This document shows positions 1 through 64,000 of a stretch of DNA of 64,000 nt, one piece after another. Under the pieces are notes generated by a model, which worked only from the letters and a program-made list of their open reading frames with translations, did not search any database and was not told where the DNA came from. This DNA is from Amphiscolops sp. MND2022 (Eukaryota). Within the stretch, counting starts at the first letter, position 1. The number at the start of each line of letters is the position of its first letter. Location of the stretch: the NCBI GenBank assembly GCA_964187785.1, contig OZ076417.1:34224001-34288000 (forward strand). The letters run 5' to 3'. Position numbers and translations under genes: made by a program.

Positions 1-58
1 CGCTCGCGAAAAGCAAAAGCAACAAATACTTTCAAACGTCAGTCAAGATACACAACAT

Positions 59-604
59 GTGCATCAAGAACAAAACAACATGAACGTTTCTGAAACAGTA
101 CAACAGTTATCAGAAGAGGCTCTAGTCGCGCAGCTGAATCTAAATTCAAGGTATCCTACAGAAACGGAGCTCCTTAAAAGCAGTGAAAAAGTGAACGAAT
201 CACGTCAGAAACCGTCCGATCAAGTTTTGTCGAGTTTACTGGAATCTGGCGTCACAGGCGGGAAAGTTGAGAGATCACGACAAATTTTGAAGAAGATTGA
301 AGATTGTGAGCGAACCACAATAGATGACACCAATCATATTATATTATTGGACCAACAAGACACAGGAATCAGTATAGTTGAATTTTTGTCTGCATTACAG
401 GTGAATACTAAACAGTTGCCGAAAAGGTTTCTAACTTTGGTTGAAGTTCTCAGACTTCCGCAATTTTTACTGGCCAACACCTATGCAAGGCACACTAGCA
501 GTCAGAATCAACATCAAATTAGACTTGCTGCCGGTGCTTCGCCCTACAAAAGACAGAAACTCGACAACGAAATCGCAACTAATCAGTGGCTCACGAACTT
601 TTGA
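59..604 (+). CDS. Hypothetical Polinton-associated protein (181 aa)
   Basis: Open frame packed directly upstream of the PHD and integrase genes; no motif I can name. The true start may be ATG 80 rather than the GTG used by the track. Confidence 0.5.
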   Translation: MHQEQNNMNVSETVQQLSEEALVAQLNLNSRYPTETELLKSSEKVNESRQKPSDQVLSSLLESGVTGGKVERSRQILKKIEDCERTTIDDTNHIILLDQQDTGISIVEFLSALQVNTKQLPKRFLTLVEVLRLPQFLLANTYARHTSSQNQHQIRLAAGASPYKRQKLDNEIATNQWLTNF

Positions 605-606
605 GA

Positions 607-797
607 ATGAAAAATAGAAGTGGTTCTGTGGATCATGCAAAACAGGTCTGGGTAAAGGGACAGAGAAAACTCCATCACTTTGGTGTCACGTTTGCGGATG
701 GGTTCACTTCAAATGCAGTGGACTAACGGACAGCAAAGACTATCACGACAATTTCTTGTGCTCCAATTGCAAAAAAACACCGAAAATTGCTAGATGA
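607..797 (+). pseudogene. Small PHD-finger protein (~63 aa) with one 5' frameshift; absent from the ORF track
   Basis: The frame from 621 reads WFCGSCKTGLGKGTEKTPSLWCHVCGWVHFKCSGLTDSKDYHDNFLCSNCKKTPKIAR*, a complete Cys4-His-Cys3 pattern. ATG 607 is one base out of frame. The stop overlaps the integrase ATG (ATGA, 794-797). Confidence 0.72.
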
Positions 798-1735
798 TGA
801 AGTAGACGGAGACTACGCATGCCTTCACAAAAATCCACGATTACTACACCAACCCTAAAAAGAGGTCTGCTTTCGGGGGTAGACTAAACTTGATAAAGGA
901 ATCCAAGTTCCGTCCAAAAGATGTAGAACGTTATTTGAACTCGAGCGAAATTTACACAAAATTCAAACTGACTAGAAAACGTTTTCCACGGTTGAAAGTT
1001 TTTTGCTGTAGGCTGAATGAAATTTGGTCGGTCGACTTGGCTGACATGCAACAGCTGGCAAACAGTAATTCCGCCATCATATATCTATTTGTGACTGTAG
1101 ACGTCCTGAGTCGTTATTTATGGGTTGAACCCATCAAGATGAAAACAGCACAGTCATGTAGAGAAGCGTTGAAAACAATCATTGACAAGAATGAAAGGCA
1201 AAGCCCAGAAAAAATTTGGGTTGACAAGGGACGTGAGTATTCCGGCGACTTTGCTACTTTTTGCAGTCAGAAGGGGATTCAGATTTATTCCACCAGAAGT
1301 GAGACAAAGTCTGCATTAGCCGAAAGAAATATTAGATCTCTAAAATCGTTAATATTCAAATATATGCACGAACATGACCAAAGTAGATATTGTGATAAAC
1401 TTGACCAATTTGTGGCAATCATTAACAATCGGGTGAATCGAATGACAAAGTTAGCGCCGTCTTCAGTTTCAAAGAAAGACGTCAACTATTTAGTTTCTCT
1501 CTGTCACATAAACGCTCAAATGAAGCCAAAGTTCAAAATCGGCCAACAAGTTCGCATTCGACGAAAGATTGACACTTTTCATCGAGGTTACAAAATACAA
1601 TTCACAGAAGAACTGTTCACAATTATAGCAATACCAACTACCAATCCTCCAACTTACGTTGTTAAAGATTGTGACGGCGAAATTATCCAAGGTAAATTTT
1701 ACGAGCCTGAACTCGTGCGATTCGCTCCACATTGA
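794..1735 (+). CDS. Polinton retroviral-like (rve) integrase with C-terminal chromodomain-like region; in-frame stop at 803-805
   Basis: DDE motifs WSVDLADM, WVDKGREY and ALAERNIRSLK. The N-terminus IHDYYTNPKKRSAFGG lies upstream of the track ORF (890) in the same frame. C-terminal PPTYVVKDCDGEIIQGKFYEPEL. Confidence 0.9.
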
Positions 1736-3263
1736 CAGTCTTCAACAATCTAGCGATGGCAGCTCAACTCTAAACACTAGTAGAGGGTTTAACTCAATAC
1801 GATGGTGTGTAAGTATTGAATGTGTGTATATGAATATGAACTATTGGGCATGATAAATGAACAATGTACAATGATAAAAAGAATGAGGTAGTACAATGCC
1901 AAAGACTTAAAAATAAGACGTTAAGATGAATTTCGGACGTCACAATAACGAATGTGTTACATTAGACAATACTGTGAACGTTGTGGATGGCAGAACGGGA
2001 AGAGAACGTCATATGAGTGATGTGACGTGAGTTGGAGAAGCGGATGTATCTTAAGTAGACTGGCTAGAAATTAACTGTTGTTATGTATTGGAAACATGTT
2101 ATATATTTTTGGTTTCTGGACAACGTCTATCATATGAACAAATCGTCGAAACGGAATAGCTAATCAATTTTGCGAAATGTTTACAAGAAAGACCTAATGA
2201 TCAAGTGGGCAGACATAAATTGTGAATTTAAAAATGCTTGATGTATTTTATTGTAACGTAATGAAATTCAGTGACAACCATGTAGTGGCAGGAAAAATAA
2301 ATGTTGCGAAAGTTAATTATAAGCGAAACAAAGTGCAAACTATATGTATGTGTCACATTACCAATCATGATATGAAATATCAAATGCAACTAATTTATAG
2401 TGCATTTTTTTAAAAAAATGTAGCATCATAGCCCGAAACATACTAGGCATTATCACACACTTCAAAGTATTGGCAATGTTAAGAAAAGAAACGGATTGCT
2501 GTTAAAAATTGTAGCCGTGGGAACCTTGTCTTTATTATGCAGACGCAATGAAAATTTTACTGAAATTTAGACAATTGTTATTGATAGCAATCCAGATCGT
2601 GACAAGGAACCGCTCTGACAAATTTGATGAATGTAAATGTGAAACAATAAGTATTTGCATGTAACAAATATGATGAACAGCAAATTTATGGGGTTATGCA
2701 TGGCGCACGAATTGATGAATGTAATGAAAGTAGCACGAACACATAACTACAAATTGTTGCATGTGAAATGTATTGACTATGGAGTGAACACTATGGTAAA
2801 TAAGGTAATGTAAACGTAATTTGGAAATTAATTATGAAATACACTTACACACTGAAAGGTAAAGACAAACGTAAATGTTACCAGTTTGTGTAACGTTGTA
2901 ATTAAACGACGTGTAATGAAGTTGTTATCCATTTTCTAATGTTCGAAGTAAAGAATGTAGATGAAGTAACCTGGACACATGAACCGGAACGTGAATACCG
3001 GTCGCCGCATTATAATGAAACGATTTTGGCAACTTACCATGAACAAAAGTTAGGGATGAAATTATCACCAAAGAGTATAACATTTAAAAGCAGCAACACA
3101 GGGTTTTGGTTTCGGGATTGGATAGGGATGCTTATAGGAATGCTGTAAGTTAAGAAAAAATGAATCTTAAAACAGTCCTCTTGGGTAGAGCCAACATGAC
3201 CCACCTCGGACAATAATGGTTGAACGTTAAATGATTGACAAAATGTTTAAACAAAGTATACTG

Positions 3264-4256
3264 TTAATGGTCAGCATCTGGAGAACCGTACATCATTAAT
3301 TGCTGTTGCTCATTAAGGGGCGCCACAGGAATTATAGCTGAGATGTGATAAGCAAAATTTCCACTGGTGACTCCCTCTTCGTCTATGGCGGGTTTAAACC
3401 ATCCAATGATGCGGACTCCCTGGGTGTTGAAAACATTACTGGCCAAAGCAGTGACTTTGTCTTCCATTTCAAACGTATCGACATTGTCAGAAGAGAGCTG
3501 TTCTGTTCGTTTGTTTGTATGAACTAACAGTTTAGTAAGCGAAGAAGAAGTTATTTCAACGTTTTTCTCCCCCGTAATCCTTTCGTTAAGTTCGTTACAT
3601 GAAATTTTGAATGTGATAGCCCAATGTCGCTTACTCTCAGCCACAATACAAGAACACGGAGGATTTGCACCATGTGCGTCGCACAGTTTTCCTGTGCACA
3701 CATTATCCTTCGGCATGGCTTGAACAATGCGGAAATTGGTAGGCTGGAAATCGAAGAAAACGTAATTGGGCACATTTATGTCATTAGGAGGAGCTTTGTA
3801 AAGTGTCCATCTTGCTGAAGGAATAAGGGGGTCGTTGATGCTGATCAACGGATTTTGCGTCGTTTTGAGGTATCCAATTACTTTAGGGCACAGAACCCAT
3901 ACGGGTGTTCCTGGTGTGATTTGTTGACTGTATCCAAGAATACGACGGGATTCCAGCGAGGTTTGAGTAAATGACAGGAGAACGTGATTAGTTCCTTCGA
4001 CACCGAATATGAGGAAGCGATCGTAGGAGCTGACTTCCTGGTGCCTGACTTTGAATGCGTTCTTAGCAGGCTTGTAATAAGTAAGTTTCTTGGGATTTGC
4101 AGTTGCATATAGGAAAACACATTTTAACTTGTAACGGGATGGCAAATCGTATTCATCACTGATTACTTCGTTGTACTGTTTGGTTTGAAATTTTTGACGA
4201 ACAATGTCTTCAACTTCTTGCAGCGGCTTATCGATTTTGATGTAGCCAATCGACAT
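3264..4256 (-). CDS. Hypothetical 330-aa protein with a Cys cluster (CTGKLCD...CSC); possibly OB-fold/ssDNA-binding-like
   Basis: Uninterrupted ORF. ATG 4256 follows a polypyrimidine-CAG acceptor-like site. The fold suggestion is inference only. Confidence 0.7.
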   Translation of the reverse strand: MSIGYIKIDKPLQEVEDIVRQKFQTKQYNEVISDEYDLPSRYKLKCVFLYATANPKKLTYYKPAKNAFKVRHQEVSSYDRFLIFGVEGTNHVLLSFTQTSLESRRILGYSQQITPGTPVWVLCPKVIGYLKTTQNPLISINDPLIPSARWTLYKAPPNDINVPNYVFFDFQPTNFRIVQAMPKDNVCTGKLCDAHGANPPCSCIVAESKRHWAITFKISCNELNERITGEKNVEITSSSLTKLLVHTNKRTEQLSSDNVDTFEMEDKVTALASNVFNTQGVRIIGWFKPAIDEEGVTSGNFAYHISAIIPVAPLNEQQQLMMYGSPDADH

Positions 4257-4743
4257 GTCTGAAATGTAGGAAAGAAACAAATAACCTAACTGAAGGAATT
4301 TTAATATGACATTAAATGCAAATTAGGTTCCAAAATAACGAATAGACTAACTGCGGCTTCAAAAGACCGTAACAGCTTAAAAATACGAGAACATGCAGTG
4401 GATCAAATGTTCAGCGAAAAATGTGACAATGTAACCCTAATTGAAGAATGTAATAGGAATTGTTTCAGCGGAAATTCACAAAAGTCGTTGGGAAAGACCA
4501 AATGGTGTGTTGCATGTAATAATATGCTGAAAATTTTTCCAAGCGACGCAGTAGATGTCAGGAAAACCGGGTTTATTACGAACAGATCCTTCAATGTATA
4601 AAACGAAATGATCGTCCATTAGCAAGTTCTCATTGTTGAAATTTTAAACTATTCGCTCCGTTTTCGGTCGCTGAAGCTCCCGCAAACTCGCGAATAAACC
4701 GCGTACAGTATTTGGAACATGCTGAAAAGAAAAGTGAAAAGTT

Positions 4744-4903
4744 GAAAAATTTAACTCCTTGAAACAATTGTAAAGTTGAAAAATGATTTACTGAAGAGGA
4801 AGATTACAAAAACAGCGTAATTTGAAAATTTTAACTCCTTGAAACAATTATGAAGTTGAAAAATGGTTTACTGAAGAAGAAGATTACAGAAACAGCGTAG
4901 TTT
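4744..4903. repeat. Tandem duplication, 2 x 80 bp
   Basis: GAAAAATTTAACTCCTTGAAACAATT...ACAGCGTARTTT occurs at 4744 and 4824 with a few substitutions. Confidence 0.85.
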
Positions 4904-5019
4904 AACATTAAACCTTGAAGGAAAGACGTTTGACGGTAAATGTAAACATAAGTCAATATGTAGCTAAATGATGATAAGTTAAAGAACGTTAAAGTGATGA
5001 CAAGGGTCGGTTATTGAAT

Positions 5020-5527
5020 TCAATACAGTTGACCGCAGCAACAGAATACAATGTTACCATAAACACCAGTAGCAGTTAATCTTTTAAATTCAAGCATGAA
5101 ATTGTCGATTCTCATTCCAATGAACAGAAGCTGCTGAACATCACTTTCCAAGGCTAGCCTATCGTTTTCGTGTGTGAAATTGTATGCAAAAGCTGCAAGA
5201 GACCATGGACGTCTATGAATAGGCATAGTGAAGGAACTACCGTAGCCCGAATTATGCTCTTGTAGTCGAACCATAACGCTGCGCTTTGTTTGCCCAACAT
5301 AAATAGTTTTGAAAGATTTGTCTTTGAGGCTGACAAGACAGTAAACGAAGCCATTAGAAACAACTGGAATTTCAACACGAATAGGACGATAATTTAACTG
5401 GGGCCATTGAACTTGAACTCCCGGAAATCTTCCTAATCGTCGAAGCAGGAGCAGCCTTTTGTCGACTTCAATCTCATGTTGGCTGGTAATTGAAAGTATT
5501 GTTTTGATGGTACGACAAGTTTGGTCC
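5020..5527 (-). CDS. Terminal exon encoding a GIY-YIG (SLX1/UPF0213-like) endonuclease, predicted to be spliced to the helicase
   Basis: Translation gives ...SNGFVYCLVSLKDKSFKTIYVGQTKRSVMVRLQEHNSGYGSSFTMPIHRRPWSLAAF...LALESD. The acceptor TTAAC...TTTCACCAG ends at 5528; the donor GTATGT is at 5678; the 151-nt phase-2 intron keeps the frame. Confidence 0.8.
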
Positions 5528-5678
5528 CTGGTGAAATGTATGTTGTTAATTATCTTTTATAATTAAATTATTGATGAAAAGCTATAAATGCCCAAATTTT
5601 AATCATGAAAGTATTAAATGACTTTTTCAGGTGACAGTTGAAAAAATAATTAACAAATTAAATTGCTTGACAACATAC

Positions 5679-8193
5679 ACGTCTCCAACGAAAATAACGT
5701 TGCGCAGATCTCGTACCCTGCTGATAATCACGTACAATTGCGAAGCGAGCCACAGAGTGTATTTTTTCTCTTCCACAGACAATTGAGTAGCTATTTTGGG
5801 AAAAGTATCTCCCATAAGCTTGTGACATGTCAGTGAATCGTAATTCGTGACGGGAATCTGCGTACGACGAACAGAAACTTTTCCCCACTTCATAGCAAAG
5901 CCTGTGACTTTTTTCAGTCTGCATGGTTGCCAATTTAAGTATAATTGTCTGGTAAATAGGTCGGGTGTAGCTATGGCATCTATTTCTGGGGCAATGTATA
6001 ATAATAAAAAAGGTTGAGCATTTGATGGAAGTTCAGCTACTATACCAATCTGTCCTTGGGAAAAGGAATCTGTATTTACGGTGAGCCTGACAACGGAATG
6101 TTTTTTCAGTACAACTTTACGTGGTTCGCGACACTCTCGGTCAAGGAATTTGGTTGCTTCGTCACTCGCTGGCACCCATTGTACACTGGAATCGTTACAT
6201 ATTTCGTCGTCTGCTACATATTGAACAAAAGGTTCACCTGAAGATGAAACTGCAATTTGATAACGATCCATGGCTTCACGCTCAGCGTCTTTGCGTCCAA
6301 AAACTTTCATTGTTGTGTAATCTGTTAGATCATTCCAAGATGGGACGAATGTACAATTTTGACTAATAATGGATGCTATGCGCAAAACGTCATGTTCTGG
6401 AATTGGACGCTGAGTCATCAAGTCCAATAGTTCTTGGCCAATGGGATCCAACATTCTCACCAAAGTAGTTAAAAAATGTATATCGAAACAAAAAAGGAGG
6501 GTGGTGCACAGAAACACGTCTGAGCCATCTATATTTGGCAATTGGTTGGTGTCCCCGTTCGCGATAATTAAAACTCCACCAAAAAGAAGAGAACTGTCAC
6601 GAACCTTCTGTAAAATGAGGTCAACAGTTGCTAACAGTTGACTACTTATAATTCCGATCTCCTCTAACACCAGTACGTCGAGAGACATCAATAAAGCTTT
6701 CCGTTCAGCATGATGATGAAGTTTCTTCAAAGCCTTCTCTACTGCCAAAGTGACATTAGCTCTGTCGTTGGGGTTAGTGCAGAACAGTCTGTGAATGTGC
6801 AGGCAATTGAAATGTTGCGCCCGTCGTGAAGCCAATCCAGTAACATAGCAAAAGAGGCCATTGAGCATGCCGTACAGAAGACAAATTGACGTCAAGTGAC
6901 TTTTGCCAGATCCTGGTTTACCCAGAACTATTTGATTTTTTTGAACCAATCGAGTTTGAATGTAGGAGTCGAGAACAAGTAAAAGTTTGTCAATAATTGA
7001 AGCTTGCTCATTAAACGAACGATCTGATTGGACGGGTAATTTAGTGAATACAGGAACCCAGTGCCCAATTGGCTGTTGAGGATATTGTTGAGGAATGTTA
7101 GTTACGTTGACGGGTTTCAATCGCTGGTATAAACGGTCTTGAGTTTCTGTCAAGAATGATGTAATTGAGCGTTCACATTGGTCAGTGAGATTAGTCATGA
7201 GGACCTCGGGAATACAATTGTTGCTAATGGTGTCGTTCAATACGAGATTTTCGATTGACTGCGCGGCCAAAACAAGCCGATTGGAGAAAGCAGTGTTGCC
7301 TCCAGGAAGGAATTTCAACTCCTCTGTAATGTACCGCGTAAGCAAGTCATCAGCGTCCGATTGAGTGAATGAAGAAGTGGAATGTAAAATACCAGCATCA
7401 ACGAAACATTGACGTAAACTTGTTGAAGCAAACAAATCTAATTCCGTATCGAATGAGCCCATCGTATATAACAAATGAAGCAGAAACTTGGAAGCGTTTT
7501 TTGGAGTGACCTTTGAAAATACCACTTCAGGAGGACAAGGGGATAAATTTGTTGTATCGCATACGTATGTTTCTTTATAATCATGAGTATGGAGGTTTTG
7601 TAAGATGACTTTGAATTGTCCAAGTAATGGATTTGATTGATCTTGTACAGTAGTTAACCACTGCTGTAAGAGTTCCAACGCGGTGGAACGAATTCGAACA
7701 ACACAACCGGTTCCATCAACCCATGGTCTTGGATTTTTCACCAACAAAGAAAAAGAGTTTAATTTCTTTGCTGGCGGACATCTAACGAAAAATTTGTAAT
7801 AGTTGTTCAGTTTACGTACAAAAAACAACTCCGGTGGGCGTATAGAAAATAAAGTAATCCTGTCGATGTAAAAGGGGGACTTCAAAGCGTCTTCAATGTG
7901 TGTTTTTTGTCGCTGCGTAAAACAATTGTACGTTGGAAAATTCAATTGTTCCCTAACAGTGAGTAAATCGTTAGAAGCTCCAGCAGGCCTGCGTTCATTG
8001 GAACATTTGTGAAGTATGCCCCCGCGAAATTCTAGAGCAATTGATGGCACATGAACAAAATGAATGTTTGTGATCACTATTGGTAGCTTCAACATCCACC
8101 ATAAGAACTCTGTCTGAGACACTTGCAGTGCGCTGATTGATGCAGTTGGTCTTTTTCTCTTTTCCTCAAAGTCTTTTCTTTTCGCTGCTCCTG
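5679..8193 (-). CDS. PIF1-family (SF1B) helicase region of the Rep-helicase protein
   Basis: Motifs GKPGSGKS, LASRRA, IHRLF, VLVLEEIG (EE in place of DE), ANGDTNQLP, TCHKLMGDT and QLYVIISRV. The frame stays open upstream of the track start to ~8200, where one base separates it from the Rep frame. Confidence 0.9.
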
Positions 8194-9483
8194 TTATTTT
8201 AAGTTTTGTATTTCAGGCGCTGTCACTGAAAAAGCATTGTCTGTGGTTCCCGGTTTGATGTGTACGCTGGCGTGCTCTTCCTTCCCAGCAGCATATTTAT
8301 TAAGGTATTTTGAACAAAACGTTTCTGTAATCATTTGTACATTACCACTGGAAAGGGTAAGTGCAAACAAAGTCGGGGAGTTAGGCATCAAGTGTTCGCC
8401 TTTGATTGCGGGATATTGATACTTCTGACATTGGAGTTGGCTCCCAGCAGAATAGTTGAAGTCGTCAATGTAATTGACAAGATTTAGCTTCTTCAGAATG
8501 ACTGCAGCTGGGTTGCTATATTTTTGTGGAATGGTTTTCAACCAAAAATCTTCTGATGGAGGATATGGTGGAAACCGGCATTTGGAAATACCAGAGAGCA
8601 AATCAGTCTTGTGGCAACGTTTGTTAACGGCATCGCAATCACGGGACTGGACTCTGACGAATAGATCAAACAGTATTTCAACGTCGTTCCATGTTTCTAT
8701 TAGTTGGAGGTTAGAATGGAAGAGGTTTCGAAACGCGTGTAAAACATGTTTTTTCGTGGAAAGAATCATTCTTTTAATAGTATCTTCGGAATCGGACAAC
8801 CATAAAAGGAAATGATAATGGGGAAAATTAGCCACTGCATCCTGAAATTCTGCTCGTCCCCATATCTTAGTTATGTGACCCAAAATGTGTTCTGAAGAAT
8901 GTAACAAATAATCAATCAAATGCTGAATTGTTTCGTTCCACATTTGAAGCATAATAGGCATGTGAAGTTGAACGGCAGCTTTATACTGTTCGGAGGTTTT
9001 GTCAGGAAACACTTTTTCAATAGCGCGTAACATAGGCGATATTCCAAAATGATGTCTCATATTCAACGTCAATGTAACAAAAAGCGCTGGTTTCTCGGTC
9101 CTCATAGCCTCACCAAGTTCTGCAATGTTGCGCTCAGAGTCAACTAAACTGAAACCAATGGATGAGGGTGGTGATTGAAGTTTGTTACCACGAATTTCAA
9201 TATTATGAACTCCCCGTTTAAAAAACTCTTGAGTTAGTGTTTTCTGTAAACTGATGTTTAGAAGCACATCGGTGAGAAAGAACAGGTAATTGATATTTGA
9301 GGAGACAGATAACTCCAAATTGGTCACCCGAGCAATAGCATGTTGGTAAAAACCGTGAAACCCGTAGGTGGAATTGTCTTTGTCGTCACCCAACAAAAAG
9401 TAAGGCATGGCACCCGTGAAGGAACCGTCCTTCTGTTGATGGTAGAATACACTGGGCGACATCATTGCTTCAGCCTGCAACAA
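8194..9483 (-). CDS. Helitron-type HUH Rep endonuclease region
   Basis: Motif I LFVTLTLN, motif II RAEFQDAVANFPHYHFLLW, a C-x-CRFP cluster and motif III KYLNKY (Y-x3-Y). Confidence 0.85.
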   Translation of the reverse strand: MLQAEAMMSPSVFYHQQKDGSFTGAMPYFLLGDDKDNSTYGFHGFYQHAIARVTNLELSVSSNINYLFFLTDVLLNISLQKTLTQEFFKRGVHNIEIRGNKLQSPPSSIGFSLVDSERNIAELGEAMRTEKPALFVTLTLNMRHHFGISPMLRAIEKVFPDKTSEQYKAAVQLHMPIMLQMWNETIQHLIDYLLHSSEHILGHITKIWGRAEFQDAVANFPHYHFLLWLSDSEDTIKRMILSTKKHVLHAFRNLFHSNLQLIETWNDVEILFDLFVRVQSRDCDAVNKRCHKTDLLSGISKCRFPPYPPSEDFWLKTIPQKYSNPAAVILKKLNLVNYIDDFNYSAGSQLQCQKYQYPAIKGEHLMPNSPTLFALTLSSGNVQMITETFCSKYLNKYAAGKEEHASVHIKPGTTDNAFSVTAPEIQNLK

Positions 9484-12324
9484 AGAAACGACCTGACCGG
9501 GATGGCAAGCAACGAGATTTTGGAAGATTTTCGCAAGTATTTCTTTGATAATTGCAGTGGACTTTGCGGTCGTTTGAAGGCGCCAAGGATACCGTTAAGA
9601 AATAAGTGGAATGGAGCATGACTGCTCTGGTTCCTGAACAATCGGTAAATGGGTTGTTGCTTCCGTCTCGCCGAATGACTCAAAAGGAAAACCTGTCTCT
9701 TCAATACCAACGAAAAGTTCACTGGAAGTGGAATCACAAGCTGTTATGGAGGCTGCTGTTGATGGAGATATACTTTGAGATTGTGATCCGGTTGACGTAC
9801 TGGACACGACGCTGCTCTGCGAATCAGGACATGGGAGAGGAGGTGCGTCAATGAAAAACTCATCGTATTGTTCCGATAAAGTTTTAAAGTGATTTGCGCA
9901 AACACTGCCTGGGCATGAATCAGAAGGACAACGCCAGGCTGATTTCTTATTGCAACGATTAATGGAGCAGGAGAACTTGCTGAGCTTTGTATCAACTGTA
10001 AATGGGAATCGGTGGCAAGTGCATTTGAAAATGTTTTGGCCGCCAAAGAACAACAATGACTTCGTTGCGGCAGACAAAGGATGATCAAGAGACTGATAAA
10101 TAAGAAGGTTCCACGTACGGTTGAACCTGTGTAAAATTCTTTCGTCTCTTTAAAACTTTGAAAAGACGGACAGTGAACGTGCCACCAACCTTCGAAAGTT
10201 GGACTGTACCTAAAAACGAAAGTCATGGAATCTTCAGCCAATGCAAGCAACAGTGAATAAATATTGTCATTACTTTGAACGAGCAAAGGAAATGGGGAAG
10301 CTCTGGAATCGTCTTCGGAACAAATGACAGCAAACATGGATATGGAAGCATTTCGAATCTCGGGAAAGAGGTCGGTTACGTTGTTTCGTATAAGATTTCT
10401 CTGGGGTAAATAATAACAAGCGGAAGAATTATTTATTTCGAAGAAATAATTCATGATTGACAAGAAGTTGGACGTTACAAAATTTGGCATCGCAAAAAAT
10501 GTGACAAATTCGTCCATCAATTTAGCCGTGGCAGTGGAGTTAACACCAGGCGGTTTGGAAGAGCTGTTGGCAAATTTACTAAGTGTTGCAATATATTTCT
10601 GGCTGTTGATGTTCTCCAACAAGCAATGACCCAAGAACTCTAAATGACTGTGGAAGAAAACAATAATAGACACGGCGAAGTGAATTTGGCAGAATACTTT
10701 AGAAAAGGAATAAGGTTGAATACCGTGCTTGTGATCAGAATGCAAAAGTAGAAGAGACGGTGGTATGGAAAATGTCTTCGAAAAGGTTGAATCTAAATAC
10801 AGTTTGATGCTGGCCAAAGAGAACAACGATAACTTTGAACCTGACGAAACGTGGTGTGTAATTAACTCTGCAGGAACAGGCGCTACGTTTCGGGCGATAG
10901 AATTGAAGAAGTCTTCGTTAATTTCGTTGGAGTTCAACAAATGTGTCAACAAACTTCGAACGTCTTTCCTGTTGTTGTACACTAAGGATTCGTTTCTAGG
11001 TAGAAGGTTGTCACTTTTTACGTTGTAACATCTTAAGGATGTTAACTGTAGCGAACTTATCCCATCGTAACCACCCTTGCTTGTCGCCAGTGTATACGTG
11101 TGAGAAAAAGTGCCAACTTTCATGGGTGTGACATTTCTTGGCTTAGAATTCAACAAAGAGAAACGATCGGCAAATGGATGGAGAAGATTACCCAAAGGTG
11201 ACGTGGGAACGTGAATCATGTTCTTATTGAGGACATTATGAACTCTGCAAGTTTTCAAAAAGACGCCTTTAGTGTTAACCTCCAAATGAGGCGCACAGAT
11301 GAAACTGTCCAAATGGTTAGATGACTGAAAGAAATCAGACCTGATAGCCCTAATTTTTTTTGCAATCAGCACCAAAACTGACAAAGTCTGGAATCAAAAG
11401 GTTTAACACGTGGACAAAAGACACGTTCGAACAACATCCTATAAGGGCTGAACAACCGGCAGGACACTTTATAAATGGAAAAGCAAATTTGTCCAACAAG
11501 AACTTCAAATTGTGACATTTGTATTGTGCAAGCAACGCGGTAAACTCCTGATATTTCAAACCAAAATCCTCAAACAAATGGGTATTTCCATCGGGTAAAG
11601 GGAAATTTTGTGAGGCTGCCTTTTCCCAGGAGGCCCGCAACTCGGGGGGAAGTAAGGTATAGAAGTATTGGCCATTAATTTTGTATTTGCCAGGGAAAAA
11701 AATAAGGGTACAAAACACTGTTGGCCAGGCATAACTCCAAACGTTCTTTTGGAAGTATTGCCTGCACAATCCGCATACTGTAATTGTGCGCCCACTACGG
11801 ACGTCGTTGAGAGAAACATGAGTTCCAAATTGTCTTCGAGAAAGGTGAGTGCCCAATACAAATGTTGCTAAAGAAAGCGGATAAAATGCTGTGTTTTGTC
11901 GCCAGCAAATACCGCAGAGGTCATCAGTATGCACACATGTGTACGCAGAGTGGGAGCCAGTTTTGAAATAGTCCATTTGGAATACGAATTCAGTGTGGTA
12001 AGTTGAAACAGTTGATTGTGACACAGAAGCATTGAGATGTGCTGACGAAGACACATCGTATTCCAGGTTATCTGATCCACGTGAAACATCGTTTCCACCA
12101 TTATCGAATTGTGGACGATTTCTGGGCGAAAGATTCTGGTATTCGTGGACAAGAGGAAAGTGTGAAACATTAATGAAATCAGCAGTTGGTGAATCATGTC
12201 CATTGGCAATATTTTCAGGGCCATCGACTACAAAAGTGTCTTCTGTGTTATCATGGTTACATGGCACAGATGAAAACCTCCCAGTTGAATCTCTAACAAC
12301 CTGTCGCTTTTTAGGCATTTTCAT
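9484..12324 (-). pseudogene. ~900-aa Cys-rich N-terminal region of the Rep-helicase polyprotein, split by frameshifts
   Basis: Overlapping ORFs 11350-12324, 9744-11384, 9595-10077 and 9462-9737 join by single-base shifts, one in an 8-T run near 11354-11361. Cys clusters CGIC...CGLC and CTCH...C...C...C...CANH. Confidence 0.62.
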
Positions 12325-14115
12325 GCAATACCACTATATGCCACCTAAGTTATAACTATAATGGGTAGACATTCTGTAGGCATAGCGACATCAACGTAGG
12401 ACACAACAAAATGCAGGCATTGAGCACAGAAATTAGAGGTTCACAGTTTTGGTGAAGGGAGAAACTTGTATGTATTGGTATACGCGACTAAAAACGTAGT
12501 AAATGAGACAGAAAGAAGGTTTGGGAATTAATCCAAATACTGACGCCACCTAAGTGTTAACTATTGTGGGTAGACGCAATTACAAGGTTCTTTATGAAGA
12601 GCATCAATTCTAAATACATAGCAGGTGAGTAATGTGAAGATTAGAAACCAAAGCGTGCGCCACATTGATTAATACAATTTAAATAAGGCACAAAAACATG
12701 AGCGAAAGTTTCAGTCAATCAGCAAAGTCGTCAGGATTCCAGCAAAAGTGTAGCAGCACAGATGAAATTGGCAATAATGGCAAGTTCTCTGGTGACATTA
12801 CTGTAACGCGAGCATATCACTGAAAAGATTTGTTTATGTAACAGAAAGGTAGGTAAAAAAACCAAAGATGTTTATACCGTAATTGTTGAAGTAAAAGAAA
12901 AAGACCTTGAAATAGAATACATATACGTATTCAAAAGTAATTGCCAACCACGTGCAATATTTTGTTTAAACAGAGGTGGACAAGTAAACGAAACAAAAGA
13001 ACCTTGTTGAAATGAACCAAAAAATAGCAATAATTCAGGAAGTTATGCGAAAAATGTGTTGTCTGTGTTCTATTGGATTGAAACGTATCGGATAAAAAAA
13101 GCAAAAAAAAATATCACGGATGTTTTAAAAATTCTTGTAAAAATTTGTAGAAGTAATTTTCTACAATTGAAACGTATTATCTGGACACGTTTTTTCGAAC
13201 AACAATTGCTAAAAACATTGTAACAGAGATAAAGTTAACGAACGGTCCTACCATAAGAAGAACAACGGGCATTAGGTCGATAATGTGGCAACCTATAATG
13301 GGTGAGCCTTGGAGGTCCACCTAAGGTCATTTTAATTATTAATGAAATTAAAACACGTAACACATACCAAATTGTTAATTTGATTGCTACAAAACAAATC
13401 AAGTATTCAATTGAACAATTAAACAAACACTTACAAGAGATTGCATTAAAAATCAGGTCATTCATCGATAAACAAATCTTGAAAACGCAACACAAGTGGA
13501 GGAAAGTAGCATCATAATGGTAATAAAATGCAATCGGATTTACACAAGGTAACTATTGCTTATACTACTTACAATAAAATGAAACAACCAATGTTACAGC
13601 AATGAAGCAACGTCATTGTTAATGTTATTTTGAAGCATCTGTAAATGGTTACAGCTGAAATTTTTTAAATTCTCTATATTGAAACGAGTGACTCTTTTTG
13701 AATGGGGTACAGAAATGGATAATTGAAAAAGTTAGAATGATAATGTAATTGAAAACAACGTTATTTTCTTTATAAATGAAGTAACAGGGATATCATGATT
13801 GTTTTATCGTTAGGAAACAGATTAGGAAGGAGTAACCATTTTTAAGCCAACATAGAATTCGGTTAAAATGAATGTTTTTTCATAGCTTGAACACCGTAGC
13901 TTCTAAAAGAAGCAAAGAGTGTTAAAATAACTTGTGAGAATGTGACAGAACGATGTAACAATGATAAAACTGTGGCCAAAAGTTGCAAAGCAAATGAAGA
14001 CATTGAATCATAATATGTCTAAATGAAATGCACGAGCACATGTGACAAGAAAAAAATCAATGGTCATCTACATGATGAAAAAACAGGGAGACTTTCATCA
14101 TTGAAACGTGTGAAC

Positions 14116-15042
14116 CTAATACCGTCGTATAATTTTTTTCTTCAATAAAGCTTGTAGGTTGAAAATGCCAATGGTAGTCAAGTGTACTCCATCTGCCTCG
14201 TAAATATTTTTGTTATTCATTTTTGATCCAGGACCGTGGTAGATATATCCATGCTGATATGCACGATCATGCAAAATCTGATTAAGAGAGCTGATTGGTT
14301 CATAGTAGAGGGGATCTGCTCGCATTAAAACACCAACAACGTGGATGGCATCGACGAAGGCACTGATTCTGTAGACCTGAGCAACAATTTGCTTGAAGAC
14401 CTGAAACAAAAAATACATTATAATCCGATATGTACTTGGCAACAATGTCAGCAAATGTGAAATTGTTATTTCATTAGAAACATAGTTTCGAGATGTTCCA
14501 ATTGTTATAGGTGATGTGAAGATAATTAACAAGCAAATTGATCACATCTGTATGCCATGAAAATGAAACTTTGTTGTAAAAACGACCAATGCCAATAAAG
14601 CGTGGAAATTGACTTAAGTACACTATGCGAAGCCTATTGTGGGTGAGCCGCATGGACCCACCTAAGGCTGACAAGGAATATCTCGTGATGAATATTTCAT
14701 TTGTTAAAGGGTTAACAATATTAAATGTGAAGTACATGTCAAGTAATAAAAAAAGACACAGTCAATAATTAGAAAAACATATCGTTGAAAAATGTGCTAC
14801 GTTATACTTGAAAAACTTACTGCCTCCGGAGAATCAGCTGGCCGACCTTTCCACTGCTTGAGACCGTTGCCTCCGATGAATAAAATAGCCTGCTGGTATT
14901 GACCACGTTGAAGTCCCTCGATGGCATTAGTTAAACGATGGTCATTAGCTCTGGCTCCACTGAATGCAATTACATTAGTTTCGGGCAAAGACAAAGACGC
15001 TGCCGTGGAGTCGGACAGCAACAGAAATTTAGAAATTGACAT
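14116..15042 (-). CDS. SGNH/GDSL-type hydrolase (168 aa), two exons: 15042-14821 and 14400-14116
   Basis: Blocks LLSDS, FSGARA, FIGGN and DGVHL are all present. Donor GTAAGT at 14820, acceptor TTTGTTTCAG at 14401, both phase 0. Confidence 0.75.
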
Positions 15043-15199
15043 AGTTTCTGGAAATACTTCTCAGGGTTACTTGGACAGATAAACGTAAGCATTGCGAAAA
15101 TTGTGTTTAAAAAATACGAAAATTGTTTTTAAAAAGTTCAAATTTAATGTAATAAAATGAAGTCAGCGTTAAACATAGCCAAAGCTTTTCAGAAGCACT

Positions 15200-16350
15200 G
15201 TACAAGTGTACTGATTGGTTTTTGGGCGTCACTGTGGCACACTGGCATTTTTCACCTTATGGTTGAAGACCGTTAGGAGCGTTGTTGGGCAGAAATGGGC
15301 TATCGGTAAGTCCGAGTCGTGCAAAAAAATGCTACATACCATCTCTTTGCATTTTATTCACGCCATGCAGCATATATTGAAAACTTTTTATAACCATTCA
15401 ATAGACCAGTGGCCCACGTTCATTTTTGAAAAAGTGACTCATGATGCTATCTGTAGTCTGCGAGGAGATATGCATACCCGAAATGTTGTTACGATGTGAC
15501 ACTATAACTCTCGGACCCACGTAAAAATTCGAAATTCTTTCTGAAGCTTCCTACCAGTGTTCTGATGTGTTTTTGGGCGCCACCATGTCACACTGACAAA
15601 TTTTGATCAAAAGGCCCGAGACCGTTCGGACCGTTCCTAAAGAGAAAATCACGTTTTTGTAAGTCCGAGTCGACATGAAAAATTGAAAACAACACTTCTG
15701 AAAATTTTTTCCTTTCACTATGGCAACTAAGGTATGATGTTTGCACTCAGTCGTTAGACCGCTGCCCCATGTTCATTTTCATAGAGGTGACCCACGGTGC
15801 TATCTGTACTCAGTTATGAGTAACATGATTATGAAATGTTCATACAACGTAACAGATCAACTCGGACCGTGACTCAAAAAAATCAAATTTTTCCAGAGGC
15901 CTCTTAGAGGTCAACCGATGTCATTTTGGTCGTCACAATAGCTCACTGACAATTTTTGGTTATATTGTTAGAGACCGTGCGGCCCGTTGTTGACAAGGAA
16001 GTCACATGTATCGAAATATGAGCTGATTTACAAAAAAATCATTCCTCACTATAAGGCATTTTTTGGCACCACTATTGCCCCAGGCCTATTTTGCGATAGT
16101 ACCGTGAGTAGACCCCAGCCCCTTGATCTTTTTCATAAATATGACTTCCGCTGCTACTGGTGCTGCATAGTGAGTACTTTAATGAAATGTACATTATAAA
16201 AAATTTCATCCTAGCTCATCATGCCATACACTAAAAAAATCGACTTTTTTAATATGAACCTTACACGTGTATAAACTACATTTTTGAAACCCTCATTGAA
16301 TGCTGACAATTTTTGATCTTATGGTCCGAGACCGTTCGGACCGTTTAACG
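15200..16350. repeat. Diverged ~355-bp tandem repeat, about 4 units
   Basis: The anchor TTTTTGG...CACTGACAAWTTTTG...GAGACCGTTCGGACCGTT recurs near 15212, 15563, 15917 and 16278. Confidence 0.65.
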
Positions 16351-16754
16351 TGCTCAAATTGACCTATAAGCCTAGGTGATATTGGTGATACTTAACATTT
16401 TGGCATTTTTTGGCACTTTGAGTGCCCCGATCGGCACTTTTTTGGCACCATCATTCGACGCGCCACACTTCACAACTTTTTGTTAGTATGCATCATTGGG
16501 CTAGCGTGCACCGTGTAAAAGTTATTAAAGGTAAACTTTATATACCAACAAATTTATCCCTTTTATCTTCAAAAAATACGGTATTTCGGCATGACCGAAT
16601 ATTTTTTCGGCAAAACGTCAGCAGAAAAAAATTCTTGTCTTCCCAAAATATGGGTGCATGCAAAAAATTAGCCGGTTCTGACGGTTCATTTTCGAGATCG
16701 CATTTTTTAGGGGGCATGTTTGCTAATACGTAAGCTTGGCTTCGCGAAGTTCAA

Positions 16755-16811
16755 GCCGGCGAAGGAAACCCTACCCTCGCCGGCGGAAAGGGCTGGGGAC
16801 AACACCCCGGC
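16755..16811. other. Two adjacent GC-rich hairpins, candidate terminal structure of the Helitron-like element
   Basis: GCCGGCGA (16755-16762) pairs with TCGCCGGC (16777-16784); GCTGGGG (16792-16798) pairs with CCCCGGC (16805-16811). The surrounding DNA is AT-rich. Confidence 0.6.
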
Positions 16812-16867
16812 GCACGGACGGTTCCTCAGGAACTATTGATCATTCAAGTTCCTCACAAAAAGTCACC

Positions 16868-17223
16868 ATGAATCTCGTTTCTAATGCTTCCATGGATACT
16901 TTCTACGGAAACACGTTGTCCAGTTTTACCACACTTCTACCAACACCAATCCATCTTTCGGGAGAATGGCAGGTGGCTTTAGTGGAGATTGCTTGGCCCA
17001 ATAGCCTTCAAAATGTGACTGTGGGCGAATTTACTGTATCCAAAAGACACATCCGAAGCCCGGACGGTGGCGGTCGGCGGCGGCAGTAAACGAAGGAATT
17101 ACACGAAACGTCAAATTATCATCGGGGAATAGAAAGCGGAGTAATCTTTCAAACATTTCTTCAAAAGCCCGCGCCAAGAGAAGTCGGTCCGACATTTTGT
17201 CTGAAATTCAATTTGCCCAGTAG
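16868..17223 (+). pseudogene. Polinton minor capsid (penton-like) protein, N-terminal fragment
   Basis: MNLVSNASMDTFYGNTLSSFTTLLPTPIHLSGEWQVALVEI matches the N-terminus of this family as I recall it. The C-terminal half is not recognisable. Confidence 0.72.
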
Positions 17224-17238
17224 AGTCAAGTTCAGAGG

Positions 17239-18558
17239 ATGGCATCAGTTAACAATATGTTTGTTGGCAATTCCTTGGAAATTGCAAAACCAGTGACACA
17301 CAGCGCTCCAGAAAAACCTGAAGTAATGATCAATTACGAAGGGTCCTACGACCAAGACGTTTTCCCGCACGTGGGATGCCGTGGACCTCAATTGGTTTTT
17401 TTTGCCGCTGAAGCGAAAAATTTGATTGACTTGAACCGCATTGTTCTCAGCGTTGAAGTTGCCATCTATCATGATGACGGAAAGACAAAGGCTAAACCAG
17501 GCGAATTTGAGGCCGTTTTCTCCAACAATACCCTCCACACACTCTTTTCCTATAAAGAATTGTACCTAAACGGAAAACTGATTTCTCACAGCAACAATTG
17601 CTACTTGCATTCAGCTTTTGTGGAAACTAAATTGACCACCGACACCGATAGTAAAGCTCCGTGGGCCAAATGTCAAGGCTTCAACTATTTAGCCAAGTCC
17701 AATGAGAAGGATCAAATGTTCAACAAGCTTGCAGCTGATTTTGCTCAACTGAAAGAATGCAAAATGCAGTTATGCGGTGCCCTCCACATTGACTTTTTGG
17801 ATTGCGAAAAACTTTTACTGCCCAATGTCACTACATATTCGGCTCTCTCGTTTGCCAAGTAACACAATCATCCATCTCAAATGCACCGATGACGAAGCAA
17901 AAGCACACGAAGGAAAACTCTTGGCCATTGTCGAGAAGGCTTATCTTTTTGTGAGGAAAGTTGTAGTGACAGACAGTGTTAAACTGTCAATAGAGAGAGC
18001 ATTGGTGAAAAGCGATGCAATATATCCATATGCTGAAAACTTGAACAAACGTTTCAATATTCAATCCGGACAGAATTGTTTTATCAAGGAAAACATCTTT
18101 GGCACCGAGCCAATTCGACGACTAACTTTGTGCATGGTTAAAAACTCTGTTCCGTAGTACGCCACTGAACGAGTCTCCTTTCTCATACAAAAGTTCAACT
18201 TGCAAAGAGTGGAAATCCAAAGTGGCAATGGTGTGCCTTTAGCAGGGACACCATTGAATACTACAAACAATGTGAGATTGTACTACAACACCATCACAGC
18301 CCTTGGATTCACCCAAAAGAGTAACGGTATCAGCCTTGAGGATTACACAGACAACCATTTCTTTCTTGTGTTCGACTTGACATCAACTGAAGAAGCTAGT
18401 AAAACCTTCACATTATTTCCCGAGCTAACGGGATCCAGTTTGACTCTGAAGCTGTACTTGATGATGCCATTGAACTTTTTTTGATTGGGGAGCGATTTAG
18501 TCAGGTCTTCATTGACTCTGCGCGCAATATAAAGAAAAACAGCCCCTTTGATGGATAG
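17239..18558 (+). pseudogene. Polinton/adintovirus major capsid protein (double jelly-roll), frameshifted
   Basis: ORFs 17239-17862, 17777-18157 and 18200-18484 plus a tail ELFLIGERFSQVFID. Motifs NNTLHTLFS, ELYLNGKLIS and FFLVFDLT. Located between penton and protease. Confidence 0.82.
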
Positions 18559-19091
18559 TGGAACGTTGCACCGTGTTATTCTACTAAATCCACGTTTAAT
18601 TTCCAGTTTCGCTGGTATTTGGTCTGCCGACAATTATCCCAAGCAGCCAGCATGGAACTTCATGTTGAACAAAAAGCGAAGACAGAAAAACATTTTGTAC
18701 CCAAGACCTCGTTTGGCTTGGTTCCAAATTATCAACACATCCCCAGCGGGTGCATTGGGAAAACATTGGCTGCTACTGGGTGCCGTGGTAACTAAAGAAA
18801 GCAGTATTCGAGTTTTTATTTGGGATTGTTTGGGTCAGCCCTTGTCGCACTACGAAGTTTTTGCTCAACGTCTGAGACTTTTGTATAGAGAGACTGGATT
18901 TTTGACGATAAACTTACGCCTACAAAAGTTCAAACATGTGTGGTCTCCACTGTCTTTTCAATATTGAGTACATTGCAAGGAACCCAACAAAGGTACCGAA
19001 CATTGATGCCAAACTAAAGCACTTTACTGAAGTTGAAATTGTTCGTTTTATGAATTGCCAATACAAAACCTTCAGATATATTATTGTATGA
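18551..19091 (+). pseudogene. Adenain-like (C5) maturation cysteine protease, one frameshift
   Basis: IINTS...GKHW (His) and WDCLG (Asp); after a shift near 18925 the frame reads SNMCGLHC (catalytic Cys) and stops at 19089-19091. Confidence 0.85.
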
Positions 19092-19333
19092 AAAACTTCA
19101 ATTCCGATGTATAGACTTTTTACCCAAACTATTCAAAAAAGATGCGGGAATGATTAAGCTAGCCCGAAAGAATTTTAGCAGCTGTAGGCGTGGCTTCAAC
19201 TGTCTTGCTTCGATATAATACATTGCATAAAAACCTTGCAAGAGTTCGGCAATTCGCAAAACCTGATGCATGCTACAGAGATTGATTTTGTTATTTTTAT
19301 AAATACCCAATGTTCCGATGTACAAATTTACGA

Positions 19334-19920
19334 TTAATACAAATTTTCAAATTCAAACGTTTCCGAAGAATTTCCCAACACTACTATCAACAACTCATTT
19401 TCACTGTTAGAGGAAGAATAATTCACTAGTTTTAGGGTGGTTTTGCGAGAAACTTTTCTCCTCGTGTGGTTGCCGACACTGCCGTCACTTGAATGTTCGG
19501 CTTCATAGTCGATGAATGGACAATTATACCGGGATTCGTTGTCATCACTGGCATAATCCACTGACAGATTGTCCCAATCAACAATGCCAGACAGTTGATC
19601 CTCGTCGTTGCCGACAGATAAAGTTTGATTGAAACCAGGATCAGGGGCGCCTAATACAAAAATTCAATTTAAACAATCAAGCAAGCCATGAGAACAAAAT
19701 ATATACATTTTTTTCTGAACAGATTACTTACAAAATTGGGCCACATCCGAGTACCTGGTTCGTTTCAATGGAGTATCTTGCGGCATTGTTTCTGAGGACG
19801 TGGAGGATGAAGACGTGAATGAATCTCCATTGTCACAATCCGAATGAGATTCTTCAGAAGTGGAAGCGCTGCTTTCACTGTCACTACTAGCTCCGCTGTC
19901 GTCAGAAGTATTTGAACGGG
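19334..19920 (-). CDS. Predicted spliced Ser/Asp/Glu-rich C-terminal extension of pPolB (exons 19920-19732 and 19650-19334)
   Basis: Introns 19984-19921 (GTAGTA..TTTAG, 64 nt) and 19731-19651 (GTAAGT..ATTAG, 81 nt) are both phase 1 and keep the frame open: ARSNTSDDSGASSDSESS... Confidence 0.55.
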
Positions 19921-19964
19921 CTAAATTTAAAAAAATGGTTAAAATTCAACACTTTTCTTTTTAG

Positions 19965-22900
19965 TTAAAAATTATGAATACTACCTTCAGTAGATGCAGG
20001 AATAGCATAGTGGCCATAGGCGAGGGAATGGATACCATCGTCCAAAAGGTAACGTTTGTCGTCGAAGGACGTCAGGGCAACTTTGTCTACTGAATTAACA
20101 ATGATTTGATGGTTGACATACCTCAACTGAGTCATCTTTTTGCTGATTGATTTTTTGCTCAAAAGACACTCTTTGAAAATGTTGTGATTGAGAGTTTTCT
20201 TCACTGCCTTGCCGACACCTTTAGCACTCTGCTTTTTACCCCCGACAAAGTCAATGCTGTACAATTTTGACCGGAGGCACACTACTTCTCTAAGGATTTT
20301 GCCTTGAAGTTCATCTGTCATGGTCAATGGTACTTTCTTATTTGTTGGATCGTAGAGAAAATGTTCTCGAGGGTAGTCGGACAAGTCCAACAGATGTTTG
20401 AAACTAGCCATGTCCTCGTAAAAGTTTACAGTTTTAATGCAGTAGAGAAAAGAATCAGTGTCTTTGTAGGCCACTTTCAGTCTGTCTGCGGAATAGCGGG
20501 GAATCATCTCCTCGTAATGGAACTTGTATAGAGACAGCTTTGAGAGATCCAGTATTGAGGCCCCAAATGCAGTTGGTTTATCCCAAAGAACAGTGGTAGA
20601 CTTGAAGGAAACTGTAACTAGGTTTTCACTTATAATGTGAAAAGCCTTGAAAGCGGCACTGTTAACAAAAGATTCTGCTTCCTCAACATTCGTGAGGAAT
20701 CGAATGTTACTGTGTTTGCGCAGATTCTCCATCGTCTTTCCAAAGCAAGCATTGCTCATCAACTTGAAAAAAGCTATCTCGAAGTCGTTTTCGGCTTGTT
20801 TGCGCATTGTTGTATTTTTTTTTCTATATACGCTCCCAACCATCTACTTTGCTGGAACTGACAAACTCGATGTAACTTCTCAACAATCAATCCATGCTTC
20901 ACATAATATTTCAAATTTTCATATTGGCAAACATAGTTTTTCTTGTCGAACAATGTTTCCACCAATTTGGCGGACTTGTTGGGCTGCACTTCGAAAGTTT
21001 TCGCATAGTCGGAGAACCAAGACGAACGAATTTCGAGTTTTTCTGGCGCTAGAGGCAATCCATTGTGAATGTCGTGCAAGTGTTGAGGATACTTTAAGTC
21101 GACTTCAACAAAATATCCCACGCTTGAATCTTCAGGTGTTTCAAGTATTTCTTGCAAAGTGATTGTAGAGTTCCAGATGTAATCGCACCTTGGCATCAGT
21201 TTCTGCCTTGTACCTGCGTACAAAGAAGTAACATCGAAAAACCCACCAAAGGTAGTAACTTCGTTTCGATCATAATCACTCAACATTGAATTGTTCGCCC
21301 TGAATTGTCTAACATCACCAACTCCATTAACTCCCCCACGAGTGCTCCTTTCAAAAAATAGAAGTTTGTCAATGTCATCGAGTAAACTCAACTTGGCTTC
21401 TGTTGATATAAGCATGGCATCCCAACTCAAGTTGGGCGCTGAGTAAAAGTGAGACGGATCAAGCTTGTAGACGTTCATGCATTCTTTTCTGAATTTCTCA
21501 AAAATATCGGCCAGCAGGAATACATCTGTTTCCAAGTAAATGTCGTGGTAATCGCCTAAATTTTGGCAAGAGAAGGCGTTATAATGCTAACTGCATCATC
21601 GAAATCTTCTGAAGTAATGTCTATGGATCCAGTCAAGGAGTTCCTCCAGGCATCGCCGAACGGTGGCAAGGCTACATCAAACTTCTGTAAACTATCCAAA
21701 AACTATACGGGAAATGTCCCTTCTTTGTAAGTTTCTGGAACAAATCATCTGTCACATGGGAAGAGTGTCGGCGGAGTAGAACAAAGTCTTTTAGTTGCAC
21801 AGTCTTGGCTAAAGAATCGAGACTTTGCGACATGAATTGCAAACTGTCCAAGAACCTCAACGAATGTCGTAAAGTTACAAACTTGTTTCTTTTATCTTTG
21901 TAGCTCCCCACAGGTACCGCTATGCTGAATGATGTGAATGTTTCGTCGGTTCTTGCAATAGCTGACAATTTTTCTCCCGCGAGCAACCTTAAGTTTTTAA
22001 GGATATGGTGCGAATCATAAGGAGAAAGATTGTGAAAAAAAATTGGCAGAAACTTTGTGGTTTGTGCCCGCAGGTTACAACTGGAGTGAGCAACACCAAA
22101 AATTATGCCTGTTACGTGGCAATGATGAATTACTCGATTTGACACTTCAGAAGCTTTGTGACAAATGCAGCACTCAGCTGATGGCGCCGACAAAAGTATT
22201 TTTCTCTGCGTTTTACACATCTTTAGGAATCTGAATTTCTGTTTCGATAACTCCAATTGCACCAATCTCGTAAAATTGAAAGCAATTTTTCGATGCAATT
22301 CGGTCCTCTGTAGAAAGACTCCTTGATTACACCACCCGCTGAAAATGAAAATTGAAAATTTTTTTAAATGGCTAAGGCAGTATTCGAGACAAAGTTCTAC
22401 AAACCTTTAGCATCCACAAGAATGGCACCGTAGCTAGCTGGATATTGCTCCACTTCTCGGGTTTTCAACTTGCAACCAATTGAGCCCATTGAAGGCACAT
22501 TTATGGCTTCCAAATCGGCCTAAACTATGAAGGGATTCCATTGTGTTTTCTGCCAGTTAGTGAATTCAATAACGCGTTCTTTGTCTGGCATTCGAATTTC
22601 CAAAGGGGCATTGCTTTCACAAAATTTCAAATGTTTTTCCATGTTCTGTTCCAAGACGGGTTGATAACAATTTCGACAAAACCGGCTTTTTGGTCCCTTT
22701 GCTTGCTTCTTTGGTGATCTTGATAAATGGTGAATGATGTTTGAAAAGTTTCTAATCAAACAATAGTGTCTCTTCTTCTTCCCTTCGATTAAGCGCAAAA
22801 GATCCACCCTTCGTTTGAACTTTTTGTTTTTGCTGTTGTAAACGTTGACCAGTTTGTTACCATCCAATTGATACACATAGATCTTACATTTGTTTTGCAA

Positions 22901-23802
22901 CTCGAACGATCGGATACCAGAGAGTGGCATTGGCATTTCACTTGCATTGAACTTCAATTTTTGAACATTTTTCAGATGTGTCTTCAGCCTGAATGGACGT
23001 CCAACAAAAGAAAAAGAGAAGAGAGCTGCAGCAACGCAGTATATGAAGCACAGGTTGTCTTTCTTATTGATGATGTTCAAAAGACTTCGACTCACTTTCT
23101 GGAGAATAGCTGGAGTCTCAATGTAAGAGCCACATTTAGCTGTTTTCAGTTCGAAACGCATCAATTTTTCCACAACCCAGCCCGAACCACCGGTAGCGAA
23201 AACATTCACCCGGCTAATTAGCTGATCAACATGCTCCATATACTCTTCGGTCAGCCTCGCCATGTTAGAATTAAAGTAAGCTTCGGTTGATTCTTCAACG
23301 ATGGGTTTGACCAATCCAACACTGATTGAGAATCCTATTTTAACACTCGCAGTTGTGTTCAACAAGGAATTCACGAAACGCAAAATATTGTCTTTCAAAA
23401 AATCAAACAGTTGAAGGGGTCAATGAAAGAGGCATTTCCTGTTTCAACTCGATGAATTTGAAAGCGGGTATTCAATGCTCTTGTAGTAATTTCAACCACT
23501 TATGACTCTTCAGCAACACGCGATCGAGATGAAATTGCCATTTCATGGTCATTTTCGTGATCATTGAGAGTTGTTGAACAGCCAAAGAAAGTGGGACAAG
23601 AAGAACATCGGTAGTGGCCATTCAAATGATGTTGCGAACGTAGATGTCTCAAAAGATTTTTGACCTGGGTGAAACCAACAGAACCTTGTCCACATTGGAA
23701 AGCTTTGGCATTTCGAGACCCATCGAAGTGCTTGGTTTTGATATGATTTGTTAGTGATCGTTGTGAAGTCAAAACCTTCCCACATTGGTAACACGAGTAC
23801 AT
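19965..23802 (-). pseudogene. Protein-primed family B DNA polymerase with N-terminal C2H2 zinc fingers and an Endonuclease-VII-like insert; several frameshifts
   Basis: Fragments 23500-23802 (C2H2), 22520-23398 (GSGW...SYI, NLCFIYCVAA), 21672-22298 (HHCHVTG...AHSSCNL, FFHNL, FLDS), 20774-21535 (DVTSLY) and 19965-20843 (KLMSNACFGK, YKDTDS, LRSKLY). Confidence 0.92.
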
Positions 23803-24364
23803 TTCAGATCAAAATCTTTCACATCTATAGTCCCTTTCAAAGTATTGTGAAAACACGCTTTCGAAGCAACATGCAAAAAATTTTTATAGGTCAAAAAAAC
23901 ATTGATGCGAAGAATTCCACAATAACTACTAATTGAAAAGCTTCAGATCGCGAAAAAGCCTCAAATCTAATTATGCCTATCGATGTCTTAGTCTGTAGTT
24001 TTAATTATGTCGCAACATTTTTTTTCTTTGAATGGGGACTATGGTTTAATTGCCAAGAGAAGCCTTTTTAGTTTATTTTCTAGTTTTTCAGAATTGGGAA
24101 GAAAAGTTCATAACACTGATTTTCGAAGGTTATGCGAAGTTAGATATACATTGTAACTTCGTTCAATTAAGCAAAATGATATTTTGTATAATGTTTTGTC
24201 TCAGTTACTTTTGCTTCATGTAGAATAAGGTTGAATGCATTTGATAAGAAATCAGAAAGTGACACAGAAATGTCAGCTCAGTTTACTTTGTTCAGTTTCG
24301 GTTTCCAACAGAGAAATTCAAACTAAAATTTTGAACAGTGAATGAAATTTGACAGCCGAGTGGT

Positions 24365-24579
24365 AAAATATACAAAAGTTGACAGTTCAAACAAAATGAA
24401 TATACAACAAATATACAACAAAATATACAAAAGTTGACAGTTCAAACAAAATGATCTTTGACTTTTCTGACTTAGAAAATTTCCGGTTTGGGAGCCCAAA
24501 ACGTGCATTGAAAATCTTCGAAAATTTTCTAAAGAGCCAAAAACGTGCATAACCCCCCCGCCCCCCGTCTATTACTACT
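24365..24579. repeat. Polinton right terminal region (presumed TIR) with a 35-bp direct repeat and AGTAGT terminus
   Basis: AAAATATACAAAAGTTGACAGTTCAAACAAAATGA at 24365 and 24420, then a C-rich tract and ATTACTACT ending at 24579. The partner TIR is not in the window. Confidence 0.62.
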
Positions 24580-27347
24580 AACACCGAATGAATAACACGG
24601 ACCATTCCTAACCCAGCCACCGAGTGTCCGCCAATAATACATCCTCGTTGTAACCCTGTTCTTCACGACCAACCTCATTTTATCAACCAGCCGATACAGC
24701 AAGCTTTTACCTCCGCCCCTGCTGTACGAGTTGATTCAGCCCAACACCCGTTCACCGCCTCTTGAATAAAACTGCTTAAATGGACTGAACATACAGGTAG
24801 AAACCACATGTCAATACCTACTCTGCTCGATTGCCAACAATGGTTGAATGTCACCGAAAAGAATCCTTCGACTGACAAAAGGTCTGTTTCACCACGATAC
24901 AGGAACGTCAACAGTTTCAACGTTCCCATAACCAAAACAAATCCTCGCGACAACCACAGTTTAACGCTGCCGCCATCGAAAAATTTCCCAAAGATCTTTT
25001 CTCCGTTCTCCAAATTATCCCCGTTTCCATCATCAATGGAGATAAAACGTTTGATACATATGCCTTGATTGATCCCGGTAGCACAGGAACGTACATCGTA
25101 GACCATATCTCGAGTTTCCTCAGCTTGAAAACTGGCAAAGAATTTGAACTAGATGTACAGCTTCTGAATATTTCTCGTTCCTTGTCAGTCTCCGCCACAT
25201 CTTTTGACATTGAACCGTACGTCGACAATGACAACAAATTTCACGTACAACACGCTTTTTCCATCCCCAATATCAACCTTCCCCTGCCGATACCACCGAA
25301 TTGAAAGACATTTGTCAACAATTCGCCCAGCTCCGTCACATAAAGTTGCCAGACATCAATCAGGGAAAAATTGGTTTCCTCCGCGGCACCGCTTGTGTCC
25401 CGTTCGCCCATTCGTTAGACTGGATTCGAGAAGCTCGCAACTGTCCTTCCGGTATTCGAACGGAACTCGGCTGGACAATTGCTGGCGAGTTCCGTCACTC
25501 CTCCCGAAACAAATTTACCGCCGCGACGCCCCTGCTTTTCTTCGCTTGCCATGAAACATCACCTCAATCAGCTTCCACCGACATTCTGGAACACTTCTGG
25601 AATGTTGAAAAAATAGCCACTGAACCAACACAAAAAGATGTTTTGTCTACACATGACAAAGAAGCTTTCAAGACACCTGCCGCCACAATGGCGAAAGGAT
25701 CGAAATAGGACTTCCTTGGAAACGCGACACGCCACTCCCGAACAATTATTTCGCCTCATTAAGTCAACTCCGCAGCCTCGGAAAACGCTTCCGAGAGCAC
25801 CCACAGAAGAAGGTCAAAATTCGACAAAATCTTGCAGAAGAATCTCGAAAAAGGTAATGTGAAACAAGTCAAAATGCAACACCCGCTGCCCCCGCGAATT
25901 TGGTACCTCCCCACGCATCGCGTCGAGAATCCCAATAAACCAGGAAATGTCCGCGGAGTAGCCAACGCAGCCTCGATGTTCAAGGGCGTATCGCTCAATA
26001 ACGCTCTTTTAACCGGTCCAGACCTGTTAGCTAATTTGCTCGGAATCATTCTCCGTTTCCGCAAAGATCCCGTCGGTGCGTTAGCCGACATCGAAGGCAT
26101 GTTTATGCAAATTGCCATCCGTGAAGAAGACCAGTCTGCGCTACGCTTCCTCTGGTTAGAAGATGGTATCGTTCGCCAATATCAATATTTTCGCCTAATC
26201 TTTGGCGCCACGTGCTCACCCTGCTGCGCCGTTTTCGCTCTCCACTGTTGCGCTGCCGACCTATCCGACCTCTTTCCCGACGATTATGAAGCAGTTTTAA
26301 ACAACTTTTACATGGATGACTTCATTGTCGTTTGCCACCGCTGGAGCCGCTCGTCGCCTCGCATCGAATCTACGCACCGTTCTCCAACACGGAGGGTTCC
26401 GCCTTACCAAGTTCGTTTCGAATAATCCCGCCGCTCTTTCCGAAGACGACAAAGAAATCATTCAGAACACAACGAAAGTGCTTGGTCAATCTTGGTGTCT
26501 TCGGATTGACACGTTCACAGCTCCAACCTACGGTGCCGATTTCCATCCACAGATATGCCATATCCATTCGCCAACTCCGGAGTTGATCATGCGTTTGGAC
26601 CATTCTTTGTCAACGGCAAACGAATTGGAAACACTACAGCTCAATCTTCACCTGTCTCCTCACCTGTGCCTGTCATTTTGAACCTTGTCCCACCTTGACC
26701 ACGGACATCTTCATCAACGCCTTCCGACGCTTCATTACCTGCAAACTCTGCAAACTCGCCCCTAGCACCCGAGATGGAATGGTACCTCAACCCGTCGTTT
26801 GCGCCGCACTTTGGTGGGGCGTGGGAACGCCTTATCCAAACAGCCAAGAAGACTATCTACCTGATGAATCTAGAACTGTTTCACACAATCCTTGCCGAAA
26901 CAGAACTGATGCTCAACTCACGACCTGTGACCCATGTTGCCGACTACCCTGACAACGAAGTACCTCCGACTCCCTACCATTTTCTCCACAGAGCCTATGC
27001 AAACCTGGCACCTGGAGTTTCCTAAGATTCTAGTTATCAGCTCACGCAGAAGTCTTGGAAAGAAGCTCAAAAACTTGTCAACCATTTTTGGGAGACTACT
27101 AACTGAATACATTCCCACTCTGCACCACCGATCGAAGTGGAATGTACAACTACCACCAATTACTGTTGGAGGACTTGTGTGGGTGCTTCGAGACTTCACT
27201 CCTCGTGGGATTTGGCCTATTGGGCCAGTGGAAGCTGTTTTCCCTGGGCGAGATGGACAAACCCGCGTGTTTTCTGTTAAGGCAGCTTACGGAACTTTCC
27301 GAGTCGAGCGCCCCCCTGTCTCCCTTTCCTGCGGTTTCGCCCCGTGA
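24580..27347 (+). mobile_element. BEL/Pao LTR retrotransposon, 5'-interrupted and decayed (gag end, protease, RT, integrase; RNase H largely missing)
   Basis: Protease YALIDPGS; RT WYLPTH...LNNALLTGPDLL...DIEGMF...FYMDD; integrase DIFINAFRRF, APHFGGAWERLI, IWPIG. Many frameshifts. Confidence 0.9.
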
Positions 27348-27424
27348 CGGTTCGTTCGCCACGACTCATTTTCCTATAGGTTTTTCCGGTCTGCCTTCTC
27401 TCTCTTCTGCCTGTAGTTTTTTTT

Positions 27425-27470
27425 GGGGGGGTGGTGGGGGGCTGGAGCATGTCAATGATGATTCACAACA
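27425..27470 (+). other. Possible polypurine tract and start (TGT at 27450) of the 3' LTR of the BEL element
   Basis: A G-rich tract lies ~80 nt after the integrase stop and is followed by TGTCA; the LTR end could not be found. Confidence 0.35.
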
Positions 27471-27955
27471 TTGACTCAACATGAACTCTAAACTATTTTC
27501 AACTTAACTTCTTGATTTTTCACGTTTGTTTCCATAGTTTTGTTCAAACTGTTGATCGGACTGGTGATTCAATGAATGAAATACAAGACGTTTCTTATAG
27601 AGGAAAATAATATTTGATTGACAAAGGTTGTTGAAGATTTTATGTAAATGGGTTAATGTAAAGGCCATTTACCTGCTTGAACTTGAAGTTAGTCATATTT
27701 GTCTTATCAAATGTCAAGACGTCCCGTGGATTTTGGATTCAAAAAGGTTATTCTGAATAAAGCATGTGGCAGCTCACATCTTCGTTCAGTTATTATGAAT
27801 TAAATGATCTTCCTTATGGTTTTTTCATTCTTTTCAGATGTTTTGTATCATCATCTGTACATACTAAGACTAATAATCATCTATGCACTATTGATCATTT
27901 GTACTTCTTCGCTCTCCCACCACGGGGCACAATGTGATTGGTCAGTGTTCGAGAG

Positions 27956-28156
27956 ATGGCAGCGACTGAAGCTGTCTCACCAAACAGAGGGGGCAAGTCT
28001 TCTAAGTCAGGGGTCCAAGGAGGAGGCGTGGGCGGGGCATCGAATGACGTCATTAATAGCAACAACTCATCAACACATCAGCATCGGTCGCAGAGTGAGA
28101 TGATCAGGATCCCACTGCCCACCAATGCATCTGCCTTCAAATCGAGACTCAGTAGA
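27956..28156 (+). CDS. DNAL4: Dynein axonemal light chain 4-like, exon 1 (Gly/Ser-rich N-terminal extension)
   Basis: ATG 27956, 67 codons, donor GTGAGT at 28157 (phase 0), in frame with exon 2. Confidence 0.55.
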
Positions 28157-28490
28157 GTGAGTAGGATCTTTAATTGTGAACTCAGTCTATTCTGTGATGC
28201 AAGAGGGGGCTTAAGGAACATCATTTTCATCATCGCTTTCAGAATACATCACGAAGTATCCAAAAAAGCCGTCTAATGGTAATGATTTATCCCCTGTTCG
28301 GGCTTGTTTATCAAACGATTGTCGTAGATGAATACTCAATTTGAATTAGGATTGTTTCCTCAAAAAGAGTTAGTTACCAGGCCAAGTAGTTCAAGTTTGG
28401 GATTTTGCAGCTTGTGATGTGTTTGAAAGATAGGCCAATGTCTTTCTACTGTTTCTATCCTTTCGTGACCTTTGTGGGTGTTGGCTTCAG

Positions 28491-28726
28491 AACCCGACCA
28501 TGCAGAAAAGGGGAGGCAGAGGGAGTGGCAGATGTGTGAGTGGAGGTGCAGTGGATACGCACTCGTGTAGTCTGCCCCCTCAACTGGCCCACGCTCTGAT
28601 CAGACACACAGACATGAGTTACGTCATGCGCAATTACGCCCTAGATCTGTGTGTGATGGCACTCCTGAAGCACAGCACCTGCAACGAGTCAGCTGCCCGC
28701 TTCATTAAGGAACATATGGATAAGAA
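28491..28726 (+). CDS. DNAL4: Dynein axonemal light chain 4-like, exon 2
   Basis: Acceptor CTTCAG at 28490. ALIRHTDMSYVMRNYALDLCVMALLKHSTCNESAARFIKEHMDK resembles the DNAL4 core (RHSDM...NESAAKMIKETMDKK). Donor GTAGGT at 28727 (phase 2). Confidence 0.88.
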
Positions 28727-29089
28727 GTAGGTGAAATATCAAACAAGACAGCAACATATGTCGGAGCCCTGCCTAAGACTAAAAAACGCAAAGTTTCAAA
28801 AATATGCTCAGGGCGTTTTTGAATAAAAGCATTACCTAAAAATCATTAGTAAAATCATTAAAACCATAGGAGTTCCAACCAAGCGGCAGTCAGATTACAA
28901 GTGGTACTAAGTTACTTTAAAGAAATGCTTATAGAAATGTGTCAGTTCACTGCTCCTAAAAACAAAGTAGGATATAGCGCAATAGTTTCGAACCTCCGCT
29001 TCCTCGCCAAAACTTCGGATATGGCGTGCTGTGCTGACTAATTTTTAGACAAAAAATACTCATTTTCAGAAATCTCAATGCCGAAAATC

Positions 29090-29420
29090 TGAAACAGGGA
29101 CTTTTGGTCTTTTTCAATATCCAGTTTGTTGAAAAATATTTTAAAAAATGAAGTGGAGACCATTTCGTCCGGTTTTTAGGAGTCGGAAAAAATTTTCGAC
29201 TACTTATGCAATCGTGTCGTTTTTTTCCTTTTTCCTCCCGACCTTTCAATGAAAATTTCAAATTTCTCAGAAACTCTCCATACGATTCGAACGAAATTTT
29301 ATACAGTCATTTTCTACACCAGAATATGGTCCTATGTGTGCAATTTCAAAAAATTCGTATGACGGGGATTCGAGCAAGTCAGAAGGAAGAAGACCTAAGC
29401 TGACTCCTTTACCGCATATG
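29090..29420. repeat. Dispersed non-coding repeat, related to 35510-36010
   Basis: Shares TTTTAGGAGT.GGAAAAAATTTT.G.CTACTTATGCAATC and CCATACGATTCGAAC...AAAATCGTATGAC.GGGAT blocks with the 35.5-36.0 kb region. Confidence 0.7.
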
Positions 29421-30020
29421 CGGCTATAGTGTATATTACATTTAAAATGGAAAGTGGAAGGGTGTCGAGTCTCAATTATTTCTTGCAATGATCTATATAC
29501 GTTTCCGATGTATTCTTTTAGTTGAACAAACTTAACAAAAACCGTTGCGAGAAGAAACTTGGACAAACTGCACAAGAGGAATAAACGAGTGACTGTAAAA
29601 GTCGTGCTTTTTTATTCTAACAGCACCTACTAAAAAAGCATTGAAACGGCTAAAGTCGGCGCTCCGCTTGAGGCGAAGGGGCGGGCCAGGCAGGCTGCGT
29701 GAATAGAGTTTGTACAGAAAGTCGATAATATTGAGTTCTGTGGTCTGCAGAAAAAACTGGTCACCGTAATAGCCGGGCACATAAAATGCGTCGATTAACC
29801 AAAAAGGTAGTGTACTAATTCATGTTCGTTTGTCGCTGATGATTTTCTCCACCTAAGGGTTAAGATGTTATTGCTTCAGAAATAAAATTTTGCGGATTTG
29901 TTTTTATTTTCCGCCCCCGCAATTTGTGTAGGGGGAGGAAAATCACCATCTGTGTAGCGTTTTCCCAAATTCTGCCAAATCCCCAGTTTATTACTGAATT
30001 TAGTATGTGGATATTTCAGT

Positions 30021-30087
30021 TACCGTGGCCCAGTTAGTAGTGCGTCCTCTTGGCAGACTGGGCCTCGTGGGTTCGAACACGGGCGGA
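30021..30087 (+). other. tRNA-derived sequence (SINE head or tRNA pseudogene)
   Basis: A-box-like TGGCCCAGTTAG and B-box GGTTCGAAC at tRNA spacing; the anticodon stem does not pair. Confidence 0.5.
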
Positions 30088-30582
30088 TACAGGAAATTTT
30101 GTGATATTTCATGTTTTTGTTATATTTCATGCTTGAAATGCTATCTTTGATGAGTATAGATACAAATATTGCGTAAACGCGAAGTAAATATTGAAATCAA
30201 CCTTGAGACAAGAATGTTCCAGCAATTGCTAAGCAGGATTCACAACGATCATTTTTCATTTAGTTATTGAACTCTCTTGACAACTAAGTTGAGAATATTG
30301 AGTTAGGGTTTCCCAAAAACTCGCTTATCACTAGTTGCGCTTGTGACTCAGCTCTAACGCTTAAGCGGCGCTTTCTGGAACAGTTTTGGTTCAGAAATGT
30401 AAAAGTAAAGGCTGAGAAATGGCTAACATTTCCGACCAATAATAGCGCATATTTCAGTCGCTTTCGGTGTCGCCTCTCAGAGATAACGTCGCTTTCGCTT
30501 TTTCTCGCGCTTTCGCTTACAAGCGACTTAATTCACTGGTTGAGAGTTTCAGGATGTTTGCAATTTCAACAGTTGCTATTTC

Positions 30583-31020
30583 GGTACTGCTGACTAAGTG
30601 TGGTCCCAAGCGATTTCTGCTTGCTAAGCGTGGTCCCTATAATATAAGTGTGTTCCCTGCATATTTTGTCGGAATTATTATTATAACGTAGTCAGCTATG
30701 TTCACATACCCCTAGTGCCCTAAATGCAGGAGCGAAGCGAAGTGGAGCGACGTGCCATATGGCCATGCAGCAATGTTGCTACTTGGCGAAGGAAGCAAAG
30801 CGACCGAGTCATAACAAATATGCTAACCTCTTCAAATCAAGTTCCATACATATTGGCTGTAACAGCACTAAAAGCTAGTAATTTGAATTTTGCTGTTTTG
30901 AACTACATGTAATTTTTGCTTCACGCTGGCTCTTCTAAATTTGCTAGGGACCACACTTAGTCAGGAGTTTTCAGACCGGCTGCATAAATTTTGTAGGGAC
31001 CACACTTAGTCAGAAGTACC
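30583..31020. mobile_element. Non-autonomous DNA transposon (Merlin-like MITE) with 8-bp TSD
   Basis: TIRs GGTACTGCTGACTAAGTGTGGTCCC / GGGACCACACTTAGTCAGAAGTACC, repeated subterminal motifs, and GCTATTTC on both sides (30575-30582 and 31021-31028). Confidence 0.8.
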
Positions 31021-33157
31021 GCTATTTCAACGACACACACTTTCAACCCACTGAATTTTTCGATGAATTGCTTTTACGGCATAAATATAACGGATAATTG
31101 ACCCTTTATCCTTTTATCCGGCTTACTATACGTTCGGCTGTTAAACATTCATCTTTAAGCATTTCAAAAACCTCACATGCCACTTCTGACCGTTCTCGTC
31201 AATGTCTCGGTTGAATTAGTGCAAGTTCCCTTTTCCAGTCCTCTCTTTGGTTATTTTAATTTTCTACAACGTTTGCGTTTTTCGGCACAGTTAGGCTTAT
31301 CGAAGATATTTTTGAAAAAAATCAAACCAAAAAAGTTTTCCCTTTCAATTTTCGGTTTTTTTGAGGTTTTCTGTTAAAGAAAATTGTTTTCCAAGCCTTA
31401 AGACATCTTAGGTTATTTTTGGTCCTATGGATGGGACAGATGAGTGTTTTCTTAATACCTTTGAAAAAGACCTTCGGTTTTTTCGGCACTATGCAACTTT
31501 GTTTGAAAAAAACTGGTATTTTCAGTTCAGAAAAAGCTATTTTCGAGTCTCAAGGGTACCTCTTTGGATAGTTTTCGGCCCTGTATGATAATCGAAAAGT
31601 TTCAATAGTTGGACCCCGCATCTTTCAAACATTTAGGTCTTTTTGAAGCTTGAACGGGGTCGTTCCCGGCTTGTTCATGAATAATGCTGGTTTTGTTAAT
31701 AATTATTCATCGTATCGAAACGATATTTTTTAAACGTCAAAAAGTAGACCTAAGTTTTCATAGGTCGAAAATGCAATAGTCTGAAAGTGTGAACGGTTGA
31801 AATGGCATAGGACGAAATGTTCTGACTCCAATCCAATAAGCTAGCGAGTGTTCGTTCGCTTATTATTAGCAAATCGTTCCGTTCTGTGATAGCTTTCACT
31901 GAAGTACACTCAATTTACTTCATAAGAACAAGGTTTATAAGAACGAACACGAGTCTCGAATGTGAAAACATCCAGTTTGAAATAACAATCTAAGAACACA
32001 GCCAGCCTTAAATATCTATGAAGAAAATGGAATATTGGAAATACTTTACTCAGTCAAAAAGAATACTTCAATATCATCAAATTCGGCTCTTTTCTGTTAC
32101 GATAATACACGATTTTGTTGTTGTACGATAATACAATCGGCTATGCTCACTTATATCTAGTGCCTTTAATGCAGGAGCGAAGCGAAGCGAAGCGGAGCGA
32201 CGTGCCACTACTTGACCAGCGGCAGGTTTTGATGAAGGCAGTTCGTATTCAAGGCGATAAAGTATTTTGTTCACAATTTGGCCAAGTTAGGATTGTTTTG
32301 ACTAGTCTACCTGAAAGTGAAACATTCACGCCTGCACCTTTCTATTACAAAATGCGGAGCTTATCCCGTAAATATGTGTAAATGTTGGTTATAATCTATG
32401 AAATTTCCGCAGTTGCACCAATACCACTGCTCCGTGGATGGGCCGATTTTGCGAGGTGTTATCTATCAACCAATGTGACGTACTGAAATGTCATTTAAAG
32501 GACAATGAACGAAACCTCTTGGTTGATATCATTTGACATTCAAAAACATTTGATGTTTGTTCCGTTTGAACTTTTATGAACTATTGTAAGTTGGTAATCA
32601 AGTTGGTATACACAGTTTGACTGGCCATCATCAAGACCAGGTGGTCAAAATTGGTGCAATAAAACTTTTCATTACCGGGAACCAGAACAAAGGAAGACCA
32701 CGAATCCTAAGAACTGTGTTCAGGGAGTAGCATTATGCGACAACCAACAAGTGCTACCGTTTTCATGTCCGAAGCTCCTTGACATAATATTCCTCACCTG
32801 ACAATATGTCTATTGTTCAAATTCAAATATTCAATAAATGGATCTTCGATTTTTTTTTCGTTTTGACGTGCTGTTTTATTGAAAAAAGCGTGACTCAAAG
32901 TGAGTTAAGAGTATAACTTTCTTTTGGTTGCTGACACCATTCCTAATTTGAATATTTCCACTTTGATCACTTTTCTAAGGATTTTCTCTTGCCTTAATTC
33001 CGGAAAAATTAAACTTTGCAGGAAAAGTTGACACTGACAGGAAAAACTAACTGGTGTCAGTTTAATCAAACTTGTTTCCAGAAATGCTGTGACTTGAGAA
33101 TGAAGAATATAGAAGTGTCATTAACTCTAAATGGACCACGACATTTCCGGATACATC

Positions 33158-33449
33158 CAAAAATCTGGTGTATAAACTTTAAACCGCAATATCTCCTAAA
33201 CTATTCAAGTCCGTCAAACGATTCATGGCGCGTTCGAAAGAAGACAATCAGGGCTTTCAACAATTCAATTTGAATTTTGAACTGGGTCCGGACTTTGTGC
33301 AAAGTTTTGGCGCAAAGTCCGGACCCAGTTCAAAATTCAAATTGAATTGTTGAAAGCCCTGATTGTCTTTCGAACGCGCCATGAATCGTTTGTCGGACTT
33401 GAATAGTTTAGGAGATATTGCGGTTTAAAGTTTATACACCAGATTTTTG
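33158..33449. repeat. Near-perfect 292-bp foldback palindrome
   Basis: ~140-bp arms with a ~9-nt loop, about two mismatches and one 2-nt indel; no TSD seen. Confidence 0.92.
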
Positions 33450-33802
33450 ACGCATCGTGTCTCTGATTGCATTTCAGCGTGTTTCAACTCATGCTAGGGT
33501 CACTTTGACCCAAGCTTGATACCAGTGGGATAAATGGGCCAGAAAACGGAAAATCTGTGCTCGATTTTTTTCTGATTTCTTGGTCCCATTTTCATGATTT
33601 CGGAGACATCATGTCAATATTCCGTGAATTGGCGTGCAATGCTATGTCAAATTGTCTGAAAATCTTATTCAAGAGATTTTTTCACCAGACGGTCAGCTGG
33701 TGCGTTTAGAAGTTTGCAGAAATTAACTGGTACGAAATCGTACCATGGTCCATTTAGGGTTAATAGTTCAACGACTGAAGTGAAAGATTCTCTCCTTTCC
33801 AG

Positions 33803-33932
33803 GCATGGTGCATGCTGGCACGTGGTTGTGGGTCAGAAGTTCGGCCTTGAAGTATCCCACGAAGCTGCCAGCATCTTGTACGCATTCTTCAGAAACAGCA
33901 CCCTTGCAATATGCTTGTGGAAGTGCTCCTGA
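33803..33932 (+). CDS. DNAL4: Dynein axonemal light chain 4-like, exon 3
   Basis: Acceptor CTCCTTTCCAG at 33802. (K)HGACWHVVVGQKFGLEVSHEAASILYAFFRNSTLAICLWKCS* has the DNAL4-type WKCS end. The phase matches exon 2; the spliced product is 188 aa. Confidence 0.9.
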
Positions 33933-35242
33933 CATGCCTGTCCCTTCGACCCTATTTTACACCCTCACCCCTTGATCGGCAGTTTTTCTGCACAGCGCCA
34001 TCGTTCCTTCAATTTCGTTCACTTCTTATTCTTGTCCTTCCCAACTTGCGGTGTTTTTGGAAGTTGCCAAAGTAGTTGAAAGTTTTTGTTCCTTGTCCAT
34101 ATACGATTCTACCGATTCCTTTTGTCCACTGCCCGGTTATTGAAAAGGGACAGTGCAATAAAATTGAAACGATGAATGATTGATTCTGCTGAATTAAGTA
34201 CCTGAGTAAAATGTAAGATTATAAAGTAGTGGTCAATAAACGTTGAGAAGGGTACGAAAGAGGCTCGTTCTTACCTGACCGTAGTCTTGAAATTAGCCGT
34301 CGGTTTGTTAACTGAATCTTGAAAGCGTTTCTAGTTATCGTGACGTTTTCCAAGATGGACTAGTGGACATGACTGCATTTGTGCTTTAAGTCTGTTGCTC
34401 ACAAATCGATCTTGATCTTGCTGAATCTAAAACACTTGGTTTTTTTGTTGTTGAGTTTTAGCTCAGCCCTTTGCATTAGTTTGTTCAGATTTTCAAGGAA
34501 AAACGCTTTTCTCAGCTTAAGGAAAATTGAAAATTGAGTATCTGAGTTTGCACTCAACCTATTTGAAGAGCAAGTTACATCCTAATTAGCCAATTATATT
34601 TATTTGCTCTTTCCGCAAGCTATGATGCCTCTGTTAATATGTTAATATCACTACTTTAGACAGCTGCGTAAAAATGCCGTCATCGAAGCCTTTGTCCAGT
34701 CGCTGGTCGATTTCTGAAATTCACTACTGCCAGTGATGATTATATTCCGCAATAAACCGTTCAGCTAGTTTCTCCACTTTTTCTTTCTCCTGGTGTCATC
34801 AAACTAACGTTGCCAATCACTCCTTATACAATGCTATATATCTTCTGCTTTGTGCTACATTTGCAATAATAATTTTACTTTTATACTTATTGAATAGCAG
34901 CAGAAATTTTTCAGTTTGAATTTTGAACACGGTTGAGTTTAGAAATAGTTTGCACATTTATTGAATGAAAATAAAAATATTTATCTCATTTCAGTTTCAT
35001 TTGTTAGCCCACTCAACTTTTCAGTAGTGTGAAAAATGATTCGGCTCCTGTTTGGGAAGAAGATTCGAACAAAAATCTTATTGTTTTCAAGAGAACTTTA
35101 TGGCAAATATTACTCAAGAAAACCATATCACCAAAAATTCAGTTTGTAAATTGAATTATTCTGTTCAATCACTCAAATTATTGAATTATAAAGTTTCTGG
35201 ATATATGCCAGAGATATCCCATTACGATACACATCCCGGTAA

Positions 35243-36010
35243 CGAACTAGCAGGATCCTGCTAGTTCGATTTTTGTCCAATCAGAGCGCGAATATTTTTT
35301 TTGGAAGTTTTACACTTGTCACACGTTACGCGCCATTAGTTCGGGCCGATGAACTCTTCTCCGCATTGGGTGTAGAGATCATCAAAATTTTTATGATGCT
35401 TTTCAAACAGTTTTTTGAAACGAAAAAACTCCATAAATTTTTGATATTAATGCCGTGCACCGGGACAGGCCAATTTTTCGGAAGACGCGCGGAATTTTCG
35501 GTCAGCCAGTTTTTAGGAGTGGGAAAAAATTTTTGGCTACTTATGCAATCTTACCTTTTTGCTCCCCCTTTAAATGAAAATTTCAAATTCCTCAAAAACT
35601 CCATTCTATTTTCGTGAAATTTTGCACAGTCAATCTACACTTAAAGGGGCTCGTGCGTGTGCAATGGCATCAAAATCGTATGACTGGGATGTGAGAAACA
35701 GCTTAAAATGGCCAAAAAACAAGACTGTCCATACGATTCGAACCTAATTTCCACAATCATTCTAAACCATATTGGGACCCTATGTGCACAATGGCATCAA
35801 AATCGTTTGACTGGGATCTGAGAAACGAAGCCAAAATTAGTCCAAAAAATTGCCAATTTTGTACTTTTTCGATTTTCTCAAATACTGTTTGAAAGTCTTT
35901 ACACTATATGGCATCATATGTGCATTTTCATCAAAATCGTTTGACTGGGATTCGAGCGAGTCAAATGGAAAAAGACCTAATCCGACTCCCCTACCTCACA
36001 TGCGGCACTG
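35243..36010. repeat. Non-coding repeat element starting at a 26-bp perfect palindrome and containing ~3 internal ~120-bp subrepeats
   Basis: CGAACTAGCAGGATCCTGCTAGTTCG at 35243-35268; CATCAAAATCGTWTGACTGGGAT at ~35668, ~35796 and ~35929. Confidence 0.62.
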
Positions 36011-36029
36011 GTTATGTTTGCTGCCAATT

Positions 36030-36278
36030 ATGGGCTGCAGCATTATCCTGTTGAAATTTTTTCCCAAAAACTTTTCCTGGAAGAGGTTTTTACAGAATGT
36101 GCAAATATTCGGTTGAATTAATTGGGCCAGTGATTTTTACTAAACATCGTCGACCATCATATGTGATGAAACCCCATAACATGCTTTTTTCCCCACCATA
36201 TTTTTGCCTTTGTGAAACATTTCGACTCGAGCTAAGTATTGGGCAATCGACTGGCATATTTCTTCTGTTCGGATGCAT
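36030..36278 (-). pseudogene. Tc1/mariner transposase remnant
   Basis: QKYGGEKSMLWGFITYDG...ITGPINSTEYLHIL followed by FQQDNAAAH, the second catalytic Asp motif. Confidence 0.8.
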
Positions 36279-37427
36279 GTTTTGTAATTAGTTCAACGAA
36301 CAGAATTCTGAAGCAAGGAAAGTTCTTTCCAGCCAGTAGATTTTTCATGGTCGGAAATTGTTTGTCAGGGCAACATTTGCCCGTGAAGCATGCTTAATTT
36401 TTCGAATTAAGTTGATTGAGCAACTTGGTAGTGGTTTTGAATCTTTTTAGAGTAAAATCTGGATTTTTCAATATCACAGTTTATGATATTATCTTTCCTT
36501 GGAAGGCTGCCAATATGATGTAAGTCAGATGATTATTTACAGAAAGCGAGTTTGCCTAGTGACTTTTTAGTCTTGAGGAAAAAAATAATGAAACGCGACT
36601 ATTATAATAGTAGTTTTTCGTGTGGTTTTTTCAAGCCATGAAAGATCTACTTCAGCTGAAGATGTAAAGAGGGTCAAAAAGGTTTAAAATACCTTTATTT
36701 TATGACATTTTTATTTGACCTAAAATGCTCTGCTTTTGCTCTTTTTAGGTATTTTCTTGATTTGATTTTTTCGGCACTTAGATTTGTTTTTTTTTCAAAA
36801 ACATTTCCCAAACGATTCGAAGTTTTGATATATTTTGAAGCCTTGAGCGGGCGCCGACTTGTTATTCCCGGCTTGTTAAAACTTCTCAATACTATCTTCA
36901 AACGAGTAATGAAAAAGGTCCTAATTTGTAATTAGTATTCATCCTCTTTCAAATTCTTAGCACTTGTTTTCTAATTCTCTCCACAGTAGAGGAATTTATA
37001 GATCACACAGGATCTCAATTCCGCAGACTAAAGTAAATTATGGGAAAATTTGTTCGTGAGGGGAATAGAGGGAAAAGTTTACAATGCCGGCAATATCATG
37101 AAACCAGATAATGATGTCTTTTTAGCGATCTCCAAATTTCAGCGACTGTTCTGAACCTTGATTCTCGTAATCCCGGCAAACTACTTTTGTTTGATTTGAA
37201 ATGCGTGGGTTTGAGAATCATCAGATTATGGAACGTTCACAATGCCCTTGATATCTAGTTTTCTTAGTATTCGTCATTTCAGTTAAGCGTTTGTTCACAG
37301 ATATCTGTAGGCAATATTGAAAGGCATCTCAGTTCAGCTGTTTTTGAAGAACCCTTACTTTTGTTTGAAAAAAAAAACAGCGATTGAAAATTCTGGAAGA
37401 TGTCTGTGTAAGTATAAATATTTTCAG

Positions 37428-37639
37428 ATAGTAGCGTTGAGAAGATGTACTGGAGTGACTCGCCAATTGCACGCTATGTGAGGAACTTTAGAGACAGCGA
37501 AATGTGGCAGAAGAAGGAAGTGAAAAGTGCTGTGGAGGCTGGATTGGAGGCCACCGCCTTCACTGGGGCATTCCTCTACTACTACAGTCGAAAGACCCCC
37601 TCTGCACTTAGACTAGCTCTCAGGTTGGCGCAGCACTAA
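37428..37639 (+). CDS. Possible terminal coding exon of an unidentified gene
   Basis: Acceptor TTTTCAG at 37427 and an open, GC-elevated frame to TAA at 37639; upstream exons not found. Confidence 0.35.
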
Positions 37640-38681
37640 CCATGTATCTATCATCTACAAGCGAAGCATTTCATTCAAATTCAGTTATAAAAGATAATTC
37701 ATTTGCGTTTTCTTTCAAGTTAAGCATAATGAGTAGAGTAACCATTGCCTTAGCATCAAAATGGACTTGAAAATAGTGTCAAAGTCTTCAACATGGGCAA
37801 ATGCCACATTTGTTTCTATCACTTCACTTTGAGTTTTGGATACGCATGGCGCTTTTTGTTCAAAATGAGATGGTGTCTCAAAGTGGAAAATATTTATCGA
37901 TAATTTGTATAGATTTACTACAATTGTAATGGAAAAATGTTGCTGTGATCAAAACTTAAGTAGTCAGTTTTTATACTACGCCATAATCATCTATCTCATT
38001 ATCCTACTCATTACCCACCGAGCATTTCCTAGACTATAACAGGTTATCTTAATTCTGACACGGCTTCCATCATGATGAACCAAAACCGAAAATGTAAACG
38101 TCGGATAAAAGATGGTTTCACAATTTCTGCAACTCCAGACTTTTTGCGAATTAGGATGCGAACAGAACTGAGAATGCAACATTAAGCATATTTTCCGAAA
38201 ATGCACTTTGAAAATCAGAACTCCACTGCGGTCATTAGGTTCCAAGACCTCATACCAATTTCCATCTTTACTTTATACACAATCTCATTTCACTGCCACC
38301 GTTGTGATTGGTGCATGTTTTAGAACTGGTGCTGTTTTTGGAGGTTGGTTCACTGTGTCTTATCTCCTCAACGTTAATTACTTTTTCGACAAGCCGATGT
38401 CCTATTACAAGACCATGGAAATTGGATCCAAACCCAGACCCGAAATATACGAAGATCTATCCCGCGTAGGAAACCTCTCACCTCAATCTTTGATCCGATG
38501 AACTTAAAACTGTGCACAACTGACTCAAAACTTACAAGGATGTACACGAACATACGAACATTTTGAATTATTCCACAGTTTAGGCAAAAAATTCTCTTCA
38601 TCACTTTTCTTCCTTTCAATTTTTTGATGAATACCAGACTTTGGGTAAAACAAGTCAGGGATGACCCAAGTCAGCGACCGT

Positions 38682-41600
38682 TTAATACTTAAAAACGGCA
38701 AAGTATTTTAAATATGCCTAAGAACCACTATTGCGAAACTTCTTGTCAATCATACAGTGCCAACAAATACCCGGAAGCCCAAATTTATGGTACCTTTTAC
38801 GAACAAAACTAACAGTGTCGAAATCCCTGAAGGGGGCTCCTTCAGGCTGGCAAAACGCTTTGTCCCAACTGATAACATCAAAAAATCAAAAGGGGACAGT
38901 CTACTAAAAATATCAAGATAATCGGCATTATTTCATCAGTCGGTTTGCAGTCATTTTGACTGCCAACCATCTTTGATTGTTCTGCTCGTATAGTTTAATG
39001 CTTGGATACATGTACTGCTCGAGTTGGATCAAATCATCTTCGCATTGAACTAATTTCAGCGACTGCCATTTTAACCTCATCAAATTTATTCAGTCTGATT
39101 AATATTGAATTAGATGCATGAGTGCTAAAATAATTGAAAGATTAAGAGAATAAAATTACCCACTGTCAAATTTTATCATAGTTCAAGCTCTGATTTTTGA
39201 TGTTAATACTTAAAAACAGCAAAGTATTTTAAATATGCTGAAGAACCACTATTGCGAAACTTCTTGTCAATCATACAGTGCCAACAAATACCCGGAAACC
39301 CAAATTTATAGTACCTTTTACGAACAAAACTAACAGTGTCGAAATCCCTGAAGGGGGCTCCTTCAGGCTGGCAAAACGCTTTGTGCCAACTGATAACATC
39401 AAAAAATCAAAAGGGGACAGTCTACTAAAAATATCAAGATAATCGGCATTATTTCATCAGTCGGTTTGCAGTCATTTTGACTGCCAACCATCTTTGATTG
39501 TTCTGCTCGTATAGTTTAATGCTTGCATACATGTAATACTCGAGTTGGATCAAATCATCTTCGCATTGAACTAATTTCAGCGACTGCCATTTTTACCTCA
39601 TCAAATTTATTCAGTCTGATTAATATTGAATTAGATGCATGAGTGCTAAAATAATTGAAAGATTAGAGAATGAAATTACCTACTGGCAAATTTTATCATA
39701 GTTCAAGCTCTGATTTTTGATGTTCATACTTAAAAACAGCAAAGTATTTTAAATATGCTGAAGAACCACTATTGCGAAACTTCTTGTCAATCATACAGTG
39801 CCAACAAGTACCCGGAAACCCAAATTTATAATACCTTTTACGAACAAAACTAACAGTGTCGAAATCCCTGAAGGGGGCTCCTTCAGGCTGGCAAAACGCT
39901 TTGTGCCAACTGATAACATCAAAAATCAAAAGGGGACAGTCTACTAAAAATATCAAGATAATCGGCATTATTCCATCAGTCGGTTTGCAGTCATTTTGAC
40001 TGCCAACCATCTTTGATTGTTCTGCTCGTATAGTTTAATGCTTGCATACATGTAATACTCGAGTTGGATCAAATCATCTTCGCATTGAACTAATTGCAGC
40101 GACTGCCATTTTTACCTCATCAATTTTATTCAGTATGATTAATATTGAATTAGATGCATGAGTGCTAAAATAATTGAAAGATAAGAGAATGAAATTACCT
40201 ACTGGCAAATTTTATCATAGTTCAAGCTCTGATTTTTGATGTTAATACTTAAAAACAGCAAAGTATTTTAAATATGCTGGAGAACCACTATTGCGAAACT
40301 TCTTGTCAATCATACAGTGCCAACAAATACCCGGAAGCCCAAATTTATGGTACCTTTTACGAACAAAACTAACAGTGTCGAAATCCCTGAAGGGGGCTCC
40401 TTCAGGCTGGCAAAACGCTTTGACCCAACTGATAACATCAAAAAATGAAAAGGGGACAGTCTACTAAAAATATCAAGATAATCGGCATTATTTCATCAGT
40501 CGGTTTGCAGTCATTTTGACTGCCGAACATCTTTGATTGTTCTGCTCGTATAGTTTAATGCTTGCATACATGTACTACTCGAGTTGGCTCAAATCATCTT
40601 CGCATTGAACTAATTTCAGCGACTGCCATTTTTACCTCATCAAATGTATTCAGTCTGATTAATATTGAATTAGATGCATGAGTGCTAAAATAATTGAAAG
40701 ATTAGAGACTGAAATTACCTACTGTCAAATTTTATCATAGTTCAAGCTCTGATTTTTGATGTTAATACTTAAAAACAGCAAAGTATTTTAAATATGCTGA
40801 AGAACCACTATTGCGAAACTTCTTGTCAATCATACAGTGCCAACAAATACCCGAAAACCCAAATTTATGGTACCTTTTACGAACAAAACTAACAGTGTCG
40901 AAATCCCTGGAGGCGGCTCCTTCAGGCTGGCAAAACGCTTTGACCCAACTGATAACATCAAAAAATGAAAAGGGGACAGTCTACTGAAAATATCAAGATA
41001 ATCGGCATTATTTCATCAGTCGGTTTGCAGTCATTTTGACTGCCAACCATCTTTGATTGTTCTGCTCGTATAGTTTAATGCTTGCATACATGTACTACTC
41101 GAGTTGGCTCAAATCATCTTCGCATTGAACTAATTTCAGCGACTGCCATTTTTACCTCAACAAATGTATTCAGTCTGATTTATATTGAATAAGATGCATG
41201 AGTGCTAAAATAATTGAAAGATTAGAGAATAAAATTACCTACTGTCAAATTTTATCATAGTTCAAGCTCTGATTTTTGATGGTAATACTTAAAAACAGCA
41301 AAGTATTTTAAATATGCTGAAGAACCACTATTGCGAAACTACTTGTCAATCATACAGTGCCAACAAATACCCGGAAACCCAAATTTATAGTACCTTTTAC
41401 GAACAAAACTAACAGTGTCGAAATCCCTGAAGGGGGCTCCTTCAGGCTGGCAAAACGCTTTGACCCAACTGATAACATCAAAAAATGAAAAGGGGACAGT
41501 CTACTGAAAATATCAAGATAATCGGCATTATTTCATCAGTCGGTTTGCAGTCATTTTGACTGCCAACCATCTTTGATTGTTCTGCTCGTATAGTTTAATG

Positions 41601-44600
41601 CTTGCATACATGTACTACTCGAGTTGGCTCAAATCATCTTCGCATTGAACTAATTTCAGCGACTGCCATTTTTACCTCATCAAATGTATTCAGTCTGATT
41701 AATATTGAATTAGATGCATGAGTGCTAAAATAATTGAAAGATTAGAGACTGAAATTACCTACTGTCAAATTTTATCATAGTTCAAGCTCTGATTTTTGAT
41801 GTTGATACTTAAAAACAGCAAAGTATTTTAAATATGCTGAAGAACCACTATTGCGAAACTTGTCAATCATACAGTGCCAACAAATACCCGAAAACCCAAA
41901 TTTATGGTACCTTTTACGAACAAAACTAACAGTGTCGGAATCCCTGAAGGGGGCTACTTCAGGCTGGCAAAACGCTTTGACCCAACTGATAACATCAAAA
42001 AATGAAAAGGGGACAGTCTACTAAAATATCAAGATAATCGGCATTATTTCATCAGTCGGTTAGCAGTCATTTTGACTGCCAACCATCTTTGATTGTTCTG
42101 CTCGTATAGTTTAATGCTTGCATACATGTACTACTCGAGTTGGCTCAAATCATCTTCGCATTGAACTAATTTCAGCGACTGCCATTTTTACCTCATCAAA
42201 TGTATTCAGTCTGATTAATATTGAATTAGATGCATGAGTGCTAAAATAATTGAAAGATTAGAGAATAAAATTACCTACTGTCAAATTTTATCATAGTTCA
42301 AGCTCTGATTTTTGATGTTAATACTTAAAAACAGCAAAGTATTTTAAATATGCTGAAGAACCACTATTGCGAAACTTGTCAATCATACAGTGCCAACAAA
42401 TACCCGAAAACCCAAATTTATGGTACCTTTTACGAACAAAACTAACAGTGTCGGAATCCCTGAAGGGGGCTACTTCAGGCTGGCAAAACGCTTTGACCCA
42501 ACTGATAACATCAAAAAATGAAAAGGGGACAGTCTACTAAAATATCAAGATAATCGGCATTATTTCATCAGTCGGTTTGCAGTCATTTTGACTGCCAACC
42601 ATCTTTGATTGTTCTGCTCGTATAGTTTAATGCTTGCATACATGTACTACTCGAGTTGGCTCAAATCATCTTCGCATTGAACTAATTTCAGCGACTGCCA
42701 TTTTTACCTCATCAAATGTATTCAGTCTGATTAATATTGAATTAGATGCATGAGTGCTAAAATAATTGAAAGATTAGAGAATAAAATTACCTACTGTCAA
42801 ATTTTATCATAGTTCAAGCTCTGATTTTTGATGTTAATACTTAAAAACAGCAAAGTATTTTAAATATGCTGAAGAACCACTATTGCGAAACTGCTTGTCA
42901 ATCATACAGTGCCAACAAATACCCGGAAACCCAAATTTATAGTACCTTTTACGAACAAAACTAACAGTGTCGAAATCCCTGAAGGGGGCTCCTTCAGGCT
43001 GGCAAAACGCTTTGACCCAACTGATAACATCAAAAAATGAAAAGGGGACAGTCTACTAAAAATATCAAGATAATCGGCATTATTTCATCAGTCGGTTTGC
43101 AGTCATTTTGACTGCCAACCATCTTTGATTGTTCTGCTCGTATAGTTTAATGCTTGCATACATGTACTACTCGAGTTGGCTCAAATCATCTTCGCATTCA
43201 ACTAATTTCAGCGACTGCCATTTTTACCTCATCAAATGTATTCAGTCTGATTAATATTGAGTTAGATGCATGAGTGCTAAAATAATTGAAAGATTAGAGA
43301 CTGAAATTACCTACTGTCAAATTTTATCATAGTTCAAGCTCTGATTTTTGATGTTGATACTTAAAAACAGCAAAGTATTTTAAATATGCTGAAGAACCAC
43401 TATTGCGAAACTTGTCAATCATACAGTGCCAACAAATACCCGAAAACCCAAATTTATGGTACCTTTTACGAACAAAACTAACAGTGTCGGAATCCCTGAA
43501 GGGGGCTACTTCAGGCTGGCAAAACGCTTTGACCCAACTGATAACATCAAAAAATGAAAAGGAGACAGTCTACTAAAAATATCAAGATAATCGGCATTAT
43601 TTCACCAGTCGGTTTGCAGTCATTTTGACTGCCAACCATCTTTGATTGTTCTGCTCGTATAGTTTAATGCTTGCATACATGTACTACTCGAGTTGGCTCA
43701 AATCATCTTCGCATTGAACTAATTTCAGCGACTGCCATTTTTACCTCATCAAATGTATTCAGTCTGATTAATATTGAATTAGATGCATGAGTGCTAAAAT
43801 AATTGAAAGATTAGAGAATAAAATTACCTACTGTCAAATTTTATCATAGTTCAAGCTCTGATTTTTGATGTTAATACTTAAAAACAGCAAAGTATTTTAA
43901 ATATGCTGAAGAACCACTATTGCGAAACTTCTTGTCAATCATACAGTGCCAACAAATACCCGGAAACCCAAATTTATAGTAGCTTTTACGAACAAAACTA
44001 ACAGTGTCGAAATCCCTGAAGGGGGCTCCTTCAGGCTGGCAAAACGCTTTGTGCCAACTGATAACATCAAAAAATCAAAAGGGGACAGTCTACTAAAAAT
44101 ATCAATATAATCGGCATTATTTCATCAGTCGGTTTGCAGTCATTTTGACTGTCAACCATCTTTGATTGTTCTGCTCGTATAGTTCAATGCTTGCATACAT
44201 GTAATACTCGAGTTGGATCAAATCATCTTCGCATTGAACTAATTCCAGCGACTGCCATTTTTACCTCATCAAATTTATTCAGTCTGATTAATATTGAATT
44301 AGATGCATGAGTGCTAAAATAATTGAAAGATTATTAAATATGCTGAAGAACCACTATTGCGAAGCTTCTTGTCAATCATACAGTGCCAACAAATACCGGG
44401 AAACCCAAATTTATAGTACCTTTTACGAACAAAACTAACAGTGTCGAAATCTATGAAGGGGGCTCCTTCAGGCTGGCAAAACGCTTTGTGCCAACTGATA
44501 ACATCAAAAAATGAAAAGGGGACAGTCTACTAAAAATATCAAGATATCGGCATTATTTCATCAGTCGGTTTGCAGTCATTTTGACTGCCAACCAGCTTTG

Positions 44601-47600
44601 ATTGTTCTGCTCGTATAGTTTAATGCTTGCATACATGTAATACTCGAGTTGGATCAAATCATCTTCGCATTGAACTAATTCCAGCGACTGCCATTTTTAC
44701 ATCATCAAATTTATTCAGTCTGATTAATATTGAATTAGATGCATGAGTGCTAAAATAATTGAAAGATTATTAAATATGCTGAAGAACCACTATTGCGAAA
44801 TTTCTTGTCAATCATACAGTGCCAACAAATACCGGGAAACCCAAATTTATAGTACCTTTTACGAACAAAACTAACAGTGTCGAAATCCCTGAAGGGGGCT
44901 CCTTCAGGCTGGCAAAACGCTTTGTGCCAACTGATAACATCGAAAAATCAAAAGGGGACAGTCTACTAAAAATATCAATATAATCGGCATTATTTCATCA
45001 GTCGGTTTGCAGTCATTTTGATTGTCAACCATCTTTGATTGTTCTGCTCGTATAGTTTAATGCTTGCATACATGTAATACTCGAGTTGGATCAAATCATC
45101 TTCGCATTGAACTAATTCCAGCGACTGCCATTTTTACCTCATCAAATTTATTCAGTCTGATTAATATTGAATTAGATGCATGAGTGATAAAATAATTGAA
45201 AGATTATTAAAGATGCTGAAGAACCACTATTGCGAAACTTCTTGTCAATCATACAGTGCCAACAAATACCGGGAAACCCAAATTTATAGTACCTTTTACG
45301 AACAAAACTAACAGTGTCGAAATCCCTGAAGGGGGCTCCTTCAGGCTGGCAAAACGCTTTGTGCCAACTGATAACATCAAAAAATGAAAAGGAGACAGTC
45401 TACTAAAAATATCAAGATATCGGCATTATTTCATCAGTCGGTTTGCAGTCATTTTGACTGCCAACCATCTTCGATTGTTCTGCTCGTATAGTTTAATGCT
45501 TGCATACATGTAATACTCGAGTTGGATCAAATCATCTTCGCATTGAACTAATTCCAGCGACTGCCATTTTTACCTCATCAAATTTATTCAGTCTGATTAA
45601 TATTGAATTAGATGCATGAGTGCTAAAATACTTGAAAGATTATTAAATATGCTGAAGAACCACTATTGCGAAACTTCTTGTCAATCATACAGTGCCAACA
45701 AATACCGGGAAACCCAAATTTATAGTACCTTTTACGAACAAAACTAACAGTGTCAAAATCCCTGAAGGGGGCTCCTTCAGGCTGGCAAAACGCTTTGTGC
45801 CAACTGATAACATCAAAAAAATCAAAAGGCGACAGTCTACTAAAAATATCAAGATAATCGGCATTATTTCATCAGTCGGTTTGCAGTCATTTTGACTGCC
45901 AACCGTCTTTGATTGTTCTGCTTGTATAGTTTAATGCTTGCATACATGTAATACTCGAGTTGGATCAAATCATCTTCGCATTGATTTAATTCCAGCGACT
46001 GCCATTTTTACATCATCAAATTTATTCAGTCTGATTAATAGTGAATTAGATGCATGAGTGCTAAAATAATTGAAAGATTAGAGAATGAAATTACCTACTG
46101 TCAAATTTTGTCATAGTTCAAGCTCTGATTTTTGATGTTAATACTTAAAAACAGCAAAGTGTTTTAAATATGCTGAAGAACCACTATTGCGAAACTTCTT
46201 GTCAATCATACAGTGCCAACAAATACCCGGAAACCCAAATTTATAGTACCTTTTACGAACAAAACTAACAGTGTCGAAATCCCTGAAGGGGGCTCCTTCA
46301 GGCTGGCAAAACGCTTTGTGCCAACTGCTAACATCAAAAAATGAAAAGGGGACAGTCTACTAAAAATATCAAGATATCGGCATTATTTCATCAGTCGGTT
46401 TGCAGTCATTTTGACTGCCAACCATCTTTGATTGTTCTGCTCGTATAGTTTAATGCTTGCATACATGTAATACTCGAGTTGGATCAAATCATCTTCGCAT
46501 TGAACTAATTCCAGCGACTGCCATTTTTACCTCATCAAATTTATTCAGTCTGATTAATATTGAATTAGATGCATGAGTGCTAAAATAATTGAAAGATTAT
46601 TAAATATGCTGAAGAACCACTATTGCGAAACTTCTTGTCAATCATACTGTGCCAACAAATACCGGGAAACCCAAATTTATAGTACCTTTTACGAACAAAA
46701 CTAATAGTGTCTAAATCCCTGAAGGGGGCTCCTTCAGGCTGGCAAAACGCTTTGTGCCAACTGATAACATCAAAAAATGAAAAGGAGACAGTCTACTAAA
46801 AATATCAAGATATCGGCATTATTTCATCAGTCGGTTTGCAGTCATTTTGACTGCCAACCATCTTTGATTGTTCTGCTCGTATAGTTTAATGCTTGCATAC
46901 ATGTAATACTCGAGTTGGATCAAATCATCTTCGCATTGAACTAATTCCAGCGACTGCCATTTTTACCTCATCAAATTTATTCAGTCTGATTAATATTGAA
47001 TTAGATGCATGAGTGCTAAAATAATTGAAAGATTATTAAATATGCTGAAGAACCACTATTGCGAAACTTCTTGTGAATCATACAGTGCCAACAAATACCG
47101 GGAAACCCAAATTTATAGTACCTTTTACGAACAAAACTAACAGTGTCAAAATCCCTGAAGGGGGCTCCTTCAGGCTGGCAAAACGCTTTGTGCCAACTGA
47201 TAACATCAAAAAAATCAAAAGGCGACAGTCTACTAAAAATATCAAGATAATCGGCATTATTTCATCAGTCGGTTTGCAGTCATTTTGACTGCCAACCGTC
47301 TTTGATTGTTCTGCTTGTATAGTTTAATGCTTGCATACATGTAATACTCGAGTTGGATCAAATCATCTTCGCATTGAATTAATTCCAGCGACTGCCATTT
47401 TTACATCATCAAATTTATTCAGTCTGATTAATAGTGAATTAGATGCATGAGTGCTAAAATAATTGAAAGATTAGAGAATGAAATTACCTACTGTCAAATT
47501 TTGTCATAGTTCAAGCTCTGATTTTTGATGTTAATACTTAAAAACAGCAAAGTATTTTAAATATGCTGAAGAACCACTATTGCGAAACTTCTTGTCAATC

Positions 47601-50600
47601 ATACAGTGCCAACAAATACCCGGAAACCCAAATTTATAGTACCTTTCACGAACAAAACTAACAGTGTCGAAATCCCTGAAGGGGGCTCCTTCAGGCTGGC
47701 AAAACGCTTTGTGCCAACTGCTAACATCAAAAAATGAAAAGGGGACAGTCTACTAAAAATATCAAGATATCGGCATTATTTCATTAGTCGGTTTGCAGTC
47801 ATTTTGACTGCCAACCATCTTTGATTGTTCTGCTCGTATAGTTTAATGCTTGCATACATGTAATACTCGAGTTGGATCAAATCATCTTCGCATTGAACTA
47901 ATTCCAGCGACTGCCATTTTTACCTCATCAAATTTATTCAGTCTGATTAATATTGAATTAGATGCATGAGTGCTAAAATAATTGAAAGATTATTAAATAT
48001 GCTGAAGAACCACTATTGCGAAACTTCTTGTCAATCATACTGTGCCAACAAATACCGGGAAACCCAAATTTATAGTACCTTTTACGAACAAAACTAACAG
48101 TGTCGAAATCCCTGAAGGGGGCTCCTTCAGGCTGGCAAAACGCTTTGTGCCAACTGATAACATCAAAAAAATCAAAAGGGGACAGTCTACTAAAAATATC
48201 AAGATAATCGGCATTATTTTATCAGTCGGTTTGCAGTCATTTTGACTGCCAACCGTCTTTGATTGTTCTGCTTGTATAGTTTAATGCTTGCATACATGTA
48301 ATACTCGAGTTGGATCAAATCATCTTCGCATTGAATTAATTCCAGCGACTGCCATTTTTACATCATCAAATTTATTCAGTCTGATTAATAGTGAATTAGA
48401 TGCATGAGTGCTAAAATAATTGAAAGATTAGAGAATGAAATTACCTACTGTCAAATTTTGTCATAGTTCAAGCTCTGATTTTTGATGTTAATACTTAAAA
48501 ACAGCAAAGTATTTTAAATATACTGAAGAACCACTATTGCGAAACTTCTTGTCAATCATACAGTGCCAACAAATACCCGGAAACCCAAATTTATAGTACC
48601 TTTTACGAACAAAACTAACAGTGTCGAAATCCCTGAACGGGCTCCTTCAGGCTGGCAAAACGCTTTGTGGCAACTGATAACATCAAAAAATCAAAAGGGG
48701 ACAGTCTACTAAAAATATCAAGATAATCGGCATTATTTCATCAGTCGGTTTGCAGTCATTTTGACTGCCAACCATCTTTGATTGTTCTGCTTGTATAGTT
48801 TAATGCTTGCACACATGTAATACTCGAGTTGGATCAAATCATCTTCGCATTGAACTAATTTCAGCGACTGCCATTTTTACCTCATCAAATTTATTCAGTC
48901 TGATTAATATTGAATTAGATGCATGAGTGCTAAAATAATTGAAAGCTTAGAGAATAAAATTACCACTGTCAAATTTTATCATAGTTCAAGCTCTGATTTT
49001 TGATGTTAATACCTAAAAACAGCAAAGATTTTAAATATGCTGAAGAACCACTATTGCGAAACTTCTTGTCAATCATACAGTGCCAACAAATACCCGGAAA
49101 CCCAAATTTATAGTACCTTTTACGAACAAAACTAACAGTGTCGAAATCCCTGAAGGGGGCTCCTTCAGGCTGGCAAAACGCTTTGTGCCAACTGATAACA
49201 TCAAAAAAAATCAAAAGGGGACAGTCTACTAAAAATATCAAGATAATCGGCATTATTTCATCAGTCGGTTTGCAGTCATTTTGACTGCCAACCGTCTTTG
49301 ATTGTTCTGCTTGTATAGTTTAATGCTTGCATACATGTAATACTCGAGTTGGATCAAATCATCTTCGCATTGAATTAATTCCAGCAACTGCCATTTTTAC
49401 ATCATCAAATTTATTCAGTCTGAATAATAGTGAATTAGATGCATGAGTGCTAAAATAATTGAAAGATTAGAGAATGAAATTACCTACTGTCAAATTTTGT
49501 CATAGTTCAAGCTCTGATTTTTGATGTTAATACTTGAAAACAGCAAAGTATTTTAAATATGCTGAAGAACCACTATTGCGAAACTTCTTGTCAATCATAC
49601 AGTGCCAACAAATACCCGGAAACCCAAATTTATAGTACCTTTTACGAACAAAACTAACAGTGTCGAAATCCCTGAACGGGCTCCTTCAGGCTGGCAAAAC
49701 GCTTTGTGGCAACTGATAACATCAAAAAATCAAAAGGGGACAGTCTACTAAAAATATCAAGATAATCGGCATTATTTCATCAGTCGGTTTGCAGTCATTT
49801 TGACTGGCAACCATCTTTGATTGTTCTGCTTGTATAGTTTAATGCTTGCACACATGTAATACTCGAGTTGGATCAAATCATCTTCGCATTGAACTAATTT
49901 CAGCGACTGCCATTTTTACCTCATCAAATTTATTCAGTCTGATTAATATTGAATTAGATGCATGAGTGCTAAAAATAATTGAAAGCTTAGAGAATAAAAT
50001 TACCTACTGTCAAATTTTATCATAGTTCAAGCTCTGATTTTTGATGTTAATACTTGAAAACAGCAAAGTATTTCAAATATGCTGAAGAACCACTATTGCG
50101 AAACTTCTTGTCAATCATACAGTGCCAACAAATACCCGGAAACCCAAATTTATAGTACCTTTTACGAACAAAACTAACAGTGTCGAAATCCCTGAACGGG
50201 CTCCTTCAGGCTGGCAAAACGCTTTGTGGCAACTGATAACATCAAAAAATCAAAAGGGGACAGTCTACTAAAAATATCAAGATAATCGGCATTATTTCAT
50301 CAGTCGGTTTGCAGTCATTTTGACTGCCAACCATCTTTGATTGTTCTGCTTGTATAGTTTAATGCTTGCACACATGTAATACTCGAGTTGGATCAAATCA
50401 TCTTCGCATTGAACTAATTTCAGCGACTGCCATTTTTACCTCATCAAATTTATTCAGTCTGATTAATATTGAATTAGATGCATGAGTGCTAAAATAATTG
50501 AAAGCTTAGAGAATAAAATTACCTACTGTCAAATTTTATCATAGTTCAAGCTCTGATTTTTGATGTTAATACTTAAAAACAGCAAAGTATTTTAAGTATG

Positions 50601-53600
50601 CTGAAGAACCTCTATTGCGAAACTTCTTGTCAATCATACAGTGCCAACAAATACCCGGAAACCCAAATTTATAGAACCTTTTACGAACAAAACTAACAGT
50701 GTCGAAATCCCTGAAGGGGGCTCCTTCATGCTGGCAAAACGCTTTGTGCCAACTGATAACATCAAAAAATCAAAAGGGGACAGTCTACTAAAAATATCGA
50801 GATAATCGGCATTATTTCATCAGTCGGTTTGCAGTCATTTTGACTGTCAACCATCTTTGATTGTTCTGCTCGTATAGTTTAATGCTTGCATACATGTAAT
50901 ACTCGAGTTGGATCAAATCATCTTCGCATTGAACTAATTTCAGCGACTGCCATTTTTACCTCATCAAATTTATTCAGTCTGATTAATATTGAATTAGATG
51001 CATGAGTGCTAAAAATAATTGAAAGCTTAGAGAATAAAATTACCTACTGTCAAATTTTATCATAGTTCAAGCTCTGATTTTTGATGTTAATACTTAAAAA
51101 CAGCAAAGTATTTTAAATATGCTGAAGAACCACTATTGCGAAACTTCTTGTTAATCATACAGTGCCAGCAAATACCCGGAAACCAAAATTTATAGTACCT
51201 TTTACGAACAAAACTAACAGTGTCGAAATCCCTGAAGGGGGCTCCTTCATGCTGGCAAAACGTTTTGTGCCAACTGATAACATCAAAAAATCAAAAGGGG
51301 ACAGTCTACTAAAAATATCGAGATAATCGGCATTATTTCATCAGTCGGTTTGCAGTCATTTTGACTGTCAACCATCTTTGATTGTTCTGCTCGTATAGTT
51401 TAATGCTTGCATACATGTAATACTCGAGTTGGATCAAATCATCTTCGCATTGAACTAATTTCAGCGACTGCCATTTTTACCTCATCAAATTTATTCAGTC
51501 TGATTGATATTGAATTAGATGCATGAGTGCTAAAAATAATTGAAAGCTTAGAGAATAAAATTACCTACTGTCAAATTTTATCATAGTTCAAGCTCTAATT
51601 TTTGATGTTAATACTTAAAAACAGCAAAGTATTTTAAATATGCTGAAGAACCACTATTGCGAAACTTCTTGTAAATCATACAGCGCCAACAAATACCCGG
51701 AAACCAAAATTTATAGTACTTTTTACGAACAAAACTAACAGTGTCGAAATCCCTGAAGGGGGCTCCTTCATGCTGGCAAAACGTTTTGTGCCAACTGATA
51801 ACATCAAAAAATCAAAAGGGGACAGTCTACTAAAAATATCGAGATAATCGGCATTATTTCATCAGTCGGTTTGCAGTCATTTTGACTGTCAACCATCTTT
51901 GATTGTTCTGCTCGTATAGTTTAATGCTTGCATACATGTAATACTCGAGTTGGATCAAATCATCTTCGCATTGAACTAATTTCAGCGACTGCCATTTTTA
52001 CCTCATCAAATTTATTCAGTCTGATTGATATTGAATTAGATGCATGAGTGCTAAAAATAATTGAAAGCTTAGAGAATAAAATTACCTACTGTCAAATTTT
52101 ATCATAGTTCAAGCTCTAATTTTTGATGTTAATACTTAAAAACAGCAAAGTATTTTAAATATGCTGAAGAACCACTATTGCGAAACTTCTTGTAAATCAT
52201 ACAGCGCCAACAAATACCCGGAAACCAAAATTTATAGTACTTTTTACGAACAAAACTAACAGTGTCGAAATCCCTGAAGGGGGCTCCTTCATGCTGGCAA
52301 AACGCTTTGTGCCAACTGATAACATCAAAAAATCAAAAGGGGACAGTCTACTAAAATTATCGAGATAATCGGCATTATTTCATCAGTCGGTTTGCAGTCA
52401 TTTTGACTGTCAACCATCTTTGATTGTTCTGCTCGTATAGTTTAATGCTTGCATACATGTAATACTCGAGTTGGATCAAATCATCTTCGCATTGAACTAA
52501 TTTCAGCGACTGCCATTTTTACCTCATCAAATTTATTCAGTCTGATTGATATTGAATTAGATGCATGAGTGCTAAAAATAATTGAAAGCTTAGAGAATAA
52601 AATTACCTACTGTCAAATTTTATCATAGTTCAAGCTCTAATCTTTGATGTTAATACTTGAAAACAGCAAAGTATTTTAAATATGCTGAAGAACCACTATT
52701 GCGAAACTTCTTGTAAATCATACAGCGCCAACAAATACCCGGAAACCAAAATTTATAGTACCTTTTACGAACAAAACTAACCGTGTCGAAATCCCTGAAG
52801 GGGGCTCCTTCATGCTGGCAAAACGCTTTGTGCCAACTGATAACATCAAAAAATCAAAAGGGGACAGTCTACTAAAATTATCGAGATAATCGGCATTATT
52901 TCATCAGTCGATTTGCAGTCGTTTTGACTGTCAACCATCTTTGATTGTTCTGCTCGTATAGTTTAATGCTTGCATACATGTAATACTCGAGTTGGATCAA
53001 ATCATCTTCGCATTGAACTAATTTCAGCGACTGCCATTTTTACCTCATCAAATTTATTCAGTCTGATTAATATTGAATTAGATGCATGAGTGCTAAAATA
53101 ATTGAAAGATTAGAGAATGAAATTACCTACTGTCAAATTTTATCATAGTTCAAGCTCTGATTTTTGATGTTAATACTTAAAACAGCAAAGTATTTTAAAT
53201 ATGCTGAAGAACCACTATTGCGAAACTTCTTGTCAATCATACAGTGCCAACAAATACCCGGAAACCCAAATTTATGGTACCTTTTACGAACAAAACTAAC
53301 AGTGTCGAAATCCCTGAAGGGGGCTCCTTCAGGCTGGCAAAACGCTTTGTCCCAACTGATAACATCAAAAAATGAAAAGGGGACAGTCTACTAAAAATAT
53401 CAAGATAATCGGCATTATTTCATCAGTCGGTTTGCAGTCATTTTGACTGCCAACCATCTTTGATTATTCTGCTCGTATAGTTTAATGCTTGCATACATGT
53501 ACTACTCGAGTTGGATCAAATCATCTTCGCAGTGAACTAATTTCAGCGACTGCCATTTTTACATCATCAAATGTATTCAGTCTGATTAATATTGAATTAG

Positions 53601-54205
53601 ATGCATGAGTGCTAAAATAATTGAAAGATTAGAGAATGAAATTACCTACTGTCAAATTTTATCATAGTTCAAGCTCTGATTTTTGATGTTAATACTTAAA
53701 AACAGCAAAGTGTTTTAAATATGCTGAAGAACCATTATTGCGAAACTTCTTGTCAATCATACAGTGCCAACAAATACCCGGAAACCCAAATTTATGGTAC
53801 CTTTTACGAACAAAACTAACAGTGTCGAAATCCCTGAAGGGGGCTCCTTCAGGCTGGCAAAACGCTTTGTCCCAACTGATAACATCAAAAAATGAAAAGG
53901 GGACAGTCTACTAAAAATATCAAGATAATCGGCATTATTTCATCAGTCGGTTTGCAGTCACTTTGACTGCCAACCATCTTTGATTGTTCTGCTCGTATAG
54001 TTTAATGCTTGCATACATGTACTACTCGAGTTGGATCAAATCATCTTCGCATTGAACTAATTTCAGCGACTGCCATTTTTACCTCATCAGATGTATTCAG
54101 TCTGATTAATATTGAATTAGATGCATGAGTGCTAAAATAATTGAAAGATTGGAGAATAAAATTACCTACTGTCAATTTTTATCATAGTTCAAGCTCTGAT
54201 TTTTG
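38682..54205. repeat. Satellite array: 31 units, ~520 bp, including 7 units of a ~437-bp deletion variant
   Basis: The anchor AAATATGCTGAAGAACC (with variants) occurs 31 times from ~38710 to ~53716. Short spacings (435-438 bp) are confined to ~43.9-48.0 kb. Confidence 0.96.
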
Positions 54206-54610
54206 AAATTCCCAAATTCTTTGAAGCTATCCATCATTTGGTGTTAGTGTGGGAATACTTACCTGTTGTTTTAATTGATAACATTTCACGAAGTCAACTT
54301 TGTCTTTGGCACAATCTTTTGGGGGCGGCGTGAGCCTTCACTTCGACAAAGTGAAACAAGCCGGTATCGGTCCGAGTCGGCGGACCGCTTGATGGTTGAA
54401 ACGGTCTTCTAAAAATACAGTTTTTTCCATCGGCTTTTTCTGAAAATCTGGAAGTGCCAATTAAACTCTGAGGGGAGTACCTTCTAGGCTCACAAAAGTT
54501 TTTCACTTACTGAAAATTGAAAAGGAACTTTTTGGTGATTTGAAAAAGCTGCACCAAAAATAACCAAAGGGTCGGAATATAACCAAGCCCTTTGGCCTAG
54601 CCTTGTTTTT

Positions 54611-54897
54611 GCACATGACGAAGTCAATGTGCATTGCAGTCCAGCTAAGTAAGTTTTTTTCCACTATAGTCAACTCCATAATGAGCGCCTTTTAGAAAAA
54701 AGCCAAAACCCCAGAGTGATTCGAGCCTGCAGCCTCCCGATTGCACGGCATAAGTGTTGACCACTGTGCCATAGGGACGTTATTGAACAAAGTTGAACTG
54801 TTGAATATATACGCATGCGATTAAAATAATATATACGCATATTAAAATAATCGATGTCTTCGTCATGTGTTGCGAAGCACCGCTTCGCCTCTGTGTT
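54611..54897. mobile_element. HINE/DINE-1-like non-autonomous rolling-circle element with tRNA-like core, copy 1
   Basis: Sub-terminal inverted repeats CACATGACGAAG / CTTCGTCATGTG, then hairpin GCGAAGC-ACC-GCTTCGC and a TT end; T-rich left flank. Confidence 0.72.
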
Positions 54898-55267
54898 GAA
54901 GTATACAATAGTCAGAAAAACCCTTTTGATGCTGAGCGCGACAAGAAACCACTAATAATGAATAAGTGGAAACTACAGTGAGATGCTGAAGAAAACTGAA
55001 TTTTTACAGTTATAGTTTGCTCTTAATTGCAAATCGCCCAGACTAAAAAATAGTTTTCACTCAGTCAAAAAGTGAAAAAGACGTCCACAAAACCGAAAAT
55101 TTGGTAAGCAGCAATAATGGAGACTTTTACTCAGCCGAAAAAAATCTTCAAACTAGAAAAGCCTCTAGCCCCCTCTGTTACAATTGTTATCGATCGCAAA
55201 TCAGTCAAAATTTTGACGAAATAAGCCTATAAATGCAGCGGCCAAGCAGAGTGACATGCCGCACCAA

Positions 55268-55682
55268 GAAGACACAATGTTTTCAGATGTTTGTTCGAGT
55301 TGCACGACAGCACCAAGTGGTCAAGCTGGGGGGACCCTTAGTCTCGTACGGTTTTGTAGGTTACGTTAAAATAGTAAACAAGCCGGGAACGGCCCAAGTC
55401 GGCGCCATATCTAAGGCTCAAAAAGACTCGAAATTTCCGAATTTCCGAATTTTTTTCTCAATTTTTAGTTTTTTGAGAGCTTTTGTTGTCTCCAGTTGTA
55501 GAAAAAGTTGTTTTCGTTTTCGAGTCTTTTTGAGCCTTAGATATGGCGCCGACTTGGGCCGTTCCCGGCTTGTTTACTATTTTAACGTAACCTACAAAAC
55601 CGTACGAGACTAAGGGTCCCCCAGCCTGACCACTTGGTGCTGTCGTGCAACTCGAACAAACATCTGAAAACATTGTGTCTTC
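55268..55682. repeat. 415-bp foldback/MITE with ~163-bp arms
   Basis: GAAGACACAATG... pairs with ...CATTGTGTCTTC around a ~85-bp spacer. The GTTCCCGGCTTGTT motif is shared with ~31660 and ~36865. Confidence 0.88.
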
Positions 55683-56952
55683 AAAAAATAATTTTGTATT
55701 TGTATTAATCCCCTACTTTGATCTGTCAAAAAATTCGTTTTGAAAATTGATAATTGTTTTTCAAGTGTTTTTTCTCTGGTCAGAAAAAGGTCAGATTTTT
55801 GTCAATTTATGTGGTCAGAATTTTCGGTACAGTGAAGTGGTCACCCTGGGTGGCGCGTATATCACCCCGGAAAGAGGAAGATCGAACCATACAACCAATC
55901 CTAGTTTCCAATTTATCTAATGATCAGCTTCCATTCTGTATAATTCGGTTCTAAAATACTTCGACTCTAGAAAGGCGACTCAAGTAACTTTTAATACAAA
56001 AATTTCTCAATTTCTTCTTCGACCAAGAGGCTTACCCCGGAATCAGACGGATTGAATTGAAATTTCCTATTTTTTGTAAGGTGATTTTGGAGTACAATGA
56101 AGAATGGGGCGTGAGACGAAAGATTTATCTATTTTGCATCCTTCTCAATTCTTTTGAAATTAGTTCTTTTGATTTGGAAATCTCCAAACATGCCATTGTC
56201 TACACTATTCTCTGATTCAGGGCATGAAACGTTCTATTTTTTGCACAGTAAGATGCAGGAATACGTGTGTTAAAGAACATTAGCGACAAGTTTTTAAATT
56301 GGTTTTGACTGGCATTAAGAGCGTTTAGAATGAATAAATCCCTCATTTCTGGAACAGTGAACTTGTTCTCAATTCTCATTAGTTAAGCTTAATTTGCTGA
56401 TTTGAAGAGCCTTTGTGAATTTGTCAAATGTTTCATTAGTTTCGTTTTATATAATTTGGGATTCCGATTTGTGAGAAATTGGCAAATTGTCAATAGAACT
56501 CACCTTTTACAAATGGGTGGTCTTATAAATTTGGTCGAATGAGTTTTGATGTCGTTTTTGCTAAATACGGCAATTAATTTGTTGAAGGACTTCGTCGAAT
56601 CGTTTCGAATAATTAGTGCCTCTTCGTTTTGGTCCTTTTATTAGTCACTTTGAATGGAAGTAATGAAACTCTCTGAGTGTTTTATGTTCAAAATGGCTAT
56701 TTTGGGAACAAAAGTTGTTGATCATGATATTTCAGAGGTATAAAATGTAAATTAACAACCATCATTGCAAAATCGTCATATAATGACTTCATCTGTAGAT
56801 TTGTCTTCAATCGGGCATTCCACACTGCAGTTTCAAAGTGTCACTTTCGAAGTTGAATGTCTTCTCGAAGGGAAAGAACGAAATTTGGATTAAGCACAGG
56901 CGAAAAGCAGCCGCCGGGGACAAGGAAACGTTTGAAAAGAGGCATCTAGACG

Positions 56953-57827
56953 ATGCACTCCAGCAACAGCACAGGTATACTGAATACTTCACGCAAAGTA
57001 AGTACCCTTGGCAACAACGAGTCCTCCTCGTCATCATTTTGTTCCACACCAAGAGAACTTTTGGAAAACGTGTTCAAATATCTATCGCCCCTAGATCTAG
57101 TCTCATGTTCGCTGGTTTGTTCACGTTGGCATTCTATTATCATCGAGAACCTGCAAGTGTTTAGCAAGTTCTTGTGTTTCGTGGAGTTGTCTGAGTATCC
57201 GGGCATGTTTGACGAAGACAATGACAATCAGTTGAAGTTCAAATTATTCAGATACTGGGATTACTACAAGCGGCTGCTACTTTATTATAACTGCAGTGAG
57301 TTTCTCAAATTTGAAAGTGGTTAGTAGTTCCAATAAACTTGATGTATGTATCTCCAATTATCTTACAACGTAAAGTAGTGCAAGAAAATCAACTGAACCT
57401 ATGTTTGTTTGTGAAAAATGGGGATAAAACAGAAATTGCTCTGGAATCCGCTGCATTAAATCAAAGAAACCTACATTTTTATTAACATGTTTATTTGCAA
57501 ATAATGAAGAAACTTTCTAATTTCATTTTCCATCGGTTTCATTCTCTACTGATTTGGCATGTGTGGCATTATTTTGGCCAATTTTCAAATATTTGACTCC
57601 CAATATTTGCTGTTTCCAATTTGACAGGTCTTCATTATCTGAGGACGTTTGACTGCTGTTTTGTATCAAAGAATTTTGTGTCTGCTCACTATACGAGGTT
57701 TCTACTTTGTCATTCTATTCCCCATCTAATACATGGGTTATCTACAACACTGAATTTTTCGTTTCAGAGCCCTGAATTTATTATTGAAGGCGAATTAAAG
57801 AAATCATCATGTAAAATGCTAGCTTAG
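56953..57827 (+). CDS. F-box domain protein, predicted exons 56953-57319 and 57628-57827
   Basis: TPRELLENVFKYLSPLDLVSCSLVCSRWHSII is an F-box motif. Donor GTTAGT at 57320 and acceptor TTGACAG at 57627 are phase compatible. Confidence 0.65.
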
Positions 57828-58180
57828 TTTACAAGCAGTACAAGTTATTCCTCGCAGATAAAGGCTCAGTTTACACTATTTTAAATGCAGCGCTACTAGT
57901 ACCTGCCTAAAAAACTGCCTCGCTGTTTATCAATTCAGGGTACGAAGTGAAAGGGTGGGGTACCACGACAGCGGAGGTCGGCCAAAAAGCAGACCAGTCG
58001 TTGAGCAGAGGATTAGACCAGCTAATAATAAAAATACATTTTTGCATTGCTCATCGATATTGAAACCGGTGGTGTACAATCTAAAAACATGCATGATTTA
58101 ACTCATTTTGATTGATAATCTTTTCATAATTTTGCTTGCCGCGCTTCTGAAGAAAGTTTGTTGAATTTGTAGAATTTATT

Positions 58181-58469
58181 GCACATGACGAAGTCAATGT
58201 GCATTGCAGTCCAGCTAACTAAGTTTTTTTTTCCACAATAGTCAACTTCATAATGAGCGTCTTTTAGATAAAAGCCAAAACCCCAGAGAGATTCGAACCT
58301 GCAGCCTCCCGATTGCACGGCATATGTGTTGACCACTGTGCCTTAGGGACGTTATTGAACAAAGTTGAACTGTTGAATATATACGCATGCGATTAAAATA
58401 ATATATACGCATATTAAAATAATCGATGTCTTCGTCATGTGTTGCGAAGCACCGCTTCGCCTCTGTGTT
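58181..58469. mobile_element. HINE/DINE-1-like element, copy 2
   Basis: Highly similar to 54611-54897 with identical ends and unrelated flanks. Confidence 0.72.
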
Positions 58470-61435
58470 CACACTTCACGTTTATTCAACATATCATTCT
58501 TTTGTTACTAAAAGTTGAAAGACAGTCAGCTTTGTCAGATCAGCCAACTCTGTTTGTTTAATAAACAAACAAATTCTCAAGTACTTCCAATGATCGCAGC
58601 ATCATTTTGGCGGCCATTGAGAGGCATACATTGCTCTCACAAAGATGACAGACACTGCTCGTCAACACAGATTTCACAAACGTCATTTGCAATAGCAATT
58701 GAAAGAATGGAACGACATGAAGGCAGATTCAGCTACAGTGTATTCATTCAAAGAATTGCACGTGCGTTGAGACTTGTTAACTCGTATGCAAAAAGAACAG
58801 AAAGAACTGAAAGAAAAATTGTTGAACGAAACTACTGAAGAAAACTACGATGCCGTTGGCGATGAAATGTTCACTTTGGATTGTGACGTCCAGCGCATAA
58901 TAACGGAATTTAATTAGGAATACAATCAATTAAGTGCAGCAAATCAGTCGAATGTTGTGACAAGCAGTACTCATCCGACTTCAAATAATAGAGAATTCTA
59001 TTGCCAAATTACCACAAATTGAATTACCAAAATTCAATGGCAATTACCCGGATTGGCTTGCCTTTTCCGATCAGTTTAGCAATTCTGTTGATGAAAACGT
59101 TAAAGTTATCAAAGGTTCAAAAATTGATTTATCTTAAACGTTGTTTAACTGAACCAGCTGAGCGATTAATAAAAAATCTTGAAACAACTGAAGCTAATTA
59201 TGACAACGCAGTGAAAATTTTGACTGATCGATACCATAATGAAAGAATCATTGTTCGTAATTCGCTGACTCGAATTTCTGCCTGTACGAACAGAAAATGC
59301 TTTCCAATTACGACTACTTTATAACACTTTCCACGAAACAGCTCTTGCATTAGAGTCAATGAATCACAGAAGGCATGGGAACTAGCAAATCCTGGAACAA
59401 AGTGTCTGGAATACACAAACTTGATGAAATTCCTGGACTTGAGAACCCACTCCATGGAGACTTGTAAACCAAAGGAGACCTCAATGAAAGTTAAAGAAAC
59501 TATGCAACTATTCACAACTGAATGAGAGTTTAACCACAGCACTGTCTCGTTTCAACCTGCAAAGCTTAACATGCTATTTGAAATGCCCGTATTTCAAGCT
59601 CAAACACCTACAGAACAGAAGGAAACTGTTTTACAAGGTAAACTTTGCTTCAATTGTCTCAGATCAGGCCGTGTCCTAGCAAAATGTACTTCGCAGTCAA
59701 AATGTAAGACTTGTCACTCTAAGCATCATTCCTTTTTGCATGAGAGTAGCACCAAACCTTTCAACAGTTCTGTCGAAGTTCTTAGTACGTTAGCTATTGA
59801 ATCAGATCATGAAAAATCAGATAAGATTTCACTTTTGCCAACAGCTCAAGTTGAAGTTCTTGAGATAAAAGAAGCAATAAGGTAAAACTTAGAGCTCTTT
59901 TAGATACTTACAACATTTACTCATTTTAGCGTCATTACAACAGCTGCTTGTAAAAAGTTAAGCTTACAGTTTGAGTATCCTAATGAACGAATTATCGGAG
60001 TAAATCAAGCATATTCGCAACCAGTGGTAGTAAACGTCAAGATTTCCGTTCGACCCAAGCATGGAAAAATGTTCAACATAAAATGCGTTGTGGTAAATCA
60101 TATAACAAGAAGTGATAATCCAAAAAGCAAAGTTGCCAATGAAGATGTTGAGCATTCCAGACATTACGATTCAGCTGACCCGGCTTTTGATTCGTTAGGC
60201 CACGTTGATCTTTTACTCGGAATCAATGTATATACACACATACTTCAAAACAAAGTTGTCAAAATTGACACGCTTGCCTTAGTCGAAACAACATTAGGCT
60301 GGACAGTTTCAGGAATAGCTACTCAAGAATCCCCAAGTTTCAATCAGGATTCCCTATAGTATTAATTTTGTGGAATATGATGACAGGAAGTTTTAGAATT
60401 TTTGGAGAATAGAAGATGTTCCAACTTTCCCGGAATCTAAGATGAATTCAGAGGAAATTTTTCGTTCGCAACACTATGAGCAAACCACTACATATGGCAT
60501 GATGGTAGAGTCATAGTTCGACTTCCTATCAAGGAATCTCACCTAACGATTGCATCAGATTTGGTGCCCGATATTGGATATTCAGCAAAAAGCGCTCACA
60601 CAGTTTATTCGCAATGAAAACCAGCTCAAAAACAATGGTATTGCAAAACAGCAGTATCATGATTTTTTTTCAAAGAAATGATAGACACCGGTCATATTGA
60701 ACGTGTTCCTCCGGATGGGCAGCATCTGAAACCAGGTAAATACTTCGTGAAGCCTCATCATCTGCATCAGCTGTTTGGAAAGAATCCACAACCACAGTGT
60801 CGTTCAGTGTTCAATGCATCGGCTAAAACAAATGGTAAAAGTTTGAATGATTGTATCATGGTAGGATCCAAACAACAACCCGATTTGATTGAACTTCTGA
60901 TTAAAATACGTTTTTATCCAGTAGTTTTATCAGATGTAACGAAAATGTACAGACAATTGATTTTGAATGAATTAGACAGAAATTTGCATCAGTTTTATTG
61001 GAGATCAGATCCTAGCGAACCGATAACAAAATGGTGGTTAACTCGAGTAATTTACGGTGTAGCATCAAGTTCATATCATGCAATACGAGCTTTGCGTGAA
61101 TCAGCTGATAAAGCACCAAATCAAACCTGCAGAGACGCAATTTTGAATTCTTTTTATGTCGATGATTTTCTTGGTGGCGCATCATCCCCTGATGAAGCAG
61201 TATCACTCTATAAGGACATAACCACCACATTAGCTAGTCGTGGAAAACCTATTCGCTAATGGGCAAGTAATTCGAAACAAGTTTTGAAAGAAATTCCAGT
61301 TGAACTACACGAAAACAAAGATTTTTTACTTCTCAAAATGACCATAGAATCACGACTCTTGGTCTCAATTGAACACCTCAAACGGACACTTTCTTTTTTC
61401 GTGCATTCAAAAAACCCGATTCTGAGCACTCCAAA

Positions 61436-61758
61436 TCCTTTCCCCATGCTGTCAAGACAGAAAATTCCACTAAATTCGATGAAATACACAATATTCACGA
61501 TTTTGGTATTCCAGCACAAGTTGATCCAATGGTCAACTTTCAGGATGAAAATGACAAAGTTAAAATTGGCGCTAAAGGTCAAAAACGGTCCCATTCGCAC
61601 CCCCAGGCTTGTCCCTTGCAAACTGGATTACAGAAAAAGCAAAAATACAAAAAAATGTAAATTTTCACCGATCACGAAAAATGGACCTATGGTCAACATT
61701 CCCATGGGGGGGGGGGTTTGGTTTTTTGAAGCGATCCGACCGCGTTCGCTGACACTAG
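61436..61758 (+). mobile_element. Candidate non-autonomous Helitron (A|TC ... hairpin-CTAG|T) inside the BEL element; second copy at 63282-63601
   Basis: Non-BEL sequence ends AGCGA...TCGCT-GACACTAG|T, after which BEL-like coding resumes. The 5' TC at 61436 is only a candidate. Confidence 0.45.
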
Positions 61759-63087
61759 TATTGAAAAAGAAACTGTCAAAGTTGACTACATGCTCCCTAT
61801 AGAAAGATGGGGAACCTTCGCGAAAGCTATCAGAATTACAAAATTGGTGATAAAGTTCATCCACAAGATTCGTAAACAAGTAATAGATGTAGAAAACAGT
61901 AAAATACCTTTGAATCACCTAATCAGGCAAGTGCAACACAGTTGTTATAGCCAAGAAATCAAAGATCTCGAAAATAAGCTGTCAGTTGCAACGGAATCAA
62001 AATCAGTTCATTAGTTCAATTATATCCTTTCTTAGATGAAAACAAACTTCTGAAGGTTGGCGGAAGGTTATTAGCAGCTGATTGTCCCGCTCAAGAAGAA
62101 GCAAAATTTCCAGTCATAATACCAGGACAAAGTTATTTAGTCACTCATCGTACTTGATAATCAACACAAATTGGCACATTGTGGAACGAATGCAATAATA
62201 GCTAACAAAGACACTTCTTTTGGATCACGAAAGTAAGAGCATTAGCATGAAAAACCGTAGCGACTTTATCAAATGCAACAGATTTAATAGCAGGAATTTG
62301 CAGCAGTTAATGGGCGATTTCTCAAGGAAAGCGGTAATCCATCGCCTCCATTTTCTCTTGTTGGTATAGACTTTGCAGACTATGGATATTACCATTCTTG
62401 TATGAACAAAGCATGACACGATCGAAATGTTATATTCTAGTTTTCGTTTGCTTCACAACTAAAGCTGTACACTTACACATAGCAAAATCATTAGACACAC
62501 AGGAGTGCATGAAAGCAATAAGATTTATAGCTCGAAGGGGTTGCCCTAGAAAGTTTTTCTCTGATAACGGAACAAATTTCATTGGATCCCTTGGTGAGCT
62601 AATTAAACTCTAAAAGCTAGTCAGAGAACGCTACAAATGTGACACTCTACCTCAATCAGTCTGGATTTGGGCATCAATTGGGCCACAGTTCCTGCAAAAG
62701 CTCCACCTTCGGCGGACTATGGGAAGCAGCTATCAAATCAATGAAATTACTCTTCCAAAAGATTGTCGGTAAAGCTGCTCGATTGCAATTAGATGAAATG
62801 TATACCATTACGTGTCATATTGAAGCCACCATGAACTCCAGACCAATTACTTTCAATCCTAATAATAGATAATTGCCCCGTTGCCCTGTAACACCTTCAA
62901 TGTTATTGACTGGATTCGAGCGCGATTATCTTCCAATTGTTGCTGATGTGCAAGATATGGAACCCGATGAACAATGCCCCATCAAATGATTCAACTATCT
63001 GCAGTCGATGATTCATCAATTTTGGAAATGATGGTCGAAGGAATATCTGACAGAATTGCAAGTACGACGAAAGAACAACAAAGAATA

Positions 63088-64000
63088 GGAAAACCTATTC
63101 GCTAATGGGCAAGTAATTCGAAACAAGTTATGAAAGAAATTCCAGTTGAACTACACGAAAACAAAGATTTTTTACTTCTCAAAGATGACCATAGCATCAC
63201 GACTCTTGGTCTCAATTGAACACCTCAAACGGACACTCTTTTTTCGTGCATTCAAAAAAAACCGATTTTGAGCACTCCAAATCCTTTCCCCATGCTGTCA
63301 AGACAGAAAATTCCACTAAATTCGATGAAATACACAATATTCACGATTTTGGTATTCCAGCACAAGTTGATCCAATAGTCAACTTTCAGGATGAAAATGA
63401 CAAAGTTAAAATTGGCGCTAAAGGTCAAAAATGGTCCCATTCGCACCCCCAGGCGTGTCCCTTGCAAACTGGATTACAGAAAAAGCAAAAATACAAAAAA
63501 TGTAAATTTTCACCGATCACGAAAAATGGACCTATGGTCAACATTCCCATGGGGGGGGGTTTGGTTTTTTGAAGCGATCCGACCGCGTTCGCTGACACTA
63601 GTATTGAAAAAGAAACTGTCAAAGTTGACTACATGCTCCCTATAGAAAGATGGGGAACCTTCGCGAAAGCTATCAGAATTACAAAATTGGTGATAAAGTT
63701 CATCCACAAGATTCGTAAACAAGTAATAGATGTAGAAAACAGTAAAATACCTTTGAATCACCTAATCAGGCAAGTGCAACACAGTTGTTATAGCCAAGAA
63801 ATCAAAGATCTCGAAATTAAGCTGTCAGTTGTAACGGAATCAAATTTAGTTCATTAGTTCAATTATATCCTTTCTTAGATGAAAACAAACTTCTGAAGGT
63901 TGGCGGAAGGTTATTAGCAGCTGATTGTCCCTCTCAAGAAGAAGCAAAGTTTCCAGTCATAATACCAGGACAAAGTTATTTAGTCACTCATCGTACTTGA
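63088..64000 (+). repeat. Direct duplication of 61242 to ~62157 (period ~1.845 kb), running off the window
   Basis: Near-identical sequence restarts at GGAAAACCTATTCGC; the duplicated ORFs at 61790 and 63633 are 1843 bp apart. Confidence 0.93.

Follow-up and report, generated by a model that had tools for sequence, protein, structure and literature searches.

A Helitron-like element whose Rep-helicase gene is predicted to be joined through a conserved intron to an SLX1-type GIY-YIG domain

Canonical Helitrons (HLE1) are recognized by a 5' TC, a 3' hairpin followed by CTRR, and insertion between A and T. Helitron2 elements (HLE2 in the wide sense) carry short asymmetric terminal inverted repeats and hairpins at both ends and insert between T and T. 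In canonical elements such as Helraiser (PDB 7lcc), an HUH nuclease, the two tyrosines of a YxxxY motif and a PIF1-type helicase are combined in one protein, which has no C-terminal nuclease. Helentrons (HLE2 with APE) have one large Rep-helicase polyprotein, in which the helicase is followed C-terminally by an additional DNA endonuclease. An OTU cysteine protease has been reported as an accessory domain only in HLE2 (PMC11417382), and the same study mentions in one sentence that the HLE2 family HelenSM92 from Sphagnum magellanicum has "captured" a GIY-YIG domain (HELIANO, 2024; PMC11417382). This was the only published precedent that our literature search found for a Helitron-like element with GIY-YIG besides RepHel. 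A GIY-YIG domain is also located at the C-terminus of the replication enzyme of Penelope-like elements, where it is thought to nick the target (PMC6431247, PMC12910113). These are retroelements with a reverse transcriptase instead of a Rep-helicase, and their GIY-YIG likeness to the domain described below is by description only.

We analyzed a window of 64,000 nucleotides. Positions 5020-12324 on the minus strand most probably represent the coding part of an autonomous Helitron-like (rolling-circle) transposon, with an SLX1-type GIY-YIG domain at the C-terminus of a two-exon main gene (probability roughly 0.78). The following features were assigned to this gene:

5679..12324, minus strand: transposase exon 1 (Cys-rich N-terminal region, HUH Rep, long conserved linker, PIF1-like helicase)
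9850..10125, minus strand: Cys-rich (zinc-finger-like) segment upstream of Rep, its cysteines conserved in the alignment with L001 and L002
8194..9483, minus strand: HUH Rep endonuclease domain, motif 1 at 9061-9087
5679..8122, minus strand: PIF1-like SF1 helicase (Pfam PIF1)
8195..11365, minus strand: span of the five frame breaks of the window copy, from three-frame views and alignments to relatives
5528..5678, minus strand: spliceosomal-type intron, 151 nt, phase 2, GTATGT...TTAAC...CAG, from the sequence and its conserved position
5020..5527, minus strand: exon 2 (168 codons plus stop), a helical linker followed by an SLX1-like GIY-YIG domain at 5131-5352

The start ATG of the transposase gene is located at 12324, and exon 1 is collinear over its full length with uninterrupted relatives of 2,400-2,800 aa (tblastn). 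The Rep domain contains the HUH motif FPHYHFLLW (HYH) at 8800-8826 and the two-tyrosine motif YLNKY at 8281-8313, and residues H167, H169, Y336, and Y340 are invariant (alignment A2). In the helicase, Walker A was found at 6896-6922 and Walker B with its EE (DVLVLEEIG) at 6653-6679. Both the HUH Rep and the Walker B EE described in an earlier note on this DNA could thus be located, with the window Rep scoring slightly below the cut-off of Pfam Helitron_like_N (26.9 versus 28.9 bits; relatives reach 32-39 bits). A profile of the family matches PIF1 structures and Helraiser 7lcc with E values of 1e-25 to 2.5e-22; the match to Helraiser covers the helicase core only and is no better than that to cellular PIF1s. 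The Cys-rich segment at 9850..10125 did not match any Pfam family.

Rep and helicase are encoded in one ORF in L001, L005, L006, and all long relatives, whereas a frameshift separates them in the window. Altogether, five frame breaks were mapped, at about 11355-11365 (A8 run), about 10125-10180, about 9615-9625, about 9520-9535 (A4 run), and about 8195-8215 (A runs). L006 is open across all five of these places and encodes a single ORF of 2,177 aa. Because of these five frameshifts in exon 1, the window's own product cannot be made as assembled: either this copy does not function, or its homopolymer runs contain indel errors. Provided that the breaks are read through, the predicted product comprises ~2,215 + 168 = ~2,380 aa, in good agreement with the ~2,400-aa Rep-PIF1-GIY-YIG product proposed originally. 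The need for frame repair was already implied there by the term "frameshift-repaired".

The helicase frame reaches the donor as ...AAC GTT ATT TTC GTT GGA GAC GT/GTATGT, with the donor GT at 5678-5677 (minus strand), and the acceptor reads ...ATTAACAACATACATTTCACCAG/G, with its AG at 5529-5528 (minus strand). Splicing would join GT and G to a Val codon, giving ...NVIFVGD-V-DQTCRTIK..., which stays open for 168 codons up to the TGA at 5022-5020. Without splicing, the helicase frame adds 17 residues lacking any homologue and then meets a stop at 5627-5629. The G+C content of the intron interval is 23%, compared to 41% in exon 2. An intron at the same codon and in the same phase is present in four diverged relatives (L001, 184 nt; L005, 192 nt; L006 and L002, about 75 nt). 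The intron sequences of these relatives cannot be aligned and vary from 75 to 192 nt in length, while the exons are 70% identical. The intact 2,177-aa ORF of L006 ends at the donor AG/GTATGT, so that the intron is its sole interruption, and in ten clade members the ORF stops directly behind the FVGx(K/R) codon, upon entry into the intron. At the splice junction, the window has a Val instead of the Lys or Arg of its relatives, and exon 1 ends in GT, not in the usual AG. The GT-AG borders, the position and phase conserved among homologues, and the diverged sequence are those of a spliceosomal intron. Judged from these sequence features, an evolutionarily conserved intron is predicted to join the helicase to the nuclease exon. 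The earlier note had already postulated a hidden phase-2 intron of 151 nt with its donor at 5678 and its acceptor at 5528; coordinates, phase, and spliced peptide were all reproduced here, and the four relatives and ten clade ORFs provide additional backing for it.

Prokaryote-style gene callers give the exon as a small ORF of its own in related contigs, as would be expected if exon 2 were a separate downstream gene, translated alone and not spliced to the helicase. But the homology of exon 2 to downstream ORFs of diverged relatives (E values of 1e-40 and 3e-36) starts at the first residue after the acceptor, while the first in-frame ATG (5274) falls only after both the GIY and the YIG motif. 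Moreover, sister lineages hold the same residues in one continuous ORF (FVGxK-x-TLxAI...), and phase and position of the intron are conserved. We therefore regard a separate gene as highly improbable and treat exon 2 as the C-terminal part of the transposase. A chance reading frame is excluded by homology, since exon 2 matches ORFs of diverged relatives.

Exon 2 contains the motifs GFVY (5329-5352), IYVGQT (5287-5304), VRLQEHNSG (5245-5271), RRPW (5203-5214), and LALES (5143-5157). Its assignment to GIY-YIG, made beforehand from such motifs, was borne out in three ways. Searched alone, exon 2 passes the cut-off of Pfam PF01541 GIY-YIG (E value of 2.2e-5, 25.1 bits; cut-off 22.6), which was the profile check that had been suggested. 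A profile of the exon family found SLX1/At-HIGLE in the PDB with an E value of 2.7e-12. Finally, the AlphaFold model of exon 2 (pLDDT of 87 overall and 93-98 across the domain) gave SLX1 or At-HIGLE as all of the top 11 PDB matches in Foldseek (probability 1.0, TM 0.35-0.53). SLX1/At-HIGLE (PDB 7wme, 4xlg, 6sei, 7cq3) is thus the best match to exon 2 in both sequence and fold. The two share the pattern GxxY...YIGxT...RLxQHN...RPW...FE with the catalytic Tyr, Arg, and Glu, and residues Y62, Y76, R87, H91, N92, and E127 of exon 2 align with the SLX1 catalytic set in the right order and spacing.

SLX1 has a C-terminal zinc-finger (RING/PHD-like) domain that binds SLX4. An SLX1 orthologue was considered and rejected: unlike SLX1, the present protein has no such domain, ends about 40 residues past the nuclease core, and is fused to a transposase. 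The PDB alignments of the exon profile cover the nuclease domain of SLX1 only.

The full catalytic set (Y, Y, R, H, N, E) is kept in the window, P0006, the P0187 group, and all deep lineages. Arg and/or Glu are missing in many members of the intron-bearing clade (L001, L002, L005, L006, P0007-P0012), as well as in its sister group (P0121, P0144) and in P0205/P0208/P0209, and the domain is still conserved there. Its dN/dS ratio in relatives is 0.05-0.10, and the comparison of coding sequences shows that the GIY-YIG domain is under purifying selection. Since Arg and Glu are replaced in many members in which the domain is conserved, it can have a non-catalytic role, and the predicted nuclease mechanism would not be universal in the family. 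These members, with their strong purifying selection, could mean that the GIY-YIG fold is a DNA-binding or structural module, e.g., one recognizing branched DNA or element hairpins, and not a nuclease. For the family as a whole we consider this unlikely: the window, P0006, the P0187 group, and the deep lineages have kept every catalytic residue over long divergence, which is unexpected for a purely structural domain. A nuclease is the preferred reading of the window's domain.

The combination of Rep, PIF1, and GIY-YIG defines a large and essentially undescribed family. More than 30 related proteins of 2,300-2,850 aa have the N-terminal region, Rep, PIF1, and GIY-YIG in one uninterrupted ORF, and such single-ORF relatives (Helitron_like_N, PIF1, and GIY-YIG) are collinear with the window throughout. 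All hits to the family were in ENA, JGI, or Logan assemblies; NCBI and UniRef gave none. Scans of the window pieces and of nine family members detected no APE domain (PF03372), while the control Helentron P0213 was positive. An OTU domain scored above the Pfam cut-off in P0220, P0228, and P0229 (27-29 bits versus 23.3) and weakly in P0026 and P0084, but was absent from the window and its close relatives in Pfam scans. In the helicase tree, the window falls into a single intron-bearing clade (SH-aLRT 99) nested among intron-less members, which requires only one change. It follows from this nesting that the nuclease domain is ancestral to the family and that the intron is derived, having arisen once within it.

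The age of the domain also bears on the question of whether the GIY-YIG exon is a mere passenger, i.e., a piece of an SLX1-like host gene that a single Helitron family picked up, as is common among Helitrons, and that plays no role in transposition. The GIY-YIG of HelenSM92 has been called "captured" by HELIANO, several of the lineages studied here have lost catalytic residues, and the domain is closest to eukaryotic SLX1 and, for that reason, probably of host-gene origin. However, it occupies the same place, in frame, at the C-terminus of lineages whose Rep-helicase parts are only 25-30% identical, and it must therefore be as old as the family. Captured fragments ordinarily occur in single lineages and decay, in contrast to a domain with the dN/dS values given above and a catalytic set kept in all deep lineages. 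A passenger is thus quite unlikely. Compared by description only, HelenSM92 is one family with a captured domain, whereas the present domain is old, widespread, in-frame, and C-terminal. We conclude that the window copy can be described, from its sequence, as a slightly damaged Helitron-like element with a predicted Rep-helicase joined via a conserved intron to an SLX1-type GIY-YIG domain. With regard to the earlier note, the Rep-PIF1-GIY-YIG architecture recurs in many relatives as single uninterrupted ORFs without APE, and its "distinct lineage" is supported insofar as the family is large, has diverged deeply, and possesses an N-terminal region, an accessory gene, and a junction motif of its own. 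The novelty of this essentially undescribed family is slightly reduced by the 2024 remark on GIY-YIG in one moss HLE2 family (PMC11417382).

Downstream of the transposase gene, a second conserved gene was identified, and upstream of the transposase gene a repeated motif:

3264..4280, minus strand: second, family-conserved gene (338 aa, beta-rich, four invariant cysteines), with homologous ORFs in relatives
12341..14666, minus strand: four exact copies of CTTAGGTGG upstream of the transposase gene on its coding strand (12341-12349, 12546-12554, 13317-13325, 14658-14666)

The product of 3264-4280 is 46-54% identical to ORFs downstream of the transposase in L001, L002, L005, and L006, 30-33% identical in L007 and L008, and 21% identical in L004. 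It gave no match in Pfam or the PDB, and its AlphaFold model was too poor for use. About 0.5 exact matches to CTTAGGTGG would be expected by base count in the whole window, compared to the four observed upstream of the gene. Every copy is paired with an ACCCAyyATAG element, with which it forms an imperfect inverted repeat. One copy folds well, with a hairpin predicted at 14628-14672 (z = -3.2), while the others do not. In short tandem units, CTTAGGTGG probably serves as the junction motif or as the site recognized by Rep.

The related motif CT(T)AGGTGG is located on the coding strand in 25 of its 26 occurrences in relatives and marks all unit junctions in L007. This element is flanked by arrays of 1,436-bp units whose junctions are all CTAGGTGG, with CCCCCTAG about 22 nt before the junction, upstream of a 10-nt palindrome. 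Together with the imperfect inverted repeat and the one well-folding copy in the window, this arrangement may hint at the termini of HLE2. L008 and L009 contain two autonomous copies set 12.7-13.4 kb apart. Head-to-tail copies, arrays, and a constant junction motif, all signs of rolling-circle propagation, were thus found in relatives only, and element ends and target site were not found in the window. The junctions of L007 and L001 read hairpin-CTAG-GTGG-TC; such junctions (...hairpin...CTAG/GTGG-TC...) resemble the 3' hairpin and CTRR and the 5' TC of HLE1, while CTTAGGTGG of the window does not fit CTRR.

The tandem arrays and the hairpin-forming motifs near unit ends are shared with Helentrons. 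The extra nuclease of Helentrons is APE, the position of which is taken by the SLX1-like GIY-YIG in the present family. The Helentron P0213 has the order DUF6570-Rep-PIF1-APE-OTU, with OTU at the C-terminus instead of the N-terminus as in those members of the present family that have it, and only its helicase core can be aligned, at 17% identity. Unlike Helentrons, the present family has its own long N-terminal region, a Rep-helicase linker of roughly 600 aa, and a conserved accessory gene of 330 aa.

The earlier note proposed that the GIY-YIG domain might nick the target or resolve intermediates. Rep would nick and covalently bind one strand at the conserved end containing CT(T)AGGTGG, and the helicase would peel off the Rep-bound strand. 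The SLX1-like domain would add a second DNA-cutting activity beyond the reach of the single-strand-specific HUH site, most likely by cleaving a branched, flap, or nicked duplex structure at the donor or target. Such a role would parallel the one proposed for the APE endonuclease in the same position of Helentrons.

More tentatively, and with somewhat less than even odds, these elements may represent a third major eukaryotic rolling-circle lineage beside Helitron1 and Helitron2/Helentron. If so, this lineage would be defined by an ancestral SLX1-derived GIY-YIG, a 330-aa accessory protein, and the CT(T)AGGTGG origin or junction motif. It would be abundant in some eukaryotic genomes yet missing from curated protein databases, and would use a structure-specific cutting step for rolling-circle transposition that has not been described for any Helitron.

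The family is large, scores near or below the standard profile cut-offs for Rep and PIF1, and is likely to be overlooked in genome annotation or given a wrong label such as "predicted GIY-YIG superfamily endonuclease". The clade-wide transposase intron is a useful marker for dating and tracing the elements that carry it. Since the HUH site works on single strands, Helitron transposition raises the question of how the second strand and the target are cut, to which the APE of Helentrons suggested one answer. That an unrelated, SLX1-like GIY-YIG has been recruited to the position of the APE suggests that an additional cutting activity is generally required. The GIY-YIG family provides a new system for testing this idea, in which the lineages with lost catalytic residues serve as natural controls.

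On the minus strand of the window, positions 12324-5020 read as a series of long open reading frames (ORFs), in which Pfam searches recognized the two transposase domains of a Helitron-like element. The parts of this gene are as follows:
12324-5679, minus strand: exon 1
9483-8194, minus strand: ORF with Helitron_like_N (Rep) match, HUH motif HYH and two tyrosines (YLNKY)
8122-5627, minus strand: ORF with PIF1 helicase match
5678-5528, minus strand: predicted intron
5527-5020, minus strand: exon 2, encoding the GIY-YIG domain (hereafter the exon)
Without splicing, the helicase frame meets a stop at 5627-5629, 17 codons past the conserved ...RNVIFVGD. The earlier note had claimed a hidden intron at this place, and direct reading of the minus strand reproduced all its elements: an intron starting at 5678 (donor GT|GTATGT) and ending at 5528 (acceptor CAG), a branch-like TTAAC 17-22 nt ahead of this acceptor, a length of 151 nt in phase 2, the junction D-V-DQTCRTIK, and an open frame of 168 codons from there to the stop at 5022-5020. 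G+C content is 23% in the interval 5678-5528 versus 41% in the exon. An Rfam scan of the whole window gave no match.

We compared this arrangement with that in relatives of the helicase ORF, which share 45-49% identity with it and come from long metagenome contigs of ENA. A counterpart of the exon lies just 3' of the helicase ORF in the related loci L001 (42% identity) and L002 (37%), and both alignments begin with the first residue past the predicted acceptor. The introns of four such loci are:
L001: AG|GTTAGT...TTTAG, 184 nt, phase 2, in the same codon as in the window
L002: AG|GTAAGC...TTTAAG, about 75 nt, phase 2, in the same codon as in the window
L005: 192 nt, arrangement as in L001 and L002
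L006: donor AG|GTATGT, arrangement as in L001 and L002
L006 is the cleanest case: N-terminal region, Rep and helicase all lie in one intact ORF of 2,177 aa whose end is the donor, leaving the predicted intron as the sole interruption. Between L001 and L006 the exon is ∼70% identical, whereas the intron cannot be aligned. Ten further ORFs of the family, by which we mean the Rep, PIF1 and GIY-YIG relatives of the window element, end just past FVGx(K/R), 2 to 21 codons into the intron, and sister lineages read FVGxK-x-TLxAI... without interruption across the intron site. Position and phase in L001, L002, L005 and L006 thus agree with the claimed intron, and this comparative evidence argues strongly that the window intron is real.

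Exon 1 of the window contains five frame breaks, three of them in A runs (minus strand):
near 11360, minus strand: frame break in an A8 run
near 10150, minus strand: frame break
near 9620 and near 9530, minus strand: compensating pair, the latter in an A4 run
near 8200, minus strand: frame break in A-rich runs
Besides these breaks, no in-frame stops were seen in exon 1. Neither a tiny intron nor a programmed frameshift was accepted as the cause of the break near 8200: L001 reads through, and L002 has its own break in the same Rep-helicase linker at a different position. Therefore, the breaks of the window and of L002 in this A-rich linker are regarded as indels that arose independently. The five breaks would fit a young dead copy as well as assembly indels.

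The exon was used as query in an exhaustive HMMER search, which returned 307 matches at E up to 0.001. Among the best 150 were 15 proteins of 1,340-2,811 aa in which the match lies at the extreme C-terminus. By Pfam, P0026 and P0187 carry Helitron_like_N, PIF1 and GIY-YIG within one ORF; the remaining long proteins scanned alongside contain PIF1 and GIY-YIG, with a Rep match under the threshold. For each of these long proteins, collinearity with the window element extends from about 12300 to 5026. Two additional searches added about 30 clusters with lengths of 2,200-2,850 aa, of which some comprise as many as 165 sequences. The alternative that the GIY-YIG exon is a separate gene has to be weighed against these collinear single-ORF relatives, which bear out the proposed Rep-PIF1-GIY-YIG fusion and demonstrate both the architecture and its conservation. 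All family members found derive from ENA, JGI or Logan assemblies, and the only annotation name among them is 'predicted GIY-YIG superfamily endonuclease'. On one carrier contig the neighbouring genes encode a cohesin loader and FtsZ, so that intron-poor eukaryotes must be among the carriers.

The assignment of the exon as a GIY-YIG domain was upheld by sequence, profile and fold comparisons. The exon alone matched PF01541 in Pfam with 25.1 bits (gathering score 22.6, E 2.2e-5). A profile of the exon family (alignment A1, 25 sequences) run against PDB matched At-HIGLE (7wme, E 2.7e-12) and yeast SLX1 (4xlg, 2.4e-11), with weaker matches to bacterial UPF0213 proteins. The AlphaFold model of the exon has a mean pLDDT of 87 (93-98 across the domain), and its best eleven Foldseek matches in PDB are all SLX1 or At-HIGLE (probability 1.0). 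Y62, Y76, R87, H91, N92 and E127 (exon numbering), which align to the SLX1 motif residues, are all present in the window copy, whose catalytic set is thus intact. All deep lineages likewise retain the full set, as do the P0187 group and P0006, the nearest exon relative of the window; a purely DNA-binding module, as another explanation would have it, has to be set against this retention. Replacement of Arg and/or Glu affects a large part of the intron clade (L001, L005, L006, L002, P0007-P0012) and of its sister group (P0121, P0144) as well as P0205/P0208/P0209; the exon lies at 13803-14321 in L001 and 12604-13119 in L002. An Arg one helical turn further (SRHN) might be a candidate substitute for the lost one. 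That the domain is a passenger is a further, less likely reading, to be judged against an exon dN/dS of 0.05-0.10 among L001, L005 and L006. Since lineages with replaced Arg or Glu still strongly conserve the exon, the comparison points to an additional, non-catalytic role of the GIY-YIG domain.

In a maximum-likelihood helicase tree (35 rows, rooted with the Helentron P0213), all eleven intron-type sequences including the window form one clade (SH-aLRT support 99). It branches from within the intron-less Rep-Hel-GIY-YIG proteins, and one state change is enough to explain the distribution. Thus, the tree indicates that the nuclease domain is ancestral to the family and the intron a later gain.

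According to PMC11417382 and PMC3627910, the published classes are HLE1 (canonical Helitrons) and HLE2 (Helitron2 and Helentron), and APE and OTU domains are reported from HLE2 only. Helentrons have APE where the present family has GIY-YIG, and no family member scanned gave an APE match. OTU scored above threshold in three members (P0220 284-379, P0228 129-242, P0229 11-102), where it is N-terminal; this domain is otherwise reported from HLE2 elements only. The match of the family to Helraiser (HLE1) and to the Helentron P0213 is restricted to the helicase core. Word-indexed protein searches found almost only family members, in addition to P0213 and two DUF6570-bearing Helitron-like elements (P0233, P0234). 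The HELIANO paper (PMC11417382) devotes one sentence to a Helitron-like element with a GIY-YIG domain. This remark was the sole relevant precedent found in the literature on Helitrons with GIY-YIG, SLX1 or RepHel; other papers mention Helitron and GIY-YIG separately. The family is foreshadowed by that one remark and undescribed as such in the literature found.

The element has a second gene, and a short motif recurs upstream of the transposase:
3264-4280, minus strand: second gene, 338 aa, conserved in seven related loci (21-54% identity)
12341-14666, minus strand (coding strand): four exact copies of the 9-mer CTTAGGTGG, within 2.3 kb upstream of the ATG
29849-29857, minus strand: further CTTAGGTGG copy
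The second gene adjoins the transposase gene in L001, L002, L005, L006, L007 and L008, whereas in L004 its position is upstream of the transposase gene. Four of its cysteines are invariant. In L001, L005 and L006 it is in two pieces near residue 140, probably due to another intron. It gave no Pfam match even at E 5 and no PDB match, and its AlphaFold model has a pLDDT of 42; an RPA-like role was a guess that none of the three supported. Each of the four upstream CTTAGGTGG copies is accompanied by an ACCCAyyATAG partner, and the intervals between copies (205, 771 and 1,341 nt) are suggestive of short units, tandem or non-autonomous. Of 26 CT(T)AGGTGG sites in relatives, 25 are on the coding strand. 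L007, of the intron-less subfamily, contains tandem units of 1,436 bp (arrays at 1-9001 and 21064-27104, flanking the autonomous copy), and the motif stands at all their junctions as well as at both borders of its 12-kb autonomous unit, with ACGTGCACGT-CTAG|GTGG on the 3' side. In L002 the motif recurs at about 1.43 kb, the same spacing, and L008 and L009 (also intron-less) contain head-to-tail autonomous copies 12.7-13.4 kb apart. Such head-to-tail copies with constant junctions are the expected traces of rolling-circle elements. No second copy of the element was found within the 64-kb window and no close copy in metagenome_contigs, and an inverted-repeat scan of the window gave chance-level pairs only. 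The 3' end lies below 3264 and is possibly truncated by an integrase-bearing element. An 80-bp tandem duplication (4739-4903) separates the two genes, and a set of three units, diverged and about 352 bp each, is located upstream of the element (15187-16345).

Neighbouring ORFs in the window all belong to other mobile elements. An ORF run at 19965-23398 (minus strand), in which the ORF 21672-22298 matches Endonuclease VII and a type-B DNA polymerase of organellar/viral kind, is probably another large mobile element. ORFs for an integrase core domain and reverse-transcriptase fragments lie at 890-1735, 25832-26425 and 60678-61802 (plus strand). Tandem Repeats Finder reported a satellite at 43889-48430 (436-438-bp units, 96-97% identity). 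Base composition is uniform between about 39000 and 54000, which suggests a repetitive block reaching well past it. The window is a transposon-rich stretch without an evident host gene.

Taken together, the observation is confirmed, and its interpretation as a Helitron-like element that encodes an SLX1-type nuclease is supported. SLX1 is a structure-specific nuclease that cleaves flaps, forks and junctions. By analogy, the GIY-YIG domain would supply a structure-specific or duplex-nicking activity of this kind. Acting on donor or target DNA, it would complement the HUH site, which is specific for single strands. Analogous roles have been proposed for the APE domain of Helentrons and the GIY-YIG domain of Penelope-like elements.
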